From NCBI GenBank assembly GCA_965197395.1, contig CBDANB010000007.1, forward strand, positions 855,594 through 919,593: DNA of 64,000 nucleotides, given 5' to 3'. The translations under genes were made by a program, and so were the position numbers. Shown here one piece after another: positions 1 through 64,000 of the stretch. The number at the start of each line of letters is the position of its first letter. The first letter of the stretch is position 1. The notes under the pieces are model-generated. The model had not been told where the DNA came from. It ran no database searches and worked only from the letters and a program-made list of their open reading frames with translations. Source of the stretch: Vicinamibacterales bacterium. GTDB taxonomy: Bacteria > Acidobacteriota > Vicinamibacteria > Vicinamibacterales > UBA8438.

Positions 1-836
1 TCGGATAGGGCGAGCGTGATGGTGCGCCAATCGGGCGCGCTGGTCGCCGCATCGGTGACGAACGTGTCAAGCGACGGCCGCGCGCTGCCGGCGCCGACCG
101 CTGATACTTCGCCGAACATCACCGGCTCGGCCGACGTGACGATCGGCCCCTGTGGCGGCAACTCGCCCACCACTCGGAAGACGAGGTTGCCTGCCCACTG
201 ATACGACATCGCGGCGCCGCTGGCGACGATGATGGCAAGTGGCACCGCGGCCCAGAAGCCGGTCACGCTGTGCCAGTTGAAGTCCCGGGCGCGGGCGCGG
301 AGGCCGCGGCGATACCAGAGCGCCTGCCGCCATGCCGACCGCGTGGAGGCAAGTGGCCACCAGAGGTAGGCGCCACTCAGAATGAGAAACAGGAATCCGA
401 GATTGGCCGTCGCCGTGAACGTGCGTCCTACGATCCGGACGTCACCATTGAGCGCAAACCAGCGATGCATGTACATCGTGGCGCGCAGAAAGCGCCAGGT
501 GCGGGTGTTGCCGTCGCCCCGAATGTCGCCGGTGTACCGGTCGACGTAACGGTCGCCGGACTCGGACTGGACGACCAACGGGTTGTGTGGATCGGCGTCG
601 ACGGCAACGGCGGTGACGGTCGCTCCGGCCGGCCGGTCGCTCACGGCGCGGGCGACCAGTGTCTCGAGGTCGAGCGGGGAGGCGCCACGGGATGGCGTAG
701 CGCGATACGAAGCGCGCGCCCACTGATTGAGCTGTGCCTCGTAGGTCAGAATGACGCCGGTCACCGCCATCATGAGGATGACCAGCGCCGCGACTAGACC
801 GACCCCGAGATGAATCCAGAAGACGAGCTGGCGCAG
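1..836 (-). CDS. PepSY-associated TM helix (PiuB-like iron-regulated membrane protein), runs off the left edge; absent from the ORF track
   Basis: Manual translation: LRQLVFWIHLGVGLVAALVILMMAVTGVILTYEAQL...MHRWFAL...LILSGAYLWWP...RGLRARARDFNWHSVTGFW. Start codon unclear (AGGAG followed by GTC/CTG, no ATG/GTG). Confidence 0.85.
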   Translation of the reverse strand, partial: MRQLVFWIHLGVGLVAALVILMMAVTGVILTYEAQLNQWARASYRATPSRGASPLDLETLVARAVSDRPAGATVTAVAVDADPHNPLVVQSESGDRYVDRYTGDIRGDGNTRTWRFLRATMYMHRWFALNGDVRIVGRTFTATANLGFLFLILSGAYLWWPLASTRSAWRQALWYRRGLRARARDFNWHSVTGFWAAVPLAIIVASGAAMSYQWAGNLVFRVVGELPPQGPIVTSAEPVMFGEVSAVGAGSARPSLDTFVTDAATSAPDWRTITLALS

Positions 837-844
837 GGAGACGC

Positions 845-1055
845 CTACTCCTGGCTATCCGAATCGGCGCCGTCGCTGCTGCCGCCCGGACAGGCCGCCG
901 TCATCGCAGCGCCGACCGCGATGGATCCAGCCGCCACGGCCCGCCTGAAAGGAGCGGCGATTGACTCGACGCGACACGATGTCCTCGTCCCGCAGCTTCA
1001 GCTTCGCATCCGGTCGTGTCCCGTTCGTCGCCTTGTCGTTCGTCATGTCGGGCAT
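845..1055 (-). pseudogene. Small Tat-signal/lipobox Asp-rich peptide with an apparent 1-nt frameshift near 946-950
   Basis: ATG1055 reads MPDMTNDKATNGTRPDAKLKLRDEDIVSRRVNRRSF. Removing one base at TCCTTTCAGG continues RRAVAAGSIAVGAAMTAACPGGSSDGADSDSQE* (211 nt = 70 codons + 1). Confidence 0.6.
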
Positions 1056-1091
1056 CTTGGAGCCGGTGCGCGAATCTGTCAAGGTGAGGGG

Positions 1092-2264
1092 ATGACCGAC
1101 AGCTTCGCTTGGCTGATCGATCCGCTGCCGGTCGCCTCGTTCGAGGCGGAGTACTACGAGCGGAAGCTCTGCCACGTCGCCCGGTCCGACCCCGACTACT
1201 TCCGGACGGTCCTGAGGGTCGCTGACCTCGACACCGTTCTCGGCAGCCATGCGGCGACCCACCCCGACATCGGCCTCGTGCGCGGTGACACCGACGTGGC
1301 GGTCTCCGACTACGCGAACGACGCCGGCCGCGTCCAGCCACTCGGCGTCGCGCGGTGCTTCGACGAGGGAGCCACCATCGTCTATCGACAGCTCCATCGC
1401 CGCATCCCGGCCCTGGCTCGTCTCTGTGTGGCCCTCGGGCAGCGATTCGCGTCACGCGTGCAAACGAACGTCTACGTCACACCACCACACGCCCAGGGGT
1501 TCCGGCCGCACTGGGATACGCACGATGTCTTCGTCCTGCAGGTGCGGGGCCGCAAGCACTGGACGATCTACGACGGTGGTCCGACGCTGCCGCTCCGCGG
1601 CCAGCGGTTCGAGCCGGATGGCGGGTCGCCCGGGAGCGTCGTGTCGGAGTTCGAGCTGAGCGCCGGCAGCGTCGTCTATCTGCCACGCGGCGTCATGCAC
1701 GCGGCGCGATCGAGCAATGAGGCCTCGATCCACATCACGCTCGGGCTCACGGCGTTCACCTGGGCCGATTTTCTCATCGAGAGCGTGTCGGCCGTGGCGC
1801 TCGATGACGCGTCGCTTCGAGAGAACCTGCCGACCGCGTTCGCGCGCGATGCGTGCTCCGCGGATGAACGGGCGCGCCTGGTCCGCGACAAGCTCTCCGT
1901 CGTCGCGTCGAATCTCGAGGGCGAGCGGGTTTGGCAACGGCTGCACGACGAGGTGCTCGCGTCGAACATGCCGGTGATGACCGACCTGCTGGCCCGCCGG
2001 CTCGACGCCGAGCCGTTGGTCCCGACATCGCGCATTGGCCATCGTCCCGATCTGGTCGTCGAGAGCCGGCATGATGATGACGGTTGCCGTCTCCTGTTCG
2101 GCGGACAGGAGCTGCGGCTTCCGATGGCGGTCGGACCCGCTATCCAGTTCGTGACCACGACGCCCGAGTTCACGGTGGCCGACCTTCCCGATTGTCTCGA
2201 CGACGCCGGCAAGCTGACCCTGGTGTCGCGACTAGTACGCGAGGGCATCCTGCAGCGGCTCTAG
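1092..2264 (+). CDS. JmjC/cupin-4 2-oxoglutarate Fe(II) oxygenase (ROX/YcfD/NO66-like) with C-terminal winged helix
   Basis: HWDTHDVFVLQVRGRKHW (HxD, K) and distal H in GVMHAA. RBS GAGGGG before ATG1092; the ORF-track extension to 810 overlaps the opposite-strand peptide. Confidence 0.85.
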   Translation: MTDSFAWLIDPLPVASFEAEYYERKLCHVARSDPDYFRTVLRVADLDTVLGSHAATHPDIGLVRGDTDVAVSDYANDAGRVQPLGVARCFDEGATIVYRQLHRRIPALARLCVALGQRFASRVQTNVYVTPPHAQGFRPHWDTHDVFVLQVRGRKHWTIYDGGPTLPLRGQRFEPDGGSPGSVVSEFELSAGSVVYLPRGVMHAARSSNEASIHITLGLTAFTWADFLIESVSAVALDDASLRENLPTAFARDACSADERARLVRDKLSVVASNLEGERVWQRLHDEVLASNMPVMTDLLARRLDAEPLVPTSRIGHRPDLVVESRHDDDGCRLLFGGQELRLPMAVGPAIQFVTTTPEFTVADLPDCLDDAGKLTLVSRLVREGILQRL

Positions 2265-3456
2265 TGTCCTGTGTCAGAAATAAGTGAAATAAGTCATGGG
2301 GTCTCGGCGTATTGCTCTGTAAGGAGACGAGCGATGCGCACAGGACGTCCCAGAACCACCGTGACGCTGACCGCGGACGAACGACGGCAATTGGATTCGC
2401 TGGCCCACCGGTCGCGGAGCGCACCGGACGCTGCGCGGCGCGCCCGGATCATTCTGGCGTGCGCCGAGGGGCGTGAAACGACAGCCGTCGCCCGGCGCCT
2501 GCATGTCTCGGCGACGACGGTGTGCAAGTGGCGATCGCGATTTCTTGAGGAGCGAATGGACGGCCTGTTTGATGAACCACGACCTGGCACGCCGCGCACG
2601 ATCACGGATGACCAGATCGAGCGCATTGTCATTCGCACGTTGGAGACGACCCCGCGCGGCGCGACGCACTGGAGCGTCCGCGACATGGCCAAGGCGAGCG
2701 GCATCAGTCCCTCGTCCGTCAATCGCATCTGGCGCGCCTTCGGCCTGCAGCCGCATCGCACTGAGACGTTCAAGTTGTCGCCAGACCCCTTGCTCATCGA
2801 GAAAGTCCGCGACATCGTCGGCTTGTACATGGATCCGCCCGATCACGCGGTCGTCCTGTGCGTCGACGAAAAGTCCCAGATCCAGGCGCTGGATCGGACC
2901 CAACCGTTGCTGCCGATGCGTCCAGGCCAAGTCGAGCGGCGCACCCACGATTACAAGCGGCATGGCACGACGTCGTTGTTTGCCGCCCTCGATGTCAAAA
3001 CGAGTCGTGTGATTAGTCAGTTCCATCGCCGTCATCGGTCGGTCGAGTTCCGGCGGTTTCTCGACGCGGTGGATGCGGCCGTGCCCAGCGACCTCGACGT
3101 GCATCTCATTCTGGACAACTACGGCACGCACAAGACGCCGATCATCTGGAAGTGGCTCGCCAAGCGTCCGCGCTTTCACGTGCATTTCACGCCGACCTAC
3201 GGGTCGTGGCTCAACCTCGTGGAGCGCTGGTTCGCCGCGCTGACCACCCGCCAACTGCGTCGCGGTGCCCATCGCAGCGTCGCGCAACTCGAAGCCGCGA
3301 TTCAGGAGTTCATCGACGCGCATCATGTCGATCCGAAGCCGTTCGTCTGGACCAAAACAGCCGATGAGATCCTCGCGAGCATCGCGCGATTCGCGCAGCG
3401 CACCGCCGATGCCCAGGCCGCAACGACTTATTTCGCGAACCACTGACACAGGACAC
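2264..3456 (+). mobile_element. IS630-family element, copy 1
   Basis: TIR GTGTCCTGTGTCAG / CTGACACAGGACAC, TA duplicated at 2262-63 and 3457-58 in a CTAG context. Inserted in the JmjC stop codon, which the first G of the IS recreates. Confidence 0.92.
2334..3446 (+). CDS. IS630 transposase
   Basis: HTH N-terminus; [30 protein letters not shown] (DDE). AAGGAG RBS. Confidence 0.95.
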
Positions 3457-3481
3457 TAGCTCAGGGCGGGACGAACGGACG

Positions 3482-4168
3482 ATGAGGCGTCGACGCATCC
3501 GGGTGGCGCTGGTCGGCGTCGGCGTGGGGATGATCGTCGTGCCCACGCTGCTCGTCCTGCCGCTCCGCTGGCTCGCCCCGCCGACCACCGCCTTCATGGT
3601 GGGGCATTGGATGCGCGCCGAGGCGCCACAGTACCAGTGGACGGCGTGGGAGGGCATCGCGCCCGAAGCGGCCCTGGCCGTCATCGCCGCCGAGGATCAG
3701 ACCTTCCTCGACCATGCCGGCTTCGACGTCGACTCCATCCAGGACGCGTGGGCGGAAGCGCGACGTGGCGGCCGCCGCCGCGGCGCCAGCACGATCTCGC
3801 AGCAGGTGGCCAAGAACCTGTTCCTCTGGTCAGGCGGCGGATTCTTCCGGAAAGGGATCGAAGCCTATCTGACCCTGTACATCGAAACGTGGTGGCCGAA
3901 ACAGCGGATCTTGGAGGTGTACCTCAACGTCGCCGAGTTCGGGCACGGCATCTACGGCATTACGGCCGCCAGCGACCACTACTTCGGCGTGACGCCCGCT
4001 GCGATCACCGCGCCGCAGACTGCCCTCCTGGCCGCGGTACTGCCGAGTCCGAAGCGGCTGCGCGTGGACGAGCCGTCTGACTACGTGCGCGAGCGCCAAG
4101 CCTGGATTCGCGGACAGATGGCGCAGTTCGGCGGACCGGCATTTCTCGAGCCGCTGTACACCCGCTAG
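3482..4168 (+). CDS. mtgA: Monofunctional biosynthetic peptidoglycan transglycosylase
   Basis: IAAEDQTFLDHAGFD, RGASTISQQVAKNLFLW, RKGIEA, LEVYLNVAEFG GT51 motifs. Confidence 0.93.
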   Translation: MRRRRIRVALVGVGVGMIVVPTLLVLPLRWLAPPTTAFMVGHWMRAEAPQYQWTAWEGIAPEAALAVIAAEDQTFLDHAGFDVDSIQDAWAEARRGGRRRGASTISQQVAKNLFLWSGGGFFRKGIEAYLTLYIETWWPKQRILEVYLNVAEFGHGIYGITAASDHYFGVTPAAITAPQTALLAAVLPSPKRLRVDEPSDYVRERQAWIRGQMAQFGGPAFLEPLYTR

Positions 4169-4400
4169 TCGAGGCGCGTCCACTCGACGGTTCGGCCGAG
4201 CCAGCGGATTCCGATCCACCCTCGTACCTTCAGCACGCCGTCTTTAAACTCGAGATCGGCCTTGTACTGCTTGCCGTTCTCCGGGTTGTAGATCCGCCCG
4301 TGCTTCCACTTCCCGTCGGTGAACTCGAAGTTGAGGATGAAATCTGTGCCGACCAACGACCGGTCGCGTAGCGTCGGGTCTGGCTTGTGGAGATCTCGCC
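4165..4400 (-). pseudogene. DUF2147-family protein, C-terminal remnant
   Basis: KPDPTLRDRSLVG...GRIYNPENGKQY...LKVRGWIGIRWLGRTVEWTR. The N-terminal half is replaced by unrelated sequence. Confidence 0.7.
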
Positions 4401-4439
4401 CACCCGCCGGTGGCTCGTCGCAGAAGTGGCGGCCGCCTG

Positions 4440-4865
4440 ACCACTGGCTACAAATCCGCGACATCCCGAGGGCGTGGATCGCGGTGTCCCCTGACGGGCG
4501 ATATGCCGCGTACACTGTGGACGAGTCCGGCCAGCGGAGCGTGTATCTCACGGTGTTCCCGAGCGGCGAGGGCCGGTGGAAGGTATCGCTCGACGAAGGG
4601 CAGACCCCGCGCTGGGCCGCTGATGGGGACAGGATCCTTTACACGGCGGGGCGGCAGCTCGTGATCGTCCCAGTGTCAACCGATCCGGAGGTCCGCATTG
4701 GGACGGCGGACGTGCTCCTCGACCTCCCCGAGGAGTTCCCGGGCTTCTACGAGGTGGCTGCGGACGGTGACGAGCTCATCGGCGTTCGCCCAGGTGGGCG
4801 GCGAGGTTGCGTCGTCAATCGTCGTGGTGCAGCACTGGTACCTGGAGTTCGCGAATCAGGACTGA
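4440..4865 (+). pseudogene. C-terminal TolB/PD40 propeller remnant of a kinase-TolB protein, frameshifted near 4790
   Basis: VSPDGRYAAYTVDESGQRSVYL...GRWKVSLDEGQTPRW, then shifted frame IVVVQHWYLEFANQD*. Confidence 0.7.
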
Positions 4866-4883
4866 GAGCACGTCATCAGCGGC

Positions 4884-4990
4884 ATGCCAGTTTCAGTAGG
4901 CGCCACCCTTGGCCCGTACGCCGTCACCGCCCAGACGGCCAAGGCGGCATGGCCGAGGTGTACCGCGCCCGTGACACGAGCTCGACCGGG
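4884..4990 (+). pseudogene. Ser/Thr kinase N-terminal remnant
   Basis: MPVSVGATLGPYAVTAQ, then (shifted) GGMAEVYRARDT; truncated thereafter. Confidence 0.75.
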
Positions 4991-5712
4991 ACGCGTCTTC
5001 TTCCACCCATTCATTGTTGGAGGTGCGCACATGTTGGATCGACGTCGGTTCAATGCGTTGCTAGCGGGCGCAACCGGCTGGGTCGCGCTCGGCCCGATCG
5101 GAACGGCCGCCGCCCAACGACAGTCGCGCGGAGCCGTTTATGCCAGCGTGGACGCCCGGCTCTACAGGATTCGTCATGACGGCAACACTCTGGCTCGAGA
5201 GCCCCGCCCCCTAATCCTTCCCGCTCAGGTGCAAGAGGCGTGGCCGCATCCTTCTGGCAGGTATTTCTACGTCGCAAGCAGCGATGAACGCACGTCGACA
5301 AGTCCCGTGAGGCATCACTATCTGAACGCGTTCCACGTGAACTCGTTGGGAGACCTCAGACCATTCGGAGGGGCCGTCCAACTGGCACATCGGCCGATCT
5401 ACATCACTGTCGACCACCGCGGCGAGTATTTGATATCGGCATACAGTGGGCCGAGTGGGATTTCAGTTCATCGTCTCAATACTGATGGGTCGATCGGCGA
5501 CCAAATCGAACAAGAAGCGACCCTCAACGTCGGATTCTATGCTCACTGCGTATTCCGGAGGATCTTGAACACCGATTCCGGGCGAACGTGAACACGGTTT
5601 CCGGGAAGTTGAACACCGATTCCGGGCATCGTGAACACCGATTCCGGTGATTGTGAACGCTCGTCGGTAGCGAGGTGAGGCACGCTGCGTCTCCCGAAAG
5701 GAGGACGCCGCG

Positions 5713-7272
5713 ATGCCAGTACCGAGGCTATCGATGAGGAAAATCCGCGAGGTTCTACGACTCAAGCACGACCGGGGCCTGAGCCACCGGGCGGTGGCGC
5801 ACGCCTGCGCGATCGGCGTCGGCACGGTCACGCTCTATCTGCAGCGGGCGACCGCCTGCGGGGTGGGCTGGCCAGTGCCGGCCGAGCTGGACGATACGGC
5901 GCTCGAGGCCCGGTTGTTTCCGCGGGCCGCGCCGATGCGGGACCGGATCCGGCCCGATTGCGCGGAGATCCACCGTGAGCTCAAGCGCGTCGGGGTCACG
6001 CTGCAGCTCCTGTGGCAGGAGTATGCCCAGGTCCATCCCGACGGCTACCGCTACAGCCAGTTTTGCGAGATCTACCGGCGCTGGGCTCGGCGCCTCCGGC
6101 CGTCGATGCGTCAGGTGCATCGGGCCGGCGAGAAGACCTTCATCGACTTCTCGGGTAAACGGCCCACGGTCGTTGATCGGCGCACCGGCGAGGAACGGCC
6201 GGTCGAGCTCTTCGTCGCTGTCCTCGGGGCGAGCAGCTACACCTACGCCGAGGCGACCGCCAGCCAGCAGCTGCCGGACTGGGTCGGGGCGCACACCCGC
6301 ATGGTCGCGTACTTCGGCGGCGCGACGGGCCTCTGGGTCCCGGACCAGCTGAAGAGCGCCATCACGCGGTCCTGCCGCTATGAGCCCGGCGTCAATCGCA
6401 CCTACGAGGAGCTCGCCGCGCACTACGGCGCCGTCGTGGTCCCCGCCCGCCCCTACAAGGCCCGCGACAAGGCCAAGGCGGAGGCGGCCGTCCTGGTTGC
6501 CCAGCGGTGGATTCTCGCCCGCCTCCGGCACGAGACGTTCTTCAGCCTGGCCGCGCTGAACGTGGCCATCCGCGCCCTGCTCGACGAGCTCAACGACCGC
6601 CCGTTGCAGAAGCTGGGGGTCAGCCGCCGCACGCTCTATGCGCGGCTTGACCGCCCGGCACTCCAGCCCCTCCCCGCCACTCGCTACGTCGTGGCGCAGT
6701 GGAAGCCTTGCCGCGTCAACATCGATTACCACGTCGAGGTCGCACGGCACCCCTACAGCGTCCCGTACCAACTCATCCACGAGCTGGTCGAGGCGCGGTA
6801 CACCACCACGACCGTCGAGCTGTTCTACAAGGGTCGGCCGCTGACGTCGCATCGTCGGCGCTATGACGGGCAGCCCTCCACCAAGCCGGAGCACATGCCC
6901 AGGGCCCACCGGGCGCATGCCGAGTGGACCCCGTCGCGGCTCATCCGCTGGGCTGAGCAGACCGGCCCCGCCACGGGGCGGCTCGTTGCCGAGATCCTGC
7001 AGCGCCGCCCGCACCCTGAGCAGGGCTATCGCGCCTGTCTGGGGATCATGCGCCTGGGCCGGACGTACGGCGACGCACGGCTCGAGGCCGCCAGCGCGCG
7101 CGCCGTCGCCCTCGGCTCGTACCGCTATCGCACCATCAAGAACATCCTCGCCTCGGCCCAGGACCGCCTGCCCCTGGAGGCCCCGCCGGAGGCGACCCCG
7201 ACGCCCACGCACGCCAACATCCGCGGCGCCGCCTACTATGCGCCGCCCACCCCCGAGGAAGACCGATGCTGA
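5713..7272 (+). CDS. istA: IS21 transposase IstA
   Basis: FIDFSG, VPDQLKSA, RDKAKAEAAV, YSVP motifs. Confidence 0.95.
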   Translation: MPVPRLSMRKIREVLRLKHDRGLSHRAVAHACAIGVGTVTLYLQRATACGVGWPVPAELDDTALEARLFPRAAPMRDRIRPDCAEIHRELKRVGVTLQLLWQEYAQVHPDGYRYSQFCEIYRRWARRLRPSMRQVHRAGEKTFIDFSGKRPTVVDRRTGEERPVELFVAVLGASSYTYAEATASQQLPDWVGAHTRMVAYFGGATGLWVPDQLKSAITRSCRYEPGVNRTYEELAAHYGAVVVPARPYKARDKAKAEAAVLVAQRWILARLRHETFFSLAALNVAIRALLDELNDRPLQKLGVSRRTLYARLDRPALQPLPATRYVVAQWKPCRVNIDYHVEVARHPYSVPYQLIHELVEARYTTTTVELFYKGRPLTSHRRRYDGQPSTKPEHMPRAHRAHAEWTPSRLIRWAEQTGPATGRLVAEILQRRPHPEQGYRACLGIMRLGRTYGDARLEAASARAVALGSYRYRTIKNILASAQDRLPLEAPPEATPTPTHANIRGAAYYAPPTPEEDRC

Positions 7273-8027
7273 TTGAACAGACGCTCGAGAAACTGCACGC
7301 CATGAAGCTCAGCGCCATGGCCGAGGCCGTCCAGCAGCCGCTCCACAGCGATGACGCCGCCACGCTCAGCTTTGAGGACCGCCTCGGGCTGCTGGTCGAC
7401 GCCGAGTGGACCGCCCGCGAGCAACGGAAGCTCCAGCGACGGCTGCACACGGCCAAGCTCCGCTATGCCACCGCCGCGCTTGAGGCGGTCGACTTCACCC
7501 ACCCCCGCCGACTCCACCGCCAGCAGGTCCTCACGCTGGGCAGCTGCGCCTGGATCGCCGAGCGCCACAACCTACTGATCACCGGGCCGACCGGCATCGG
7601 CAAGAGCTTCCTCGCCTGTGCCTTCATCGAGCGGGCGTGTCGGCGCGGCTTCACGGCGCGCTACGTCCGCATGCCGCGCGTGCTGCACGAGGTGGCGGTC
7701 GGCCGGGGGGATGGGTCCTACACGCGGCTGCTGGCGCGCCTCGCCAAGCTCGATCTGCTCGCGATCGACGACTGGCTGCTCGCGCCGCTGCGCGACGCCG
7801 AGCGGCGCGACCTCACCGAGATCATCGAAGACCGGGCCGAACGGGCCTCCACCCTCATCGCCAGCCAGCTCCCCGTGACCGACTGGCATGCCGGGATCGG
7901 GGACCCGAACCAAGCCGACGCGATCTGCGACCGGCTGCTCCACGATGCGCACCGCCTCGAGCTGAAGGGTTCCTCGATGCGGCGCACGAACGCGTCCCCG
8001 ACGCCACCGCCGCAGGCCACGCCGTGA
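7266..8027 (+). CDS. istB: IS21 helper ATPase IstB
   Basis: Walker A GPTGIGKS, Walker B LLAIDDW, ADAICDRLLH; overlaps the istA end. Confidence 0.95.
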   Translation: MLIEQTLEKLHAMKLSAMAEAVQQPLHSDDAATLSFEDRLGLLVDAEWTAREQRKLQRRLHTAKLRYATAALEAVDFTHPRRLHRQQVLTLGSCAWIAERHNLLITGPTGIGKSFLACAFIERACRRGFTARYVRMPRVLHEVAVGRGDGSYTRLLARLAKLDLLAIDDWLLAPLRDAERRDLTEIIEDRAERASTLIASQLPVTDWHAGIGDPNQADAICDRLLHDAHRLELKGSSMRRTNASPTPPPQATP

Positions 8028-8885
8028 TCAGCACCCGGCCGACCGGCGGCTGCCACGGGGGGTAGACAGGTAGGGCGAGGTCGAGCAATCGCCTCTCAGG
8101 GCATCCTCGTCGGTCGTTTCGAGGCCGAGGCCTATGGATCCTGCCAGCGGTATGGAAAACGCGTTCGGGCGCCCAGGAGGACAGCGGCGCCAGGGCACGC
8201 GTTTCCCACACCGCTTTGGACGGCGCACACGGCGCGCCGCCCACAGGCTCCACAGGGTCATCATCTGCATGCACAAACACGACAACGCGAGTAGGATATC
8301 CAAGACCCGTGACGACCACGATGGAAGGAGACTGACCGACACACGTCGCTTCGCTCCGACGAGCGTTCACCTTCGTCGGAATCGGCGTTCACGATCCTCG
8401 GAATCCGTGTTCAACTTCAGCGGAATACGCACTCACGGCGTTCGCGTCATGCCCACGAATCGTGCGGTCCTGCTGATCACGCGGGGCAACGAACCGGTCC
8501 CCGGCATGAGAACGGAGGATCCAGGAGCTCTGTATATATATGGCTTCGAGAACGGCCAGCTGACCAACAAGCAGTCGGTGGCGCCCAACCAGGGCTTGGC
8601 ATACCGCGTTCGGCACGCCGACTTTCATCCCACTGGAAGATGGGTCTACGTAGATTTGGAAGCCCAAAACCTGCTTCACACCTACAGCATTCGAGCTGAC
8701 GACACGCTTTCGGAAGAGCCCGTGTTTGTCAGCACCACGTTAGCCTCGCCATCAACATCGAGAGGAGGGCAGACAACATCGTCGATTCGCATGCATCCAA
8801 CGAATGGCAGGATCTTGTACGTCGCGAACCGGGGCCGGGGTACAGAAGTGTTTCAGGGCGAGAGAGTGGCGAATGGTACCGAAAA

Positions 8886-10308
8886 GAGATATTGTCAATA
8901 GTTGTGGATCGGCGCTCGGCGTGATCAGGCGGCCTCCTTCCGATTCCCCGCGGTATTGCGTTCCTTCTGCACCCCGTCGACGAAGACCACGCCCGCACGA
9001 ACGAGCGGCAAGAGGTGTGCGCCGTTGAGGCGCCGCCAGCGATGCTGCGCCATGTCCAGCAGCTTGTAAGCCATCAGCAGCCCCTTCGTGCGGGAGCCCG
9101 CACCTTTGGTGACCCGTTGCCGTAGCCGGACGGTCGCGAAGGGCGACTCGATGACGTTGGTCGTCCGCAGGTGGATCCAGTGCTCAGCGGGGAACGCGAA
9201 GAAGGTGAGCAGGGACTCCCGGTCAGCCGCCAGGCACGCCGCCGCCTTCGGATACTTGGCCCCGTACTCGGTCACGAAGCCCTTGAGGTGTTCTTCGGCC
9301 TGCTCTCGCGTGTCGGCCGCCAGGATGTCGTGGAGCACGCGCTTCGCCTTCGGCTGGAGGCGCTTCGGCAACTTGTCGAGCACGTTGCCCAGCTTGTGGA
9401 ACCAGTCGCGTTGCTCGGCCGTGTCCGGCCAGACGTCCCGGACGGCCGCCCAGAAGCCCAGGGCGCCGTCGCCGACCGCGACCACGGGGGCCTGCAGGCC
9501 GCGGCGCTGGAGATCACGCAGCACCTCCGCCCAACTGTCCGTGCTCTCACGGTAGCCGTCCTCGAGCGCGACGAGCTCCTTGGTCCCGTCGGGCCGGACC
9601 CCGATCATCACCAGCGTGCAGAGCCGGTCGTCCTCAAGCCGGATGTTGAAGTGGATGCCATCCACCCAGACATACACGTAGTCGCAGGCGGCCAGGTCCC
9701 GCTGGCGGAATTGCCGATACTCGGCCTCCCACACCGCGGTCAAGCGCGCGATGTTAGTCGCACTCAAGCCGGCCGCGTCGTCCCCGAGCAGCACGGGCAG
9801 CGCCTCGCGGAAGTCCCCCGTCGACAACCCGCGCAGATACAGAATCGGCAACACCTCGGCGACCTTGGGAGAGCGCCGCATGTACGGCGGGAGAATGCGA
9901 CTGGTGAACCGCTCACGCTGACCCGCCCCATCCACCCGCTTGTCGTTCACGCGGGGCGCTTGCACCTCGAGCGTCCCTGCGCCGCACGTCACTTTGCGCG
10001 CCTTGCCCCGGCCGTTGCGGACCACCAGCCGGCGACCTGCCTCGTCGTGCGCGGCCTGGTGCGTCTCCACATACTGCGCGACCTCGGCTGCCAGGGCCGT
10101 CATCAGCATCCGCCGAGCCCCTTCCCGGGCCAGCTCATCGAGGGTCCGCTCCTCCGTCCCCTCTTCCGTTTCCGCGGCCGTGTCGAGTACCTTCAGCATG
10201 GGTGGCGTCTCCTTTCACCGGCCTACCAGCCGGCATTTTCGCGTTTGTCACGCGAAAGGATACGCCGCCTTCTTCACGCTGCCGATCCACAACTTCCGGT
10301 TATATCTC
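8886..10308 (-). mobile_element. IS256-family element
   Basis: 28-bp imperfect TIR GAGATATTGTCAATAGTTGTGGATCGGC / GCCGATCCACAACTTCCGGTTATATCTC; 9-bp TSD TACCGAAAA (8877-85, 10309-17). Confidence 0.93.
8925..10199 (-). CDS. IS256 (mutator-type) transposase
   Basis: LYLRGLSTGDF, WVDGIHF, VGDGALGFW, TTNVIESPF. Confidence 0.95.
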   Translation of the reverse strand: MLKVLDTAAETEEGTEERTLDELAREGARRMLMTALAAEVAQYVETHQAAHDEAGRRLVVRNGRGKARKVTCGAGTLEVQAPRVNDKRVDGAGQRERFTSRILPPYMRRSPKVAEVLPILYLRGLSTGDFREALPVLLGDDAAGLSATNIARLTAVWEAEYRQFRQRDLAACDYVYVWVDGIHFNIRLEDDRLCTLVMIGVRPDGTKELVALEDGYRESTDSWAEVLRDLQRRGLQAPVVAVGDGALGFWAAVRDVWPDTAEQRDWFHKLGNVLDKLPKRLQPKAKRVLHDILAADTREQAEEHLKGFVTEYGAKYPKAAACLAADRESLLTFFAFPAEHWIHLRTTNVIESPFATVRLRQRVTKGAGSRTKGLLMAYKLLDMAQHRWRRLNGAHLLPLVRAGVVFVDGVQKERNTAGNRKEAA

Positions 10309-10701
10309 TACCGAAAACACGATCGCGGTGTTCTCGATTGATCCGCAAACCGGTGAGCCGACACTAATCCAAACGATCGACACCCACAGCATTGCTGTCA
10401 GGACGATGGCACTGCCCTCTGACGGACGAACGTTGATCGCTGCAAACACGTCACCTGGAAGAATCCGCACCCAAGGTCGTTTGGAAACAATTCCTGCCGC
10501 TCTGACTCTGTACGATATCGAACACGACGGTAGGCTGTCGTTCAAGTCCAAGCTTGATGTCGACACGCGAGGAGAAACGATGTTCTGGTGCGGGGTTGTC
10601 CAGTATTGAGGCGCGAACCGCCAGCCAGGCTGATTCACGTCCACTACGGGACTAGCCAGGACGCCGGATTTAGACACCGTCAACGCAACGAGGACCAAAC
10701 C

Positions 10702-11493
10702 ATGAACCGATCAGCCGCTATCTTATCGATCCTCGCATTCCTGGCGACCCCATGGGCCGCGGGATGCACCGCCGATGGCCAGAGCCAGCCCGACGCCACT
10801 GAGGTCGCCACGTCGACGCAGCAGCGGGCGGGGAGTCCGTTCGCAGCTGCTCCCTTGCTAGGGGAGCTGACAAGCACCGTAGTGTATGGCGAGATCTGGG
10901 AACGGTCGCAACTCTCCAAACGTGACCGCAGCTTGATCACGATCGCGGCTCTTCAGGCGTTGTACCGCGACCAGTTGCGGGGACATCTCAACCGCGGCCT
11001 CGAGAACGGTCTGACCCAAGAAGAGATCCAAGAAGTGATCGTGCACGTGTCGTTCTATACAGGGTGGCCGACGGGGGTCAACGCCTCCAGAATGGCGGGA
11101 GAGGTGTTTCGGGAACGGGGCTTGCCGGCCAGCCCGCCTGCTTCGCCGTGGGTCGAATCCGGCGATTCGCAGGAGTACACGACAGGCGCCTATGCGGCGA
11201 TCCCGAGGCTTGGGGAGTTGAGAAACAGCCTTCTCTACGGTGATATTTGGGAGCGGACGCAACTCTCCAAACGAGACCGGAGCATGGTTACGGTGGCCGC
11301 CTTACAAGCGCTGTACGCGACGAATCAGTTGCGGGGCCATATCAGACGAGCGCTCGATGAGAACGGCGTCACCCCCGAAGAGCTCTCGGAGATCATCTTG
11401 CACCTCACGTTCTATGCCGGCTGGCCCGCCGCGGTCAACGCGGGTGGGTTGGCGGCTGAGGCGTTCGAAGAACGGGGCATCGCGCTCGGCTAG
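10702..11493 (+). CDS. Carboxymuconolactone-decarboxylase family protein, two CMD domains, predicted lipoprotein
   Basis: Duplicated YGEIWERSQLSKRDRSLITIAAL / YGDIWERTQLSKRDRSMVTVAAL and FYxGWP; signal ending AAGC. Confidence 0.8.
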   Translation: MNRSAAILSILAFLATPWAAGCTADGQSQPDATEVATSTQQRAGSPFAAAPLLGELTSTVVYGEIWERSQLSKRDRSLITIAALQALYRDQLRGHLNRGLENGLTQEEIQEVIVHVSFYTGWPTGVNASRMAGEVFRERGLPASPPASPWVESGDSQEYTTGAYAAIPRLGELRNSLLYGDIWERTQLSKRDRSMVTVAALQALYATNQLRGHIRRALDENGVTPEELSEIILHLTFYAGWPAAVNAGGLAAEAFEERGIALG

Positions 11494-11709
11494 GAGCCCT
11501 GGCAATGGGTCATTCCTCGCCCGAGGAGGTCTTGCTCCTCTTACCCGAAGCGAGAAGGCGGGGCGTTGGGAACATTCTCATCACCCACGTGTTGTCGCAG
11601 AACCCGACGCGGGCTCAGGTGCAGCGCATAGCGGATCAAGGCGCGATCATGGAGCTCGTTCATCCTGGGGGGCGCCGCTTCACAATCGAGGATTGTTAGC
11701 TATTTATTT

Positions 11710-12076
11710 GGGTCTATCCGGGTTTCCCAACGCCATTTTGGGGCCTTTCGGGGTTTTTCGTGGGTGATTTGATTGGAAAGGCCCTGTGGGAGCTCGTGGA
11801 AAACGCACAGCGTTTTCCAAGGCACGGTGGGCGCGTTCTGTGCGTCCACGGCGCCGTCAGCTTCCACAGGGCCCGTCCGTGCGCGACAAGATGGCTCCCA
11901 GGGAGGGGGCCCATGCGTGATGTCGAACTGGACCGCTGCGTCCTCGGACTGCAGTCGACCGGCGAACAACTATGTTCGCGTCAACACCGTCGACCTGTAC
12001 ACGCCGAACGCTCGACTTACCCCGGAAAGACTGGGATATCAGGTGCTTACGCTATTTGGGAAACTCGGATATAGCC
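11710..12076. mobile_element. 367-bp non-autonomous element (MITE) inserted in the IS1595 terminal repeat
   Basis: 21-bp TIR GGGTCTATCCGGGTTTCCCAA / TTGGGAAACTCGGATATAGCC (18/21); 8-bp TSD ATTTATTT (11702-09, 12077-84); no credible ORF. Confidence 0.8.
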
Positions 12077-12119
12077 ATTTATTTAACTCAGGTGACCCCA
12101 AGATGTTGTGGTCGCCAGA

Positions 12120-13046
12120 TCACGGCATTCGGGCGTATCTGACCAACGACTCGTAGGGCGCCGGGTCGATGGCGACGGCGTGCTGGACGAGACGATAGAA
12201 CAGCTTGCCGCGGCTGCGGGAGCGGCGCCGGTTGAATCGAAAGGTGAACTCGTCGAGGTAGTACTCCAGATGCTCGTGCGTGACCGCGCCCTGATGGGTC
12301 CCCAGCAGCCACCGCTTGAGGAGAGACACCACCCGATGCACATGGGGCATGAGCTGCGACGGGGACTGGGCGTGGCCCTGGAGCCAGGTCACCTCGTGCC
12401 GGTAGCCATGGCGGTCCAGCGGGTCGTAGCCGGACCAGCCATCCGTGTGCACCAGGCTGCCCGGCGCGATGGCCTCCTGCACGAACGCCGTCAGGCTCGG
12501 CCCGGACGCGTCGACGAGGCGCCGCAACCGAATGCGGCCCAGCCGGCCACGCGCGACTTCGACGGCAACTGCCACCAGCGCTTTGGTTTCGGTCTGCCGG
12601 CCCCGCCGGCCCGGGTGCACGCCGCCGACGTAGGTTTCGTCCACTTCGACCCGACCCGTGAGGCAATCGCGGCCCGGGCGCACCATGGCCCGACGCAGCT
12701 TGTGGAGCCAGGTCCACGCCGTCTTGTAGCTGCGCAGGCCCAACGTCCGCTGCAGCCCCAAGGCACTCACCCCAGTCTTCTGGTTCGTGACCCACCACAT
12801 CGCCCGAAACCACGTGGGCAGCGGGGTCCGCGTGTCCTGGAAGATGGTGCCCGCCGTCACCGAGGTCTGGTGGGCGCACGCTGCGCACTGCCACTAGCGC
12901 CGCCGCACGGGCCACGCCTTCGTCTCGCCACAGCGCGGGCACCGAAATCCCTCTGGCCACCGGAGCTGCTCCAGATACGCGCGACACGCCTCCTCGGTCG
13001 CGAATCGCCGCTCGAACTCGGCGAGATCTCGCGGATAATCCTCCAC
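12120..13046 (-). pseudogene. IS1595 (ISXo2-like) transposase with in-frame TAG at 12894-96
   Basis: MEDYPRDL...RWPEGFRCPRCG...RRR*WQCAACAHQTSVTAGTIF (zinc ribbon), VEVDETYVG, VHTDGW, YLDEFTFRFNRR. Confidence 0.9.
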
Positions 13047-13060
13047 CGGGCCGTACGCTA

Positions 13061-14246
13061 GTGTCCTGTAACAGAAATAAGTAAACGGTTTATGGTGCCT
13101 CGACGTATTCCTCGCAGGAGGTGCACGTGAGAGGTCCTGCCCCGGTGACAGTGACCGTCAGTGACGACGAACGGCAACGGCTCGACTCGTGGGCCCACCG
13201 GTCGCGCAGTGCCCCGCAGGTGGCGCGGCGCGCCCGCATCATTCTGGCGTGTGCCGCCGGCCGCTCGACGACGAGCATCGCCAAACGGTTCCACGTCTCG
13301 CGGACCACGGTGTGCAAGTGGCGCACACGCTTCGTGCGCGATCGCCTGGAGGGACTGATCGACGAACCGCGTCCGGGCACGCCTCGGCGGATTACCGATG
13401 CGCAGGTGGAGCAGGTGGTGATTGCAACCCTGGAAACCACGCCTCGCGGGGCGACGCAGTGGAGCACGCGCGATATGGCGAAGGCGACGGGCCTGAGTCA
13501 CATGACCATCCAGCGCATTTGGCAGGCGTTTGGATTGCAGCCGCATCGCAGCGAGACCTTCAAGCTGTCGCCAGACCCGCAGCTGGTCGAGAAGGTGCGC
13601 GATATCGTCGGGCTGTACGTGAATCCGCCGGACCATGCCCTTGTGCTCTGCGTGGACGAGAAATCGCAGATTCAGGCGTTGGATCGGACGGCCCCCCTGC
13701 TGCCGATGCAACCCGGGCAGGCCGAGCGGCGCACGCATGATTATCGGCGGCACGGAACGACCTCGCTGTTTGCGGCCCTCGACGTCAAGACGGGCGAGGT
13801 GCTCGCCGAAATGCACCAGCGGCATCGCTCGATCGAGTTCCGCAGGTTCCTCGATGCGATCGACGCGCACGTCCCCGCCGACCTGGACGTGCACCTGATC
13901 GTCGACAACTACGGGACGCACAAAACCGCGATCATTCAGCGCTGGTTGGCCAAGCGCCCGCGGGTCCACCTGCACTTCACACCGACCTATGGGTCCTGGA
14001 TGAACCTGGTCGAACGTTGGTTCGCGGCGCTGACGACGAAGCAGCTTCGCCGCGGCGCCCACCGGAGCGTCGCGGCCCTCAAACGCGCGATCCAAGAGTT
14101 CATCGAGGTGACCAATGAGCAACCGACGCCGTTCGTCTGGACCAAGAGTGCCGACGACATCCTCGCGAGCATCGCCCGGTTTGCTCGGCGAACGCTGGCT
14201 GCACACCCAGCATGACAACTGTTCGCGAACCACTGTTACGGGACAC
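13061..14246 (+). mobile_element. IS630-family element, copy 2 (diverged from copy 1)
   Basis: GTGTCCTGTAACAG / CTGTTACGGGACAC ends; TA duplicated at 13059-60 and 14247-48 in CTAG. Confidence 0.92.
13127..14215 (+). CDS. IS630 transposase
   Basis: [30 protein letters not shown]; AGGAGG RBS before GTG13127. Confidence 0.95.
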
Positions 14247-14573
14247 TAGATGTTGGGGGCGCCTGAGTCAAGTAAATAGCTAACTCGAGGATTACGTGGA
14301 GGTCATCAGGGCCATCGGCGCGCAGCACTTCCTGGTTTCATCAGACCTGGGCCAGTACTTGAACCCGCTGCAAACTGACGGCCTGAAGGCGTTCATCACC
14401 GCGTTGCGCGAGCAAGGAATCAACGAAGGCGACATCGACATGATGGCGCGGCGAAACCCAGCGCACCTTCTCGGGCTCGATCCTTAATGCCTCTCCAGCC
14501 CGGCACCACCCTCGGCCCGTACGAGATCCAAACCCCGCTTGGCGCGGGCGGTATGGACATCTGAGTTGTTCAG

Positions 14574-15824
14574 TCAAGCAAAATCTTTGACGAGCGCGGA
14601 CCCACGTCGGCGTAATGCGTCGAGGTAGATCGCTTCGTCGTACGGCCGACGGTCCTGCCAGCACCGGAAGAGAATCCGCATCCACTTGAAGGCGAGCGAT
14701 CGCAGGGCGGCGTGGTGCGAGTTGCCGCGGCCGCGCTGCTGGTCGTAGTACCGACGGGCCCAGGTCGAGAAGCGAATCGATTGGTCCGCATACTCGTGAA
14801 ACGTCTGCTTGAGGAATTTCGGGCACGCCAGGCGGTGATGCACCCAGCAGCTCTTTCCGCTGCGCTCGGTGACGGGGGCGATGCCGGCGTGGGTCTGCAG
14901 CTCGGTCGCGGCGGCCCAGCGGGTGCGGTCGGTGCCGAAGGCCGCCGTGAGGCGCGGGGCGCAGACCGGCCCGGCGCCGGGGAAACTCGCAAAGAGCGCC
15001 TGGTCCGGGTGCGTGGCGAAGACCGCGGCGATCTGCGTATCGAAGGCGTCAATGGCCTCGAGGAGGGGGCGGAGTTGGGCGGCGTAGCTCTGGACCGCGA
15101 GCGCGAGGGTGTCGACGATCGCCGGGTCGGTGGTCAGTGGCCGGGCGGTGGCGACCTGCTCAAGCCGACGGGCGATCACCGCGGCCTGGCGACAGTTGTG
15201 CTGCTGATAGAACCGGCGCAGGGTGGCGGGGCGCGCCCGTTGGACGGCGGCGAGCGTCGGCCACTTCTGGAGAAAGTCGCAGCCTTGCCGCGAGTCGAGC
15301 GCGCCGACCCAGTCAAGCGCCTGGGGGAAGTACTGCTTGAGCAGGCTGGTAAGCCGGTTGGTCAGGGCGACCCGGTGATTGACGAGCTTCCGGCGGTGTT
15401 CGCAGAGCAGTTGCAACCGGCGGGCCTCCACGGTGTCGGGCATCCACGCGCGGAGCTGGGCGCGATGGGAGCGCAGCAGATCCAACAGGAGCGCGGCGTC
15501 GGTCGGATCGTCTTTGGCCCCGCTGGGGTGGAGGGCCTCCCGGTAGCGCGCTAACGCCTTGGGGTTGATCGGATAGAGGACCACGAACTCATACTGCAGC
15601 AGGGCGTGCACGACCGCGCCCTTGCGTTGTTCGATGGCAATCCCGACCGGGCGGCCCCCGAACCGCCGCCGCAGCTGCGCCACCCAGGCGTGCAGCGTGT
15701 CGGGCCGCTGTTCGAGCTCAATGTGTTCCAGCCGGCCGCCGGCGGCCGGCTGGATCGCGATCGCGTGCCGCTGATCGCCCCAGTCCAATCCGATGTAGGC
15801 CACCACGTCGTCGTCAGTCCGCAT
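14574..15824 (-). CDS. IS110 DEDD recombinase/transposase
   Basis: YIGLDWG (D), IAIE (E), AKDDPTDA (DD), VTERSGKS catalytic-Ser wedge; GGGAGG RBS before ATG15824. Confidence 0.95.
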   Translation of the reverse strand: MRTDDDVVAYIGLDWGDQRHAIAIQPAAGGRLEHIELEQRPDTLHAWVAQLRRRFGGRPVGIAIEQRKGAVVHALLQYEFVVLYPINPKALARYREALHPSGAKDDPTDAALLLDLLRSHRAQLRAWMPDTVEARRLQLLCEHRRKLVNHRVALTNRLTSLLKQYFPQALDWVGALDSRQGCDFLQKWPTLAAVQRARPATLRRFYQQHNCRQAAVIARRLEQVATARPLTTDPAIVDTLALAVQSYAAQLRPLLEAIDAFDTQIAAVFATHPDQALFASFPGAGPVCAPRLTAAFGTDRTRWAAATELQTHAGIAPVTERSGKSCWVHHRLACPKFLKQTFHEYADQSIRFSTWARRYYDQQRGRGNSHHAALRSLAFKWMRILFRCWQDRRPYDEAIYLDALRRRGSALVKDFA

Positions 15825-15859
15825 GCGCCTCCCTTCGGGGAACACGCACGTGGCCTTGG

Positions 15860-16050
15860 TCCTGCGCAAGCCCTATAGTAGAGTCCTGAGTGGTCACACT
15901 CGGACGACATCTGAGTATGCGATGTCGGACCAAAGCGCCGTCTCCGCTCGAACGTCCATGCCAAACCGTTGCTGCGGTGGGCGAGGTTGATTCGTAGCGG
16001 AGGCGGTGCGCGTTTCCTTTCCGTGTTCATCCAGCCCAGTTAACGTACGC
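15860..16050 (-). ncRNA. Predicted IS110 bridge RNA (target-binding loop about 16000-15944, donor-binding loop about 15921-15865); ends approximate
   Basis: Guides TGGGCGAGGT (15978-87) and CCATGCC (15956-62) match the target halves. GACATCTGAGT (15906-16) and CCTATAGTAG (15872-81) match the donor halves. Each pair is separated by an internal hairpin. Confidence 0.8.
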
Positions 16051-16554
16051 GCGCCGCTATGGAACCTGCCGCACCTGTGGAAATCCGCCAAGAGCGCGGA
16101 TTCCCACAAGGTGCTTGGAACGCTTCGCGTCCCACAGGTCCCACAGCGTTCATCATCATCCTCTCTCGTATCCGGTGAGTTCCAGATTCCAAGACAGCGG
16201 CCCTACTATAGGGCGAGGTCTACACGAGAAAGAACTGAGACGAACGGCATGACTGACCCAAAAGTCCTAAGGTTCCTCACACAAATGTGTGCACGATTCA
16301 GCCCCCAGCAGGTCAGCCACGCCGTGGAAAGAGGCTGCGGATGTGTTCGTGCCCGCGAATCAGCGGTGAAGTCGTCTATCGCTCAGTCGACGGCCGCCTG
16401 CGCGGGCCCCGCTTTTGGTGGGGGGCCTGCTCGACGGCAGCCGGTCCCACCTCAAGGTGCTGAGGCGCTGGCATTTACAGGGCGACGAACCATGAACACT
16501 CGTGGAACGCGGCCTGGACTTTCGCCGACGCGCGAACGAGCGGACCCCGGCACC

Positions 16555-17210
16555 AAGAGTAAGTATCCCCCGGCAAAGCCGGGGGCTTTAGTTGTGAGCC
16601 GCTCAAAGCGGCTGACGTGACCGCTGCGCGGTCACTTGAGCCACCTGACGGTGGCGGCTCTAGTCCAACGGCAACTGATCCAGCCGCCGATCCTCTCGCT
16701 CCTGCTGCTGGATATAGTCCCGGATGATCCGTTCATCACGGCCCACCGTCGAGACAAAATACCCGCGCGCCCAGAAGTGCTGCCCCACGAAGTTCCGGGA
16801 CCGCCCCGCAAACTCCCGAGCGATGTGGATCGCGCTCTTCCCCTTGAGATACCCGATCACCTGCGCCACCGAGTACTTCGGGGGGATCGACACCAACATG
16901 TGGACGTGGTCGGGCAGCAGATGCCCCTCCTCCACCTGGCTCTCGCGGTGCCGCGCCAGCTGCCGCAGCACCTCGCCCAGCTGCTGCCGGACGCCTCCAT
17001 ACATCGCTTTCTTCCGGTACTTCGGAATGAACACTACGTGATACTGGCAGTGCCATTTCGTATGATTGAGACTTCGGTACGTCGTCATGAGGACTCCTTC
17101 TCGTGATGCTTGTGCGGCTCACGGGAAGGAGTTTCCTCACGCGACTCCCGGATACGTCAAACGCTGCTGGCCGCCCCGGCAAAGCCGGGGGGTCTCCCAC
17201 GGCAACTAGG
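16555..17210 (-). mobile_element. IS200-type element (tnpA only); boundaries approximate
   Basis: Subterminal hairpins CCCCCGGCAAAGCCGGGGG (16567-85) and CCCCGGCAAAGCCGGGG (17174-90) flank tnpA. Confidence 0.85.
16660..17088 (-). CDS. tnpA: IS200/IS605 Y1 HUH transposase
   Basis: YHVVFIPKYRKK, DHVHML (HUH), FWARGYFVSTVG, IRDYIQQQ. Confidence 0.95.
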   Translation of the reverse strand: MTTYRSLNHTKWHCQYHVVFIPKYRKKAMYGGVRQQLGEVLRQLARHRESQVEEGHLLPDHVHMLVSIPPKYSVAQVIGYLKGKSAIHIAREFAGRSRNFVGQHFWARGYFVSTVGRDERIIRDYIQQQEREDRRLDQLPLD

Positions 17211-17622
17211 GACGCGCGCGGAACCGGGACTCGACGCAACTACTGACGTCGATCAGGTCCCGGGTCTTCTCCAGCAGGACGAGAAAATCCTCATCGGCCT
17301 GGAGCACATCGGTGAAAGCGTCCCGTGTCTCGAGATCGAGGTGCTGTTCCGAAAAGCGGATCTGGTTGACGGGATCCGAGACGTTCTGAAACCCGGTCAT
17401 CCACCGACCGATCGTCACCGACATCTCGGCGGCGGGGTATTTCTTGCTGGCGACGTCGACCATGGCGTTGGCCAGGGCCGCGGCGGCATCGTCCTGGCCC
17501 GGCTCGATATTGCAGACGCGGTAGAAAACGAAGGGGCGTTCGACTTGCACGCTGACTTCCGCAACAGGGATCGATGCCCCGGCGAGGCTGATCCACGCGA
17601 CCACGGCGACGAGGGGCTTCAT
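17206..17622 (-). CDS. Hypothetical secreted protein
   Basis: Hydrophobic N-terminal signal, plausible composition; no family recognised. Confidence 0.55.
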   Translation of the reverse strand: MKPLVAVVAWISLAGASIPVAEVSVQVERPFVFYRVCNIEPGQDDAAAALANAMVDVASKKYPAAEMSVTIGRWMTGFQNVSDPVNQIRFSEQHLDLETRDAFTDVLQADEDFLVLLEKTRDLIDVSSCVESRFRARP

Positions 17623-17675
17623 GAGCGCAAGGATAACCGCACTCCGCGATCAGGGACGATAATGCGTGTCGGCAT

Positions 17676-18201
17676 GACCGACGTCCCGGTTCAGCTTCGC
17701 AGGATACTCAGCCGGCGCGACGTGCTGGCCATCGCGTTCGGCGCGATGGTCGGCTGGGGCTGGGTCGTGCTGGCGGGCGAGATGATCCAGCGAGCCGGCG
17801 CCCTCGGCTCGATCCTGGCGTTCGGCGCCGGCGCCGTCATGGTCTGGCTGGTCGGGCTGACCGACGCCGGCTCCCTGGCGACCGTGGTGGCATATCTGCT
17901 GGTAGCAGTGTCCTTCCTCGTCATCCGTCGCCGGCATCCGGGTCTGCACCGGCCCTATCGAACGCCGGCGCCGACCCTCGTCGGATGGCTGGCCGTGGCG
18001 ACCACTTCGTTCTTCATCCTGCTTTATATGCCGGGCAGTCCGTCGTCGCTGGTCTGGCCCCAAGAGTGGGCGATTGTTCTGCTCTGGGTCGTCGTAGGCG
18101 CGGCGTTCGCGTTCGGCATGCGTCGTCGCGTCGCTGCGCTGGGCCAGGCGCGGCAGGCACGGTTGATTCTGGGTGACTATGTGAAGCCACTGGGCTTGTA
18201 G
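17676..18201 (+). pseudogene. APC amino-acid permease with a large in-frame internal deletion
   Basis: TM1-2 (AFGAMVGWGWVVL...LVGLT) joined directly to the late helices (DAGSL...RRRHPGLHRPYRTP); about 175 aa, far shorter than a 12-TM APC permease. Confidence 0.75.
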
Positions 18202-18260
18202 CAGGATCGACGGCTCGCGGTCCCGGGGGGCACGACGCCGGGCCCCAGGAGACGCCACAC

Positions 18261-18298
18261 AAAAAAAGAAAGCCGACCCCGAGTGGTCGGGGTCGGCT
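18261..18298 (-). terminator. Rho-independent terminator downstream of 18354-19373
   Basis: AGCCGACCCCGA-GTGG-TCGGGGTCGGCT hairpin followed by TTCTTTTTTT on the minus strand. Confidence 0.8.
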
Positions 18299-18353
18299 GT
18301 GACGGCTCGTGCGGTCCCCCGGTGGGGACCGCCATACCCGCTGATCGGTCGCT

Positions 18354-19373
18354 CTACTGTTGTGAGCCCGCGGCGGCTTTCTCCTCGTCCGCCCGCGTGC
18401 CACCGAGGATGCCCGGCATCGAGTAGTTCCCCTCGTGGCAGGCGTACTCGAACAGCGGCGCGTCGGTGCGCCGCATCGGCAGCTCGACGGTCCACGGATC
18501 CGCCCAGGTGTTCAGATCGGTCACCGTGAAAGTGTATTGGAGCGTGTCGTCGTCGAGGCGCTGGAACCGCTCGACCAACGTCATGCTCTCTGTCGACTTC
18601 GTGCCCGGGGCCCCCGCCCCGCCGAGCGGGATCCACTCCCGCTGCTTGTTGAAGTTCGCGGTCTCGACGACCAGCGTGTCGCCCTCCCAGTGGCCACGCG
18701 AATCCCCGACCCAGAGGCGGATGGTCTGGTCGAGCATCGGACGACCATCGAGCGGAATGACGCGCGGCGTGTGCACCATCTCGGTGTAGACCACCACGTA
18801 GTCCTCGGTCTGAAAGAGCTGCATGTTCTGGTTGTAGGCGAGCGGCGTGATGGGCGGTCCGGCGTTGAATCCCACGATGCACCGGTCGGACGTGTTCCGA
18901 TCCAGGTAGGTGTCCGCGGGATGATCTGCCAGATACGCCTGGCGCGCATCGGCCAGCCGCTGTCCCTCAGCGGTCAGCGCCGGCAGTCTTCCGTTCGGTG
19001 GATCGATGATCAGCGACGTGCGTCGCGTCTCGATCGGTTTTGTCCCCTGGTCCATCCAGAAGTTGTTGTAGCCGCCGACGTTCCCGCCCGCCTCGGTCGT
19101 CCGGCGGTCCGCCTCGAACAAGCGGATCGCGCGGTCCACCGCCTCTTGCTCGGCACTCGCCGCTTCCTCCTCGGTCAGGAACTCCTGATCTCCGAGCTCC
19201 TCAGGTCGTTGGAGCGGTGTGATGGTGCGGAAATCCCAGATGCCCTGGAGGTCCGGTTGCCCCCACGGCAGGCGGGGCGCCGGGGCGTCAGTCGATTGGC
19301 CGGCCACCGACACGGGCACGAGTGCCAGGGCCGCGATCACCATGCATGCCGCGGCAAGATGTCTATGACTCAT
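18354..19373 (-). CDS. Secreted conserved hypothetical protein, PDLQG-W...ACHEGNY family, paralogue 1
   Basis: Signal peptide; PDLQGIWDFRT, DRCIVGFNAGPP, HTPRVIPLDG, FEYACHEGNY. Confidence 0.85.
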   Translation of the reverse strand: MSHRHLAAACMVIAALALVPVSVAGQSTDAPAPRLPWGQPDLQGIWDFRTITPLQRPEELGDQEFLTEEEAASAEQEAVDRAIRLFEADRRTTEAGGNVGGYNNFWMDQGTKPIETRRTSLIIDPPNGRLPALTAEGQRLADARQAYLADHPADTYLDRNTSDRCIVGFNAGPPITPLAYNQNMQLFQTEDYVVVYTEMVHTPRVIPLDGRPMLDQTIRLWVGDSRGHWEGDTLVVETANFNKQREWIPLGGAGAPGTKSTESMTLVERFQRLDDDTLQYTFTVTDLNTWADPWTVELPMRRTDAPLFEYACHEGNYSMPGILGGTRADEEKAAAGSQQ

Positions 19374-19392
19374 GTGGATCCTCCTCTGTAAC

Positions 19393-19504
19393 TAGACGGG
19401 GCTTCGCCCCGAACCCCACGCGGACGCTTCGTGGGGACCCCGAGAGCCCCACTCCGCGACCGCGAGGCGCGCTGTGCGCGCCTTGGTCGTGTGCCGACAG
19501 TCTA
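19393..19504. repeat. About 112-bp palindromic repeat, family A
   Basis: TAGACGGGGCTTCGCCCCGAACCCC...GGCGCGCTGTGCGCGCC...GTCTA; homologous to 21225-21282, 59012-59570 and 62298-62400. Confidence 0.8.
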
Positions 19505-19753
19505 CAAGAAGTGCGACATCTGGTTCGTGCCGCACCGGATACTCATTTTGGACCCGAACGCCGGCTCCCGCAGCAGTGTCTGCACGCTCTCGGCGTCCAG
19601 GGCCTTGATTGCCGCGATCAGGGGGAGGTCGCGCGCGCTGGCCGACAGGCCGGCGACGGAGAGCAGCAGCGCGAGCGCCGCGCCGCACAGGCGCCGAACA
19701 TACAGATGCACGATCGCGAATTGTACCAAAAGCGGATGGTGCAGGATCCGCAA
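19502..19753 (-). pseudogene. Signal peptide plus first repeat of an ankyrin protein, truncated
   Basis: ALALLLSVAGLSASARDLPLIAAIKALDAESVQTLL resembles the 52792 ankyrin N-terminus (PLIDAVKALD). Confidence 0.55.
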
Positions 19754-19838
19754 TCCGACGTACGATCGGAGGTCGTCGATCGAGCGGTCGACTCTCGCCT
19801 AACCCCAGAACCCCCACGTGAGTTCTGGGGTTAACGTC

Positions 19839-21116
19839 ATGCCACCGCCACTTGAGTATCCAAGGGAGGTCTGCTTTTCCTGCACCGAATGCGGGGACTG
19901 CTGTCGGTCCTGGGACGTCCTGGTCGGGCCTGGGGAGCGCGACCGGCTCGCGGCCCTTGAATGGCACGGGCGCGAGGCGGACCTGGACGGCGCCCGCGTG
20001 GTGGAACCGGTCGGTGGCGACGCGTCTCGGGGGCGCGAGCGTCTGGCCCGCAGAGTGGACGGCGCCTGCGTCTACCTTGGCGCGGAGAACCAGTGTCGGA
20101 TCCACCAGCACTTCGGCGAGGGGGCGAAGCCGCTCCTGTGTCGCCTGTATCCCTTCAGCTTCTATCCGATGGGGGAGCGGGCGTCGGTCGACGTCTCGTT
20201 CTATTGCCGCTCGGTCAGCCAGGGCGATGGCGCGCCGATCGGGACGCGTCTCGGAGAGTGGACCCGTCTGCTCGCGTCGCGGGATCTCACCGACACGCGC
20301 CAACACGAACTGCGAGCCAATGTGCGGGTCGACGGTGCGTTGGTCTGGCAGATCGAGCACCACCTCTTGCAGTTCCTGAAGGACGCCTCGCTGACGTTGA
20401 TCGAGCGCGTGCGCTGCGTCCTGCAGTTCGTGCGGCTGGCGACGACGGGGGATCCGGATCAGCCGACCGCGTCGGCCTTGCGGGTCGCCATGGCGAAAGG
20501 CATCCCGCTCCAGGTGCGCGGCGCGCCCCTCGAGGCGGTGATGGACAAGACGCAGCGGGCGATCTTTTACCAGTGGCTCTCTCTCGCGCTCAACCCCGCG
20601 CCCGCGTCGTTCCACACGCTCTCATCCGTGGAGCAGGCGCAGGTGCGCGACGCGCGCGAACGGGCCGGGCGGCGGTATCGGGACCGCGCCGGCCGGCCAC
20701 ACGTGGACGGCGTCGAGCTGGAGGTCGATTTCGAACGTATCGCGTCGGTGGACACCGGTCTGTTCACCGAGAATGACTGCGCCCCGCTCCGGGATTTCCT
20801 CTGTGCCAAGATCGTCGGGCAGAAGTTCCTCATCGCGGGCGAGGACGAGCTGCCGCTCGTCGAGGCCACCCTCAGATTCCTTCTTTCGGTGCCAATGACC
20901 ATCTGGACGGCCAAGGCGCTGGCGGCCGAACGCGGTATGACCGCGGTCGAGGAGTCCGACCTGCGCCAGGCGATCCGCCTCATCGATCGCACGCTCGGTC
21001 AGATCTCCACGTCGCTGCTCCCTCGCAAGCAGCGCGAGGCGTATGACTGGGTCATGCTCGAGACCGACCTGGTGGAGGCAGCAACCGCCGACCTGCTCGT
21101 AGCTGGTAACAGGTGA
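19839..21116 (+). CDS. YkgJ/FliB-like cysteine-cluster protein with long helical C-terminus
   Basis: FSCTECGDCCR, CVYL...CRIH...KPLLCRLYPF. Confidence 0.8.
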   Translation: MPPPLEYPREVCFSCTECGDCCRSWDVLVGPGERDRLAALEWHGREADLDGARVVEPVGGDASRGRERLARRVDGACVYLGAENQCRIHQHFGEGAKPLLCRLYPFSFYPMGERASVDVSFYCRSVSQGDGAPIGTRLGEWTRLLASRDLTDTRQHELRANVRVDGALVWQIEHHLLQFLKDASLTLIERVRCVLQFVRLATTGDPDQPTASALRVAMAKGIPLQVRGAPLEAVMDKTQRAIFYQWLSLALNPAPASFHTLSSVEQAQVRDARERAGRRYRDRAGRPHVDGVELEVDFERIASVDTGLFTENDCAPLRDFLCAKIVGQKFLIAGEDELPLVEATLRFLLSVPMTIWTAKALAAERGMTAVEESDLRQAIRLIDRTLGQISTSLLPRKQREAYDWVMLETDLVEAATADLLVAGNR

Positions 21117-21224
21117 ATCGGCGGTCGCCACCCGTTGTGCTTGACACGACCGCCGTGCCGCAGAAGGGCCTCTTCGGGTAACTTCGGCCGTTGCGGCCGA
21201 AACGAGAATCTCGTACTTGTTATC

Positions 21225-21282
21225 GACCGTCGGCAAACGGCCAAGGCGCGCACGGCGCGCCTCGCGGGCGCGGAGCGGGGCT
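21225..21282. repeat. Half copy of repeat family A
   Basis: GACCGTCGGCAAACGGCCAAGGCGCGCACGGCGCGCCTCGCGGGCGCGGAGCGGGGCT. Confidence 0.7.
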
Positions 21283-21299
21283 ACCAACCCATGGTGCAC

Positions 21300-21779
21300 G
21301 TGCCGCTGCATTCGACCGCCGATGCATCCCGCCGTGCGGCGGTGCTCGCGATGTTCGGGGGCCACACGGCGGCCGAGCCGATCGGACACGACGGGCCGTG
21401 GCAGGTGGGGGAGTTCTCCTGGAACGAGCTTGCCACGCCAGATCCCGCGGCGGCGTGCGACTTCTACGTCGGCCTGTTCGACTGGGTGAAGACCGACGCG
21501 ATGGACATGGGGCCCGACGGGACGTATCAGCTGTTCGGCCGCTCGACGGAGCGCTCGATGGGCGGCATCTTCAAGAAACCGGCCGGGCAGCCGGGACCGC
21601 CGGAGTGGTTGCATTACATCCACGTCGACAACGTCGACGGAAAAGTCGGCCAGGTGAAAGAGCTCGGCGGCCAGGTGCTGAACGGACCGATGGACGTGCC
21701 GGGCGGTGATCGGGTTGCCAAGTGCATGGATCCGCAGGGCGCCGCCTTCGCGATCCACGCGTCCGCCCAGGCGAGCTAG
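21300..21779 (+). pseudogene. VOC/glyoxalase family protein; only the second domain is intact
   Basis: GEFSWNELATPD...WLHYIHVDNVD...PMDVPGGDRVAKCMDPQGAAFAI; the first domain is missing after the repeat. Confidence 0.7.
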
Positions 21780-21801
21780 CTGCTGGCTGCGGTCGCCGTT
21801 C

Positions 21802-21850
21802 GTAGGGCAAGGCTTCAGCCTGACCACGCAGGCCTGAAGGCCTGCGCTAC
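21802..21850. repeat. GTAG-type REP doublet (family B)
   Basis: GTAG-hairpin...hairpin-CTAC: GTAGGGCAAGGCTTCAGCCTG...GCAGGCCTGAAGGCCTGCGCTAC. Confidence 0.75.
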
Positions 21851-21884
21851 GACGCCGGGAGGGTCGCGTTCGCTCGTCCGGCGG

Positions 21885-22391
21885 TCAGCTGGCCCGCTGC
21901 GCCATCACGAGCTCCGCGGGACCGGGCAGGCCGATCGACTTGCGGACCGCCCCGAGGGCGCCCATGTGATACGCCTCGTGAAACACGAAGAAGGCGACGG
22001 CGTCGAGCACTGAACGTCCCGCGTGTGGCCCGGGACCCGCCGCCGCGCCGCGAACCGTCGCCTCGGTCGCGACGTCCAGAGCCTGCAGGAGCTCCGATCG
22101 GGTCTGCTCCCATCCGTCCCGGAACTCCGCCACCGTCGGGTAGTCCGACCCATCCGTCGCGCTCGTCGTCGAGAATGCCGCGACAAAGGGACTCTCCTTC
22201 GGAATGCCGAGGAGCTGGATGAGCTGGCATCGGTAAGCCAACATATGGCCGACCTCCCAGGCGATCGACGGTCCCTCGCCGTCACGGGTGCGCTGGCGCG
22301 ATTGCGCATCGGACACGTCGCCGAGGACCAGCGGCAACAGCATGTCGGTCGTGCCGAGGCTGGCTGCCACGGATTCGAGCCTCGGGATCAT
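21885..22391 (-). CDS. DinB-family protein
   Basis: SIAWEVGHML and FHEAYHMGAL His motifs. Confidence 0.8.
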   Translation of the reverse strand: MIPRLESVAASLGTTDMLLPLVLGDVSDAQSRQRTRDGEGPSIAWEVGHMLAYRCQLIQLLGIPKESPFVAAFSTTSATDGSDYPTVAEFRDGWEQTRSELLQALDVATEATVRGAAAGPGPHAGRSVLDAVAFFVFHEAYHMGALGAVRKSIGLPGPAELVMAQRAS

Positions 22392-22415
22392 TGGACTCCT
22401 CCTGCTGACGTCGGG

Positions 22416-23453
22416 CTACTTCGGGAGTGGGCTCGTCGGCGCGCCGGATGGCCACCGGCGGGTCAGCGCTTGTTTCGCGGATTGAATCCGCCGTCCGTTC
22501 TCCTCGTACGACAACGGCACGGTCTGGTCGACGCGCGCCGGATACGACGACGTGCGATAGACCTCGTATGCCTCGGTCCGGAGGTGCGCCAGCATGTGAT
22601 GTCCGACACGCGTCTCTCGTTCGTGACGGAGTGCCGAGACATCCACCGGCGCCACGACGATCCGTTCACCCGGTCCCGGTGACGCCTCCGCGAGGAGGCG
22701 GCCGTCGAAATCCACGACCTGAGACCCGCCCGGCCAGGAATACGGCGGGTAGTGGCGAAGGCTGGCGCCCTGGTTGGCCGCCACCACGTACGCGAGGTTC
22801 TCCAGCGCCCGTGTGCGGTTGACGAGCGTCCACCAGGCCATCGGCTCCGTCGCGCCCCACGGATCCATGTAGGCCGAGACCCGCACGAGGATCTCCGCGC
22901 CGTTTGCGGTCAACTGGCGCAGCACCTCGGGGAACAGCCAGTCGTAGCAGGTGGCGCAGCCGATGCGACCGATCGGTGTCTCCGCGACGGGGAACAGCGG
23001 CTCGTCGTAGCCCGGCAGATCGTGCGGGCTCGTGTGCACCTCGTATGGAATCCAGGTGTTCACCTTTCGGTACTTATAGAGGATGCCGCCGGGGCCGATC
23101 AGGCAGGTCGTGTTGAACACGGCGCCGGGCCACTTCGGGTCCTCCTCGAGCATCGACCCGCTCTGGATATAGACGCCGTGCTCGCGCGCCTTCTCGGTCA
23201 ACCGCTCCGTATGCTCGTTCGGGACCGGCACACTCAGCGTGCGCAGCAGCTCGGCGACGGTCGGGAACACTGGCGCGGCGTGCGCGAACTCTGGAAAGAC
23301 GACCAGTTTCACCGGCAGAAACGGCGCGCTCCCGCCGACGGCCGAGTCGACCATGCTCAACATGCGGTCGGTGCTCGAGCGCATCTGGCGCCGGTCGACC
23401 GGATTGACCAGGTCGGTCTGGCAGGCAGCGACGGCATACCGGATGTGCTCCAC
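22416..23453 (-). CDS. Nitrilase/carbon-nitrogen hydrolase (amidase-like)
   Basis: E-K-C triad: VFPE, YRK, TCYDWLFPE. Confidence 0.9.
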   Translation of the reverse strand: MEHIRYAVAACQTDLVNPVDRRQMRSSTDRMLSMVDSAVGGSAPFLPVKLVVFPEFAHAAPVFPTVAELLRTLSVPVPNEHTERLTEKAREHGVYIQSGSMLEEDPKWPGAVFNTTCLIGPGGILYKYRKVNTWIPYEVHTSPHDLPGYDEPLFPVAETPIGRIGCATCYDWLFPEVLRQLTANGAEILVRVSAYMDPWGATEPMAWWTLVNRTRALENLAYVVAANQGASLRHYPPYSWPGGSQVVDFDGRLLAEASPGPGERIVVAPVDVSALRHERETRVGHHMLAHLRTEAYEVYRTSSYPARVDQTVPLSYEENGRRIQSAKQALTRRWPSGAPTSPLPK

Positions 23454-23474
23454 ATTCCCCTCCGGTCGACCGCG

Positions 23475-26400
23475 CTAGCGCGCGGTTTCGACGAGCGGCA
23501 CCGAGCGGACGACGGCCCGTGTGTTGTACGTCTCCTGATACCGCCGGTGCTCGGACGTCTCCGGGTAGTGCTCGCCCTCGCCATACGGATAGCTGGTCAT
23601 CCGGTGGAACGGCAGCGGCTCGACGGCATCGGGGCTCGCGGAGTTGATGTCCATCTCCTTGCTGAAGCCGTCGGCCCGCAGGAGGAAGGTGCGCGTCCAT
23701 CCGTCCGGGAGTGGTTCGAGCGTTGTCGCGGAAAACTCGATCGCAACCTCGTCGCCGTCGCGCGTCACGACGAACATGTCGTCCGAGCCGGTCAGCAGGT
23801 CGAGGACGTCGCCGGCGCGGGTGTAGCGACCGGTCATCGTTTTCCACGGTGAGGCCGGCGTGACGCGCGCGTAGTCGTAGATGGGCGGTTCGCTGTCGTC
23901 TGGTCGCAACTCTGCCGAGAACCCGCGCGGGCGCAGCGTCCCGCTGCGCGGCTCCAGCCGGGTCATGCGGACGTGTTCAGTCGACGTGCCACGCCCGACG
24001 AGGATCTGATCCCAGTAGATGCGCATGTTGGTCACGATGCGCACCTGTCGTTCGCCGGCGCGGAGGTCGGCGGAGAGATCGACGGCGATCGTCTGTGGCC
24101 GGCCAACCGGAATGCCGATGCTGGCGTTGGCCGCGCGCCACCGTCCGTTGCCGCCCTTGATCTCGAGTGACGGCGCCGCGGCCGTCACGCCTGCCTGATG
24201 TGCCGCGACGTTGTCGCTCGAGAACGCGTAGTCGGTCCACCCGGTCAACAGGAGCACGGCGGGCCGTGGGGCGTCTCCCAGATCGAGGGTCAGCGTGTGC
24301 GGTTCGGCGTGGCCGCGGAACGGCGCGAGCGCGAAGCCGTCGGCGTAGCGCCGGTCGAGCTGGGCGATCCGTTCCCTCACGTCGTGCCCGCCGTCGTCGA
24401 TCGCGCCGGCCGGCGCGCGCAGGTCCTTGACGGCATGCATCCGGAACGATTTCGGCGGATCGGTCATCCCCTCGTTGGGAAACAGCTTCATGTCGCGCGG
24501 ATGCGCGAGCACCATGAGCTCGACCTGATCGAGGAAAAACGCCTCTTCGAGCTCGTTTGTAACACGCAGCTCGAACACACCGTCGCGCGGCTGGAGCTGG
24601 TCCGCGCGAATCCGCACGTACTCCACGGGGTCGGGCGTGTTGTAGACGCCCGGGCCGTGCCAGTACCCCATCTCGCCGCCACCGAGGAAATCGGTCACGA
24701 ACTCGAACCGCGTCCCGTTCCACGTATAGAGGAACGGACACGAGGATGGCTTGCGGTCGAGCTCCCGCACCAAGAGGGGCGAAGAGATGAGGGCGGGCGG
24801 CGCTGCTGGCCCAGTGGGCTCGCTGCCCTCGGGCAACTCAGCGACCTCGGCCTGGAGGGTGCCCGACGGCCAGAGCAGGCGCACGACATCCGCGCCCGGA
24901 CGCTCGCCAAGGCCGAATACGAGGTCAGCCGGCGCGACGGCCGGCGCGGCCGCCGAGGTCTCGAGTCTGCTGCTCAAGCTGCCGGCGCGCAGCTGAACCT
25001 TCGCCCCGACGCCCAGCCGGTTGCTCGCCAGCCCGGCGAGCTGGACACGCAGCGATCGGTTGGGCGACTCTCCGGCGTTGCCGAAAAATGACACCGTCTG
25101 CGGTCCGGCGGCGACAAGGTCCGTGTCGCCATCGACATCGAAGTCGGACACCGCGAGCGTATGGGCGGAGCTGAAGACCGCGGTGTCGATCGGACCGAGC
25201 CCCGCGGCGTCGGTCACGTCCGTCCACTCCTGTCCAAGGTTGCGCACGAGCCTGGGACCGTCGGCGGACCACACCACCAGATCGAGCAGGCCGTCGTTGT
25301 CGTAGTCGAGCAGCTGTGCGGCGGTCGCCGCCCGTGTGGCATCGGGCGCGGGGGTCGTCGTGAAGCCGCCACGTCCATCGCTCAGCGCGAACAGCCCGCC
25401 GCCGGCGCGGGCGAAGAAGAAATCCGGGTAGTCGTCCTTGTTGAGGTCTGCGGCCGCCACCGCGGCGACCGGGTCGCTTCCGTCGAGGCCCGCCAGCCCG
25501 ACCTCGGCCGCCACGTCACGAAAGGTCCCATCGCGAAGGTTGGTGAAGAGCCGCGGCGGCGCATCGCGATTGACGATGAGGAGATCGATGTCGCGGCGAT
25601 TGTCGAAATCGGTGGGGACGAGCGCGACGACGTGACCGCGCGACTCGAGCAGCGCGTCGGTGGTGATCTCCGTGAACGTGCCATCTTGGTTGTTCTGGAG
25701 CAGCGACAGCGGCGCGGGTGCGAACTCGCCGGGAAAGACGGCGCCCGCGTCCCCGACCGCGTCACGGGTGGCGTCGAGATCGGCCCAGCCGGCAATCACG
25801 ATGTCGACGTCGCCGTCGTGGTCGATATCGGTGAACGCCGCCGAGCTCGGGAGATACGGATACGGCGGGAAGCTCGCCGCGTCCGTCACATCCGTGAACC
25901 GGCCGTTGCCGTCGTTCCGATACAGGCTGCTGCCTCCGTAACGCAGCACGAACAGATCGGGCGCATCGTTGTTGTCGAAGTCGGCCGCGATCGCCCCGAT
26001 CGGCACCGTGTCCGGCGGTGCGCTCCCCAGGCCGGCCTCCGCGGTCACGATGGTCCACGTCTCCGCCCCGTCGTTGCGGAGGAGCTGCTGCCCCTCCGCC
26101 GACGTGAGGAAGAGATCGAGATCGCCGTCGGTGTCCACATCGATCGGGGTGACCCCGCCGCTGAGCGAGGCGGCGAGCGCGCGCGACCCCGCCGCCGTCA
26201 GCTCGTCGGCCCCGAAGCGGCGCCCGAACGGTGACGGCGCGGCCACCCCCCGCGGGAGGTCAGCCGCGATCGGCGTCACGGTGAAGGTGGCGGACGGCGG
26301 TGCGCGGTCGACGAGCTCCGGTTCCGCGCCGGTCGATGCGATCGCCTCGGCGTAGCGGCCTGCCTCGAGATACCCGGCGCCGAACGTCACCGCGTATCCG

Positions 26401-27149
26401 GTCGCACGCAGCGCCTGCGCCTGCTCCAGCAACTGCTGGCCTTCGTCGGTTTCCCCGCTCCGCGCGAGGGTGAGTCCGAGGCTGTAAGCGGCGGTGATGT
26501 TATACGGCTCCTCGGCAACGGCGAGGCGCAGCCGTTCGGCCGCGTCGACGTAGTTGCGTGCCTCGAGGTGGATCTGTCCGAGGTAGATGTTGGTGCCGAC
26601 GTCACCCGGGTCCTGCTGCTGGACCTCGGCGAACCAGCCGAGCGCGTCGTCTGGGCGGTTCTCCGCGCGCGCGATCAACCCGAGCAGATACGTCGGCTGC
26701 GGCGACGACGGCAGCTGACTCGCGGCCTCGGTCGCGGCCATCGTCGCGCCCTCGAAGTCCTGGTCGTAATAGAGCGCGAGGGCAAGATTGATGCGCGCGA
26801 TGGCCAGGGTATCGTCGAGGCCGAGCGCGTCGCGAAACGCCGTCGCCGCGGCGGGGTAATCGAACTGCTCCAGGCGCGCGATGCCGCGATTGTTGGCGCG
26901 ATGGGCGTCCTCACGCGGTCCGAGCTGGACCGCGTCATCACCGCCGCACGCGACGCCGGCCAGGACCAGCATCATCGCCGCGCGCGCGGCGTTCCGGCCG
27001 ATCGTCGTCCCCGGCGCGCGCGCGGCGTGTCGGTCGATCATCGTCCCCCGCGCGGGCGCGGCGTGTCGGTCGATCATCGTCCCCCGCGCGGGCGCGGCGT
27101 GTCGGTCGATCATCGTCCCCCGCGCGGGCGCGGCGTGTCGGTCGATCAT
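23475..27149 (-). CDS. Large TPR + FG-GAP/CRTAC1 + ASPIC/UnbV lipoprotein
   Basis: LAGVAC lipobox, TPRs (NNRGIARLEQFDY), DxDxDGDxD repeats, GVGAKV...VFGLG, SSCPFLYTWNG C-terminal domain. True start uncertain because of the 36-bp repeat. Confidence 0.85.
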   Translation of the reverse strand: MIDRHAAPARGTMIDRHAAPARGTMIDRHAAPARGTMIDRHAARAPGTTIGRNAARAAMMLVLAGVACGGDDAVQLGPREDAHRANNRGIARLEQFDYPAAATAFRDALGLDDTLAIARINLALALYYDQDFEGATMAATEAASQLPSSPQPTYLLGLIARAENRPDDALGWFAEVQQQDPGDVGTNIYLGQIHLEARNYVDAAERLRLAVAEEPYNITAAYSLGLTLARSGETDEGQQLLEQAQALRATGYAVTFGAGYLEAGRYAEAIASTGAEPELVDRAPPSATFTVTPIAADLPRGVAAPSPFGRRFGADELTAAGSRALAASLSGGVTPIDVDTDGDLDLFLTSAEGQQLLRNDGAETWTIVTAEAGLGSAPPDTVPIGAIAADFDNNDAPDLFVLRYGGSSLYRNDGNGRFTDVTDAASFPPYPYLPSSAAFTDIDHDGDVDIVIAGWADLDATRDAVGDAGAVFPGEFAPAPLSLLQNNQDGTFTEITTDALLESRGHVVALVPTDFDNRRDIDLLIVNRDAPPRLFTNLRDGTFRDVAAEVGLAGLDGSDPVAAVAAADLNKDDYPDFFFARAGGGLFALSDGRGGFTTTPAPDATRAATAAQLLDYDNDGLLDLVVWSADGPRLVRNLGQEWTDVTDAAGLGPIDTAVFSSAHTLAVSDFDVDGDTDLVAAGPQTVSFFGNAGESPNRSLRVQLAGLASNRLGVGAKVQLRAGSLSSRLETSAAAPAVAPADLVFGLGERPGADVVRLLWPSGTLQAEVAELPEGSEPTGPAAPPALISSPLLVRELDRKPSSCPFLYTWNGTRFEFVTDFLGGGEMGYWHGPGVYNTPDPVEYVRIRADQLQPRDGVFELRVTNELEEAFFLDQVELMVLAHPRDMKLFPNEGMTDPPKSFRMHAVKDLRAPAGAIDDGGHDVRERIAQLDRRYADGFALAPFRGHAEPHTLTLDLGDAPRPAVLLLTGWTDYAFSSDNVAAHQAGVTAAAPSLEIKGGNGRWRAANASIGIPVGRPQTIAVDLSADLRAGERQVRIVTNMRIYWDQILVGRGTSTEHVRMTRLEPRSGTLRPRGFSAELRPDDSEPPIYDYARVTPASPWKTMTGRYTRAGDVLDLLTGSDDMFVVTRDGDEVAIEFSATTLEPLPDGWTRTFLLRADGFSKEMDINSASPDAVEPLPFHRMTSYPYGEGEHYPETSEHRRYQETYNTRAVVRSVPLVETAR

Positions 27150-27156
27150 CGTCCCC
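27013..27156. repeat. 36-bp tandem repeat, 4 copies plus a degenerate copy, spanning the 27146 stop/start junction
   Basis: GATCATCGTCCCC at 27036, 27072, 27108, 27144; encodes MIDRHAAPARGT. Confidence 0.95.
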
Positions 27157-28831
27157 AGCGCGCGAGTGGTGTGGCGTCGACCAAGCCGTCGCCCTCGCGA
27201 ATCGTGAGTTGGTGGTTCACGTCGGGAGACGCCACCCGGTCGATCGTCCCGCTGGGCCAGAGGACGCGCACGGCCTCGACCGTCGTCGCGCGCCCCAGAC
27301 CGAACGTCACCGGGAGCTCGCTCTGCGAGGCGTAGCTCGATCCCGTCTTGACGATCTGCCAGGGCGTATTCCCGCCGGTGGTCACCTCCACCCGGGCGCC
27401 AATGCCGTCGCGGTTCGAGTCGACGCCGATGGTGCGGACGCGGATCACGTTGTTCGTGCCACGGGTGTCGTTCCGGAGCAGGCGCGCGGGACCGTTGTTC
27501 TCCGTGACGAGCACGTCGAGGTCGCCGTCGCCGTCCAGATCGCCGTAGGCAGCGCCCCGGCCAACCACGGGGTGCGCCAGCGCGGGACCCGCCACGGCGG
27601 TGGCGTCCTCGAAGCGCCCCTCGCCGATATTGCGGAACAGCAGCGCCGGCTGCGCGTAGGTGACGCGCGACTGCACCTCCTCGACGAGGTCGTCGACATG
27701 CCCGTTCAACGCGAAGATATCCGGCCGGCCGTCGAGATCGTAGTCGAAGAAGAAGCAGCCGAACGTGAGGGCCAGTAGCGATCCTCGGCCGACGGCGGAC
27801 CGTGGCGCCTCGTCGATGAACAGGCCGTTGCCTTCGTTGTGAAAGAGCGCAATCATTTCATTGGAGAAGTTGCCGACGATGAGGCTCGGTCGGCCAGAGT
27901 CGTCGTAGTCGATCGCGTCGACACCCATCCCCGCCCTCGCAACCCCCGCCTCGCTGTACGCCACACCCGCGACGACGCCGATGTCCTCGAACGTGCCATC
28001 GCCGCCGTTGCGATACAGCTGGTCGGGCTGGGTGTCGTTCGCCACGAACAGGTCCATCCAGCCGTCGCCATCGAAGTCGAGCATCGCGACGCCGAGCGCC
28101 TTCGACGCCGGGTTCGACAGTCCCGCGCGCGCGGTCACCGCCTCGAACGTGCCGTCGCCGCGATTCCGGTAGAGCGTCGGACTCTGACCCGTGTACGACT
28201 CGGGCGTGCAGTAGGACTTGCTCTCGCCGCCACGCGGCCCCGGGCAGAACAGATCCGTCTCGATGGTCCACTCGACGTAGTTCGCCACGAAGAGGTCCAG
28301 GTGGCCGTCCTTGTCGTAGTCGAACCAGAGCGCGCTGGTGGAGAACCCGCCGTCCGCGACGCCGGCCTCCGCGGTCACGTCGACAAACGTGCCGTCGCCC
28401 GCCCCCCTGAACAGCCGGTTGTCGCCGAGCGCGGTCAGATAGATGTCGACGTCACCATCGTTGTCGTAATCGGCCGCCGTGCCACCCACGCCGTACATCT
28501 CGACCGCGAGCAGTCCCGAACCCCGGGTGACGTCGGTAAACGTGCCGTCGCCATCGTTCCGGTAGAGCACCGGATGGGTCGCGTCGCCGCCGCGCCCCGG
28601 CCAGTGTGACGAGTCGACGAGGAGAACGTCCTGCCACCCGTCGCCGTCGATGTCGAGCACCACGCCGCCGGCGCCCATCGTCTCGGGGAGATACTTCTCG
28701 CCAAAGGCGCCGTTCGTGTGCACGAACGTGATGCCGGCGGACTCGGTGACGTCGGCGAACTCCGCTGGTTGTCCTCCCGCGGCGACGGTGAGTACGAAGG
28801 CGAGGCCCACGAAGGCGACGACGCGTGCCAT
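27146..28831 (-). CDS. CRTAC1-family (FG-GAP + ASPIC/UnbV) secreted protein
   Basis: ETMGAGG, DIDGDGWQD, GMGVDAIDYD, VGRGAAYGDLDGDGDLD, GSSYASQSE. Confidence 0.9.
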   Translation of the reverse strand: MARVVAFVGLAFVLTVAAGGQPAEFADVTESAGITFVHTNGAFGEKYLPETMGAGGVVLDIDGDGWQDVLLVDSSHWPGRGGDATHPVLYRNDGDGTFTDVTRGSGLLAVEMYGVGGTAADYDNDGDVDIYLTALGDNRLFRGAGDGTFVDVTAEAGVADGGFSTSALWFDYDKDGHLDLFVANYVEWTIETDLFCPGPRGGESKSYCTPESYTGQSPTLYRNRGDGTFEAVTARAGLSNPASKALGVAMLDFDGDGWMDLFVANDTQPDQLYRNGGDGTFEDIGVVAGVAYSEAGVARAGMGVDAIDYDDSGRPSLIVGNFSNEMIALFHNEGNGLFIDEAPRSAVGRGSLLALTFGCFFFDYDLDGRPDIFALNGHVDDLVEEVQSRVTYAQPALLFRNIGEGRFEDATAVAGPALAHPVVGRGAAYGDLDGDGDLDVLVTENNGPARLLRNDTRGTNNVIRVRTIGVDSNRDGIGARVEVTTGGNTPWQIVKTGSSYASQSELPVTFGLGRATTVEAVRVLWPSGTIDRVASPDVNHQLTIREGDGLVDATPLARWGR

Positions 28832-28833
28832 GC

Positions 28834-31677
28834 TCAGTTCTGCGAGGCCGCCTGCGCCTGTTCGTCGGACACCGTGGCCGGCGCCGGTTGTCGATGTTCG
28901 TGAATGGACTGCCGCTCGTTGTTGTCCTCCGGGGACGCGCGCCGGAACGATCCGGTGATGGCCTGCGATGCCTCATCCGCCGTGAACCGCTCGTAGAGGA
29001 GCTGCTCGCGCTCGGCCATCACCGTGTCGCCTGCCCCGCGGTAGCACAGCATCAGGTTGTAGTGCGCGTTGAGATCTTCGGGGTCGATCGACAGCACGTC
29101 TTGAAAGGTCGCGATCGCCTCGTCGAAGCGCCGGTCGAGGAACTGGATGCGGCCAATCTGACCGAGCACGACGCGGTCGCGCGGATACTGCTCGTGCGCA
29201 ACCTGTAGATGTGTCAACGCCTCATCGTACTGCCCCAGCGTCTTGAGCGCGGTCCCGAGCAAGAAGTGCGTCCTCGCGAGATCGGGCGCGACGTCGAGGG
29301 CGCTCTCCAGCACCGGAATCGCCGCGTCGACGTCGCCCTCCTGCAAGAGCGCTTGCGCGAGGCTCGTGGGGCCGTCGGCATAGCTCGGATCGATGGCCAT
29401 GACCGTCCGAAAGGCGGCCCCAGCGCCTTTCAGATCGCCTTGCAGCAGGAGGCCGATGCCGTAGTCGTTCCATCGTTCGCGCGTCGATGGGTCGAGCGGT
29501 GACGTCACGTCTGGCAGCGTCGCATCAGCGTCGATGACCGACACCGACGCCTCTGCCTCGGCCATCACCGTGGTCGGGATGTCTGGGATCGCCTTGATCT
29601 GACCCGACACATCCGACGTGTCGCCCGTGAAGCTCCACACGCCGTCGTCATAGGCGGCGCCGACCGGCGGATTCGTCTCCGACGCGTCGCGAACCCCGGC
29701 GAACGCCCACTGCGTGTTCCACCAGGCGAACTTCCGGTAGTTGACCTTCGCGCGCAGCGTGATGCGGTCCCCCGCGTCGTCGGGAACCTGCAGCCGGTAG
29801 TGGATCGTGTCGGCAGCGCCCGGCGGGATCAGCCGCACATACGCCACCGAACGCGTCATCCAGGCGTTCCGCTTGTTGATCGGGTTGCTGTGTTCGTCGA
29901 GCTGCAGGCTGCGGTAGAAGTGGGCGCCGGGGTCGACCGGTCCGGCGCCGTCGTCCGCCGCCTCGCCGCTATGGAGCAGCACCTGCCCCCGCTCATCGAC
30001 CGCCTCGAACTCGACCCAGACATCGAAGGCGTCGACCGTCCCGCCCGGAAAGAAATGCCCGACCTTGCGCGTCCGGACGACGACCTCCACGCGGACCGAT
30101 TCGCCGCGCCGCACAGTGACCGGGACAATGTCGAGTGGCGCCAGGACTTCCGAAGGCGGCCCGGTCAGCGCGACCCCAGCCGCCCCGAACCGCATCGACT
30201 CCTCGCCGACGGCGAACGTGCTCGACAGCCGCGGCTCGGCCGTGGCGCGCCGACGCGTCGACGCCGGTGGCGGTGCCTCGTCGACCCGCGTCACGCCGAA
30301 GACGTCGACCGAGACCTGCCCGTCGCGTAGGAAGTCCTGCACCACCTTCAGCTGCTCCGCATCGTTGTTGACGAACGGGATCGCGGTGTTGGCGCCGGGG
30401 AAACGGTGCGACCGGATGAGCCCGTCCATCGCCGCCGGGTCGTCCGAGGGGACGAGCGGCATGTGGCAATCCCGACAGGTCTGCGGGCTTGGCGGGTAGT
30501 AGAACGACCGCGCTCCCTGGCCCGATACGCCGGACGCCTGCCAGTTGTCGTATTCGTTGAATCCGCGGATCCAGCGGTATTCGTTTACTGGCACGTCGAG
30601 GTGCACCTTGTGACAGACAGAGCAGAACTCCGCGCTCTGTTCGCGGTGGAACGGCTTCAGAAACGTGGTCCGGTGTGGACCGGGCGCGAGATTCAGAAGC
30701 AGGTCGTGAGTGGTCTGCAGTACCGGGTTGTCGCTGGCCGCGAGGTCGTGCAGCGGCGGATACTCGATGTCGAAGTCGCCCTGACCCATCGTGCTGCGCA
30801 CGCTCACGATCGAATGGCACGAGGTACACGCGAGTCCCGCCTGCGCCTCGGGCGTATCGATCTGCTCCCTGATCGGGCGATCGAACCTGCCGTTGAAGAA
30901 CACGGCGTGGTCGTGGCAGCCGGCGCACCACTTCGATGGCTGGGTGCCGACAACATCCTGCATGTACTCGATCGACTTGCGATACCACTGGTTGTTGAAC
31001 GACGAGAAGTGGTGGGCGGAGGAGTTCCACTGCTCGTAGATGTCGGCGTGGCACCGTCCGCAGGACTCGCTGGTCAGGAAGAAGTCGGCCGGAATCAGGT
31101 CATGGACGTTGGTGTCGGCCGACGACGGAAAAAACGGGCTGTCGGGGCCCGCGCCCTCGCCCTCCATCGAGGTCGGAGGCGTGCCCGGGTTCGTGATGCG
31201 GTGGGCCTCGCGCCACGCCGCCTCCCCCCGTGCGCGCACGATTGGGGCCGCAAGCCCCACGAGGAGAACCGCAATGACCGCGGCCCGTACGCCCCAGATC
31301 ACCCGCAGGCTGCCCTCCACGGCGCGCCACAGGTGCACGGCAAGCAGTCCGGAGCCGATGACTGATAGCCCGATGTGCGCGTAGAGGACCGGAGCGTTGG
31401 CCCGCGTCGCGCCGACGACGGCGACCACCAGCCCGAGCAGCAGTCCGAGGCCGAGGCCGGCGAGCCCCGCCATGCAGAGAGGTGCGGGGACCCAGCGACG
31501 GCGGAGCAGACGCGGCGCCACTGCGAGCGCCAGCGCGAGGCCGAGCGCCGGATGCACCGCGACGTTCGTGAAGTACCAGAGCGACGGGCTCGGCACCGCG
31601 GCCAGATACGCCGCGTTCACGAGCAGGAGGAAGTACCCGGACACGAGCGCGCGCAGCAACAGCGGCGGCATCGACAC
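28834..31677 (-). CDS. Membrane-anchored pentaheme c-type cytochrome with C-terminal TPRs
   Basis: N-terminal TM helices; CGRCH, CAGCH, CTSCH, CSVCH, CRDCH; TPR tail. Confidence 0.88.
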   Translation of the reverse strand: MSMPPLLLRALVSGYFLLLVNAAYLAAVPSPSLWYFTNVAVHPALGLALALAVAPRLLRRRWVPAPLCMAGLAGLGLGLLLGLVVAVVGATRANAPVLYAHIGLSVIGSGLLAVHLWRAVEGSLRVIWGVRAAVIAVLLVGLAAPIVRARGEAAWREAHRITNPGTPPTSMEGEGAGPDSPFFPSSADTNVHDLIPADFFLTSESCGRCHADIYEQWNSSAHHFSSFNNQWYRKSIEYMQDVVGTQPSKWCAGCHDHAVFFNGRFDRPIREQIDTPEAQAGLACTSCHSIVSVRSTMGQGDFDIEYPPLHDLAASDNPVLQTTHDLLLNLAPGPHRTTFLKPFHREQSAEFCSVCHKVHLDVPVNEYRWIRGFNEYDNWQASGVSGQGARSFYYPPSPQTCRDCHMPLVPSDDPAAMDGLIRSHRFPGANTAIPFVNNDAEQLKVVQDFLRDGQVSVDVFGVTRVDEAPPPASTRRRATAEPRLSSTFAVGEESMRFGAAGVALTGPPSEVLAPLDIVPVTVRRGESVRVEVVVRTRKVGHFFPGGTVDAFDVWVEFEAVDERGQVLLHSGEAADDGAGPVDPGAHFYRSLQLDEHSNPINKRNAWMTRSVAYVRLIPPGAADTIHYRLQVPDDAGDRITLRAKVNYRKFAWWNTQWAFAGVRDASETNPPVGAAYDDGVWSFTGDTSDVSGQIKAIPDIPTTVMAEAEASVSVIDADATLPDVTSPLDPSTRERWNDYGIGLLLQGDLKGAGAAFRTVMAIDPSYADGPTSLAQALLQEGDVDAAIPVLESALDVAPDLARTHFLLGTALKTLGQYDEALTHLQVAHEQYPRDRVVLGQIGRIQFLDRRFDEAIATFQDVLSIDPEDLNAHYNLMLCYRGAGDTVMAEREQLLYERFTADEASQAITGSFRRASPEDNNERQSIHEHRQPAPATVSDEQAQAASQN

Positions 31678-31792
31678 CTCGACTTCAGGTTAGCTCAGGT
31701 AGGGCCGGCCGCGCACATCGCGCGCAGACCCACCACGCGCCAGCGAATTTCCCGGATGTTCCGACGCCTGCGGGGGCTTGGGGCGAAGCCCA

Positions 31793-32599
31793 TCAGGTAA
31801 GACGTCGAAGGGCGGTTAGTGGACGTGAGAAGCGGCCAGTAAATCTAAGGTTGGCGCTCGACCCGCGGAGCGATGTTGCGCCGAGAAAGTTCCGTGTCTC
31901 GACGACTAGCGTGTCGCCTTCCCAGCTCGCACGCGAATCACCCACCCACTGGCGAAGGTTGGCCGGCATGTGGGGACGTCCGTCCAGCGGGACGATGCGG
32001 GCGTTGTGCACCATCTCGTTGAGAATGACGACGTGGTCGGCCGACTGGAAGAGCTGCACGTTGTTGTTGTACGCGCTCGGCGTCATCGGCGGCGCGGAGT
32101 TGAAGCCGAGCAGGCACCGTTCCGAGCTGCCGCGATCCTCCGGCCCGTGCGCGTGCCGGTCCCTCAGGATGCGACGTAGCGCCGCCTCGGCCTCCACCTT
32201 CGGCCGCGCGGCGGGAATGCGTCCATCCGGTGGATTGACGACCAACGACGTCCGCTGGTCGGAGAGCGTGACGCCGTCCTCGAACCAGACCCGCACGGAG
32301 TACCCGAGCTTTGCGCCTGGCGGGGCCTCCTCGTTCGCGGACTCGTTCGCCGCGCGCCGGTCGTTGCGCGCCTGTTCCCAGGCCGCGGCTTCCTCCGCCG
32401 TCAACGTGTCCTTCCCGGCGAGGTCCGCGGGACGCTCCATCGGCGTCGCGGTCGAGAAGTTCCAGACGCCTTGCAGGTCGGGCTGGCCATCCGGCGTCCG
32501 GGGCACCGCGTCCTGGCCCGTCGCGAGCGTGGGCGCGAGGAGGAGGAGGACGACGCACCCGAGGCCGGTGGCAACGGTCGAGAAAGTTGGATGACGCAT
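31793..32599 (-). pseudogene. ACHEGNY-family paralogue 2, C-terminally truncated
   Basis: Follows paralogue 3 closely up to SANL, then diverges near 31840 and lacks YACHEGNY. Confidence 0.75.
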
Positions 32600-32600
32600 G

Positions 32601-33596
32601 TCAGTTCTCCTGCTGGTCCTGGGTCGCGGCCGCTTCCCTTGCCTCGAGGGCGCGGGCGCCCGAGAGCGAGCTGGCCATGGAGTAGTTGCCTTCGTGGCAC
32701 GCGTACTCGTAGAGCGGCTCGTCGTTCTTCGTCATGAGGACCTGGGCGGTCCAGGGGCGCGCCCAGGTCGTCGGGTCGCTGACGGTGAACTCGTAGATCA
32801 AGGTGTCGGCGTCGCGACGCGTGAACCGCTCAACCAGGTGCAACGTCGAGCTCGAACCCCCGAGCGACGTTTCGCCGAGGAAGTTTCGCGTCTCGACGAC
32901 CAGCGTGTCGCCCTCCCAGCTCGCCCGTGAGTCGCCGACGTATTGCGGGAGGTCCGCCGGCAGATGGGGCCGTCCGTCGAGCGGAATGATGCGCGCGTTG
33001 TGGACCATCTCGTTGAGGATGCCGACGTGGTCGGCCGTCTGGAAGAGCTGCATGTTGTTGTTGTAGGCGCTCGGTGTCATCGGCGGTCCCGAGTTGAAGC
33101 CGAGCAAGCAGCGCTCGGAGAAACCGCGATCCTCGGGACCCTGCGCGTGCCGTCCACGAAGGATGCGCGTCAGCTCACGGTTTGCCTCGACCTTCGGTCG
33201 GACGGCCGGGATGCGTCCGTTCGGCGGATCGACGACGAGTGACGTCCGCTGGCGCTCGTCGAGCGAGTCACCCCACTCGAACCAGACGGCGAGGCTGTAG
33301 CCGACCCGCGCTTCGAGCGGCGCGGTCTCGAGCTCGGATTCGAGCCCTGCCCGTTGGGTGGCGAGGGTCTGCTCCCATTCGGCCGCTTCCTCGGCTGTCA
33401 GCGTCTCCTTGTCGGCCAGCTCCGCGGGGCGTTCCATGGGGGTCGCCGTCGAGAAGTTCCAGACGCCCTGCAGATCGGGATGACCGTCCGGCGTCCGCAA
33501 CGACGCGTCCTGACCCGCCGCGACGGATGGCGCGAACGCGACAAGTACCGCGACCAGTCCACCGACTCCGACACTTGCGAGGGATCGATCCGTCAT
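32601..33596 (-). CDS. ACHEGNY-family paralogue 3
   Basis: AGGAGG RBS; PDLQGVWNFST, ERCLLGFNSGPP, YEYACHEGNY. Confidence 0.85.
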   Translation of the reverse strand: MTDRSLASVGVGGLVAVLVAFAPSVAAGQDASLRTPDGHPDLQGVWNFSTATPMERPAELADKETLTAEEAAEWEQTLATQRAGLESELETAPLEARVGYSLAVWFEWGDSLDERQRTSLVVDPPNGRIPAVRPKVEANRELTRILRGRHAQGPEDRGFSERCLLGFNSGPPMTPSAYNNNMQLFQTADHVGILNEMVHNARIIPLDGRPHLPADLPQYVGDSRASWEGDTLVVETRNFLGETSLGGSSSTLHLVERFTRRDADTLIYEFTVSDPTTWARPWTAQVLMTKNDEPLYEYACHEGNYSMASSLSGARALEAREAAATQDQQEN

Positions 33597-33871
33597 GGAT
33601 ACCTCCTGAAACGGTGGCAACGAGGGACCGGGGACGGTGTCATGCTAGGAAGACTGCATTGTAGCAAACGGCGGGCGGACCCCGGCGTCCGGTTGTGGGG
33701 CGCCTTGATCCCGTAGGCTCACGAGCTTACACGCCGGATCCTGTTTGATTTTCCTCCCGACGTGGTGGCGAAGCTGGACGGTCCGGCGCAGTAGGGCTCC
33801 TCGCTCCTGAAGATCATCGCGAGCGGTAGGCGTGGATCGGCCTGCGGTCGTCGGCGTTCGCGCACTGCCGA

Positions 33872-35176
33872 GTGTTGCCTGAGGTCCCGAACGTCACAAA
33901 GTCGACCTCCACGAAGAGACCAGTGATCGCGCCTCGCCTCGGCGCCGCCGCCGCCGCCGCCGCAATCCTCTTTTGGGGCCTGCACACCGGGGTCGTCGAC
34001 GTGGCTCGCCCGTCCGCCCAGTCCGCGACGGAGTGGTTCACGGAGGAGGCTCGGGCGGTGGGGCTCGACTTTTTGCACTTCAACGGCATCTCCGGCGAGT
34101 ACTACTTCGAGGAGATGATGGGCCCCGGTGTTGCGCTGTTTGATTACGACAACGACGGCGACCTGGACGTGTACGTGCCGCAGGGACAGATGCTCGGTGC
34201 CGGCAAAACGGTGGCCGACGCCGTGCTGCCGCCGCAGATGCCGTTGCTGCTGACCGATCGCCTCTATCGCAACGACCTCGAGGTGCGTGCCGATGGCTCG
34301 CGGACGGTGCGGTTCACCGATGTCACCGAGGGGAGCGGCCTCGAGGTGCGCTCGTACGGCATGGGTGTCGCGACGGGGGACATCGACAACGACGGGTGGG
34401 TGGACCTGTATCGGACACGCCGTGGGCCCGATCAGATGTTCCGCAACAACGGTGATGGGACCTTCGCCGATGTCTCCGCGCACGCGGGAACGCAGCAGCC
34501 CGCGTGGGGCATCTCCGCGTCGTTCGTTGACGTGGACCGCGACGGCTGGCTTGCCAGCGACCGGATTCGGCACCCGCTTCTTCGACTACGACAACGACGG
34601 CGCGCTCGACATCATGGCCGTCAATGGGGCGGTCGCCGCCGTTGCCTCCCTCGTGAGGGCGAAGGACCCGCACCCGTTGCACGAGCCCAACCAGCTACTA
34701 TTTCGCAATCGGGGCAACGGGCGGTTCGACGAGGTCACGGAACGCGCGGGCCGGTCTTCGAGCTCTCTGAGGTCAGCCGGGGCGCGGCCTTTGGCGATCT
34801 CGACAACGACGGCGACACCGACGTCGTCGTCTCCAACAACGCGGGCCCCGTCCGCCTCCTGCGCAACAATATCGGGAACCGCAACCGGTGGCTCGGCGTG
34901 CGTCTCGTGGGCGGGAGTCCGCCACGCGACATGCTGGGCGCGCGCATCGGTGTCTTTCCGAGCGGCGGCTCGCCGCTGTGGCGCCGCGCCCGAACGGACG
35001 GCGGGTACGCCTCCGCCCACGATCCACGCGTCCTCGTCGGCCTCGGCGAGTACACCGACGTGGAACGGGTCCGCGTCGTTTGGCCGAGCGGTCGCATCGA
35101 GGAGTGGACCGACCTCGACGTGGAGCAGTGGCAGACCTTGATGGAAGGGAGCGGTCAGGACACGAGTGGACCGTAG
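33872..35176 (+). pseudogene. CRTAC1-family gene with internal deletion and frameshifts; start uncertain
   Basis: EMMGPGVALFDYDNDGDLD...DVDRDGWL jumps to GFGTRFFDYDNDG (other frame), then back to EVSRGAAFGDLDNDG...WRRARTDGGY. Confidence 0.75.
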
Positions 35177-35215
35177 CCGTGTACTGAGGAACGCGCAGTC
35201 GAGGTCCGGTCCGGG

Positions 35216-35359
35216 TCAGGCGCGCCGCGCGAGCTCGCGGATCAGCTCTTCCTGTGAATGAACGCCGAGCCTGCGAAAGATCGATCGCAGATGGTTTCGC
35301 ACGGTGTGTTGACTGATGTCCAGCTGCGTGGCGATTGACCGAACGCGGCCATTCGTCAT
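35216..35359 (-). pseudogene. LuxR-type HTH C-terminal remnant
   Basis: RSIATQLDISQHTVRNHLRSIFRRLGVHSQEELI*. Confidence 0.75.
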
Positions 35360-35725
35360 CGCCGTCGTTATCGAAATCGCCGGCGTCGACGCCCATGCTG
35401 GCTTCCGGTGTGCCGTGCTCGCTCAGCGAGGCCCCCGACAACAGGCCCAGGTTGGTGAACGTTCCGTCGCCCTGGTTCATCCACAGCAGGTTGTCGCGGC
35501 CGTCGTTGGCGACGTAGATGTCCATCCAGCCGTGGTTGTCGACGTCCCCGGTCGCGACCCCATGCCGTGACCCTGGGCGTCGATGCCGCTCGCCTCGGAG
35601 TTCCGTCCAGAGCCCGATGGATCACCCGAGCAGCCGATCATGGCAACGACAGCAATGCCCAGGAGGGTGCCGGCCCTGCGACACGCGGCGACGCAGACAG
35701 CCCACTGACGATCGAAGGAGCCCAA
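35360..35725 (-). pseudogene. Collapsed CRTAC1-type lipoprotein remnant
   Basis: Lipobox VAMIGC, then ASGIDAQGHGMG, frameshift, VATGDVDNHGWMDIYVANDGRDNLLW...GVDAGDFDNDGDD, fused to the LuxR remnant. Confidence 0.65.
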
Positions 35726-35750
35726 GGATCCGATTTATAGTTGCTGCACG

Positions 35751-37568
35751 ATGCGACGCTCCACCGACGCCGATCCGGGCAGCGGACGGCCAATCACGCG
35801 CCGGATCGTCCCGCGTGTGCTGCTCATGGCGGGCTGCCTGAGTGGCTGCGCGGCGGGTCCGGGCGAGCCGTCCGACCGACTACGCACGGACGATCCGACC
35901 GAGGTGACGGCGCCACCAGCAGCCGATCCGCCCTTTGTCGAGCGCGCGGCCGCATCCGGTCTCGACTTCGTGCACGTCAACGGCCGGTCCGGGCGTTTCT
36001 ATCAGCCCGAGATCATGGGGCCCGGCGTCGCGCTCTTCGACTACGACGGCGATGGCGACCTCGACGTCTACCTGGTGCAAGGCCAGATGCTGAGTCCGGC
36101 CGCGGAGGATGAGGCCCCCGCGACACAGCGGAGCGGACCGTCGCTCGGCGGTCGACTGTATCGGAATGACCCCGAGGTCGGTGGCGACGGTGTGCGCACA
36201 CTCGAGTTCACCGACGTGACGGAGGCCAGTGGGATCGATGCGCGCCACTACGGCATGGGCGTGGCGGCCGGCGATTTCACCAACGACGGCTGCGTCGATC
36301 TCTACCTGACACACTTCGGCCCGAATCAGCTGTTCCATAACGACTGCGACGGCACGTTCACCGATGTGTCGCGTGAGAGCGGCACGGCGGACCCGGGCTG
36401 GGGGGTGCCCGCGGCGTTCCTCGATATCGACCGTGACGGTTGGCTGGACCTGTTCGTCGGGAACTACTTGATCTACAGCATCGAGCGGCACCTCACCTGT
36501 GAGGGCGAGTCTGGACAGGTGGACTACTGCCCACCCGAGCGCTATCGCCCGGCGCCGGATCGGCTCTACCGCAATCGTGGAGACGGCACGTTCGCCGACG
36601 TGACGGCCGATGCGGGACTGGCGGGGGCGTTCGGGCCGGCGCTCGGAGTGGCGACCGCCGACTTCGATGGGGACGGGTGGATCGACCTCTTCGTCGCCAA
36701 TGACCAGCAGGAAAATCAGCTGTGGCTGAACCGGCACGACGCGACCTTCGAAGACACGGCCCTGCTGTCGGGCACGGCACTCGGGGTGTCCGGCGAGCGC
36801 AAGGCGGACATGGGTGTCGACGCCGGCGATTTCGACAACGACGGCGATGAGGATCTGTTCATGACCGATCTGACCGGGCAGGGCAGCACGCTCTACGTGA
36901 ACGGTGGCACCGGTCTGTTCGAGGAGCAGAGCGCGCGCTCGGGGATCAGGCTGGCGAGCCTGCCGTACACGGGCTTCGGCGCGGCCTGGTTCGACTACGA
37001 CAACGACGGGTGGCTCGACATCCTGTCCGCCAACGGCTTCGTCACGCAAGACCTCGATGCACTGGGTGCCGACAACCCGTTCCCGCTGCAACAACGAAAC
37101 CAGCTGTTCCGCAACCTGGGCGACGGACGGTTCGCCGATGTGACCGATGCCGCGGGCCCGGCGCTCGCGCTGTCGGAGGTGAGCCGCGGCGCGGCCTTCG
37201 GCGATCTCGACAACGACGGGGATACCGACGTCGTTGTCGCGAACGCGTCCGGGCCCGTGCGGCTCCTCCTCAACACGGTCGGTAACCGACAGAGCTGGCT
37301 CGGGTTACGGCTCGTTGGCGCCGACGGGGCGCGTGATATGCTCGGAACGCGAGTGGCGATCGAGCGTGCCGACGGCACGCCGCTATGGCGCCGGGCGCGA
37401 GCGGACGGGAGCTATGCGTCGGCGAACGATCCCCGCGTGCTCATAGGTCTCGGCGGGTCGACGGATATGCCGCGCATTCGCGTCACGTGGCCGAGCGGGC
37501 AGATCGAGACCTGGACCGACGTGGCGTTAAACCGATACACGACGCTCACCGAGGGCGCCGGCGGATGA
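35751..37568 (+). CDS. CRTAC1-family lipoprotein (intact)
   Basis: CLSGC lipobox, complete FG-GAP repeats, WRRARADGSYASAND ASPIC/UnbV domain. Confidence 0.88.
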   Translation: MRRSTDADPGSGRPITRRIVPRVLLMAGCLSGCAAGPGEPSDRLRTDDPTEVTAPPAADPPFVERAAASGLDFVHVNGRSGRFYQPEIMGPGVALFDYDGDGDLDVYLVQGQMLSPAAEDEAPATQRSGPSLGGRLYRNDPEVGGDGVRTLEFTDVTEASGIDARHYGMGVAAGDFTNDGCVDLYLTHFGPNQLFHNDCDGTFTDVSRESGTADPGWGVPAAFLDIDRDGWLDLFVGNYLIYSIERHLTCEGESGQVDYCPPERYRPAPDRLYRNRGDGTFADVTADAGLAGAFGPALGVATADFDGDGWIDLFVANDQQENQLWLNRHDATFEDTALLSGTALGVSGERKADMGVDAGDFDNDGDEDLFMTDLTGQGSTLYVNGGTGLFEEQSARSGIRLASLPYTGFGAAWFDYDNDGWLDILSANGFVTQDLDALGADNPFPLQQRNQLFRNLGDGRFADVTDAAGPALALSEVSRGAAFGDLDNDGDTDVVVANASGPVRLLLNTVGNRQSWLGLRLVGADGARDMLGTRVAIERADGTPLWRRARADGSYASANDPRVLIGLGGSTDMPRIRVTWPSGQIETWTDVALNRYTTLTEGAGG

Positions 37569-37699
37569 CGGGCGAGACCCAACTGGGGCGCCGATCGATT
37601 CTGACCGCCCTCGCGTGCGCGCTAGCCGTCGTCGGGAGCGCGTGTGCGCCATCTGACGCTGGCGATGCGGCGAGCGCTGCGGAGCTGACGGACTTGTAG
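37565..37699 (+). pseudogene. Lipoprotein signal remnant ending inside a REP
   Basis: MTGETQLGRRSILTALACALAVVGSAC...; ATGA-coupled to the upstream gene; stop is the TAG of GTAG at 37696. Confidence 0.5.
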
Positions 37700-37744
37700 C
37701 GCAGGCCTTTAGGCCTGCGAAGCACGGCTGAAGCCGTGCTCTAC
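37696..37744. repeat. GTAG-type REP doublet (family B)
   Basis: GTAGCGCAGGCCTTTAGGCCTGCG-AAGCACGGCTGAAGCCGTGCTCTAC. Confidence 0.75.
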
Positions 37745-37783
37745 GACGGATAACAGGTGCGAGGCGCAAAACTGAGCCGGAGA

Positions 37784-38265
37784 ATGATAAGAACACCCTT
37801 CCTCATCGGCGCCGTCCTGTCGCTGGTCGCCGGAAGCGAACTGGCGGCCGCCCAGGAGGACCTCCGTGTCATCGAGGCCGCCGAGCGTCGGGACGCGACC
37901 GCGGTGCAGGCGCTCGTCGCCTCGGAGGTCGACGTCACCGCGGCTACCGACGCCGGCCACGTGGCGACGAGGGGCGTGGCGCAGATCCGGGAACTCACGG
38001 CCCTGCACGCGGCCGCTCACATCACGCCGGCCTCACGGCCCTGCACGCGGCCGCTCACATCAAGTCGGACCGGTTGGTCCAGTTGCTCGTCGACCGCGGG
38101 GCCACGATCAACGTCACGAACGAGCGCGGCGAGACGCCGTTGATGCTCGCCGACCGCTTCCGAGCGGGCAGCGGCAATGTCCAGGTCCGCACCAGCACCG
38201 GGGAGCTCCTGCGCGCGCTTGGTGCAGACGAGCTGCCAGCGTCACTCCCTGATAGTCCGCGGTAG
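37784..38265 (+). pseudogene. Ankyrin-repeat protein remnant (deletion plus 30-bp direct duplication)
   Basis: Signal peptide and first repeat, duplicated TCACGGCCCTGCACGCGGCCGCTCACATCA, last repeats TALHAAA...GETPLMLA. Confidence 0.7.
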
Positions 38266-38312
38266 TCGACGCGGGCGATCGGCGGCACTTCGTGGTGAAC
38301 GCCCGGGGCGGT

Positions 38313-39287
38313 TTAGGACGTCCTTCGTCTGAGGATGATCCAGTGCGGGCACTTCGCCTGATCCAGGTAGAGCCGCTCGCAGTCATCGCACCGGACGCAT
38401 TCGGTCATCACGATCTTCGGTCCATCGATGGCCCCCCATTGGCACGTCTTCTCGCACATCTTGCACGTGTTGCACTCCGACCAGCGCTTGATGCGAAAGA
38501 CCGTCAGGTTGGAGAGCAGGCCCAGGAAGGCGCCGACGGGACAGAGAAAGCGGCAGTAGAGGTTTCTGACGAATACGGTGGCGACCAGCAGCAGTGCCAG
38601 GCCGACCCACAGACCGGTCGTTGCCTGGCCGGTGAACATCCAGAACGGCTCCACGAAGCGGTACGCGGAGATATCGGACGTCACGAAAAAGTAGACGAGC
38701 GTCGCCGCCAACAACCCGTACTTCACCTTCGCGGCCCGCTGCTCGAGCCAGGCCGGCACGTCGAACCGCAGCCGCGTGGGGACGACCCGGTCGAGCAGCT
38801 GCGTGAGCGCGCCGTAGGCGCAGATGCGGCCGCAATACACGCGTCCCCAGAGGACGGTCGAAAGCAACGTGAACCCGGCGAACAGATACCACGCGACGCT
38901 GTATTTGAACACCGGGAGGTTGCCGGTCAGGAGACTGAAGAGGTTGACCACCGAGATGAGCTGGCTCTTCGCGAACCCCAGGTAGAGCACGGCGACTCCC
39001 AGCGTGACGTACTTGAGCGCCACGCTTTTGCGAAAGAAGCTCACCATGGCGAACGTCGCGAACGCGACGAACAGCGACAGGTCGGTCGCCTGATCCGCCA
39101 GCAGCGTGCCCCACGTCTCCTCGTCCTCCTCGTCATCGAACCCCCATGGGTCTGGCTCCAGTGCGGCCTCCGGTTGGGCGCCAATCGTGCCGAGTGACGC
39201 GGTTTCCGGCAGCGCGTCGAGGGTGGTGGTGAGCGCGATCGATACGAAGACGGCGGTGATGAGCCCGCGGGCCAGGGTCCCGGTCAC
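38313..39287 (-). CDS. NosR/NirI-type membrane 4Fe-4S binding protein
   Basis: GRVYCGRICAYG, RNLYCRFLCPVG, CNTCKMCEKTC, CVRCDDC. Confidence 0.85.
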   Translation of the reverse strand: MTGTLARGLITAVFVSIALTTTLDALPETASLGTIGAQPEAALEPDPWGFDDEEDEETWGTLLADQATDLSLFVAFATFAMVSFFRKSVALKYVTLGVAVLYLGFAKSQLISVVNLFSLLTGNLPVFKYSVAWYLFAGFTLLSTVLWGRVYCGRICAYGALTQLLDRVVPTRLRFDVPAWLEQRAAKVKYGLLAATLVYFFVTSDISAYRFVEPFWMFTGQATTGLWVGLALLLVATVFVRNLYCRFLCPVGAFLGLLSNLTVFRIKRWSECNTCKMCEKTCQWGAIDGPKIVMTECVRCDDCERLYLDQAKCPHWIILRRRTS

Positions 39288-39814
39288 TTCGAGTCCCCGG
39301 GGGGAGTGAGAAACTGTCGCGCGATGCGGCGGGCGCTGTTCCTGACGGCACGGGACGCGCTCGTCACGGTCATCGTCGCTCGCGATACCGCGTCGATGTC
39401 GCGCCCGACCCGAAAACGGTCGCGAATGCTCTTTGTATCGAACTGCGCGGCAAACTCCGGCATATCGATCGAGAAGTAGCCATACGGCTCGTTGTGGTCG
39501 ACGACGACGACGCCGGTCAGAGCTCCGATCGTGTCCATACCGACCAGGATCTGGATCGGACCATCGTAGCCGCGCTCGAGCGGTTCGAGGTCGCGCGTCA
39601 GGAACGCGAGTCCGGTGAGGCGCTGGCCGCCGCCGCTCGGGTCGTCGATGTAGGCCTTGATATGCGGCGGCGAGCCGCCTTTGGGTGAGAAGGTCGTCGC
39701 GGTAGGGAAGAGCCGCTCAAGGCGGGCCATCCGCGTGGCGTCGTGAGCGGCCTGCCGTCCGGTGACGAAGGTGGCGCTCATGATGAGCGCCGCGACGATG
39801 GGTGCGATTTTCAT
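39284..39814 (-). CDS. FMN-binding (flavinylated) periplasmic protein
   Basis: GYDGPIQILVG, HNEP, IDAVSRATMT flavinylation-like motif; overlaps the Fe-S gene by 4 nt. Confidence 0.8.
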   Translation of the reverse strand: MKIAPIVAALIMSATFVTGRQAAHDATRMARLERLFPTATTFSPKGGSPPHIKAYIDDPSGGGQRLTGLAFLTRDLEPLERGYDGPIQILVGMDTIGALTGVVVVDHNEPYGYFSIDMPEFAAQFDTKSIRDRFRVGRDIDAVSRATMTVTSASRAVRNSARRIARQFLTPPGDSK

Positions 39815-39970
39815 TAGAGAGCGGTCGGCGCCTGGTCCGCGGACGCCGATTATCCCGTGGCGCGGAGCCGCGGTCAAATCGCGGGGCATCGACCGCTGGC
39901 ATATGATGCCCGTGGACGTGCTGCTCGCGGCGAGACCAGCCACGAGGCACCACATCAGGCAGGAGAACAC

Positions 39971-40450
39971 ATGTCCTTGAACCGCCACATCGCGCTGCCC
40001 GCGGCGCTCGTCATCGCCTGGGTGATGCTCGCGGCGTCCACGCCCCTTACCCGCGCGCAGGATCGGCTGGCAACCGCGAGAACGGCGACCTGTACGTTTC
40101 CGCTGATTGCGTCCGGCACCTGGACGGACGGAGACCCCGGCGCCGATGTCACGGCCGCCGACCTCTCGTTTCGCTTCGAGGCCATCGATATCGAGGACGC
40201 GACCGCCGAGGCGGTCGGCCCGTTTGGCGCCTCGCATATCATCACACGCTTGTCGGGCGAGTACCTGCATTTTCTCCAGATGTTTCAGGCCGGGCCCCTG
40301 TACTCGACCACCATCTTCAACCAGGAGACACGCGACGGGAAGTTGATGGCGGTCCACACCCGCCACGAGTACACAACCGTCTCGCTGCCGGGGTTCACGT
40401 CACGGCCCGAGCAGTACTACGGCGAGTGCGTCCTCGAACATGCCGACTGA
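39971..40450 (+). CDS. Conserved hypothetical secreted protein
   Basis: AGGAG RBS, signal peptide, Cys pair (CTF...YYGEC). Confidence 0.7.
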   Translation: MSLNRHIALPAALVIAWVMLAASTPLTRAQDRLATARTATCTFPLIASGTWTDGDPGADVTAADLSFRFEAIDIEDATAEAVGPFGASHIITRLSGEYLHFLQMFQAGPLYSTTIFNQETRDGKLMAVHTRHEYTTVSLPGFTSRPEQYYGECVLEHAD

Positions 40451-40505
40451 CCGCGACGTCCTGATCATCATTTCGACCTACAACGAACGCGATAACCTGG
40501 CGCCG
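40440..40505 (+). pseudogene. GT2 polyprenol-phosphomannose synthase N-terminal scrap
   Basis: VLIIISTYNERDNL resembles the IIPTYNE.DN GT2 motif; truncated. Confidence 0.5.
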
Positions 40506-40595
40506 GAACACATCTCGTCACCCACACAAAGAAAGGGCGGGAGCCACGCGCTGCTCCCGCCCTCACCGATACCGCCGAGCCGGTGGCCCCTAGGG

Positions 40596-41936
40596 TTAGA
40601 TGTGGTCCAGCCGGCCAGTGCTGTCGCCGACGCTGTCGCGGTGCACGTCGACCTTGTCAAGAATCGACAGGAGCGCGTTCGTCAACGGCGTTTTCTCCGG
40701 ATACACGATGTGACGACCGCCCTTGAGCCGACCGCCGGCGCCACCCACGAGCAGGCAGGGCAGGTCCTGGTGCTGGTGGAGGTTGCCGTTGCCGATGCCG
40801 CCGCCATACATGAGCAACGAGTGATCCAGCAGCGTGCCATCGCCGTCTGGCGTCGCCTGCAGCCGGTCGAGGAAATGGCTGAACAGGCTCATGTGATACG
40901 CGTTGATCTTCTCCACGCGGGCGACCTTGTCCGGGTCGTTCCCGTGGTGCGAGATGGCGTGATGCGGGTCCGGCACACCGATGTGATTGTAGGTGCGCGT
41001 CGACGCCTCGCGGGCGAGCATGAACGTGCTGACACGCGTGATGTCGGCTTGGAACGCGAGCGTCTGCAGGTCGTACATCAGCTTCACGTGGTCGTCATAG
41101 AGCTCGGGCACACCAACCGGCATCGTCGGCAGCTCGATGTGCTCCCCGACGCGCGCCTCCATCTTCTGCACGCGCTGCTCCACCTCGCGGACGCTATCGA
41201 GATACTCCGCCACGCGCGCGGCGTCCGCGACCCCGAGGCGCGACTGCAGCCGGTCGACCTCGCCGACGATCGCATCGAGGATGCTTCGGTCCTGGCTGAG
41301 TTGGCGCCGGCGCGCTTCGGCCCCGAGCCCCTCGCCGAACAACCGCTCGAAGACGACCCGCGGGTCGGTCTGCATCGGGAGCATCGTCGTCGGTGTGCGC
41401 CACGACAGCGTGTTGACGTAGCTGCAGGCGTAGCCGATGTCACAACCGCCGACGGCAGTGAAGTCCTCGGCGGCGACCTCCAGTGAACGTAGCTGCGTGT
41501 CGCGCCCCAGCTCGTCCGCGGCGATCTGGTCGATCGTCTTCCCGCCGCGCACGTCGGCCCCTTCGGTCCGCTTGGGGTGGATGCCGCTCAGCCAGACGGC
41601 GCTGGCCCGGGCATGGTCGCCTGAGCCCTCGCCCTCGGCCGCTTCCGCCGGCCGCGATTCGAGGTTGGACAACACGAGGAGACGGTCGCGGTGCCGCTCG
41701 AGCGATGCGAGCGTCGCCGGAAGATCGAACGCCGTGCCGTCCGTCGCGGGTCGCCACTTGTCGTTGATCGCGCCGTTCGGGATGTAGGTGAACGCCAACC
41801 GGCGCACCGGGGCGGCCGCGGTCCGAGCTGCCGCCGAGAGCGCCGGCACCATCGCATCCAGAAGCGGCAGCGCCAGCGTCGCGCCGACACCGCGCAAGAA
41901 CGTCCGCCGGGGCAACGCCATCTTCGTGATGATCAT
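40596..41936 (-). CDS. DUF1552 (HxxSHH) Tat-exported protein, copy 1
   Basis: LPRRTFLRG, HHAISHH, GDSTGRL. Confidence 0.9.
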   Translation of the reverse strand: MIITKMALPRRTFLRGVGATLALPLLDAMVPALSAAARTAAAPVRRLAFTYIPNGAINDKWRPATDGTAFDLPATLASLERHRDRLLVLSNLESRPAEAAEGEGSGDHARASAVWLSGIHPKRTEGADVRGGKTIDQIAADELGRDTQLRSLEVAAEDFTAVGGCDIGYACSYVNTLSWRTPTTMLPMQTDPRVVFERLFGEGLGAEARRRQLSQDRSILDAIVGEVDRLQSRLGVADAARVAEYLDSVREVEQRVQKMEARVGEHIELPTMPVGVPELYDDHVKLMYDLQTLAFQADITRVSTFMLAREASTRTYNHIGVPDPHHAISHHGNDPDKVARVEKINAYHMSLFSHFLDRLQATPDGDGTLLDHSLLMYGGGIGNGNLHQHQDLPCLLVGGAGGRLKGGRHIVYPEKTPLTNALLSILDKVDVHRDSVGDSTGRLDHI

Positions 41937-41986
41937 CTTCTCTCCTCGGAGAAACCGACGGTGCCGACTCTGCCGTGACCGGTTCG

Positions 41987-42268
41987 CTAGGGACCGGCTG
42001 CTGCCGCGACGGCCAACTCGTCCGTCTTGGGCCGCTTCATCTTCATGCGAAACCGCTCGTTGTGGCAGGTCACACAGTAACGCTGCAGCACCGCCGCATG
42101 GTCGTCAGCGGCGGACGCCGCGGCGCGTTCCGGCGCCGGAGCGGCCGACAGCCACGCGGCGCTGACGAGCCACGCGGCCAGCAGACACCAGCCCTCACGC
42201 CATGCCGTGCCGCCGTGAGAAGAAATCTGACTCACTGCATGGGCTCCGACCAGTCGAACAGCTGGCAC
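41987..42268 (-). pseudogene. DUF1592-cluster cytochrome remnant: N-terminal heme motif fused to the extreme C-terminus
   Basis: VLQRYCVTCHNER joined to FRMK; compare intact paralogue YCVTCHN...PFAMRR at 50240-52693. Confidence 0.7.
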
Positions 42269-42293
42269 GGCGCACTGGTTCCCGACGTCATGA

Positions 42294-43841
42294 TCACTGA
42301 TTGGCGTTGCTGGCGAACCGATTCAGCTCGTCCTGCTTGCTCGGGGTGGCGCCGAGGTCGCGGAGCAGCGCGGCGGAGCGCTCGCGCCGAATCAGGCTGG
42401 CGACCTGATTGAACCCCTGTTCGGCGAGGTCGAGCGCCGTCCGTCCGAGCTCGTCCTTGAGGTCGGTTCTTGCGCCAGCGGAGACGAGTTGCTCGATGAC
42501 GCTGTCGGCGGCCCGGTAGACCGCGCCGTGCAGCGCCGTCTGCCCGTTGGCGTTGGCGGCGTTGACGTCGACGCCTTCGGCCAGTCCCAGTTTGACCGCC
42601 TCGAGGGCGTCCTGCTCGGGCCGAAAGCGCCGCGATCCCTCGACGTGGCCCACCCCGGCCGCGAGCATGACGGCCGTATTGTTGGAGTAGGAGGCGAGAC
42701 GCGGATCAGCGCCGTGCGCCGCCAGGAGGCGCATCCCATCGACGTCGGCGGCCTGGGCGGCCAGCAGATATGGTGTCGCGCCGCCGATGTTGACGAAGTT
42801 GTCCATCAGCGGGCGACCCGCACTGTAGATGTTCTCGTCCGTCCAGCGCTCGTGGAGGATCGGCACCGGCTCCGTGCGCGCGTTCGGGTCCGCGCCCTCC
42901 GCCAGCAGCATCTCGACGAGCTCGAGACTGCCGAGCTGCGTCGGATCTTCACCCGTGAACGCGACGACGACGTTGCCGAGATGCCGCTGCGGCGACCGCG
43001 AGGCCACCAGATCGTGCAGAACCGAGCGGCCCCGTGCGTTGCTCGCATTGGGGTCGGCGCCGGCGTCGAGCAGCATGCCGGCAACGCTGTAGTGACGGTT
43101 ACTGATCGCTATGCTCAGCAGGCTCCCGGCAACCGGATTCCTCCGCCGGCTCCGGGTGGCGTCCGGCTCCTCGGGCGCAACCAGGTTGACGTCGGCACCG
43201 GCGTCGATGAGCAGCCGCACCGCATCGCGCGTGTCCTGGCGGACCGCGAACATCAACGCGGTGAACTGGCCGTTCGAAAACGCATCGACGCTGGCGCCAC
43301 CCTCCAGGAGCACGTTCATCACTGCCACATGGTTTTCCGCCGCGGCCCACATCAGCGGTGTCTGGCCGCGCCAGCCGTCGGCCGCATCGATGTCGGCGCC
43401 ACCGGCACGCAGGGCCCGGACCGCGCCTACCTGTCCGGTCCGCGCGCAGGTCATGAGCGGCGGCTCACCCGTCGGCGCAAGGTTGGCATCCGCTCCCGCG
43501 TCGAGCAGCCGTTCGACCATGTCCGGGTTGGAGTTCGTGCAGGCGAGCGTTAGCGGCGTGGCGCCGTTCCGGTTGACCACGTTCGCATCCGCCCCCGCCT
43601 CGAGCAGCAGCCCAGCCAGGTCGGCGTCGTCACGGTACACCGACCAGTGGAGCGCCGTGGTGCCGTCCAGGCTGGGCGTGTTGACGTCGGTCCCCTCCCC
43701 CAGGAGGCGGGACACCGCTTCGTGGTCGCCCGCCTGCGCCGCAGTCGGGAGTGGGGCGTCGCGCTCGGCGGCGGCAAGACTGGCACCAGTCAGCGCAATC
43801 AACAGCGGGAGCAACGACGCCGAGATTCGTTGGATCTGCAT
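42294..43841 (-). CDS. Secreted ankyrin-repeat protein
   Basis: Signal peptide; many TALH/TPL repeats. Confidence 0.9.
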   Translation of the reverse strand: MQIQRISASLLPLLIALTGASLAAAERDAPLPTAAQAGDHEAVSRLLGEGTDVNTPSLDGTTALHWSVYRDDADLAGLLLEAGADANVVNRNGATPLTLACTNSNPDMVERLLDAGADANLAPTGEPPLMTCARTGQVGAVRALRAGGADIDAADGWRGQTPLMWAAAENHVAVMNVLLEGGASVDAFSNGQFTALMFAVRQDTRDAVRLLIDAGADVNLVAPEEPDATRSRRRNPVAGSLLSIAISNRHYSVAGMLLDAGADPNASNARGRSVLHDLVASRSPQRHLGNVVVAFTGEDPTQLGSLELVEMLLAEGADPNARTEPVPILHERWTDENIYSAGRPLMDNFVNIGGATPYLLAAQAADVDGMRLLAAHGADPRLASYSNNTAVMLAAGVGHVEGSRRFRPEQDALEAVKLGLAEGVDVNAANANGQTALHGAVYRAADSVIEQLVSAGARTDLKDELGRTALDLAEQGFNQVASLIRRERSAALLRDLGATPSKQDELNRFASNANQ

Positions 43842-44092
43842 TTTGAGTTACCAGTCATGCCTGGGGATTCATCGAACGCGCCCCAGGCGAATCATCCGAC
43901 CGCGACGAGACTCCGCACCCTGCGCAGGCACGCCCGTTCCCCGAATCGTACAGCGGGGTCGGGCGTCATTCAAAGGAACGTCTCGTGGCGAGCGCCACGC
44001 GTCGCCGACTCTGCATCGAGTCTCCCTCGGTTCGGAGAGCGGCCGGGCGGCGCGCCGCCCGGCCATCCATCAGGCGCGTGCGAGTGACCGCC

Positions 44093-46252
44093 TCACTCTG
44101 CCAACGGGTGCGGCCTGATCTGAAACCGCATAATCTCGCTGGTCATCCCCTTGCCGCCTTCGTTGTGCCAGTTCGCGATGGTGTCGTTGCTCGCCCACAC
44201 GCCCCGACCCTTCCAGCCGGCGGTCGGGTCGTCAATCCGGCCGTCCAGACCGCGTGTGTAGAAGCCGAGCGGGTACGGGACCCGGAGCGTGACCATCTCG
44301 CCGTTCTCCGGGAGCAGCGCGATCAGCGAGTCAGACGTCGTCCCGTTGACCAGTGGGACATTGGCGCCGAGCCCCAGCGTGTCGAACTGGTCGACCCACA
44401 TGTAGTAGTGGAAGTCGGCGCTGCCGGCCGCCGAGACGCCCTTCATCTGCGGTCCGGGCGTGGGATAGAGCGTCCAGCCCTCGGGGCAGTGCTGGCCGGT
44501 CGCCTCGGGGCCGTTCAGCACCTGGCACTGAGTCCGGTCGAAGCTCGCCAGGTGGCCGCTGCCGCCCAGCGCGGTCCAGATGAGGCCGTCCCGATCGGCG
44601 TCGATCCCACGCGGCCCGTGTCCCCACTGGCTCGGTGGAACCGCATCGGTCTCGAACGGCGGCTCATAGCGCTCGGCCAGGCAGGTCTCGGGGTCCAGCC
44701 GGACCAGCTCGCCCGGTACCGGATTCGGATACGGCCGCGCGATCCAGATGGAGCCGTCGACCGGGTTCGGGATGATGCCGTAGGCGAAGCCGCTGATCCG
44801 CGCGTCCTTGGTCGGGTCGCGCGCTTCGTTCGGCTCGGTGTACTCGCCGATCGTGCCGTCGCCGTTCGTGTCCATGATCGTCGGACACCACCCCTGCGAC
44901 GCGCGCTCGTCACCCGTCTCGTCGAACAGCTTCGTGTTGATCCAACCAACGACATTGCTGTCACCGCTGATCCAGAGCGTGTCGTTGTCGTCGGCAGCGA
45001 ACTGCAGGTGATGCGTGTCGAAACAGGTGTCGATCAGCACGAACGTCTGGCTCTCGGTGTCGTAGTAGGACATCTGTCGGCCGGCGCGCTGGAGCGGGAA
45101 CCGTGTGACCGAGGGGTGGTCCGACTCCTGACACCACGACGCGTTCTCGCGCGGCCGGATCGTGGAGGTCATCCAGACACGGCCCTTCGCGTCCATCATC
45201 GGGTTGTGCGGGTTGGCCGGTCCCGTGCGCGCGATCTCCTCCGTTCCCCAATACGGCGAGGGCACGGGCTCGGCCGTCGGCGCACCGTAACCCGCGCCCC
45301 GCTGTTCCATCGACACGCGAGTCGGGATCTCGAGGTCGAACGACTGATGCGCGACGGGGTCGGTGATCACGAGCTTGCCAAGCATGTCGACGCCATAGAC
45401 GGGGCCGTTGGCATAGAGCGTCGGGTTTCGTTTGTCCGTGGCGATCTCGTCGTGGATGAACCCGCGATCGGTCGACCAGCCCCACTGGGTCAGGACGAGG
45501 TTGCGCTCGACGCCCTCCGGCCGAGGCGGCGCGGGCGGCACTTCGCCTGCCAAGATCCGGTCCGTCCAGTCCGCGAACAGACCGAGGGATCGGTCACGAC
45601 CCATCCGGTTGATCCCGGCGTTCATGCCGGCGCCGGCCGAGCCGATCAGCACCCGCTGGTCCCAGGCGTGCAGCGTCGAGTCGTAGTCGCTGAGGTTGGG
45701 CACTTCCCGTGTCGCCAAGTTGCCCATCTGGTGACATAGCTGGCAGCCGTCCTTCAAGCGGTCGACCCAGTGCGCCTGCTGGCGCATCTCTCGTCCGATG
45801 CCGTTGCCGCTCTCCCCGGTGCCGGGGAACTCGTCAGTCGTCGGGACTTCCAGGAGCGAGTACCAGTAGTTGCCCGGATAGATCGCCGCTGCCTCACGGG
45901 GACTCGATGCCGCCGTGGGGTTCAGCTCGACACGCTCACCGGGTCGTGCCGCCTGCGCGGCTGAGTCGACCAGGCCGTAGCCGCGTGCCCAGACCTTGTA
46001 GCTGGCGTCGGGCAGATCGGGCACGAGGAAGCGACCGTCGTCGTCGGTGACGACGATCTTTCGAAAGACGGTCTCGAGGTCCTCGGTCGAGGCGACCACC
46101 CAGACTCCGGCCTCCGGACCGTTCGTACTCCGCACGACGCCGCTGATGTCGTCACTGGCCGCAGACGGCGCAGCGCTGGCGAGCCACAGGAGGCTTCCGA
46201 CCGCGATCAACGCGACGCTCGCGAGCGTCGCTCGCCGCAACTTGGCTTGCAT
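44093..46252 (-). CDS. Carboxypeptidase-regulatory-like domain + monoheme + beta-propeller secreted protein, copy 1
   Basis: GPEAGVWV, KDGCQLCHQMG, PHNPMMDAKGRVW, YTRGLDGRIDDP...WKGRG. Confidence 0.85.
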   Translation of the reverse strand: MQAKLRRATLASVALIAVGSLLWLASAAPSAASDDISGVVRSTNGPEAGVWVVASTEDLETVFRKIVVTDDDGRFLVPDLPDASYKVWARGYGLVDSAAQAARPGERVELNPTAASSPREAAAIYPGNYWYSLLEVPTTDEFPGTGESGNGIGREMRQQAHWVDRLKDGCQLCHQMGNLATREVPNLSDYDSTLHAWDQRVLIGSAGAGMNAGINRMGRDRSLGLFADWTDRILAGEVPPAPPRPEGVERNLVLTQWGWSTDRGFIHDEIATDKRNPTLYANGPVYGVDMLGKLVITDPVAHQSFDLEIPTRVSMEQRGAGYGAPTAEPVPSPYWGTEEIARTGPANPHNPMMDAKGRVWMTSTIRPRENASWCQESDHPSVTRFPLQRAGRQMSYYDTESQTFVLIDTCFDTHHLQFAADDNDTLWISGDSNVVGWINTKLFDETGDERASQGWCPTIMDTNGDGTIGEYTEPNEARDPTKDARISGFAYGIIPNPVDGSIWIARPYPNPVPGELVRLDPETCLAERYEPPFETDAVPPSQWGHGPRGIDADRDGLIWTALGGSGHLASFDRTQCQVLNGPEATGQHCPEGWTLYPTPGPQMKGVSAAGSADFHYYMWVDQFDTLGLGANVPLVNGTTSDSLIALLPENGEMVTLRVPYPLGFYTRGLDGRIDDPTAGWKGRGVWASNDTIANWHNEGGKGMTSEIMRFQIRPHPLAE

Positions 46253-46397
46253 GAGTCGACTCCTCTCTTCGGGGTCCCTGGATTCCCGCTCGTTTCGACG
46301 GGATGGCCCGCATTATACTGCCGGTGTGCCCGTCCGTTGCACCGCGAATGCGCCCGTCGCTGTTCAGATTCACCGCCGTCTCGGTGCGGCACGGCGC

Positions 46398-48575
46398 ATG
46401 CACTGCGGGCTGCTGGCGCTCGCGGTGGGGATGGCCGCCTGGCCGGTCGCCGCGGCCGCCCAGGAGCCCGTCACCTATACTGAGGCGATCGCGCCGATTC
46501 TCTTCGAGCACTGCGTGTCGTGCCATCACGCGGGCGGCATCGGACCCTTCAGCTTGCTGGACTACGAGCCGGCGCGTGAGCACGCGGCGGCCATTGCGTC
46601 GGCGACGGGTCGCCGGGCGATGCCGCCGTGGAAGCCCGTTGCGCCCCGAGGGGCGTTCCAGGGCGAGCGGCGGCTGACCGACGAGCAGATCGACCTCATC
46701 GCGCGCTGGGCGGCGGCCGGCGCGCCCGAGGGACCGCCCGACGCCCGACCCGTTTCACCCGACATCGCCGACGGCTGGCAATGGGGGACGCCCGATCTTG
46801 TCGTGCCAATGCAGGAGCCGTACACGCGCCCCGAAAGTACTGCGGACGTCTACCGGAAGTTCGTGCTGCCGATCCCGCTGGACGAGGTGCGCTGGGTCCG
46901 CGGCGTCGAGATCCGGCCCGGCTCGAGCGTGATCCACCACGCCAACATCAGGATCGATTCAACCGGCCGTTCACGTGACCAGGATGACGCGGACCCGGCC
47001 CCGGGCTACGGCGGTTTCATGGTCGAGTCGGCCCGCTTCCCTCCCGGGCACGTGCTCAGCTGGGCGCCCGGCAGGATGCCCAACGCGCTGCCAGACAGCC
47101 TCTCATGGCCGCTCGTTCCGGGTACCGATCTCGTCATGCAGCTTCATCTCCTCCCTGGGGCGACGCCGACGACGGTGCAGCCGGAGGTTGGGCTGTACTT
47201 CGCGGAAACGCCCGCCACCCTCCGGCCGGTGGCCGTCGTGCTCAATTCTCTGACGATTGACATCCCCGCGGGCGAAGCGGCCCACGTCGTCCGCGACAGG
47301 TATCGCCTCCCGGTTGCCGTCGATGTCCTTGCCATCTATCCGCATGCGCATTACCTCGGCAAGGAAATCCATGCGACTGCGACGCTGCCCGACGGCACGG
47401 AGCGGACCCTGTTGCGCATCGACGACTGGGATGTCAACTGGCAGGACGAGTACCGCTACACGGAGGCGGTGCACCTGCCAGCCGCCACGCGACTCGAGAT
47501 GCGCTACGTGTACGACAACTCCGCCGCCAATCCCACGAACCCGCACGACCCGCCCCAGCCGGTGCGGTTCGGCTCAGGGTCGACCGACGAGATGGCGCAG
47601 CTGTTGCTCCAGGTGCTCACCATCCACCCGGGCGACCGCGAGGTGCTGACGGGGAACTTGCGGGTGAAAGAGGCGCGCGACGAGATCATTGGCTACCAGG
47701 CGCGGCTCCGTCGTGATCCAAGCGATCACGAAAGCCGGACCGCCCTGGCTGTCCGGTATCTCGACGTCGGGCAACGGGAGGCCGCCCTGACCGAGCTGCG
47801 CGAGGCGGTTCGACTCGCGCCCGACTACCCGGACGCGCACTACAACATCGGCGCCGCGCTCCAGGCGCAGGGACAGGCCACGGAGGCGATCGCTGCGTAC
47901 CGGCGGGCGATCGAGCTCGAGCCGACCTACGGCGAGGCCCACAACAACCTGGGCGCGCTGCTCGACGCCGTCGGTGACCCGCTGAACGCGGTCGCGCACT
48001 ACCGGCTCGCGATTCAATTCCTGCCGCGTCACGCCGCCGCGCACTACAACATCGGCGCCGCGCTCCAGGCGCAGGGACAGGCCACGGAGGCGACCGCCGC
48101 CTACCGGCGCGCAATCGAGCTGCAGCCGACCTATGCCGCGGCGCACGCCGGCCTGGCGGGCGCGCTGATGGCCGACGCCCAGCTGGAGGCCGCGGTCGCG
48201 GCGTATCAGGAGGCGCTCGCGCACGATCCGAACCAGGCGCGGGCGCTCGTCGAGCTCGCGTGGCTGCGCGCGACGTCGGCCGAGGCGGCGTTTCGCGACG
48301 CGGCCGAGGCGACGGCGCTGGCGCAGCGGGCGCAGGCGCTGCTCGGCGCCGAGCACCCCATTATGCTCGACACGCTGGCAGCCGCGTACGCGTCGGCCGG
48401 TCGCTTCGAGCTGGCGATCACGACGGCACGGGAGGCGGCCGCCCGCGCGCGCGCGACGCCCGGGTTCGAATCGCACGCCGCACCGATCGAGCAGCGGGTG
48501 GGTGTCTACCTGGCCCACCGGCCGTACCGGATGCCGGCCTCCACGAGTGACTCGACGAGCGACCCTTCGCGATAG
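46398..48575 (+). CDS. Cytochrome c + PHM-like copper monooxygenase + TPR protein
   Basis: HCVSCH; IHHAN, MQLHL, YPHAHYLG, TDEM; TPR tail. Start inferred from the signal peptide. Confidence 0.75.
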   Translation: MHCGLLALAVGMAAWPVAAAAQEPVTYTEAIAPILFEHCVSCHHAGGIGPFSLLDYEPAREHAAAIASATGRRAMPPWKPVAPRGAFQGERRLTDEQIDLIARWAAAGAPEGPPDARPVSPDIADGWQWGTPDLVVPMQEPYTRPESTADVYRKFVLPIPLDEVRWVRGVEIRPGSSVIHHANIRIDSTGRSRDQDDADPAPGYGGFMVESARFPPGHVLSWAPGRMPNALPDSLSWPLVPGTDLVMQLHLLPGATPTTVQPEVGLYFAETPATLRPVAVVLNSLTIDIPAGEAAHVVRDRYRLPVAVDVLAIYPHAHYLGKEIHATATLPDGTERTLLRIDDWDVNWQDEYRYTEAVHLPAATRLEMRYVYDNSAANPTNPHDPPQPVRFGSGSTDEMAQLLLQVLTIHPGDREVLTGNLRVKEARDEIIGYQARLRRDPSDHESRTALAVRYLDVGQREAALTELREAVRLAPDYPDAHYNIGAALQAQGQATEAIAAYRRAIELEPTYGEAHNNLGALLDAVGDPLNAVAHYRLAIQFLPRHAAAHYNIGAALQAQGQATEATAAYRRAIELQPTYAAAHAGLAGALMADAQLEAAVAAYQEALAHDPNQARALVELAWLRATSAEAAFRDAAEATALAQRAQALLGAEHPIMLDTLAAAYASAGRFELAITTAREAAARARATPGFESHAAPIEQRVGVYLAHRPYRMPASTSDSTSDPSR

Positions 48576-48597
48576 GGTAGGGGTGGACACGGGAGGA

Positions 48598-48895
48598 GTG
48601 ATCCGCCTAGGTCTCGCCGGGCTCGGTCTGGCCGCTGTCGCGACCGCCGTCGTCTCAGCGCAGACGTCGCAGCAGCAGCCGACGTTTCGGAGCGGCGTCG
48701 ACGCCATTGAGAATCGACGTCAGTGTCGTCGACGGCGAGGGCCGCCACGTGATGCGTGCCGCGGGCGCGTTCGTCGACAATCTGACGCCCCTCGATCGGG
48801 TGGCCCTCATGGCGGTGCCGACCGGCCGGTATATCGACTTCACGTCGGACCACAAACGTGTCCGCCGCGAGGTCGATGCACCGGCGCCTAGACGC
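48598..48895 (+). pseudogene. Acidobacterial VWA protein remnant
   Basis: GGAGG RBS; QQPTFRSGVDA, frameshift, RIDVSVVDGEG, then jump to DNLTPLDRVAL...FTSDH. Confidence 0.65.
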
Positions 48896-50243
48896 CAGAC
48901 AGGTGCTTCAGCTTCCCGGTGCTGTCGCCGATCGTTTCGACCGGCACCCCCACCTTGCCCAGCAGGCTGACATAGAGATTCGTCAGCGGGGTGCCGTCGG
49001 GATACCGAACGTGCCGGCCCCCGGCGAGCTGTCCGGCGCCGCCGCCCGCGAGCAGGAGCGGCAGCCCCATCGGGGTGTGGGCGTTGCTGTCGGCCATGCC
49101 GCGACCGTACACGATAGTCAGATGGTCGAGCAGGCTGCCGTCTCCGTCGGGTGTCGATTGCAGCTTCTCGAGAAAATACGAGAACAGCTGGGTGTGATAG
49201 GTGTTGATTCGGGTCAGCTGCGCGAGGTTCTCCGGCTTGTTCTGGTGGTGCGAGATGGCGTGGTGCGGCTCGGCGACACCGATTTCTGGGTAGGCACGCG
49301 AGCTGAGCTCCGGCGCCAGCATGCAGGTGATGACACGCGTCAGGTCGGCCTGAAACGCGACCACCTGGAGGTCGTACATCAGCTTCACGTACTCCTCGAA
49401 GTCCGCGGGCACCCCGGGCGGCTGGTCGACGACCGGGAGCGCGCGACCGCTCTGGGCCTCTGCCATCTGGACGCGTCGTTCGACATCGCGCACGGCATCG
49501 AGATACTCGGCGAGCTTGGCGCCGTCGCGCGCGCCGAGCCGTTGCCTCAGATGGGCCGCCTTGTCGGCCACCGAATCGAGAATGCTGCGATCGGTCTCGA
49601 TGCGCGCTCGACGTGCGGCCGGATCTGTGCTCTGAGAGTCGCCGAAGAGCCGCTCGAACACGGCGCGCGGGTTGTTCTCCATCGGCAACGGCGTCGTCGG
49701 CGAGCGCCACGAGACCGTCGTGATATAGGCGCAGCTGAACCCGGCATCGCACGCGCCGGCGAACTCGGTCGACTCGAGGCTGAGCTCGAGTGACGCCAGC
49801 TGCGTGTGCCGCCCAAGGTGCTGTGCCGCGATCTGGTCGATCGACACGCCCGCCTCGAAGTTGGCCCCTTCGGTCGGCTTCACATGGACACCGGTGAGGA
49901 AGGATCCGCTGATGCGACCATGGCCGCCGGCCGGCTCGCCCGGGCGCCTCGCCCCCGGCTCGTTGTCGAGGCCGCTTACGACGAGCACGCGATCGCGGTA
50001 CGGTCGAAGTGGCGCCAGGATCGGGCTGAGCTCGAAATCGGGCCCCTCCCCAGCGGGGGTCCAATCCGGCATCACGGCGCCGTTCCCCGTGTAGAGGATG
50101 CTCAGACGAGGTGTCGGTGCGGCCGCGGTGTTGCGAAGGGCGGCGAAGGCCGGCACCATGCCGTCCAGCAGCGGGAGCGCGACCGCGGCGCCAAGCCCAC
50201 GCAGCACCGTACGGCGGGGGAGCGCCTTCTTCAGGACGATCAT
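48888..50243 (-). CDS. DUF1552 (HxxSHH) Tat-exported protein, copy 2
   Basis: LPRRTVLRG, HHAISHH, GDSTGKL; ATGA-coupled to the DUF1592 gene. Confidence 0.9.
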   Translation of the reverse strand: MIVLKKALPRRTVLRGLGAAVALPLLDGMVPAFAALRNTAAAPTPRLSILYTGNGAVMPDWTPAGEGPDFELSPILAPLRPYRDRVLVVSGLDNEPGARRPGEPAGGHGRISGSFLTGVHVKPTEGANFEAGVSIDQIAAQHLGRHTQLASLELSLESTEFAGACDAGFSCAYITTVSWRSPTTPLPMENNPRAVFERLFGDSQSTDPAARRARIETDRSILDSVADKAAHLRQRLGARDGAKLAEYLDAVRDVERRVQMAEAQSGRALPVVDQPPGVPADFEEYVKLMYDLQVVAFQADLTRVITCMLAPELSSRAYPEIGVAEPHHAISHHQNKPENLAQLTRINTYHTQLFSYFLEKLQSTPDGDGSLLDHLTIVYGRGMADSNAHTPMGLPLLLAGGGAGQLAGGRHVRYPDGTPLTNLYVSLLGKVGVPVETIGDSTGKLKHLSGV

Positions 50244-52693
50244 GACTCGGACCTCCTCATCGCGAACGGCACACTCCGGACGATGCCCAGGATAATCGAG
50301 GACCACCGATAGTCGGGGCCGGCGTCTCGCACGATCTGGCGAATGGCCGGCTGATCGTAGTGCTCGACCCCGCGACCGAGCGCGTAGGTCAGGAGCTTGC
50401 CGGTCACTGTCCTGACGAACGCCTCACGTCGGTCCGCCAGCCGCGCGCGAAGGTCGGCTGGCCCGTCGAACGCCGTGCCATCGGGGAGCGTCGCCGACGT
50501 GTCGAGCGGCACACCGCCATCGCTGGTTCGCCACCGGCCGATCCCGTCAAAGTTCTCCAGCGCGAACCCGAGCGGGTCCATCCGCGCGTGGCAGCTCGCG
50601 CAGACGGGATTCGCCCGGTGTTGCTCGAGTCGTTCGCGCACGGAGCGGGGCGCCTCCGCGTCGTGGTTCTCCTCGAGGGCCGGCACGTCGGCCGGCGGTG
50701 GGGGCGGTGGCGCGCCAAGGATGTTCTCGAGCACCCACTTGCCTCGCAGCACGGGCGACGTCCGGGTCGCATGCGACGTCGTGGTCAGGATGCTGCCGTG
50801 ACCGAGCAGGCCAACACGCCCACCGTCCTCGTCCACGGATACCCGGCGGAACCGGCTCCCGTAGACGCCGGGAATGCCGTAGTGGCGCGCGAGCCGCTCG
50901 TTGACGAACGTATAGTTCGCGGTCAGCAGGTCGCCCACGCCGTGGTCGTCACCGAGCTGGCTCGCGACGAACAGCTCGGTCTCTCGCTGGAATGCCTCCC
51001 GGAGATTGTCGTCGAACTCGGGGAACTGGTTCACATCCGGCGTGACGCGCCGCATGTTACGCAGGTGCAACCACTGCGCGGCGAAGTTGGTCACGAGTGC
51101 TGTCGAGCGGCGGTCGGCCAGCATCCGACGCACCTGCCGTTCGAGGACGGCCGGTTCGGCCAGGTTGCCCTCGGCGCCGACGCTGAGCAGCTCGTCATCC
51201 GGGACGCTACTCCACAGGAAAAACGACAGACGCGACGCTAGTTCGAGGTCGCTGAGGCGATACGGCGTGCCCGGCGCGACGTCGGGCGGGTCGGTCTCAA
51301 CTCGAAAGAGGAACTCCGGGTCGACGAGGATACGCGTCAGCGCTCGCTGAATGCCCGCGTCGAAACCGCCGCTCTGCCGGCCCGCCTCGTAGAAGCCGAC
51401 GAGCGTGGTCGCGTCCGCCTCGGTCACTGGCCGACGATAGGCGCGGCGAGCGAGTGTCGAGAGAATCTCGCGCGCGCACGGCGCGTCATCGGACGCGGCA
51501 TCGTCTGCGGGCCGGCAGGTGAAGATCTGTCGGCGGCTCGCCGTCTCGCCGGCACCCACCGGGCCGTGCGGGCCGTCGACCGCGATGCTCGCCACCCCCA
51601 TGCGTTCGGACGCGGGGAGATCCCGTGTCAAGCTCAGGATGAAGTTCCCGACCGGCAGGCGACGCGGCGTGACACCCTCGGGTGCCAGCGTGCGTCTGAG
51701 AAACGCGACGCCCACCTGCCGCGCCCCGGCCTTGACCGGGACCCGCACCGTCAGGTGCTCGTCCGCGTCGACGCACGCGCTGGAGCCCCCCTGGCGACGC
51801 GTCAGGCACTCCAGGTCGCCACCGACGGCAAACAGGGCGACCCGCTCGCCGTCGACGCGGATCTCGAGCCGCTGCTGGCGCGCGAGGCCGTAGATGTTGC
51901 CGATGATGTCGCGTTGCAGGCGGGCGCTCAGCACGTATTGGCCGTCGAGGGGGAAGTAGTGCTGCACGGCGAATCCGCCGCGCGATCCAAACGCCAGCTC
52001 CTCGCTGGCTCGTGTGTCCTGCACGCGGGTCCGGGCGACGTCATACGTCTCGATCACGGGGCGCTGGCCGAGGTCGCCGACCGCCAGACGGCTGATCTTG
52101 TGTGCTGCCGAGACGTAGCGTTCCATCAGCGCCGGCGAAACGTTCAACAAAGCCGCGTTGTTGTCGAAACCGAAGCTCAGATCGTCGGCGGGTAACAGTG
52201 CCGTCCCGTCGATCTCGAGCGCCAGGAGATCGCGGATGGCGTTCGTGTACTCCGTGCGGTTGAGCCGATGGGCGGAGGGCCGCCCGGGATCCGGCGCGTC
52301 GACGGCCGCTCGGTCGAGCGCCGCTTCCAGCCAGGATGCGAAGGCGTCGTAGGTGACCGGGTCCGGTCGCGCGCGGCGGCCGGGCGGCGGCATGGTGTGC
52401 GTTTGCAGTTTGAGCAGGACCTTCTCCCAGACTTCGGCATCCGCGCTGACCGGATCGAGCGTCGCGGTGTCCAGCGTCAGATCGGCCGTGCGAAGACGGG
52501 AGTTGTGGCACGTCACGCAGTACTGGTCGAGTACCGCGCGATACGTCGGCACCGCGTCGCGGTCGGCAGTGGCGCTCTGCTGCTCAGCGGTGGAGGGCGC
52601 CGAGGCAGCGACCGGCACACCTACGGGCGACCAGACCACGCCCCCAGCGAACGCGCACGCCGCAGCCCATGCCGCCGTCTGGCAAGTGGCCAC
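50240..52693 (-). CDS. DUF1592/1587/1588-cluster (PSD/PSCyt) c-type cytochrome; start uncertain
   Basis: YCVTCH, HRLNRTEY, LASRLSFFLWSS, RTSPVLRGKW, CASCH, DPLGFALENFD. Confidence 0.9.
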   Translation of the reverse strand: MATCQTAAWAAACAFAGGVVWSPVGVPVAASAPSTAEQQSATADRDAVPTYRAVLDQYCVTCHNSRLRTADLTLDTATLDPVSADAEVWEKVLLKLQTHTMPPPGRRARPDPVTYDAFASWLEAALDRAAVDAPDPGRPSAHRLNRTEYTNAIRDLLALEIDGTALLPADDLSFGFDNNAALLNVSPALMERYVSAAHKISRLAVGDLGQRPVIETYDVARTRVQDTRASEELAFGSRGGFAVQHYFPLDGQYVLSARLQRDIIGNIYGLARQQRLEIRVDGERVALFAVGGDLECLTRRQGGSSACVDADEHLTVRVPVKAGARQVGVAFLRRTLAPEGVTPRRLPVGNFILSLTRDLPASERMGVASIAVDGPHGPVGAGETASRRQIFTCRPADDAASDDAPCAREILSTLARRAYRRPVTEADATTLVGFYEAGRQSGGFDAGIQRALTRILVDPEFLFRVETDPPDVAPGTPYRLSDLELASRLSFFLWSSVPDDELLSVGAEGNLAEPAVLERQVRRMLADRRSTALVTNFAAQWLHLRNMRRVTPDVNQFPEFDDNLREAFQRETELFVASQLGDDHGVGDLLTANYTFVNERLARHYGIPGVYGSRFRRVSVDEDGGRVGLLGHGSILTTTSHATRTSPVLRGKWVLENILGAPPPPPPADVPALEENHDAEAPRSVRERLEQHRANPVCASCHARMDPLGFALENFDGIGRWRTSDGGVPLDTSATLPDGTAFDGPADLRARLADRREAFVRTVTGKLLTYALGRGVEHYDQPAIRQIVRDAGPDYRWSSIILGIVRSVPFAMRRSES

Positions 52694-52791
52694 TACGAGC
52701 CTGAATATAGCGTAGAAGCGCGGCCGTCCGAAAGGCCGGATTTTCGAAAACCACTGGCCCGGTTCGGGCTCCCGTGGGAGAATCAGCCGGC

Positions 52792-54249
52792 ATGGTCTGC
52801 TGGACTCGTCGGGTCGCGGGGCGACAGCGCGTAACTCGCTGCCTCGTCTGGGTGGTCCTGCTCGCCGCGCCTCGCTTCGGAGCGGCCAGTCCAAGTGACC
52901 AGCCGTTGATCGACGCGGTCAAGGCGCTCGATACCCAGCGGATCGAGGCCCTGCTCGCACAGCAGGTGGATGTCAACGACGCCGAACCCGACGGCTCCAC
53001 CGCGCTGCACTGGGCGAGCTACGCTGACGACCTCGAGACGTCGCGCAGACTGATTCGCGCGGGCGCGCGGGTGAACGCCGCCAACGATCACGGGGTCACG
53101 CCCCTCTCGCTGGCCTGCACCAACGGCAGCGCCCGACTGGTTACGACGCTACTGGAGGCCGGAGCCGATCCGGACGTCGCGCTCTGGAGTGGCGAGACCG
53201 CGCTCATGACCTGTGCGCGGACGGGCAACGCCGACGCGGTGTCGGCGCTGCTGGCCACCGGCGCCGATCCGAACCGGCGGGAGCCCGAGGAAGATCAGAC
53301 GGCGCTGATGTGGGCGGTGTCGGAACGACATCCGTCGGTCGCGCGCGCGCTCATCACGCACGGAGCGGATATGACCGCCCGGTCGAGGCGCGGCTTCACA
53401 CCGCTACTATTCGCGGCCCGCGAGGGCGACCTCGACAGCGCACGCCTGCTGCTGGACGCGGGGGCCACGCTCGACGAGGCGGCCGCCGATGGCTCGAGCG
53501 CCTTGCTCGTCGCCACGATTCGGGGCCACACGGCGCTCGCGATCTGGCTGCTGGAGCACGGCGCCGATCCGAACGCCGACGGCGCCGGGTTCGCCGCGTT
53601 GCACTGGGCGTCGGGGTTGTGGGAAACCGAGCTGACCGGTCCGGCCGGGATCGTGACGGACCGTGACGAGGAGTGGCGGGCGTTGGCGGGCGTGCCCGCC
53701 GGCAAGCTGAAGCTGATCCGCGCGCTCATTGCCAACGGCGCCGATCCCAACGCGCGCGCCACGAGGTCGCCCGGGCGGGTCGGTTTTGGCGGGCGCGGCG
53801 GTGCGGTGGGGGGCACGCCATTCTTCTTGGCGGCCATGGCCGGCAATCTCGACGTGATGCGCCTGCTGCTCGAGGTCGGGGCCGACCCGCTCGTGCCCAA
53901 TGACCGGAACACGACACCATTGATGGTCGCCGCAGGCGTCGGACGGAGCCTGGCGCAGAGCAGTGTCACGGCCGACAAGGCGCTCGCGACCGCACAGCTC
54001 GTCTGGGATCTCGGCGGTGCCGACGTGAACGCCGTCAACGACGCCGGCAACACGGCGCTGCACGGCGCGGCGACGACGGGGTCGCCCGCACTGGTGCGGT
54101 TCCTGGTTGAACGCGGCGCCGTCGTCGACGTCGAGAACAAGCGGGGACAGACACCGCTGGCGATGGCGGCTGGGACCGACGCCGAAGTGCTTCTGCGCGA
54201 GCTGGTGAGCGACGATAAATCCCGCGGTTCAGAGGCCGCGCAACGATGA
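52792..54249 (+). CDS. Secreted ankyrin-repeat protein, copy 2
   Basis: STALHWA, GVTPLSLAC, TALMWA repeats; collinear with 42294-43841. Confidence 0.9.
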   Translation: MVCWTRRVAGRQRVTRCLVWVVLLAAPRFGAASPSDQPLIDAVKALDTQRIEALLAQQVDVNDAEPDGSTALHWASYADDLETSRRLIRAGARVNAANDHGVTPLSLACTNGSARLVTTLLEAGADPDVALWSGETALMTCARTGNADAVSALLATGADPNRREPEEDQTALMWAVSERHPSVARALITHGADMTARSRRGFTPLLFAAREGDLDSARLLLDAGATLDEAAADGSSALLVATIRGHTALAIWLLEHGADPNADGAGFAALHWASGLWETELTGPAGIVTDRDEEWRALAGVPAGKLKLIRALIANGADPNARATRSPGRVGFGGRGGAVGGTPFFLAAMAGNLDVMRLLLEVGADPLVPNDRNTTPLMVAAGVGRSLAQSSVTADKALATAQLVWDLGGADVNAVNDAGNTALHGAATTGSPALVRFLVERGAVVDVENKRGQTPLAMAAGTDAEVLLRELVSDDKSRGSEAAQR

Positions 54250-54313
54250 CACCCCAGCCGTGGACTGGGGCATGGCGAGACCGACATCCGGGACCAACTG
54301 TAAGGGGGCGAGC

Positions 54314-56527
54314 ATGGGTGTGGCACAACGACTGGCGGTGCTGCTCGGCGTCGCGGCGATCGCTGCCGGCGGCGTGTTCGGGCTGTCGGAGACGGAGGTC
54401 GCCGCGGGCGCCGACGATATCCGGGGCGTGGTACGGAGCGCGACCGGGCCCGAGGCGGGTGTCTGGGTGATTGCCGAGACGGACGAGCTCGAGACCGGCT
54501 TCCGCAAGATCGTTGTCACCGACGACGACGGCCGGTTCCTGGTGCCCGACCTCCCGACGGCCGGCTACGAGGTCTGGGTGCGCGGCTACGGCCTGGTCGA
54601 CTCGGACAAGACCGCCGCGCGGCCAGGCGCTGAGCTGACGCTGATGGCGAAAGCCGCGGCGACGCCGCGGGAAGCGGCCGAGGTGTATCCAGCGAACTAC
54701 TGGTACTCGCTGCTGGAGATTCCGGACGTAGACGAGTTTCCCGGCACCGGCGCGCGGGGCAACGGCATCAACGAGGGGATGCGAACGCAGGCGCACTGGA
54801 TCGACCGGCTGAAGGACGGCTGCCAGCTGTGCCACCAGATGGGCAACAAAGCGACGCGCGAGATGCCGATGCTCGACGTGCGGGACTTCGATTCGACGCT
54901 GGCGGCCTGGCAGCATCGAATTCGGGCCGGCGGCAGCGGGCCGTCGATGCTGAACGCGCTGGGTCGGATGGGGGGCCGGGCGCTCCAGATGTACGCTGAC
55001 TGGACCGACAGGATTCTGGCCGGCGAAGTCCCGCCGATGCCGCCGCGCCCGCAAGGCACCGAGCGCAACGTCGTGCTCTCGATGTGGGCGTGGGGTACGG
55101 CGCGCGGAATGGTGCACGACGAGATCGTGACCGACAAGCGGAACCCGACGCTGTATGCGAATGGTCCGCTCTACGGCGTCGGTGGCCAGTCGCTCACCGT
55201 CACGGATCCCGGCGCCAACCACTCGACGGTCTTGGGTCTCCCGGGGCGAATCCCACGGCAGCCCCGGGGTGATTCGTACGTCGGGTCGTCGGAATCGATC
55301 CCGTCCCTCTACTGGGGCAACGAGCCGCGACCGCCCGGCGCCGGTGGCGGCAGCGGTCACAACCCGATGATGGACGACAAAGGGCGTGTCTGGCTGACCC
55401 AATCGATTCGTCCCGGAGCCGACAACCCCGAGTGGTGTTTAGAGGGCTCCGATCACCCCTCGGCGAAGTACTTCCCGGTGGAGCAGAACTTCTCGCGGCG
55501 CCAGTTGTCGTACTACGACACGACGGCGGACAAGTTCGTGCTGATCGACACCTGCTACGGCACGCATCACTTGCAGTTCGCCGACGACGCGAACGACACG
55601 CTCTGGACCAGTGGCGAGCTGCCGGTCGTGGGCTGGCTGGACACGAAGCTCTACGACGAAACCGGCGACGAGCGGGCCTCGCAGGGCTGGTGCCCGACCG
55701 TGCTCGACACGAACGGCGACGGCACGATCACGAAGCCGTGGAACGAGCCGCCCGACACGGGTGACGTGTTCGGGGCCGCCGGGGTAGAGGTGACCGATCC
55801 GAGCCGAGACACCCTGGTCTCGAGCTTCAACTACGGCGTCATTCCGCATCCGACCGACGGTTCGGTCTGGTTCGCGAAACCGTGGCCGATGCCGGGGAAT
55901 CTGATCCGGCTCGACCCGGGTGACAACCCGCCCGAGACCTGCATCACCGAGCTCTACGAGCCGCCGTTCGAGAACGACGCGGTCGACCCCAGCCGCTGGG
56001 GCTATACGCCACGCGGGATTGACGTCGATCGCAACGGGCTGATCTGGACGGCGCTGAGCGGGAGCGGTCACCTGGCGAGCTTCGACCGCGACAAGTGTCA
56101 GGTCACCAGCGGCCCGACGGCGACCGGGCAGCATTGCCCTGAAGGCTGGACCGTGTATCAATCGCCGGGGCCGAAGATCAAGGGCGTGACGAGCGCGACG
56201 AACGCCGACTTCCACTACTACGCGTGGGTGGATCAGTTCGATACGTTGGGGCTCGGGGCCAACGTCCCGATGGCGAACGGCACCGGGTCGGACTCGTTGC
56301 TGGCCTTGCTGCCGGAGACGGATGAGTGGGTCGTCATGCGGGTGCCGTATCCGCTCGGCTTCTACACCCGCGGCCTCGACGGGCGGATCGACGATCCGAA
56401 CGCCGGGTGGAAGGGGCGCGGTGTGTGGGCGAGCTACGACGCGTTCAACTGGCACAACGAAGGCGGGAAGGGCATGACGAGCGAGATCGTGCAGTTCCAG
56501 GTCCGGCCGCATCCGCTGGCGGAGTAG
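54314..56527 (+). CDS. Carboxypeptidase-regulatory-like + monoheme + beta-propeller protein, copy 2
   Basis: KDGCQLCHQMG and C-terminus closely match copy 1; AAGGGGG RBS. Confidence 0.85.
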   Translation: MGVAQRLAVLLGVAAIAAGGVFGLSETEVAAGADDIRGVVRSATGPEAGVWVIAETDELETGFRKIVVTDDDGRFLVPDLPTAGYEVWVRGYGLVDSDKTAARPGAELTLMAKAAATPREAAEVYPANYWYSLLEIPDVDEFPGTGARGNGINEGMRTQAHWIDRLKDGCQLCHQMGNKATREMPMLDVRDFDSTLAAWQHRIRAGGSGPSMLNALGRMGGRALQMYADWTDRILAGEVPPMPPRPQGTERNVVLSMWAWGTARGMVHDEIVTDKRNPTLYANGPLYGVGGQSLTVTDPGANHSTVLGLPGRIPRQPRGDSYVGSSESIPSLYWGNEPRPPGAGGGSGHNPMMDDKGRVWLTQSIRPGADNPEWCLEGSDHPSAKYFPVEQNFSRRQLSYYDTTADKFVLIDTCYGTHHLQFADDANDTLWTSGELPVVGWLDTKLYDETGDERASQGWCPTVLDTNGDGTITKPWNEPPDTGDVFGAAGVEVTDPSRDTLVSSFNYGVIPHPTDGSVWFAKPWPMPGNLIRLDPGDNPPETCITELYEPPFENDAVDPSRWGYTPRGIDVDRNGLIWTALSGSGHLASFDRDKCQVTSGPTATGQHCPEGWTVYQSPGPKIKGVTSATNADFHYYAWVDQFDTLGLGANVPMANGTGSDSLLALLPETDEWVVMRVPYPLGFYTRGLDGRIDDPNAGWKGRGVWASYDAFNWHNEGGKGMTSEIVQFQVRPHPLAE

Positions 56528-56569
56528 GCGCGCGTGCCGCTGACCCGGCGTGGGCTGACGTTGTAAGGA

Positions 56570-56618
56570 GTAGGGCACGGCTTCAGCCGTGCCTCGCAGG
56601 CCTGAATGCCTGCGCTAC
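56570..56618. repeat. GTAG-type REP doublet (family B)
   Basis: GTAGGGCACGGCTTCAGCCGTGCC-TCGCAGGCCTGAATGCCTGCGCTAC. Confidence 0.75.
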
Positions 56619-56666
56619 GGTAGCGACTCAGGTGAGCTTCACGGTGAGGGTGATGAAGGAGACGTG

Positions 56667-57119
56667 ATGGCAACGACACGACGAGAGTTCTTGGCGGCGG
56701 GTGGGGCGGCGCCGTTTGCGCTAGCGCTGGGGGCGCAGTCGGGCTCGCGCGAGCTGACGATGGACGAGAAGGCGAACGTGAAGGTCGTCAACGACTTCTC
56801 TGCGGCGTGGGCGACGCATGATCCCGCGAAGATCACCTCGTATCTGACGGACGACGTCGTCTTTCGCTTCTCGCAGGACGGCGATGCGGCCACGGGTCGG
56901 ACGACCATGCGGGAGCAGCTCGAAGCGAGCTTCGGCACGATGCGGAAGATCGAGTTCGAGGTGCTAGAGACGTTCGCGGCCGGTCCGATGGTCGCGAACC
57001 TGAGGGTCGACTACCTCACGAACGCCGATGGTGAGCGGAACGCGTTCCGCGTCGCGGGCGTGTTCTATGTCAAGGACGGCAAGATTGCCGAGTGGATTGA
57101 TGCCATCGTTCCTGCATAG
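56667..57119 (+). CDS. Tat-exported NTF2/limonene-epoxide-hydrolase-like protein
   Basis: TTRREFL; VVNDFSAAW, LRVDY, GVFYVKDGKIAEWID. Confidence 0.8.
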   Translation: MATTRREFLAAGGAAPFALALGAQSGSRELTMDEKANVKVVNDFSAAWATHDPAKITSYLTDDVVFRFSQDGDAATGRTTMREQLEASFGTMRKIEFEVLETFAAGPMVANLRVDYLTNADGERNAFRVAGVFYVKDGKIAEWIDAIVPA

Positions 57120-57176
57120 GCACGGGTCAGGGTTTCGAGGTTGAAGGTCCACAGTTCGGAAGACAAGGAGACGGAG

Positions 57177-57779
57177 ATGGCCAAGGCAACGCGTGGGGCA
57201 GACGGGTCCGACGATGGGCGGCGGTTGATCGGACGTCGGGCGATGCTCGGGAGCTCGGCGATCGGCGGCGCAGCGCTGGCGGCCGGTGTGTTCGGACCGC
57301 TCGCGGGAGTCGCCGTGGCGGGCCAGAGTGCGGTGCAACCGGTGAAGAGCGGGCGGATCCGGCGGGTGGCGACCGGGCAGAACGCGGCCGGGAAGTCGTA
57401 TATCGCCGTCGACGAGACGGTCGCCATCAGCGACGTGTGGTCGACAACGGCGGATGAGCCGCTCGGTCCCGCGCCAGGCGGAGAGCAGCGGTCGGATTTC
57501 AGCCATCCAACCGGGGAGACCCGCTTCTTTGTCGCCGCGTTACCCCCATCGACCGACCCGAAACCCGATCTGACCAATCGGATCGGGTTCCACAAGACAC
57601 CGGGGGTGGCGTATTGCTACGTCCTCAACGGTGAGGTCATGTTCCTCGTGGACGAGGAAGAGGTGCGGCTGAAGGCGGGCGACCTGATCATCGAGCGAGG
57701 AACCGATCACTCGTGGCGAAACGAGGGGTCGGAGCCGGTTGGCCTGGCGATCGTGCTGGCAAACGCGGTCCAGACGTGA
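57177..57779 (+). CDS. Tat-exported cupin protein
   Basis: GRRAML signal; RRVATG...GKS, FHKT, GDLIIERGTDHSWRN. Confidence 0.8.
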   Translation: MAKATRGADGSDDGRRLIGRRAMLGSSAIGGAALAAGVFGPLAGVAVAGQSAVQPVKSGRIRRVATGQNAAGKSYIAVDETVAISDVWSTTADEPLGPAPGGEQRSDFSHPTGETRFFVAALPPSTDPKPDLTNRIGFHKTPGVAYCYVLNGEVMFLVDEEEVRLKAGDLIIERGTDHSWRNEGSEPVGLAIVLANAVQT

Positions 57780-57833
57780 CACGGTCTGGTCGCAGCGGGA
57801 CCTCGATGCCCGCAACTCACGTGTGTTGAACCT

Positions 57834-57882
57834 GTAGCGCAGGCCTTCAGGCCTGCCCAGCGAGGCTAAAGCCTCGCGCTAC
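57834..57882. repeat. GTAG-type REP doublet inside a larger inverted repeat
   Basis: GTAG...CTAC doublet flanked by GCAACTCACGTGTG (about 57812) and CACACGTGAGTTGC (about 57933). Confidence 0.75.
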
Positions 57883-57950
57883 GACACGCAACACACGTGA
57901 GCTCTGGGGTTTCAGGGCCCACGCGGCGTCGACACACGTGAGTTGCGAAC

Positions 57951-58439
57951 CTACAGGATGTGGCCGGTCCAGCGTCCGGCCAGGACGACACCGGCCCAGA
58001 GGATGAGGGATGTCGCGCCAGCCACCTTGGCGGCGAGCGGTGTGGCCGGGGCGGTGTCCCAACCCTCTACCGAACGAAACGTCCGAAACTGAAACAGCGC
58101 CATGTTGGCGAACGCCAGCACGAGCAGGAGGAACTTGGTCTGGAAGGCCGGGTTTTCGACATACGCCGTCGCCCGCGTCATGAACAGGCCGGTGCCGGTC
58201 ACCACCGCGATACACACAGCACCCCACGTCCACGGAACGAGCTCGCGAGTCATCCTGCTCGCCGGATAGCGTCGGGCGGCGACGCCGAGCAGGCGGAGAT
58301 CGACCATCAGGATCGATCCGACGAGGATCCCGATCGCAAGCACATGGATCGACTCCAGCAGCGGAAACCACCAGGTGAAGCCGATGTGCTCGGAGAGCGG
58401 CCATCCTTGCACCCATTCCCAGAACTCGGCAGAAGGCAT
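57951..58439 (-). CDS. DUF6644-like 4-TM membrane protein
   Basis: ESIHVLAIGILVGSILMVDLRLLG...SLILWAGVVLAGRW. Confidence 0.8.
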   Translation of the reverse strand: MPSAEFWEWVQGWPLSEHIGFTWWFPLLESIHVLAIGILVGSILMVDLRLLGVAARRYPASRMTRELVPWTWGAVCIAVVTGTGLFMTRATAYVENPAFQTKFLLLVLAFANMALFQFRTFRSVEGWDTAPATPLAAKVAGATSLILWAGVVLAGRWTGHIL

Positions 58440-58472
58440 TGCGCGGTCCTCTACTCAAGCACGACGAGACGG

Positions 58473-58994
58473 TCAGAACTCCGGAACGAAGAGATAGTCA
58501 GCGTACGCGATCCACCGTCCAGCCAGCACGACGCCGACCCAGAGGAGCAGCGACACCGCGGCGATGACGCGCGCCGCGTTGCGGCGCACCAACGTGCGTT
58601 CCCAAAAACCCGCGTCTCGCCTGTTGAGCCAATAGACGATGAACGCCAGCACGACGGCCGGCAGCATCAGCGAGAACTTGATGCCAAACACCGGGTTGTA
58701 GAAATACCGGACGGGGCGCGCCACGACGAACAGCAGACCGGTGACGGCGTTGATCGGCAGCGCCCACCAGGCCCACGGCATCAGCCGCTGGATCATCTCG
58801 CTGACGTTTTGGCCCGGCACCGCCATGCCGAGGAACCTGAGATTGACCATGACGATGGAGCTCATGACGACCGCAATGCCCAGGATGTGGATGGCCTGGG
58901 ATATCGGCGGAAGGCCCGGGACGTTGGCGAGCAAGTACACGGCGAGCTCGCGCGCCTCGCTCTGGACCAACATGTTCGCCAGAAACTCGCTCAT
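58473..58994 (-). CDS. DUF6644-like 4-TM membrane protein, tandem paralogue
   Basis: QAIHILGIAVV...VNLRFLG...SLLLWVGVVLAGRWIAY. Confidence 0.8.
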   Translation of the reverse strand: MSEFLANMLVQSEARELAVYLLANVPGLPPISQAIHILGIAVVMSSIVMVNLRFLGMAVPGQNVSEMIQRLMPWAWWALPINAVTGLLFVVARPVRYFYNPVFGIKFSLMLPAVVLAFIVYWLNRRDAGFWERTLVRRNAARVIAAVSLLLWVGVVLAGRWIAYADYLFVPEF

Positions 58995-59011
58995 GGCTGG
59001 CTGTCGACCGC

Positions 59012-59570
59012 ATTAGGATACTGCAGGCAGTTTTGCGGACCGTCGCACACGGCCAAGGCGCGCACGGCGCGCCTCGCGGACGCGGAGTGGGGCTCTCGGG
59101 GTCCCCACGTAGCGCCCGCGTGGGGTCCGGGGCGAAGCCCCGTCTAATTAGGGTACTGCAGGCAGTTTTGCGGACCGTCGCACACGGCCAAGGCGCGCAC
59201 GGCGCGCCTCGCGGACGCGGAGTGGGGCTCTCGGGGTCCCCACGTAGCGCCCGCGTGGGGTCCGGGGCGAAGCCCGTCTAATTAGGATACTGCAGGCAGT
59301 TTTGCGGACCGTCGCACACGGCCAAGGCGCGCACGGCGCGCCTCGCGGACGCGGAGTGGGGCTCTCGGGGTCCCCACGTAGCGCCCGCGTGGGGTCCGGG
59401 GCGAAGCCCCGTCTAATTAGGGTACTGCAGGCAGTTTTGCGGACCGTCGCACACGGCCAAGGCGCGCACGGCGCGCCTCGCGGACGCGGAGTGGGGCTCT
59501 CGGGGTCCCCACGTAGCGCCCGCGTGGGGTCCGGGGCGAAGCCCCGTCTAATTAGGATACTGCAGGCAGT
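59012..59570. repeat. Tandem array: 4 x 135-bp unit containing repeat family A, plus a terminal 20-bp partial unit
   Basis: ATTAGG recurs at 59012, 59147, 59281, 59416, 59551 (periods 135/134/135/135). Confidence 0.95.
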
Positions 59571-59571
59571 G

Positions 59572-61362
59572 ATGAAGACGACACGCCCTCGACTCGGCCT
59601 CGCGGTCGTGCTGCTCGCCCTGAACCTGGTCGGCACGACGGTGGGCGCGAAGGATCGGATCTTCGTCGACCAGTGGAGCCCGACGCAGTCGGAGCTGTTC
59701 ATTGCCGATGCCGATGGCGCGAACCCGCGCAAGCTGGTCGCCGGTTTCGAGCGCGACTACAACGCCTCCATCTCCGACGACGGCGAATGGGTGGTGTTCA
59801 CGTCGGAGCGCCATGGGTCGGCGGACATCTTTCGCGTGCGGACGAACGGCATGGAGTTGGAGCGCCTCACACAGCACCAGGCGTTCGACGATCAGGCCGC
59901 GCTGTCCCCCGACGGTCGCCGCGTGGCCTTCGTATCGACGCGCGCCGGCGGCACCACCGACATCTTCATCCTCGACCTCGAGACCCGGAGAATTCGCAAT
60001 CTCACGAACGCCTCGGGCGGGGACTTCCGGCCGAGCTGGTCCCCTGATGGACAGAGGCTGGCGTTTTCGTCCGACCGCGGGACGCCGTTTCGGATGGCTG
60101 CTGGGCGCTGGGAGCACGTGCATGCGGCGAGCGTGTATGTCATGGACGTCGACGGCGGCGAGGCCCGCGCGCTCTCGTCCGCCGGACACCTCGCCGGGTC
60201 GCCGAAGTGGTCACCAGATGGCCGGCGTGTGGTGTTCTACGAGGTGGCGGTTGCCGATACGTTTCGCGCGCGCTGGCTCCCCGACCAGGCCTCTGTCGAG
60301 TCACGAATCGTGTCTGTCGACGCGACGACCGGCGCCCGCACGGAGCATGCGTCTGGGCCGGGTCTCAAACTGTCACCGCAGTTTCTCGGACCGGATCGCA
60401 TCGGCTACCTGGCGAAGTCGGGGCCGACCGCGACGCTGGCCTTCAGCTCGGGTGAGACCGGTCGCGCTGGAGACATCGGTAACCCCGCCTGGTCGCGTGA
60501 CGGCCGACGCGTGGTCTATCAGACCGGACCCATCGCGACGATTGCCGAACCGCGCTCACCGGGCGAGCGGCTGGCCAGCTCGGATCCAAACGTCGAGCTG
60601 GTCTACGCGAGCGGCTTTCCGGCGGTGTCGCCAGATGGGCGTCGGCTCGTCCTGAGCGAACGCACGCGGCGGGGTCGGCCGGACGATCGCACGCAGCTGG
60701 CCGTGTGGAACACCGACGGCACGAGTCCGCAGCGTATTTATCGCGCCAGCGGTTCGGCGATGGCGCCCCAGTGGTCGGCCGATGGGCAGTGGATCGTGTT
60801 CGGCGCCGGGAACTACTTTCACGATCGGGTGCGGCCGGCGCAGGTGATGGTCGTCAGGCCGGACGGCTCCGACGCGCGGCCGATTACGACGGGGCCCGGG
60901 AACGCGGGGTTCCCGGATTTTTCGCCAGACGGGACGCAGGTCGTCTATCGGTTCTGGACGGACACGGCGGGTGGGTTGCGTGTCGTGGACCTCGCCGACG
61001 GCGCCGTTCGCACGTTGACGACAGGATACGACAACTTTCCTGTCTGGTCGCCGGACGGCGGTCGCATCGTGTTCAGCCGGCTGGCCGACGGCGATTTCGA
61101 CATCTACACGATCCGGCCCGACGGTACCGACCTGCGGCAGCTCACCGTGTCAACCGGCAACGACTCGCACCCGGCGTGGTCGGCCGACGGCGAGCACATC
61201 CTGTTCAGCAGCTCGCGCCTCGGCTTCAAGGACGAAGCGCCGCTCGCAGACATTCCCCAACCCTACGGCGAGCTCTTCATCATGCGAGCTGACGGGACCG
61301 GGCAACGACCCCTGACCGACAACCGGTGGGAAGAAGGCACGCCCGCATGGCAGCCGAGGTAA
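59572..61362 (+). CDS. Secreted TolB-like PD40 beta-propeller protein
   Basis: Signal peptide; repeated P.WSPDG motifs. ORF-track extension to 59302 is repeat sequence. Confidence 0.88.
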   Translation: MKTTRPRLGLAVVLLALNLVGTTVGAKDRIFVDQWSPTQSELFIADADGANPRKLVAGFERDYNASISDDGEWVVFTSERHGSADIFRVRTNGMELERLTQHQAFDDQAALSPDGRRVAFVSTRAGGTTDIFILDLETRRIRNLTNASGGDFRPSWSPDGQRLAFSSDRGTPFRMAAGRWEHVHAASVYVMDVDGGEARALSSAGHLAGSPKWSPDGRRVVFYEVAVADTFRARWLPDQASVESRIVSVDATTGARTEHASGPGLKLSPQFLGPDRIGYLAKSGPTATLAFSSGETGRAGDIGNPAWSRDGRRVVYQTGPIATIAEPRSPGERLASSDPNVELVYASGFPAVSPDGRRLVLSERTRRGRPDDRTQLAVWNTDGTSPQRIYRASGSAMAPQWSADGQWIVFGAGNYFHDRVRPAQVMVVRPDGSDARPITTGPGNAGFPDFSPDGTQVVYRFWTDTAGGLRVVDLADGAVRTLTTGYDNFPVWSPDGGRIVFSRLADGDFDIYTIRPDGTDLRQLTVSTGNDSHPAWSADGEHILFSSSRLGFKDEAPLADIPQPYGELFIMRADGTGQRPLTDNRWEEGTPAWQPR

Positions 61363-61371
61363 GGTAGAGAG

Positions 61372-62295
61372 ATGAAGGGCAGAAGAGCGTTTCTGGCGGG
61401 TGTCGTCACGCTCGGCGTCGCGTCCGTACCGATACTGGTGGGCGGGCAGCAGCAGCAGCCGCCACTGTTTCGCACCGGCACCGAGCTGGTCGACCTCTAT
61501 GTCACCGTCACCGATGCCGCGGGACGACTCGTCCCCGATCTCGGGCAGGAGGAGTTCGCCATCTTCGACGACGAACAGCCGCAGGAGATCACGCTGTTCG
61601 AAAACGACGTGCGGCCCATCACGGTGGTCGTCATGCTCGATACGAGCATCAGCACGACCAACGTCATGCATCTGATTCTGGGTGGCGCCGAGCAGTTCCT
61701 CATTCGGATGCTGCCCGACGACCGGGCTCGCGTCGGCGCGTTCAACGACAAGATCGAGGTGGTCCCGTCGACGTTCGTCGGTGATCGTGACGCGTTGATT
61801 GACGAGCTCGGCGGGCTTGATTTCGGCAACGAAACGCGTCTCTTCGACGCGCTCGAGGCGAGCCTCGACACCCTGCTCGACGTCGACGGCCGCAAGGTGA
61901 TCCTCCTGCTGACCGACGGCCAGGACAGCGCCAGCGAGCTCGGATGGCGGGATGTCCTCGACCGCGCCGTCGCCGAGGAAGTGATGATTTACTCGATCGG
62001 TCTCGAGGTCGAGTACTTCGATGGCCGTCGTGTGCGCCGGACCCGTCCCGACCGCAGCCTGCGGCGGCTAGCGGAGGAAACCGGGGGCGGCTATTTCCTC
62101 CTCGAGGAAACCGACGAGCTCGGTCCGACGTTTACCCGCGTCTCGCAGGAGCTGCACAGCCAGTACGTGCTGGGATTCACGCCATCCGTGCGGGACGGCA
62201 AGCGCCACAGCCTCGAGGTGCGCATCACCGGCCGCGGCAGGGAAGCCCGCGCCCGGCGGAGCTACATTGCCCCGGCGTCTTCCGAGGGCTCCTGA
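61372..62295 (+). CDS. Acidobacterial VWA-domain protein
   Basis: PLFRTGTELV, MIDAS DTSIST, TRLFDA, LLTDGQD, LAEETGG. Confidence 0.9.
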   Translation: MKGRRAFLAGVVTLGVASVPILVGGQQQQPPLFRTGTELVDLYVTVTDAAGRLVPDLGQEEFAIFDDEQPQEITLFENDVRPITVVVMLDTSISTTNVMHLILGGAEQFLIRMLPDDRARVGAFNDKIEVVPSTFVGDRDALIDELGGLDFGNETRLFDALEASLDTLLDVDGRKVILLLTDGQDSASELGWRDVLDRAVAEEVMIYSIGLEVEYFDGRRVRRTRPDRSLRRLAEETGGGYFLLEETDELGPTFTRVSQELHSQYVLGFTPSVRDGKRHSLEVRITGRGREARARRSYIAPASSEGS

Positions 62296-62297
62296 TT

Positions 62298-62400
62298 TAG
62301 ACGGGGCTTCGCCCCGAACCCCCGCAGGCGCTCCGCGGGACCCCGAGAGCCCCGCGCCGCGCCCGCGAGGCGCGCCGTGCGCGCCTTGGCCGCTCTCGCC
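62298..62400. repeat. Repeat family A copy between convergent genes
   Basis: TAGACGGGGCTTCGCCCCGAACCCC...GGCGCGCCGTGCGCGCCTTGGCC. Confidence 0.8.
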
Positions 62401-62428
62401 GCATCACGGCCTGGCCCGTCGTGGGCTG

Positions 62429-63481
62429 CTAGGGTGCGCCTTCCCGTTCCTCCGCCCGTGCCCCTGCCAGCATGTTGAGCAGCCCGTAGTTGCCCTCGTG
62501 GCAGGCGTACTCGAACATCGGGGCTCCGCCCCGCTTCATCGGCAGGGCGACGGTGAACGCCTGGGTGAATGTGGTTGGATCGTCGACCGTGTATTCGTAC
62601 AGCAGCGTGTCGTCGTCGATCCGAGAAAAGCGTTCCGTCAGACGGAGGGTGGTGCCACTGCCCACCGCGCTCACCACTGAGGGGTTGAAGCTCGCGGTCT
62701 TGTCGGTGAAGTTCGAGGTTTCCACGACCAGCGTGTCGCCATCCCAATAGCCGCGCGCGTCACCCATCCACTGGCGGATGTCGTCCGCGAGGTGGGGACG
62801 CCCGTCAAGCGGGACGATGCGCGTGTCGTGCACCATCTCGTTGAGGATCGCCACGTAGCCCGGTGCCTGGAACAACTGAAGGTTCTGGTTGTAGCCCGCG
62901 GGCACGATCGGGGGGCCGGTATTGAACCCGATAAGACACCGCTCGGCGAGCCCGCGGTCTTCCGGACCATCCGTCCCGATGCCGCCGACGCGGAATCGCA
63001 CCGGTCGCGTGGGCGCGGCGGCGTCCGCGCCGCCGCCCTGTTGCGAGACTCCCGGCCGGGCGGACGGCACGCGTCCATCCGGTGGATCGACGATCAGCGA
63101 CGTGCGGTGATCGTCGACGACTCCGGCACCGCGGTCGAACCAGAAGTTGTTGTAGGCGCCGACGTCGCCGCCCGCGGGGAGCGGTTCCGTGCGCACCTCG
63201 CTCGGGGCATCCGCGTCAATGGCGCTCTGCACGGCGTTGGCCTCGATCTCCGCGGCCTCTTCCGGCGTCAGCACTGATTGCTCGGCGCGGTCTTCCGGCC
63301 GCTGGAGCGGGGTCAGGGTCCGAAAATCCCACACTCCCTGCAGGTCGGGCTGGCCGTCCGCCGTTCGTGGAGCGGTCCAGGCGCCGGCCGACTGTTGAGC
63401 GGTGGCCGCCACGGGGGCCAACGCCATGACGAGCAGGCCCGTCCCTACCAAGAGCACACGACCGAAACCACGATTCACCAT
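62429..63481 (-). CDS. ACHEGNY-family paralogue 4
   Basis: PDLQGVWDFRT, ERCLIGFNTGPP, FEYACHEGNY. Confidence 0.85.
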   Translation of the reverse strand: MVNRGFGRVLLVGTGLLVMALAPVAATAQQSAGAWTAPRTADGQPDLQGVWDFRTLTPLQRPEDRAEQSVLTPEEAAEIEANAVQSAIDADAPSEVRTEPLPAGGDVGAYNNFWFDRGAGVVDDHRTSLIVDPPDGRVPSARPGVSQQGGGADAAAPTRPVRFRVGGIGTDGPEDRGLAERCLIGFNTGPPIVPAGYNQNLQLFQAPGYVAILNEMVHDTRIVPLDGRPHLADDIRQWMGDARGYWDGDTLVVETSNFTDKTASFNPSVVSAVGSGTTLRLTERFSRIDDDTLLYEYTVDDPTTFTQAFTVALPMKRGGAPMFEYACHEGNYGLLNMLAGARAEEREGAP

Positions 63482-63601
63482 GTCAGTCCTCCTGCAGCGC
63501 GATCCTGGTCCGTAGCTTACTACCTTGTCCCCCAGGAACGCGCTACGACGCGTACCGTCCGACTTTCGTCTGCTGCTATCGTGACGCGCGACCGGCGCTT
63601 G

Positions 63602-64000
63602 CTACGAATCGGGGTCCGAAACTTGCCGTGTCTCGCGTCCGCGGAACGTCTCGGCGGCGCCGGCGGCCGTGAAGTCGACCGCCCTGTCGCCGACGTGCCC
63701 GCTCACCTGATAGGACGCGCGGAGCTGATGAAAGTCGAGTTCGTTGCCGAACGCGACGCGATCCATCTGCGTCACGACGGCATTCTCGATCTCGAGCTCC
63801 ATCGTGAGGTCCAGTGCCCGGCTCCGAGCACGAACGGTGATGTGACGCGGCGTGACCGAGTCCGGTGCGTCGATTTCCTCGATCGACACGTTGGTCGAGT
63901 ATGCCACCGGGCCATCCGGCCCGAGCGCGACCAGGAAGCCTGGCATCCGTGTCGGATCTGCGGCGTCTTCCGGAGGGTGCACGCGGCCGTACACGAAGGA
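63602..64000 (-). CDS. C-terminus of a hypothetical beta-rich protein (5' end outside window)
   Basis: Open frame from the right edge with plausible composition. Confidence 0.55.
   Translation of the reverse strand, partial: SFVYGRVHPPEDAADPTRMPGFLVALGPDGPVAYSTNVSIEEIDAPDSVTPRHITVRARSRALDLTMELEIENAVVTQMDRVAFGNELDFHQLRASYQVSGHVGDRAVDFTAAGAAETFRGRETRQVSDPDS

Follow-up and report, generated by a model that had tools for sequence, protein, structure and literature searches.

A frameshifted gene for a conserved Asp-rich peptide beside a JmjC oxygenase gene in a Vicinamibacterales genome: probably degenerate copy of a possible RiPP-like cassette

The first 2,264 nucleotides of the window (the whole stretch of 64,000 nucleotides that was analysed) raise the question of whether a small peptide gene lies hidden between a JmjC oxygenase gene and a PepSY_TM gene and, if so, whether the peptide is a substrate of the oxygenase. 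The initial annotation proposed such a peptide, readable after correction of a single base, and interpreted the locus as a peptide-enzyme-reductase system. With moderate confidence, we interpret positions 1-2264 as the decayed version of a short, mobile cassette of Vicinamibacterales-type Acidobacteriota that encodes a JmjC oxygenase, a precursor peptide and a FoxB-like PepSY_TM protein, in which the oxygenase and the precursor would form a RiPP-like pair, with modification in the cytoplasm followed by Tat export.

All elements of the proposed peptide are found on the minus strand at 845..1055, where a disrupted micro-protein gene is divided between two frames. Frame A (1055..948) reads MPDMTNDKATNGTRPDAKLKLRDEDIVSRRVNRRSF and provides the N-terminus, the leader motif KLRDEDIV (the LRDEDIVS leader of the initial annotation) and RRSF, while frame B (946..848) reads RRAVAAGSIAVGAAMTAACPGGSSDGADSDSQE and provides the hydrophobic region, TAAC with its Cys codon at 892..890, and the acidic tail PGGSSDGADSDSQE, followed by the stop codon TAG (847..845). 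When base 947 is skipped, a single frame of 69 aa results, as had been claimed, and the orthologue in a genome of the same genus (G001) is intact at 70 aa. The neighbouring genes likewise lie where they had been placed: the JmjC_2 gene starts at 1092 on the other strand, separated from the peptide ATG at 1055 by a divergent intergenic region of 36 bp (1056..1091), and only 2 nt lie between the peptide stop and the conserved N-terminus of the PepSY_TM protein. Because the peptide frame is split and the PepSY_TM gene has no ATG, GTG or TTG at its conserved N-terminus, a simple ORF finder cannot call either gene; the initial annotation had remarked that neither is called properly. An internal 30-aa GTG ORF (845..937) was considered as a separate product and is unlikely to be functional, having neither the RR motif nor a charged n-region.

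The family to which the peptide belongs comprises at least 168 clusters at 90% identity (69 representatives at 50%). The peptide has no match in a Pfam profile search, and an NCBIfam profile search with peptide, JmjC and PepSY proteins as queries returned none above the cut-off; we regard the family as undescribed small Asp-rich peptides, predicted to be exported, of soil and sponge Acidobacteria. Values of dN/dS range from 0.14 to 0.52 (7-15 synonymous changes per ~50 codons), a range indicative of purifying selection. Judging from these values and from the intact homologues in the family, the micro-gene of the window is a real conserved gene, far beyond a chance ORF.

Precursors are 70-100 aa long and share an n-region of the form S-L-T-D-x-D-I-T-T-V-R-V-D, the twin-arginine motif RRSF(L/F), which is present throughout the family, and a hydrophobic region of constant length, closed by a Cys that stands 23 residues from the first Arg (spacing of 23 in 159 of 175 sequences and of 22 in two). 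Together with the TatC encoded at C8:1267796 in the source genome, the motif, judged against the Tat consensus (S/T)-R-R-x-F-L-K, and the moderately hydrophobic region mark these proteins as predicted Tat substrates. The core is short, variable and rich in Asp, Ser, Thr and Gly, often with (Q)ATDSD repeats whose number ranges from 0 to 8; the tail composition is 22% D, and the homologues with D-x-D motifs that the initial annotation had called for are abundant (D.D in 169 of 175 sequences). Among 60 representatives at no more than 50% identity, leader positions are strongly conserved (L-12 81%, I-7 71%, T-5 73%, RRSF 87-100%) and the top-residue frequency in the core is ~28%, a combination of conserved leader and variable core that is characteristic of RiPP-like precursors. 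A Cys at the end of the signal is found in 175 of 182 sequences, preceded by A or G at -1, A, T or S at -2, mostly T at -3 and Leu at -4; the commonest box is L-T-A-A-C, with TAAC in 93 of 175. LspA is encoded in the source genome. Lipidation of the Cys is nevertheless uncertain, since the residue at -3 is mostly Thr and not Leu, Val or Ile (lipobox pattern applied: [LVI][ASTVI][GAS]C), and the box, with small residues at -3 and -1, may fit signal peptidase I about as well as a lipobox.

The frameshift site (938..950, minus strand) follows directly on the Phe codon of RRSF in the alignment to G001, that is, right after the twin-arginine motif of the window copy, and the assembly reports TTTCAGGCGGGCC at these positions. 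Relative to G001 the change consists of a 2-bp deletion and two adjacent substitutions (TTTCTCACTCGG in G001, TTTCAGGCGG in the window), and no other gap occurs over the 2,562 bp that align in the two genomes; the window peptide is the only broken copy among ~60 examined. The adjoining PepSY_TM gene, of ~380 codons in all, has its 5' part at 1..842 (minus strand) and continues beyond the left end of the window to position -295 (PF03929, 2.8e-46). Its conserved N-terminus, VSLRQLVFWIH, begins with GTC (842..840) where orthologues, which begin ATG-TCC-CTG-CGC, have ATG. The only near-cognate start is a CTG (836..834) located 11 nt after AGGAG, and a start at the first ATG, at 773, would cost the first helix and its histidine. 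The dN/dS of this gene against G001 is 0.70, compared with 0.30-0.54 for other pairs, and by this measure the local PepSY shows relaxed constraint. A 5'UTR with a Shine-Dalgarno sequence that is conserved in orthologous loci is missing here, and the locus is flanked by insertion sequences: an IS630-family transposase gene (DDE_3 + HTH; 2334..3446, plus strand) comes directly after the JmjC stop, and 3.4 kb past the PepSY end, outside the window, there is another IS630-type gene, which differs from the first. Homology to G001 stops exactly at both outer stop codons of the cassette. A simple composite transposon was considered and set aside, as the two flanking transposases are different genes. 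Given the frameshift, the loss of the PepSY ATG and the loss of the operon 5'UTR, the cassette at 1-2264 is probably non-functional in the source genome and the local peptide copy probably a pseudogene. For the annotation of this genome, the locus contains three genes that are mis-called or uncalled.

It is also possible, though we consider it rather unlikely, that the frameshift stems from an assembly or polishing error, the organism's own peptide gene being intact and its cassette functional. Such an error would agree with the restoration of a 69-aa frame by dropping base 947, with the intactness of every other copy examined and with the titles of related public genomes, which describe them as long-read MAGs, an assembly type that can carry indels. 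However, the site is not a long homopolymer, the difference from G001 combines a gap with substitutions instead of a single missing or extra base, and the one-base repair yields the rare RR-to-Cys spacing of 22 rather than the 23 of G001 and most relatives. No second indel occurs in the alignment to G001, the source genome is 99.4% complete by marker genes, and the further signs of decay cluster at this same locus. A degenerate cassette remains our preferred reading of the local copy.

The gene for the ROX-type 2OG/Fe(II) oxygenase itself is intact (1092..2264, plus strand; 390 aa; PF08007, JmjC_2, 1.2e-26), with a dN/dS of 0.27. By sequence the enzyme matches MINA53 (5e-31) and NO66 (2e-28), its predicted metal triad is H140, D142 and H203 (HxD...H invariant in 20 sequences), and an AF2 model (pLDDT 79) matches NO66 in Foldseek over all three domains (9e-30). 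The protein is thus modelled with the full three-domain NO66/MINA53 fold, including the helical dimerisation domain and the C-terminal winged-helix domain of the ROX subfamily. Characterised ROX enzymes act on ribosomal proteins (uL16 Arg, uL2/Rpl8 His and Rpl27a His). Human NO66/RIOX1 and MINA53/RIOX2, Escherichia coli YcfD/RoxA and Rhodothermus marinus YcfD share JmjC_2, the three-domain fold and the HxD...H triad with the window enzyme, but they hydroxylate ribosomal His or Arg and have no dedicated neighbouring peptide gene, whereas the enzyme described here is paired with an Asp-rich, predicted exported peptide whose core lacks His.

The distribution of the two genes is strongly linked. 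Among 41 related genomes, the peptide occurs in 14 and the JmjC gene in the same 14, and the other 27 have neither. JmjC_2 is adjacent to the peptide in 47 of 47 further acidobacterial loci and in 7 of 7 metagenome loci, the latter including distant members with other gene orders and one 11-nt overlap. An intact peptide gene lies between divergent JmjC and PepSY genes in eight genomes (G001, G004, G007, G009, G012, G014, G022 and G024). In addition, a second, intact and paralogous JmjC-peptide pair is found on contig C6 of the source genome and also in G001, both without PepSY. The initial annotation would have been contradicted by JmjC orthologues lacking such neighbours, and the opposite is seen; co-occurrence, adjacency and paralogous pairs are the linkage expected of a tailoring gene in a RiPP-like system. 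Adjacency shows functional linkage and is not in itself an enzyme-substrate relation; its constancy points to JmjC and peptide being an enzyme-substrate pair, and the gene context argues for a dedicated, non-ribosomal substrate.

The PepSY_TM protein is less constant. Its PF03929 match covers the full profile (positions 1-295) and the histidines of WIHLG, NWHSV and YAHTG, which belong to the first, a middle and the last helix, have aligned counterparts in FoxB (7ABW), so that architecture and candidate haem ligands assign it by sequence to the FoxB type, with a direct FoxB similarity that is marginal (E 0.088). When a divergent subfamily is counted, 44 of the 46 class-1 loci that could be evaluated have PepSY_TM as a neighbour. 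Spacers between the peptide and PepSY genes range from 2 to 245 nt. Peptide and JmjC occur without PepSY in three genomes (G013, G016 and G019) and in all four distant metagenome loci, and a PepSY orthologue occurs without either in three others (G023, G030 and G038). These patterns indicate that PepSY accompanies one peptide class only and is dispensable for the wider family, and its absence from the second peptide class places the reductase outside the core mechanism. Of the peptide-enzyme-reductase system first proposed, the dedicated JmjC-peptide pair and the PepSY_TM link in the peptide class of the window therefore stand, and a general need for the reductase does not.

The same distribution bears on an alternative in which the peptide, left unmodified and exported by Tat, serves PepSY_TM as an acidic lipoprotein or periplasmic partner and the JmjC enzyme, merely co-regulated, hydroxylates a ribosomal protein. 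The ribosomal substrates of the closest characterised relatives and the near-constant PepSY_TM neighbour in class 1 would be in keeping with this explanation. We consider it improbable, as the peptide tracks JmjC and not PepSY, a genome with two paralogous JmjC genes has a separate peptide for each of them, and presence in a minority of related genomes would be odd for a ribosome modifier.

In the cassette, the JmjC gene is divergent from the precursor gene, with PepSY_TM downstream of the precursor. If oxygenase and peptide are enzyme and substrate, we propose the following scheme as the most likely mechanism. The oxygenase would dock on the conserved leader and, still in the cytoplasm, oxidise the acidic core, beta-hydroxylation of Asp being the most plausible reaction; the finished peptide would leave by the Tat pathway. 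Cleavage of its signal at the Cys would fall either to signal peptidase II, accompanied by lipidation, or to signal peptidase I. In the periplasm or at the membrane, the acidic product may then bind a metal cation and, in the peptide class of the window, act together with PepSY_TM as a putative di-haem reductase. Hydroxy-Asp, a lipidated Cys and iron as the metal are inferred parts of this picture. A more specific version is speculative and, as a whole, improbable: a twin-arginine-leader RiPP of a new class, with (Q)ATDSD repeats beta-hydroxylated on Asp in the cytoplasm by the NO66/MINA53-type oxygenase, then exported by Tat and acylated at its N-terminal Cys through the lipoprotein pathway, would form a cell-bound poly-hydroxyaspartate chelator (a ribosomal, membrane-tethered siderophore, or equally a Ca or lanthanide binder) that hands metal to a FoxB-like di-haem reductase. 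Hydroxylation by characterised ROX enzymes of His or Arg, and not of Asp, counts against Asp hydroxylation.

Several known systems share parts of this proposal. BipG, a JmjC ornithine hydroxylase of biphenomycin biosynthesis (PMC12707348), and CzlI, a YxbC-like JmjC Phe hydroxylase of curacozole biosynthesis (PMC11575548), act on RiPP precursors and resemble the present case in having a JmjC-type 2OG oxygenase gene beside a ribosomal precursor, with the modification known there and proposed here. Their clusters encode several enzymes, precursors with classical leaders, and dedicated proteases or transporters, whereas here the oxygenase is the sole tailoring gene, is of the NO66/MINA53 and not the YxbC type, and a Tat signal would serve as leader. 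Bufferins, MNIO-modified periplasmic RiPP metallophores in which a Sec signal peptide serves as leader (PMC11626156), and DAG-RiPPs, which are lipidated and matured by the lipoprotein pathway (PMC13056109), likewise replace a dedicated leader and transporter with a general export signal and are modified in the cytoplasm before export, as is proposed here; their metal-binding or membrane-anchored products are established and ours is proposed, and the Cys at the presumed cleavage site of our family resembles that of DAG-RiPPs. The present system differs in using JmjC instead of MNIO, twin-arginine instead of Sec and, in class 1, an Asp-rich core instead of a Cys-rich fold. The FoxB/PiuB/FpvG ferric-siderophore reductases share with the local PepSY_TM protein the full-length PF03929 and the aligned helix histidines, but the partner here is a ribosomal peptide and not an NRPS/NIS siderophore, and a canonical start is missing from the local gene. 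Proteins of the TIGR02811 family ('formate dehydrogenase region TAT target') are also at most 70 aa with little beyond a twin-arginine signal; the match is weak (E 0.023; 15 bits against a cut-off of 48), their gene context differs, and they have neither an Asp-rich tail nor a JmjC neighbour. In the literature collection searched, no paper names both JmjC and twin-arginine. If JmjC does modify the peptide, the bacterial relatives of the human ribosomal oxygenases would prove to have a second class of substrates outside the ribosome, and Tat, like Sec and the lipoprotein pathway, would be a route that exports ribosomal natural products and provides their leader. Acidobacteria from soil and sponges, which are poorly represented in culture, would then possess a genetically simple metal-binding system of two or three genes.

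A further possibility, which we judge very unlikely, is that the oxygenase modifies the signal peptide itself, for example an Arg of R-V-D-R-R in the manner of YcfD, which would tie Tat export to the supply of O2, Fe or 2OG. The bacterial ROX enzymes known so far are indeed arginyl hydroxylases, and it is the n-region and RR motif, not the core, that are the most conserved part of the precursor; yet a docking site would give an equally conserved leader, the uniformly Asp-rich cores would be left unexplained, and such a modification is without precedent. Finally, although PepSY comes immediately after the micro-ORF in the operon that they share, and in two lineages the micro-ORF stop is 2 nt from the PepSY N-terminus, it is hardly credible that the micro-ORF is a regulatory upstream ORF whose translation alone controls PepSY expression, as its amino-acid sequence is under purifying selection and carries export signals, and many family members have no PepSY downstream.

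Other features of the intergenic DNA were also considered, among them a conserved putative promoter of the form TTGACA-17-TANNAT. Read-through or fusion of peptide and PepSY was set aside, as the shared frame with one stop in 5 of 12 loci compares with about one third expected by chance in GC-rich DNA and the spacers vary. A 7-1-7 Fur box in the conserved 5'UTR is a loose resemblance too weak to claim, and a hairpin or operator there is likewise too weak, its 4-5 bp inverted repeats differing in register between loci; they read GAGA..TCTC in most loci and GGAC..GTCC in the sponge clade. A promoter and terminator scan of 700-1400 gave no site above threshold; below it, a TTGACA-17 nt-CAAGAT sequence seen by eye on the minus strand abuts the peptide ATG.

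The peptide gene lies on the minus strand of the window in two frames, one from 1055 to 948 (translating as MPDMTNDKATNGTRPDAKLKLRDEDIVSRRVNRRSF) and the next ending at a TAG stop at 847..845 (RRAVAAGSIAVGAAMTAACPGGSSDGADSDSQE), and skipping base 947 fuses them into a peptide of 69 aa, as the initial annotation had proposed for a one-base correction. A JmjC_2 gene (390 aa; PF08007, 1.2e-26) occupies 1092-2264 on the plus strand, its start 36 bp from the peptide ATG, which confirms the oxygenase reported at that distance on the other strand. The co-oriented PepSY_TM gene that the peptide stop had been said to abut is also present, running on the minus strand from 842 leftward past the window edge to -295 (locus L002; negative numbers count leftward from the window) and matching the whole PF03929 profile (Pfam, 2.8e-46). 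From 842 onward it encodes its conserved N-terminus, VSLRQLVFWIHLGVG, in the first peptide frame and 2 bases past the peptide stop. From the upstream in-frame stop (857..855) to this N-terminus there is no ATG, GTG or TTG; the sole near-cognate start is a CTG at 836..834, 11 nt after AGGAG, and starting at the first ATG (773) would remove the first helix together with its histidine.

Comparison of sequences shows that the peptide is encoded by a genuine and conserved gene, of which the window holds the broken copy. In G001, a relative from the same genus and the only close relative compared, the orthologous stretch encodes an unbroken peptide of 70 aa (MPDMTNVKATNRARPDAKLKLRDEDIVSSRVNRRSFLTRAVAAGSIAVGAAMTAACPGGSSDGADSDSQE), and in genomes of six other genera intact homologues hold the corresponding position, flanked by divergently oriented JmjC and PepSY genes. 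Homologous peptides carrying D-x-D (169 of 175 sequences) are plentiful: a profile made from six peptides matched at least 168 protein clusters (E ≤ 0.01), all of 53-102 aa and all nameless or "hypothetical", the few names given being those of Acidobacteria MAGs. Searched exhaustively with HMMER, 1.84 billion representatives gave 69 peptide clusters at 50% identity, and the family has no model in Pfam or NCBIfam. Between genera, the peptide genes give pairwise dN/dS values of 0.14-0.52 (7-15 synonymous differences per about 50 codons), so the frame is translated and under selection.

Members of the family begin with a basic stretch, followed by S-L-T-D-x-D-I-T-T-V-R-V-D immediately before RRSF(L/F) and a hydrophobic region whose fixed length places the Cys 23 residues after the first Arg in 159 of 175 sequences. 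The Cys is preceded by A or G, most commonly as L-T-A-A-C (93/175), and the tail beyond it (12-145 residues, median 23) consists of 22% Asp, 17% Gly, 16% Ser and 8% Thr, with hydrophobic residues nearly absent. Two classes of core are distinguished. Class 1, to which the window belongs, reads C-P-G-G-T-D-S-D-G-x-x-D followed by (Q)ATDSD copies, and class 2 has two additional Cys in C-D-(S/T/N)-D motifs, often at the extreme C-terminus. The number of (Q)ATDSD hexapeptides ranges from 0 to about 8 among otherwise similar genomes (loci L069-L114, peptide 3' ends), and a relative from a sponge MAG has SEAME/SEGAE repeats in their place. Among 60 representatives sharing at most 50% identity, leader positions are conserved at 81% (L-12), 69% (D-10), 71% (I-7), 73% (T-5) and 82-100% (RRSFL), far above the core, where the top residue reaches about 28%. 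This combination of conserved leader and variable core is the pattern of ribosomal natural-product precursors.

The coupling between enzyme and peptide is strong. Of 41 genomes sampled around the genome carrying the window (G000), 14 have a JmjC orthologue and exactly those 14 have the peptide, while one other retains only a 90-aa enzyme remnant and lacks the peptide. The PepSY orthologue is likewise found in 14 of the 41, but in a different set: G013, G016 and G019 have peptide and JmjC without it, and G023, G030 and G038 have it without either. Hence the tight unit is enzyme plus peptide. Scanning one genome per species yielded 47 further loci, all from Acidobacteriota and most labelled Vicinamibacterales, and in every one the JmjC gene is divergent from and upstream of the peptide; downstream lie a close PepSY in 40, a divergent PF03929 protein in four more and a contig edge in one. 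Such divergent PF03929 genes (L092 5757-6947 and L113 6075-7265; 1e-55 to 4e-57) stand behind class 1 peptides that lack a close PepSY and are accompanied by a protein of 142-164 aa of unknown family. The JmjC_2 gene also adjoins the peptide on seven of seven metagenome contigs (four of these look-ups being distant family members, with E-values of 1e-14 to 8e-4), in gene orders that are divergent, co-directional or, once, overlapping by 11 nt. PepSY occurs there only in the three class 1 cases, and the outer neighbours differ each time. Class 1 cassettes regularly carry PepSY_TM as an accessory.

G000 carries a second JmjC-peptide pair on contig C6 (387316-389179; locus L058 6317-8180), which is also present in G001. 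Its JmjC is an intact paralogue 55% identical to that of the window, and 450 bp downstream lies an intact class 2 peptide, MPTRDDRKDRRRGSLLDSEVTTVRVDRRSFLSRTVGAGTVAVGAALASACSDRCDSDTVTDRDAGRFADYPDRPRDRTCDKDL, with the leader and Tat motif of the window family and a core containing three Cys (CSDRCDSD...TCDKDL). No PepSY was found near this pair; a 329-aa secreted protein without a Pfam family is encoded downstream of it.

The JmjC_2 protein is, by sequence and predicted fold, an intact 2OG oxygenase of the protein-hydroxylase type. Its closest sequence matches are human MINA53 (5e-31) and NO66 (2e-28), ahead of Bacillus subtilis YxbC (1e-10) and Escherichia coli YcfD (4e-5). Its AlphaFold2 model (20 homologues, mean pLDDT 79) places a helical middle domain between a JmjC barrel and a C-terminal alpha/beta domain, and the full-length Foldseek matches of this model are NO66 (9e-30) and MINA53, then YcfD (1e-17) and a Rhodothermus enzyme. 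All aligned sequences share H140, D142 and H203, the first two lining up with the HxD of MINA53, and dN/dS between G000 and G001 is 0.27 (0.22-0.40 in other pairs). The enzyme fits the structural definition of the ribosomal oxygenases, whereas its gene context points to another substrate. Because it lacks a signal peptide, it can act on the peptide, if at all, only before export.

These data show a dedicated JmjC-peptide gene pair whose precursor combines a conserved leader, a twin-arginine motif, an invariant Cys at fixed distance and a variable Asp-rich core. We propose that the enzyme, docked on the conserved n-region, oxidises the core, and that the peptide would then leave through Tat rather than Sec because it must be completed inside the cell; Tat substrates are set free only once cytoplasmic maturation is complete. 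TatC and LspA are both encoded in G000. Cleavage would occur at the Cys, and the acidic product would bind a cation. A permissive lipobox pattern fits 166 of 175 sequences but mostly with Thr at -3, and signal peptidase I suits the site equally, so that the Cys may or may not be lipidated. In siderophores, hydroxy-Asp is known to coordinate Fe(III), and characterised PepSY_TM family members reduce ferric siderophores. Asp beta-hydroxylation is the most economical guess for the chemistry, since only Asp is shared by every core, and JmjC enzymes such as FIH are able to hydroxylate Asp (PMC11575548). The evidence for iron consists of the PepSY_TM family and anecdotal neighbours, namely TonB-dependent receptors (L043, L112) and a flavodoxin (G019); an EF-hand protein and PQQ-type dehydrogenases likewise occur as neighbours, and the cation may instead be calcium or a lanthanide. 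All observed elements of the initial annotation are confirmed. Of its interpretation, the association of oxygenase and peptide stands, while hydroxy-Asp, lipid anchor and iron are still unproven.

We class the pair as a putative RiPP-like peptide-modification system. The JmjC hydroxylases BipG (PMC12707348) and CzlI (PMC11575548) are known to modify ribosomal peptide precursors, Sec signals serve as RiPP leaders in the bufferins (PMC11626156), and DAG-RiPPs go through the lipoprotein pathway (PMC13056109). None of these has the combination found here, in which a NO66/MINA53-type enzyme is the only tailoring gene, the leader is of the twin-arginine type and its n-region is conserved, the core is made of Asp-rich repeats and a PepSY_TM protein is the partner. 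In the full texts searched, no paper combined JmjC with twin-arginine.

Several independent signs suggest that the cassette in this genus, above all in G000, is decaying or at least rearranged. The only DNA that G000 and G001 share within ±20 kb is a block of 2,562 bp (window -295..2264; G001:C1:5296137-5298698), 95.2% identical with a single gap and ending exactly at the outer stops of PepSY and JmjC. In G000 it is flanked by two different IS630-type transposase genes (window 2334-3446, downstream of JmjC_2, and L002 6159-7244) and in G001 it is set among unrelated genes; this confined homology implies that the cassette was relocated as a unit, and it seems to be mobile as a whole. About 1 kb past the PepSY 3' end, outside the window and ahead of the distal transposase, lies a 270-aa ORF without a Pfam match (L002 8203-9015). 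About 40 orthologous loci have a strongly conserved promoter-like TTGACA-17 nt-TA(G/C)NAT, located in L069-L114 some 100 nt ahead of the peptide ATG, and a conserved 40-nt 5'UTR ending AGGAG-N6-ATG; this UTR block (GAGACTCGTTCTCATTTTACAGACTCAGGAG) contains short inverted repeats and may be an operator or RNA element. The window retains TTGACA-17-CAAGAT but with the peptide ATG directly behind, so UTR and Shine-Dalgarno sequence are lost.

The PepSY start codon is GTC in G000 and G001 versus ATG in all other genera, and the distance from the peptide stop is 2 nt versus 51-245 nt elsewhere. A conserved CTG two codons downstream (window 834-847 region) is a candidate non-canonical start. An independent 2-nt junction occurs in the related genome G024 (locus L033), with AAG for ATG and PepSY split over two frames, and such ATG-less junctions in two separate genera could reflect independent decay or coupled non-canonical initiation. 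PepSY dN/dS between G000 and G001 is 0.70, against 0.30-0.54 in other pairs, which suggests relaxed constraint, few changes (20 synonymous, 39 non-synonymous) underlying the figure.

The window peptide is the only frameshifted one among about 60 copies read. Relative to G001, its DNA has a 2-bp gap and two adjacent substitutions directly after the Phe codon (TTTCTCACTCGG -> TTTCAGGCGG), with no homopolymer slip, and this is the only indel in the 2.5 kb alignment. One base is enough to restore a frame, and the related public genomes are, by their titles, long-read MAGs, both of which would suit a sequence error in a gene that is actually intact. That reading is nevertheless the less likely one: a one-base repair gives an RR-Cys spacing of 22, while a two-base repair gives the 23 of the family and of G001, and the surrounding cassette shows further signs of decay. 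A real mutation after RRSF is thus the probable explanation, and the window copy is most likely a pseudogene within a relocated cassette. Partly decayed copies are also seen elsewhere, with an in-frame stop in the JmjC gene of L112 (3646-4803) and PepSY split in two frames at G024:C12:18942-20216 and G005:C34:6867-8046.

Follow-up and report, generated by a model that had tools for sequence, protein, structure and literature searches.

Introduction

The ssoA and ssoU sites of rolling-circle plasmids and the complementary-strand origins or primosome assembly sites of G4, phiX174 and M13 are multi-hairpin structures of about 100 nt. Insertion sequences (IS) are thought to hold little besides a transposase and their end sites, and the replication step of copy-out-paste-in, a major transposition pathway, is poorly understood; to our knowledge a priming site has not been described in any IS. 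IS911 carries a frameshift-stimulating three-way junction, which is located in the orfA-orfB overlap on the sense strand and is preceded by a Shine-Dalgarno-like purine stretch. IS21, IS256, IS3, IS110 and ISL3 have been listed as circle-forming copy-out-paste-in families, circle synthesis being primed by the flanking 3'-OH (10.1101/2023.06.07.543989).

Here we describe a module of about 95 nt (up to about 150 nt) in IS ends of Acidobacteriota, whose single strand folds into a near-perfect three-way junction composed of an outer stem and two hairpins. Its likeness to the plasmid and phage origins is put forward as one of form: both are strand- and orientation-specific, both are conserved mainly in their helices and both lie on a displaced strand (presumed for the module), but the module resides in IS and its priming role is putative. 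With the IS911 junction it shares the three-way fold and the purine leader; the module, however, lies outside genes and is mostly antisense. The bridge RNA of IS110 (PMC11208160) occupies the same non-coding left end as the module, and in the IS110 element studied here the same strand. Bridge RNA consists of two stem-loops, whose large internal guide loops match target and donor, and is conserved among all close homologues of the recombinase, whereas the module is almost fully paired, has no guide-bearing internal loops, is absent from IS110 homologues (in genomes G013 and G055) that keep the downstream RNA region and occurs in DDE-type IS families as well.

REP, BIME and REPIN sequences with RAYT (PMC3733652) are, like the module, abundant palindromes whose stem foot bears a conserved tetranucleotide; they show one-strand wobbles and can be nested or paired. 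Their tag is GTAG or CGTC instead of GTGG/CCAC, and unlike them the module is three-armed and sits inside IS with a fixed polarity. No Y1 (HUH) transposase was found linked to the module: the 44 IS200-type copies of the source genome, which use CCCCGGCAAAGCCGGGG hairpins, lie at a median distance of 38.7 kb from any module, and three other Y1 genes are more than 40 kb away from any. The source genome also has a separate GTAG-type REP family (family D18). Direct repeats, as they would mark the module itself as a MITE (terminal inverted repeats plus direct target duplication), were not found at its flanks. Integron attC sites, one family of which was once taken for an RNA motif (PMC5737381), resemble the module as folded ssDNA, long attC sites having branched tips. 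However, they end in RYYYAAC ... GTTRRRY, whereas the module ends in CTGTGG ... CCACAG without such core words and is found in IS ends without cassette arrays. Finally, the Solibacter-1 motif is a three-stem junction present in multiple copies in an acidobacterium, known from one species and of only modest covariation, which its authors suspected to be a repetitive element (Weinberg 2010, PMC2864571 supplement). It is not in Rfam, and its sequences, compared by eye only, lack the module words CUGUGGG, CCAAG and GUGGGCGCG (PMC2864571 supplement).

Results and Discussion

Three copies of the module in the window

The window, i.e. the whole 64-kb stretch of DNA that was analysed, contains the following features:

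5547..8431, plus strand: IS21-family element, carrier of copy 1 (Pfam, NCBIfam; ends from eight near-identical copies)
5713-7272, within the IS21 element: istA
7266-8027, within the IS21 element: istB
8128..8259, minus strand: module copy 1 (covariance model, 35.2 bits, E 1e-4, full length)
8260..8272, minus strand: purine-rich leader (GATGAT), adjoining copy 1 on its 5' side
11710..12076, plus strand: MITE of about 367 bp (BLAST copy boundaries, sequence)
11766..11779, plus strand: purine-rich leader GATTTGATTGGAAA, 5' of copy 2
11780..11873, plus strand: module copy 2 (covariance model, 110.3 bits)
14551..16212, minus strand: IS110-family element, ends approximate (Pfam, NCBIfam; homology)
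14574-15869, minus strand, within the IS110 element: IS110 transposase
15870..16014, minus strand: presumed bridge RNA, non-coding, between module and transposase
16053..16150, minus strand: module copy 3 (covariance model, 35.0 bits, E 1.1e-4, full length)
16151..16168, minus strand: purine-rich leader GAGAGAGGATGATGATG, 5' of copy 3

An earlier, sequence-only reading of this DNA had proposed one motif shared by IS21, MITE and IS110 and had assigned to it a multi-way single-strand structure, and both proposals proved correct. All three copies are full-length matches to one covariance model, which was built only from MITE and ISL3-type copies of the source genome, and nothing else in the window scores comparably; each copy folds far better than its shuffles (z -7 to -10). 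As MAFFT aligned the three copies poorly, alignments to the covariance model were used.

Copy 1 is a three-way junction with an enlarged second hairpin. It is located 172 nt inside the right end of the IS21 element, which bears multiple terminal repeats as read from the sequence, and lies 3' of and antisense to istB; its RNA fold reaches -88.3 kcal/mol on the minus strand versus -70.6 kcal/mol on the plus strand. The module was found in 8/8 copies of this IS21 in the source genome. Within the MITE, copy 2 is set 70 nt back from the left end (-66.5 kcal/mol plus versus -61.0 kcal/mol minus). The MITE has terminal inverted repeats, shows the 8-bp duplication ATTTATTT and exists in about 100 copies of two subtypes. 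The pre-module sequence it has in common with an ISL3 variant suggests that the MITE probably derives from an element of ISL3 type in which the module is likewise present. To speak of three unrelated carriers was fair for IS21, IS110 and MITE as such, with the amendment that the MITE itself looks ISL3-derived. An apparent origin of the MITE from an IS6 element was an artefact, as the stop-to-stop ORF overlapped a 98% identical MITE copy in G008.

In the IS110 element, copy 3 is set about 60 nt back from the left end; it precedes the presumed bridge RNA and the transposase and shares their strand (-69.3 kcal/mol minus versus -50.5 kcal/mol plus). Homology with the IS110 element of G001 covers positions 14541-16208 of the window and includes the module, which is absent from the G013 and G055 homologues (81-84% protein identity). 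The stretch 15870-16014 is conserved in 4/4 IS110 homologues, the module-less ones included, and appears to contain words matching the flanking target.

Architecture and covariation

At the foot of every arm GUGG(G/A) is paired with UCCAC via a conserved G·U or A-U pair, and the junction words are CCAAG and GGC. Bases beyond the terminal CTGTGG and CCACAG words are complementary and covary as well (e.g. GACC...GGTC). Two alignments gave 93.9-94.4% paired cells, compensatory changes in 30 to 34 of 38 pairs and a covariation score of 0.44 versus 0.15 for shuffled and at most 0.09 for slid alignments, in line with the earlier observation that the stems vary yet stay complementary while the junction words are conserved. 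The architecture is retained in a genome of 31% G+C. Conserved bases are nearly all helical; conserved unpaired bases and GNRA or UNCG loops are almost absent from the module, and C-GNA-G triloops close some of the arms. Extra GTGGrAA...TTyCCAC units are nested within hairpin loops, and a one-hairpin version also exists.

Nor does the motif reduce to any Rfam family, a comparison which had likewise been proposed: Rfam 15 yielded no match in the window at gathering scores and none overlapping any copy at E up to 5 (positions 5000-17000). Hammerhead and other ribozyme cores, kink-turns and Chi-like words were considered and dismissed, as no matching conserved unpaired bases are present.

It is the GTGG/CCAC words at the arm feet that hold the conserved bases, as would be expected if six GTGG(A/G) boxes close to the end were bound as double-stranded DNA by a protein of the host or of the element, the hairpin potential being a by-product of box symmetry. 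We regard this as highly improbable, since the variable stem parts covary throughout, the 4 to 6 pairs at the far end of the outer stem vary together, the spacing between boxes ranges from 15 to more than 60 nt, and a strand asymmetry of wobble pairs is meaningless for duplex DNA.

Selected strand and polarity

Such an asymmetry is present: G·U pairs outnumber A·C pairs by 320 to 30, with G·U at 10% of the module positions and one conserved G·U per arm. The structurally selected strand reads CTGTGGG...TCCAYAG and folds 5 to 19 kcal/mol better than the other strand in the window copies, the same preference being obtained with DNA parameters. Consequently, the strand on which the motif had been written (CTRTGGA...CCACAG) has to be replaced by its complement. 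The wobble counts also place the IS110 module on the strand of the transposase and the presumed bridge RNA, so that its description as antisense to the bridge RNA did not hold.

The module is directed inward from the nearest element end, with the transposase downstream in 81 of 93 cases, and all three window copies are directed inward; the rule is broken in 10 of the 93, and in one IS110 lineage the module is directed outward. Right-end modules are antisense to the transposase gene and left-end modules in sense; 58 of the 81 inward-directed copies are antisense to the transposase 3' end, and 23 lie at left ends. Module orientation showed no bias with respect to local GC skew (19/18/14/12), and a tie to the direction of chromosome replication was rejected. 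A single-strand origin or primosome assembly site requires one strand and one orientation, as found here, though only as a necessary condition.

In many elements the module starts 2 to 27 nt past the transposase stop codon, and an interrupted pyrimidine tract (about 50% T at alternate positions) comes after it on the outward strand. Both observations would suit an intrinsic terminator for outward transcription, which would stop the transposase mRNA short of the right end and thereby prevent transcriptional occlusion. This is very unlikely, however, as selection acts on the other strand and outward RNA would have at least three conserved A·C mismatches, the 23 left-end copies and the MITEs are placed where outward means antisense, a T run is missing and the terminator scan of the window copies was negative. 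Furthermore, termination needs no three-armed, sequence-conserved junction.

Carriers and exchange

The survey of IS families, also put forward by the sequence-only reading, found only IS21, IS256, IS3/IS481-like, ISNCY_2, IS110 and ISL3 beside the module, plus the ISL3-type MITE, this restriction being raw co-occurrence unweighted by family abundance in other genomes. ISNCY_2 is itself missing from the published list of circle-forming families and merely resembles IS481. IS21 is the chief carrier. In all these elements the module sits in a non-coding stretch just within the element end. No module was found in the IS630 (62 copies), IS4/5 (at least 17) and IS200 (44) elements of the source genome, which also holds module-less members of the carrier families, namely an IS3 (8 copies), a second IS21 (5) and an IS256 (3).

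The most similar module belongs to a different IS family in 24 of 67 cases, and module presence varies between close IS110 homologues and between ISL3 homologues. These observations, together with the nested units, the one-hairpin version and a solo truncated copy at C5:442810-442901, speak for a selfish hitch-hiker, i.e. a hairpin unit which copies itself into ssDNA with the displaced transposition strand as preferred target, and which would yield polarity and family range without benefit for the carrier. We nevertheless consider this unlikely. At least seven diverged IS21 lineages hold the module at one position, 2 to 27 nt beyond the stop codon of istB, the subtypes follow carrier lineages beyond chance (43/67 versus about 25% expected), and no HUH/Y1 gene is linked to the module. 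A target duplication was not found, nor was an empty site that matches the module boundaries exactly: the presence/absence insert in IS110 includes 57 bases beyond the module, and ISL3 homologues gave no exact boundaries, their left ends being too diverged. In descriptive terms, we are highly confident that the module is a discrete, exchangeable accessory of circle-forming insertion sequences in Acidobacteriota, present in at least six unrelated IS families of soil Acidobacteria.

Flanking sequences and a possible RNA role

The three purine-rich leaders belong to a wider pattern: GATG occurs in 38 of 112 independent 5' flanks versus none in the control stretch (position-specific composition), and ATG is enriched just 5' of the module (47/112 flanks). 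A small ORF through the module was rejected, as its frame relative to CTGTGG varies and hairpin indels are not multiples of three. Scans for a sigma-70-like promoter or a U-tract terminator at the three window copies were negative, and upstream TTGAC words keep no fixed distance to the module. A sigma-54 or sigma-70 promoter in or upstream of the module was discarded, the TGG-N10-TGC match in one MITE hairpin being unconserved. The 3' flank of the selected strand contains 11-31% T and no U-tract. Upstream pyrimidine/purine tracts as a fourth hairpin were rejected as a general feature (folding z-score about 0).

Inward transcripts, started outside the element or at its tip, might fold into the junction, and we hold such an RNA role for a tentative reading, nearly as likely as priming on ssDNA (see below). 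The frequent G·U pairs, conserved once per arm, the very stable RNA folds and the GATG/ATGA purine leader immediately 5' of the module, which is Shine-Dalgarno-like and offers start or stop codons, are consistent with it. The same holds for IS110, ISL3 and one IS21 lineage, where the module forms part of the 5' leader ahead of transposase or bridge RNA. The RNA junction could then possibly act as a stabiliser, a processing site (e.g. for RNase III) or a protein-binding platform which shields the element from outside transcription and translation. On the other hand, the 58 inward copies antisense to the transposase 3' end have no evident promoter, the selected strand carries no U-tract after the module, and there are hardly any conserved unpaired bases or GNRA/UNCG loops. 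In addition, reading frames from the upstream ATG vary among copies, so that no peptide is encoded.

A putative priming site on the displaced strand

The sequence-only reading had named a hitch-hiking mini-element, a regulatory RNA and a host-factor binding structure as options; polarity and the circle-forming family range are added here. Together these two point to a process starting at the element end, either displaced-strand replication or inward transcription, and the conservation of one module with fixed polarity across families of unrelated enzymes suggests a shared reliance on a host process. The module thus looks like a shared accessory exploiting such a process. The reading that we favour, albeit tentatively, is that of a folded ssDNA, formed on the strand which copy-out replication displaces, that serves as a fork-like site for priming. 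The inward-reading folding strand would be the non-transferred strand. A replication fork that uses the flanking 3'-OH as its primer and moves into the element would displace this strand as ssDNA. The strand could then fold into the fork-like junction, which may evade SSB and attract the primosome or primase of the host. Conversion of the displaced strand to duplex would then lead to a double-stranded circle.

Covariation, one-strand selection, inward polarity and the circle-forming carrier range were counted for this priming model, as were the negative promoter and terminator scans of the window copies and the confinement of conservation to helices, as in protein-recognised DNA hairpins. Against it count the G·U content including the conserved G·U, which is at least equally typical of RNA, the module-less members of carrier families, the outward IS110 lineage and the 10 of 93 polarity exceptions. 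Moreover, IS110 recombinases are not DDE enzymes, and we know of no requirement of IS110 circle formation for copy-out replication. Somewhat more doubtful still is the wider proposal that circle-forming IS come with a single-strand replication origin of their own, and that at least six families have traded it.

If the priming origin is real, bacterial insertion sequences would have yielded their first cis-acting element for replication. Such an element would give direct access to the part of the host in copy-out-paste-in and make the replication step testable. If the module is an RNA, it would represent a new, widespread class of non-coding RNA of mobile DNA in a dominant soil phylum. With either reading the covariance model provides a marker for annotating IS ends and MITEs of Acidobacteriota.

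Distribution

The source genome contains about 117 module copies, and the module is present in 51 of 121 related genomes and in 25 of 151 genomes sampled across the phylum. A BLAST search of a plasmid collection with the module gave no match. The hairpin pattern of the module was found on one viral contig.

Architecture of the module

The three stretches noticed by the sequence-only reading are present in the window and, read on the complementary strand (CTGTGGG...TCCAYAG), follow one common plan, a three-way-junction hairpin of about 95 nt (hereafter the module):

8128-8259, minus strand: module of the IS21 element (5547-8431), second hairpin extended by 32 nt
11780-11873, plus strand: module of the MITE (11710-12076)
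16053-16150, minus strand: module of the IS110 element

The outer stem, CTGTGG(G/A)n(G/C)CT...AG(G/C)nTCCAYAG, whose outermost 4 to 6 pairs vary among the three copies while complementarity is kept, encloses a first hairpin (GTGGrAA...TTyCCAA) with the junction word (A)G, a second hairpin (GTGGG...TCCAY) borne on a variable stem of 5 to 6 bp, and a last junction word, GGC or GTC. The hairpins end either in C-GNA-G triloops or in TTCTGT-like loops; in some copies a loop holds an extra nested GTGGrAA...TTyCCAC hairpin, and a version with one hairpin lies at C3:75076-75128. A covariance model (R1) built solely from seven MITE/ISL3-type copies of the same genome outside the window (alignment A3) recovered the IS21 and IS110 copies at full length on the minus strand (35.2 and 35.0 bits, each with E ~1e-4), and therefore the resemblance is not due to chance; the rest of the 64-kb window gave no further comparable match.

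The module matches no Rfam family. Its end words rule out an attC site, and a REP/RAYT system was likewise excluded. The Solibacter-1 repeat (Weinberg 2010) has three stems like the module, but the sequences differ and it was ruled out. The full-text literature yielded nothing relevant for the conserved words, IS-borne priming sites or structured motifs. The module is an uncatalogued, phylum-wide family. Scans at the window copies ruled out a canonical terminator or promoter, and it appears quite improbable that the module acts as an outward terminator.

Covariation and strand under selection

Among 39 distinct sequences (alignment A4) 94.4% of cells were paired and two-sided changes occurred at 30 of 38 pairs; among 85 distinct sequences from other genomes (alignment A7) the values were 93.9% and 34 of 38. 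The covariation scores of 0.441 (A4) and 0.439 (A7) contrast with 0.149 and 0.145 after shuffling and at most 0.083 and 0.091 after sliding. Both alignments were fitted to the covariance model and thus lean towards structure, with large margins and mostly ungapped stems. Consequently, the expected covariation of the stems was borne out.

The CTGTGGG strand folds as RNA with -88.3, -66.5 and -69.3 kcal/mol (IS21, MITE and IS110 copies) versus -70.6, -61.0 and -50.5 kcal/mol for the opposite strand, and DNA parameters left this ranking unchanged. In the 85 sequences from other genomes this strand shows 320 G.U versus 30 A.C pairs, 20 of the latter on the doubtful outermost pair; the G.U excess is seen at eight or more variable positions and three conserved ones. 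Furthermore, the fifth pair of each arm is always purine-U (G.U or A-U, never G-C). Because of these energies, the G.U excess and the fifth-position pairs, the original strand assignment, which made the IS110 copy antisense to the bridge RNA, had to be reversed, while the proposal of a covarying structure shared across IS families stands. The module is a strand-specific, covarying three-way junction; that it serves as a duplex protein-binding array is very improbable.

Distribution

Of 121 genomes belonging to the window's own family and order, 51 contained R1 matches, which covered 27 of the 51 genera; the matches listed ranged from 1 to 14 per genome. A second model (R2, 40 diverse copies) matched 25 of 151 genomes sampled evenly across the phylum, one unpublished genome (G166) counting towards this tally and underlying no other result. 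When 185,579 species genomes were scanned for the exact pattern, the matches came chiefly from Vicinamibacterales and other Acidobacteriota MAGs, with others on contigs assigned by binning to Gemmatimonadota, Phycisphaerae, Alphaproteobacteria, Bifidobacteriaceae and Rhizobacter; the non-acidobacterial ones are mostly full-length model matches, several on short contigs whose binning may be wrong. A Streptomyces match was partial and due to chance. In a genome of 31% G+C the architecture, first hairpin and junction words are kept and the stems are A-T-rich. A viral contig (L172, IMGVR_UViG_3300037137_003697) carries the second-hairpin pattern at 1072-1105.

The nearest non-identical neighbour belonged to the same carrier family for 43 of 67 modules, about a quarter being expected. 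Since this clustering is above chance yet not strict, the module was inherited for the most part vertically and transferred in some instances.

Carriers in this genome

The window corresponds to C8:855594-919593 of a genome (6.07 Mb, 66.5% G+C) in which BLAST located about 117 module loci and the covariance model at least 101. In all eight near-identical copies of the IS21 element the module occupies the interval that separates istB from the right terminal repeats. The MITE, flanked by an 8-bp duplication, occurs in about 100 copies of two subtypes. A module of 89% identity is located in a 1.58-kb ISL3 element (C1:1409166-1410747, five copies), 130 nt in from the left end, where it precedes the transposase and shares its sense strand. 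The MITE and an ISL3 variant have the sequence directly preceding the module in common, which makes a common descent of the two probable. The module is missing from ISL3 homologues (58-61% identity) in four genomes. Within this genome it was never found inside IS630 (62 copies, several lineages), IS4/5 (at least 17) or IS200 (44), and the module-free elements also include one IS3 (8 copies), another IS21 (5) and one IS256 (3).

A genome from another genus holds a complete copy of the MITE with 98% identity (L009, G008:C1:336410-339503, at 1429-1796), which suggests recent horizontal spread. At L001 (G000:C5:433000-446000, at 2167-4591) the second IS21-family element, which is 2425 bp long, has 5 copies and lacks the module, sits inside one copy of the IS21 found in the window, about 25 nt past the module (equivalent to window 8281-8288).

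The IS110 lineage

The window's IS110 transposase is single-copy, and a 92-nt module alone recurs at C5:442810-442901 (95.7% identical, one compensatory A-T to C-G change). This solo module is truncated in the outer stem at the spot where, at L007 (G000:C7:1078000-1081600, junction C7:1079807), a 1373-bp IS3-family element (8 copies) is inserted in an ISL3-borne module (CTGT|GG), which may mark a recombination or insertion hot spot.

Recombinase homologues of 81-87% identity occur in three related genomes. One (G001) has the entire left end in common with the window's element, module included (27.5 bits); the other two (G013, G055) keep a transposase-adjacent stretch of ~160 nt, presumably the bridge RNA, and have ~3 nt in place of the window's 57 nt plus module. 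The flanking word GTAGACCTC-CCCTATAG common to all four elements places the left end near window 16212. Because these two homologues keep the ~160-nt stretch without the module, the latter is an addition to the window's lineage, between element tip and presumed bridge RNA and outside the guide.

Position, polarity and possible function

For 136 module matches the nearest transposase was located by tblastn and its family named by NCBIfam and Pfam. A recognisable transposase lay within 1.2 kb of 93, and in 81 of these the module points at a downstream transposase gene.

Position of the module relative to the transposase gene (number of matches)
After istB, antisense: 26
Upstream of istA, sense: 13
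After the ISNCY_2 (IS481-like) gene: 10
After IS256: 10
After IS110, antisense: 9
Upstream of IS110, sense: 3
With IS3: 3
With ISL3: 2
After the gene, same strand (one IS110 lineage, single MAG): 7

Where no reference hit was obtained, the downstream ORFs encoded further transposases of rve (four), IS256 (two) and IS110 (one) type, the remainder being ordinary genes; IS4, IS5, IS630, IS66 and IS200 types were absent among them. In one Vicinamibacterales MAG (L137) an IS110-family element is followed by two convergent modules 230 nt apart (6501-6596, plus; 6824-6951, minus), the first representing the sole lineage found pointing outward.

On the selected strand purines predominate in the ten bases 5' of the module and follow a three-base rhythm (~GAnGAnGATGA), GATG occurring in 38 of 112 independent flanks versus none in a control stretch, and T is enriched from position -35 to -17. 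No pattern is seen in the 3' flank; the upstream tracts show no significant folding, and TTGAC words occur at no fixed distance. About 45 nt upstream are common to IS256-borne copies and one IS21 lineage, and therefore the exchanged unit can exceed the junction itself. The G.U pairs and the Shine-Dalgarno-like leader would suit a module working as RNA on inward transcripts, but most copies are antisense and promoters were not found, leaving such a role possible yet doubtful, about as probable as the priming role proposed below.

Families with circular intermediates, presumably copy-out-paste-in, include IS3, IS21, IS256, IS110/IS1111 and ISL3, and circle synthesis is primed by the 3'-OH from the first strand transfer (10.1101/2023.06.07.543989). 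In such circle-forming families the module is an accessory, directed from the nearest element end towards the interior. The inward-reading strand would be the non-transferred one, and during copy-out a fork primed from the flanking 3'-OH would displace exactly this strand, from the element end on. The displaced strand would need priming before the circle becomes double-stranded, and a fork-shaped hairpin on it could recruit a primosome or primase. Single-strand origins of rolling-circle plasmids and small phages recruit these factors, and by analogy we tentatively propose that the module might be a priming structure on the displaced strand. It seems unlikely that the module is instead a selfish hairpin whose insertion targets are displaced single strands.

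Other repeats in the window

Mobile elements are densely nested around the IS256 and IS630 copies, and several other repeats lie in the window:

2853-3290 and 13643-14080: two IS630-family copies
8886-10308: IS256-family element, 3 copies, ~450 bp beyond the IS21 right end
16271-16530: different MITE, 260 bp, at least 75 near-identical genome copies, adjoining IS110
16557-17209: IS200-type element, 652 bp, 44 copies, Y1 transposase of 152 aa, CCCCGGCAAAGCCGGGG hairpins at both ends
21798-21853, 37692-37747, 56566-56621, 57830-57885: GTAG...CTAC double-hairpin repeats
58877-59679: tandem array, five copies of a 135-bp unit

The GTAG...CTAC repeats look like a classical REP/REPIN family separate from the module. 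Partial copies of the 135-bp unit are dispersed in both orientations (19389-19519, 21208-21282, 62337-62392).

What the first reader, a model, noticed from the sequence alone, without database searches (positions are those of the whole stretch)
14551..16225. IS110 bridge recombinase whose RNA guides are programmed against the Ser/Thr-kinase G-M-G-E-V codons
Seen: removing 14557-16210 restores GGTAT-GG-GCGAGGTCTAC in a kinase P-loop (LGAGGMGEVY). On the transposase strand the upstream non-coding region reads in order: a target loop with ACCTCGCCCA (16 kb side, 15987-78) and GGCATGG (15962-56) around an ACCG/CGGT hairpin, closed by CCGCT-CGAA/TTCG-AGCGG; then a donor loop with ACTCAGATGTC (15916-06) and CTACTATAGG (15881-72) around a GTCC-GAGTG/CACTCGGAC hairpin. 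These spell target ACCTCGC-CC-ATGCC (7+2+5) and donor CAGATGT-CC-TATAG. Established: the same left-guide-identical, right-guide-complementary geometry around a 2-bp core is that of the IS621 bridge RNA. Inference: the programmed target GGCATGGGCGAGGT covers Gly-Met-Gly-Glu-Val and stops just before the Val wobble base, and the occupied site differs only at the Gly wobble (GGT). The element therefore appears to use an expanded kinase paralogue family as a renewable, partly redundant landing pad, rather than REPs or intergenic sites. It also offers a CC-core recombinase for engineering.
Basis: partly seen in the sequence, partly recalled or inferred. Interest (0 to 1): 0.92.

Follow-up and report, generated by a model that had tools for sequence, protein, structure and literature searches.

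The report
Bridge-RNA transposon aimed at kinase P-loops
This is an intact RNA-guided (IS110/IS621-type) mobile element whose guide RNA spells the codons of the glycine-rich ATP-binding loop of a large Ser/Thr kinase family; relatives in other soil Acidobacteria sit at that same spot, so the mechanism is known but the target, a conserved protein-coding motif, is unusual.

Summary
Window 14557-16210 is a 1654-bp IS110-group element on the minus strand, flanked by a repeated GG (CC) core. It encodes a 416-aa DEDD/Ser recombinase and an upstream two-loop bridge RNA.

The four guide segments match the flanks and the element ends in the IS621 geometry (7+2+5). Both handshake dinucleotides also fit.

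- About 39 non-redundant homologous copies were found, mostly from Vicinamibacterales genomes and metagenome contigs. About 30 lie in the kinase site GGCATGG|GCGAGGT (GGM|GEV).
- Guide changes fall on codon wobble positions and covary with the flanks (shuffle counts 0 of 20,000 and 5 of 20,000).
- All five bridge-RNA helices show compensatory changes.
- The host genome has 68 kinases of this type. Of these, 4 match the 14-mer exactly and 18 match within one mismatch.

Caveats:
- This genome holds one copy. It sits in a 31-codon kinase stub, not a working kinase.
- Among 22 evaluable relatives, 13 sit in such 5' stubs.
- No expression data could be obtained.

A second, unrelated IS110-family element in the same genome hits kinase codons LKIL|PD. 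A third abuts a kinase stub.

Verdict: a new member of a known kind, with an interesting target.

The parts
14487..14556 (+). Kinase 5' stub, first part: ATG and 23 codons (MPLQPGTTLGPYEIQTPLGAGGM) plus the first base of the next Gly codon. This is the right target side (RT = ATACC on the element strand).
   Evidence: These 70 nt match about 30 or more kinase 5' ends in a same-genus genome at up to 91% identity.
14555..14556 (.). Core dinucleotide GG (CC on the element strand) at the right-end junction.
   Evidence: The same core is seen in all relatives.
14557..16210 (-). IS110-group insertion sequence between the two cores (1654 bp). The only full copy in this genome.
14557..14573 (-). Right end. 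Its last 7 nt, CAGATGT, form the left donor arm (LD).
   Evidence: Matches LDG ACTCAGATGT-C over 10+1 nt. Conserved in all relatives.
14572..14577 (-). TTGACT, a -35 hexamer overlapping the recombinase stop codon. It becomes part of a promoter only after circularisation.
   Evidence: Circle junction is TTGACT - 17 nt - TATAGT. The simple scan finds no sigma70-like site inside the integrated element.
14574..15824 (-). Recombinase CDS, 416 aa, intact. It has a DEDD RuvC-like domain and a Tnp domain.
   Evidence: PF01548 at 5e-28 and PF02371 at 1e-13. D14, E65, D106, D109 and S322 align with IS621 D11, E60, D102, D105 and S241.
15856..16009 (-). Bridge RNA core. The target-binding loop module is 16009-15935 and the donor-binding loop module is 15933-15856.
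   Evidence: Fold. 41 pairs are 98% paired across 22 homologues, with compensatory changes in all 5 helices. Slid controls give 31-39%.
15978..15987 (-). Left target guide ACCTCGC-CC-A. It is identical to the left flank, the core and the first base of the right target.
   Evidence: Covaries with flanks.
15954..15962 (-). Right target guide GGCAUGG, complementary to CC-ATGCC, followed by handshake dinucleotide AC, which pairs with donor positions 6-7 (GT).
   Evidence: RTG variant GGGATGG goes with flank ATCCC in L021 and L061. Handshake rule from PMC11208158.
15906..15916 (-). Left donor guide ACUCAGAUGU-C.
   Evidence: Identical to the right-end terminus plus the first core base.
15870..15881 (-). 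Right donor guide CUACUAUAGG, complementary to CC-TATAGTAG of the left end, followed by handshake dinucleotide GC, which pairs with target positions 6-7 (GC).
16055..16148 (-). Accessory branched RNA/DNA module between the left-end terminus and the bridge RNA. It has TGTGGGA repeats and a 15-bp hairpin. It is absent from short-left-end relatives.
   Evidence: 92 nt of it recur at C5:442810-442901, next to an unrelated repeat.
16205..16210 (-). Left-end terminus TATAGT. It serves as the right donor arm and as the -10 hexamer of the circle-junction promoter.
16211..16212 (.). Core dinucleotide GG (CC) at the left-end junction.
16213..16238 (+). Kinase stub, second part: (G)GC GAG GTC TAC, then ACG AGA AAG AAC TGA. 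Only 16213-16223 (11 nt) is kinase-like. The left target arm is GCGAGGT.
16271..16530 (.). Context: a 260-bp miniature repeat, with about 100 nearly identical copies in the genome.
16558..17209 (-). Context: an IS200-like element (Y1 transposase), with about 50 copies.
13058..14249 (+). Context: an IS630-family element (DDE_3), with about 17 copies.

Best explanation
Window 14557-16210 is an intact IS110-group ('bridge recombinase') insertion sequence in a Vicinamibacterales (Acidobacteriota) genome.

Mechanism, inferred by homology with IS621:
- The element leaves the chromosome as a circle. Circularisation joins TTGACT in the right end to TATAGT in the left end, giving a sigma70 promoter with a 17-nt spacer.
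- That promoter transcribes the left end, which holds a bridge RNA of about 155 nt, and then the recombinase gene.
- The donor loop of the RNA holds the circle junction CAGATGT-CC-TATAG.
- The target loop holds ACCTCGC-CC-ATGCC. This is the antisense of GGC ATG GGC GAG GT, the G-M-G-E-V codons of the glycine-rich loop of Hanks-type Ser/Thr kinases.
- The DEDD/Ser recombinase exchanges strands at the CC core. Handshake dinucleotides are complementary to positions 6-7 of the opposite partner.
- Insertion is always antisense to the kinase and splits it after codon 23.

What is shown and what is inferred:
- Shown by sequence comparison: the RNA architecture, the guide-flank and guide-end matches, their covariation in homologues, and the recurrence of the kinase site.
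- Inferred: transcription, circle formation and catalysis.

Evolutionary reading:
- This clade (recombinases at least about 70% identical) has specialised on a motif that protein function keeps constant across dozens of paralogues per genome.
- Guide variants drift along the synonymous and paralogue-specific positions of that motif.
- Copies that persist are enriched in dead kinase 5' fragments, probably because hits in working kinases are selected against.
For: Recombinase:
- PF01548 and PF02371 match.
- A family profile hits IS621 (8wt6) and ISCro4 (9t56) at E about 2e-13, with the catalytic D/E/D/D/S aligned.

Bridge RNA structure: 98% of cells paired across 22 homologues, 6 pairs with double changes spread over all 5 helices, slid controls 31-39%.

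Insertion sites:
- About 39 non-redundant homologous copies were collected from genomes and metagenomes.
- About 30 have GxGGM | GEVY(R/K/Q)A flanks.
- Flanks joined with one core align across the junction with uninterrupted kinase genes.

Covariation:
- LTG versus left flank: 207 of 231 matches, against 187 when shuffled; 0 of 20,000 shuffles reach it.
- RTG versus right flank: 135 of 140, against 129.9 when shuffled; 5 of 20,000 shuffles reach it.
- These are shuffle counts that ignore relatedness among copies, so they are not true probabilities.
- Variable guide positions are LT3 (Glu wobble), LT6 (Gly wobble), LT5 (Glu/Gln first base) and RT3 (Gly wobble).
- Examples: L049 guide ACCTGGC in a GQV kinase; the P0007 genome with guide ACCTCCC and six flanks ACCTCCC; L021 and L061 with RTG GGGATGG and flank ATCCC; L027 with three LTG changes all matched by a non-kinase flank.

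Host genome: 68 kinases with this P-loop type; 4, 18 and 41 lie within 0, 1 and 2 mismatches of the 14-mer.

Circle-junction promoter: TTGACT - 17 nt - TATAGT, while no sigma70-like site was found inside the integrated element.
Against:
- One copy only in this genome, and every good kinase site there is empty. Activity in this host is therefore unproven.
- The copy sits in a 31-codon stub whose kinase-like sequence ends 11 nt past the core. 13 of 22 evaluable relatives are also in stubs of 11-120 nt. Use of working kinases is shown for only about 9 copies.
- The occupied site has a C·A mismatch to the RTG.
- About a third of natural guides carry CA rather than CC at the LTG core positions, while their sites have CC. 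IS621 disfavours core mismatches.
- The covariation shuffles ignore relatedness among copies.
- Most source genomes are metagenome-assembled.
Confidence: 0.88

Rival explanations
1. Safe-harbour variant. The element is aimed at the P-loop sequence, but what it effectively lives in is the pool of dead kinase 5' fragments (stubs), not functional kinases. Insertions in working kinases are transient and purged. The 'landing pad' is therefore pseudogene debris, kept recognisable by recent descent from conserved genes.
For: - The own copy and 13 of 22 evaluable relatives lie in stubs.
- The own genome holds many unoccupied kinase 5' ends not followed by a kinase domain. There are about 54 kinase-domain hits of at least 150 aa, against about 85 kinase-like P-loop 5' ends by my own count from the list.
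- All 18 intact kinase sites within one mismatch are empty.
Against: - At least 9 relatives sit in kinases that continue for 100-300 aa (L001, L003, L038, L042 and others).
- Stubs could equally arise after insertion, by decay of the dead gene. Only elements with intact ends were sampled.
Confidence: 0.45
2. The short kinase-like flanks travel with the element. The true mobile unit would be stub + IS + stub, moved by some other route, so the kinase site is not a target at all.
For: - Many copies lie between unrelated genes with only 11-120 nt of kinase-like DNA on the left-end side.
- Several copies share identical 30-nt right flanks.
Against: - Stub lengths differ from copy to copy, and the N-terminal flanks differ upstream of LGPY.
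- Nine copies are in long kinase ORFs.
- Joined flanks are colinear with intact kinases.
- The guides match exactly the bases abutting the cores, and they covary with them.
Confidence: 0.04
3. Site choice is made by the protein (or by DNA structure), and the RNA-flank matches are incidental.
For: A 2026 preprint reports an extra structural layer of target recognition for ISPpu10 (abstract listed; not read in full).
Against: - Guide-flank covariation at four positions and on both arms.
- A three-base retargeting in L027.
- The architecture is that of IS621, where the RNA determines the site.
Confidence: 0.03
4. This particular copy is an inactive relic. It would be stranded in a rearranged, IS-riddled region with no usable promoter.
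For: - Single copy.
- No sigma70-like promoter in the integrated state.
- Flanked by IS630, a miniature repeat and IS200.
- The syntenic region of a same-genus genome has no kinase.
Against: - The ORF is intact with all catalytic residues.
- The bridge RNA and both ends are intact.
- A different-family genome carries a left-end/bridge-RNA segment that is 100% identical over 168 nt (L019). This suggests recent movement.
Confidence: 0.3

Closest known systems
IS621 (E. coli) and its bridge RNA; also IS622 and ISCro4 (Durrant 2024 PMC11208160; Hiraizumi 2024 PMC11208158; PDB 8wt6, 9t56)
   Same: - DEDD RuvC-like plus Tnp(Ser) recombinase.
- Bridge RNA in the left end, upstream of the gene.
- Two internal loops, with the left guide identical to the top strand and the right guide complementary.
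- 7+2+5 recognition, 2-nt core and handshake dinucleotides.
- A promoter split across the circle junction.
   Different: - The recombinase is distant. A single-sequence search against PDB finds nothing, and only a family profile does. It is 416 aa, against 326-341 aa.
- The core is CC, not CT.
- The RTG is natively 7 nt.
- An extra structured module of about 95 nt lies 5' of the RNA.
- The natural target is a protein-coding motif rather than REP elements.
IS900/IS901/IS902/IS1110-type IS110 members of mycobacteria (own knowledge, not tested here)
   Same: IS110-family elements whose preferred site overlaps a functional gene signal (between ribosome-binding site and start codon), in a fixed orientation.
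   Different: The target there is a translation signal upstream of genes, not codons of a conserved catalytic motif in one paralogous family.
IS1111-group elements with 3' seekRNA (IS1111, IS4321/IS5075; Siddiquee 2024, own knowledge) and ISPpu9/ISPpu10
   Same: RNA-guided IS110-family elements that target multi-copy conserved sequences (attC sites, Tn21-type inverted repeats, REPs).
   Different: Their guide RNA lies downstream of the gene, and their targets are non-coding repeats or other mobile elements. The second element found in this genome (el2) looks like this group but also lands in kinase codons.
Site-specific elements that live in conserved genes: R2 in rDNA, Tn7 at glmS, homing introns (own knowledge)
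   Same: The strategy of using a sequence that selection keeps constant as a dependable landing site.
   Different: Those use single or tandem loci and protein- or intron-based recognition. Here an RNA guide addresses about 20-40 dispersed paralogous sites per genome and destroys the gene it enters.

Membership tests
IS110 family, IS110 group (bridge recombinase + bridge RNA) | [quoted passage not shown] | tested here: met
   (98 and 52 bits, above cut-offs). D14, E65, D106, D109 and S322 are conserved and align to IS621 D11, E60, D102, D105 and S241.
IS110 family, IS110 group (bridge recombinase + bridge RNA) | Long non-coding left end upstream of the gene that folds into two stem / internal-loop / hairpin modules | tested here: met
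   The left end is 386 nt. Folds. 41 pairs are 98% paired, with compensatory changes in all 5 helices across 22 homologues. No Rfam family exists to match.
IS110 family, IS110 group (bridge recombinase + bridge RNA) | Target loop: LTG identical to left target + core; RTG complementary to core + right target | tested here: met
   LTG 9 of 9, RTG 6 of 7 at this copy. In relatives, 17 of 33 left arms and 24 of 28 right arms are perfect.
IS110 family, IS110 group (bridge recombinase + bridge RNA) | Donor loop: LDG identical to right-end terminus + core; RDG complementary to core + left-end terminus | tested here: met
   LDG 11 of 11 and RDG 10 of 10. Conserved in relatives.
IS110 family, IS110 group (bridge recombinase + bridge RNA) | Same 2-nt core at both junctions, with no other target duplication | tested here: met
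   CC at both junctions. Joined flanks are colinear with intact kinase genes.
IS110 family, IS110 group (bridge recombinase + bridge RNA) | Handshake guides 3' of RTG and RDG that pair with positions 6-7 of the non-cognate DNA | tested here: met
   TBL AC pairs with donor GT, and DBL GC pairs with target GC. The second position does not covary in relatives whose target position 6 differs.
IS110 family, IS110 group (bridge recombinase + bridge RNA) | Guide-target covariation across orthologues | tested here: met
   (0 of 20,000 and 5 of 20,000 shuffles reach the observed matches). Individual cases.
IS110 family, IS110 group (bridge recombinase + bridge RNA) | Circular intermediate with a junction promoter; the RNA is expressed and bound by the recombinase; recombination is RNA-dependent | not testable with these tools
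   Only the sequence potential is seen: TTGACT - 17 nt - TATAGT across the junction.
Hanks-type Ser/Thr kinase (the interrupted gene) | Glycine-rich loop followed by VAIK Lys, HRD catalytic loop and DFG | tested here: not met
   At this locus only 23 + 4 kinase-like codons exist, followed by TRKN*. Intact paralogues with all motifs exist elsewhere.

The most novel reading that the evidence does not exclude
The conserved first ~150 nt of the expanded Ser/Thr kinase family of Vicinamibacterales may be a shared landing zone for several independent RNA-guided IS110-family lineages:
- This element at the P-loop, GGM|GEV.
- An unrelated 1.5-kb IS1111-like element at LKIL|PD, in at least 4 kinases of this genome.
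- A third IS110-type gene that abuts a stub ending at DRDV|.

Their guides would drift along synonymous and paralogue-specific codon positions. Together with follow-on deletions, these elements would be a main cause of the many kinase 5' stubs, that is, of birth-and-death turnover in this signalling gene family.
Probability: 0.35. Interest if true: 0.7.

Novelty: new member of a known kind. Interest (0 to 1): 0.55.

Why it matters
- It gives a natural, well-replicated case in which a bridge RNA has evolved to read a protein-coding motif. Guide variants track codon wobble and a Glu/Gln paralogue difference, which shows how such guides evolve in the wild.
- It points to a cost of large paralogous families: one 14-nt guide can address dozens of genes.
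- It may explain part of the kinase pseudogene load in these soil bacteria.
- It adds a distant, 416-aa, CC-core orthologue with a native 7-nt right guide, and about 20 natural guide variants, to the pool of testable bridge recombinases.

None of this changes the known mechanism.

Tried and rejected
- Rfam 15, permissive search over 14400-17400: only chance-level hits and no bridge-RNA family.
- Single-sequence search of PDB: nothing. A 10-sequence profile was needed.
- Other copies in the own genome: none. Only a 92-nt left-end module recurs, at C5:442810.
- Empty site for this copy in relatives. The 70-nt kinase flank hits about 30 or more paralogues (best 91%) but no orthologue. The region right of the IS200 is syntenic in a same-genus genome, but there is no kinase there. 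The history of this locus could not be rebuilt.
- Idea that stubs are made by this element's own recombination: rejected, because breakpoints lie 11-120 nt away from the core.
- Idea that stub ends cluster at the targets of other IS110 elements: suggestive (several end at DRDV| or VA|). In the own genome, however, the ends spread over kinase positions about 40-58, so it is unresolved.
- Mapping guide segments of the second element (el2). A 10-nt match (AGGATCTTCA) and a 9-nt match (CCCCGACGC) to its kinase target lie in its 3' non-coding region, but about 95 nt apart. The geometry is not established.
- Relatives at about 50% identity (e.g. L007): similar RNA layout but non-kinase flanks, judged by eye only.
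- Literature searches found no report of kinase genes as IS110 targets.
Full report
**What is in the sequence**

The ruler check is; my own first hand count was one base off.

- A GG dinucleotide lies at 14555-56 and again at 16211-12.
- Between them lies a 1654-bp element (14557-16210).
- Removing it with one core restores ...GGC GGT ATG G|GC GAG GTC TAC. Read from the ATG at 14487, this is MPLQPGTTLGPYEIQTPLGAGGM|GEVY.
- The minus strand carries an intact 416-aa ORF (15824-14574) with PF01548 and PF02371.
- A single-sequence search found no solved structure.
- A profile of ten family members matched the IS621 (8wt6) and ISCro4 (9t56) recombinases at E about 2e-13. D14, E65, D106, D109 and S322 aligned with the IS621 catalytic residues.

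**The RNA**

The 386-nt left end lies upstream of the gene. On the element strand it reads, in order:

| Segment | Sequence | Coordinates |
|---|---|---|
| LTG | ACCTCGCCCA | 15987-78 |
| RTG | GGCATGG | 15962-56 |
| LDG | ACTCAGATGTC | 15916-06 |
| RDG | CTACTATAGG | 15881-72 |

- Each pair of guides surrounds a hairpin and is closed by a stem.
- The geometry is that of IS621: the left guide is identical to the top strand through the core, and the right guide is complementary from the core outwards (PMC11208160).
- The 14-nt 7+2+5 format is the one described for IS622.
- The two nucleotides 3' of each right guide fit the handshake rule of PMC11208158. AC after the RTG pairs with donor positions 6-7 (GT). 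GC after the RDG pairs with target positions 6-7 (GC).
- Programmed target: ACCTCGC-CC-ATGCC. Occupied site: ACCTCGC-CC-ATACC, one C·A mismatch at a Gly wobble.
- Donor: CAGATGT-CC-TATAG.
- Joining the ends gives TTGACT - 17 nt - TATAGT, with the TGA stop inside the -35 hexamer. The simple scan finds no sigma70-like site in the integrated element.
- Rfam has no family for this RNA.

**Comparative test**

The element is single-copy in its own 6.07-Mb genome.

- Sources were a protein-based genome scan, a BLAST of 401 genomes of the order (9 positive), a metagenome scan with an 18-mer from a guide-free stem, and contig look-ups for two multi-copy proteins.
- Together they gave 47 bridge-RNA-bearing loci, 39 of them non-redundant. 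The source records with organism titles are Vicinamibacterales MAGs.
- About 30 loci have the flanks GxGGM | GEVY(R/K/Q)A.
- Flanks joined with one CC core align across the junction with uninterrupted kinase genes.
- The RNA alignment (22 distinct sequences) keeps 98% of 900 cells paired in the five proposed helices. Each helix has a compensatory change, and slid controls pair 31-39%.

**Guide-flank covariation**

- Guides vary at only a few positions, and these are codon-meaningful: LT3 (Glu GAG/GAA), LT6 (Gly GGC/GGT/GGG), LT5 (Glu versus Gln) and RT3 (first Gly wobble).
- LTG versus own left flank gives 207 of 231 matches, against 187 when flanks are shuffled; 0 of 20,000 shuffles reach it.
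- RTG gives 135 of 140 against 129.9; 5 of 20,000 shuffles reach it.
- These counts ignore relatedness among copies, so they are not true probabilities.
- Clear cases:
  - L049: guide ACCTGGC in a GQV kinase.
  - The P0007 genome: guide ACCTCCC with six flanks ACCTCCC.
  - L021 and L061: RTG GGGATGG with flank ATCCC.
  - L071: guide and flank both ACCTCAC.
  - L027: guide ACCCCAC-TC with an exactly matching non-kinase flank.
- L072 and L077 match only the right half. This resembles the 'half-match' off-target insertions reported for IS621.
- A relative at about 50% identity has a similar RNA layout but, by eye, no kinase flank. The kinase habit therefore seems confined to this clade.

**The landing pad**

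- The host genome has 68 ORFs with GxGxxGxV...AxK, and 65 of them are GGMG-type.
- The 14-mer is matched exactly by 4 of them, within one mismatch by 18, and within two by 41.
- None of these is occupied.

- After GEVY the frame reads TRKN* (stop 16236-38). Kinase-like DNA ends 11 nt past the core.
- Next come 46 unique nt, then a 260-bp repeat with about 100 copies, then an IS200-like element. An IS630 lies on the other side.
- The same pattern holds in relatives. Of 22 copies with enough flank, 9 sit in kinases that continue for 100-300 aa. The other 13 sit in 5' stubs ending 11-120 nt from the element.
- The host genome also has many unoccupied stubs. It has about 54 kinase-domain hits of at least 150 aa, against about 85 kinase-like P-loop 5' ends by my own count from that list.
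- Breakpoints are not at the core, so this element's own recombination does not make the stubs.
- I think the likeliest reading is a selection filter. Hits in working kinases are lost, while hits in debris persist. Post-insertion decay is not excluded.

**Other kinase-directed elements**

- Five kinase 5' ends in this genome stop at ...LKIL followed by the same foreign sequence.
- That sequence is a 1.52-kb element (el2, e.g. C8:574774-576295) encoding an unrelated 346-aa IS110-family recombinase with a long 3' non-coding region.
- Three near-identical full copies (C8, C1, C6) sit at AAGATC-CT-CCCCGAC in different kinases, and the kinases resume after the element. A truncated copy (C7) and a partial, diverged one (C5:21017) follow the same LKIL end. 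One full copy (C5:364986) sits at a look-alike site in a non-kinase gene.
- A third IS110-type gene (C5:392131 onward) abuts a stub ending at DRDV|.
- I could not establish the guide geometry of el2.

**Verdict**

- The mechanism is the known bridge-RNA mechanism, and every sequence-testable family criterion is met.
- What is new is the target class and the fine-grained evidence of guides tracking codon variants.
- I found no report of kinase genes as IS110 targets in the library.

Noticed in passing
own genome C8:574774-576295, C1:1175052-1176573, C6:172042-173563, C7:129100-130329 (outside the window): A second, unrelated IS110-family element: 1.52 kb, a 346-aa recombinase and a long 3' non-coding region (IS1111-like). 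It is inserted at the same kinase codons, LKIL|PD (AAGATC-CT-CCCCGAC), in at least 4 different kinases. One further copy sits at a look-alike site in a non-kinase gene (C5:363459-364986).
   Followed up: partly
own genome C5:392071-394730: A kinase 5' stub ending at ...KLDRDV| directly abuts a third, single-copy IS110-family gene (426 aa; PF01548 + PF02371). Several stubs next to relatives of the main element end at the same codons.
   Followed up: partly
window 16271-16530: A 260-bp miniature repeat with about 100 copies in the genome, most 100% identical. No Rfam match. Its nature is unknown; it could be a non-autonomous element mobilised in trans.
   Followed up: no
window 16558-17209 and 13058-14249: An IS200-like element (Y1 transposase, about 50 copies) and an IS630-family element (about 17 copies). 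The genome is very rich in insertion sequences.
   Followed up: partly
window 16055-16148; own genome C5:442810-442901: A branched, very stable module of about 95 nt, with TGTGGGA repeats and a 15-bp hairpin. It lies between the left-end terminus and the bridge RNA and is absent from short-left-end relatives. 92 nt of it (96% identical) recur at the end of an unrelated repeat on contig C5.
   Followed up: partly
L019 (G096:C2:31647-31814): A genome of a different family of the order carries a 168-nt stretch of the left end including the bridge RNA that is 100% identical, inside a kinase stub. It then diverges before the recombinase gene. This is either a truncated copy from recent horizontal transfer or a binning artefact.
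   Followed up: no
L005 and L019 left flanks: A second kinase 5' fragment lies about 0.9-1.0 kb beyond the stub that holds the element, so stubs can occur in series.
   Followed up: no
relatives L036, L038, L042, L051, L060, L061, L069, L070, L072-L086: About a third of natural bridge RNAs of this clade have CA instead of CC at the core positions of the left target guide, although their insertion sites have a CC core.
   Followed up: no
window about 4943-4960 (C8:860536): A degenerate, unoccupied kinase P-loop fragment (GGMAEVYRARDT|SSTG) lies within the same window.
   Followed up: no
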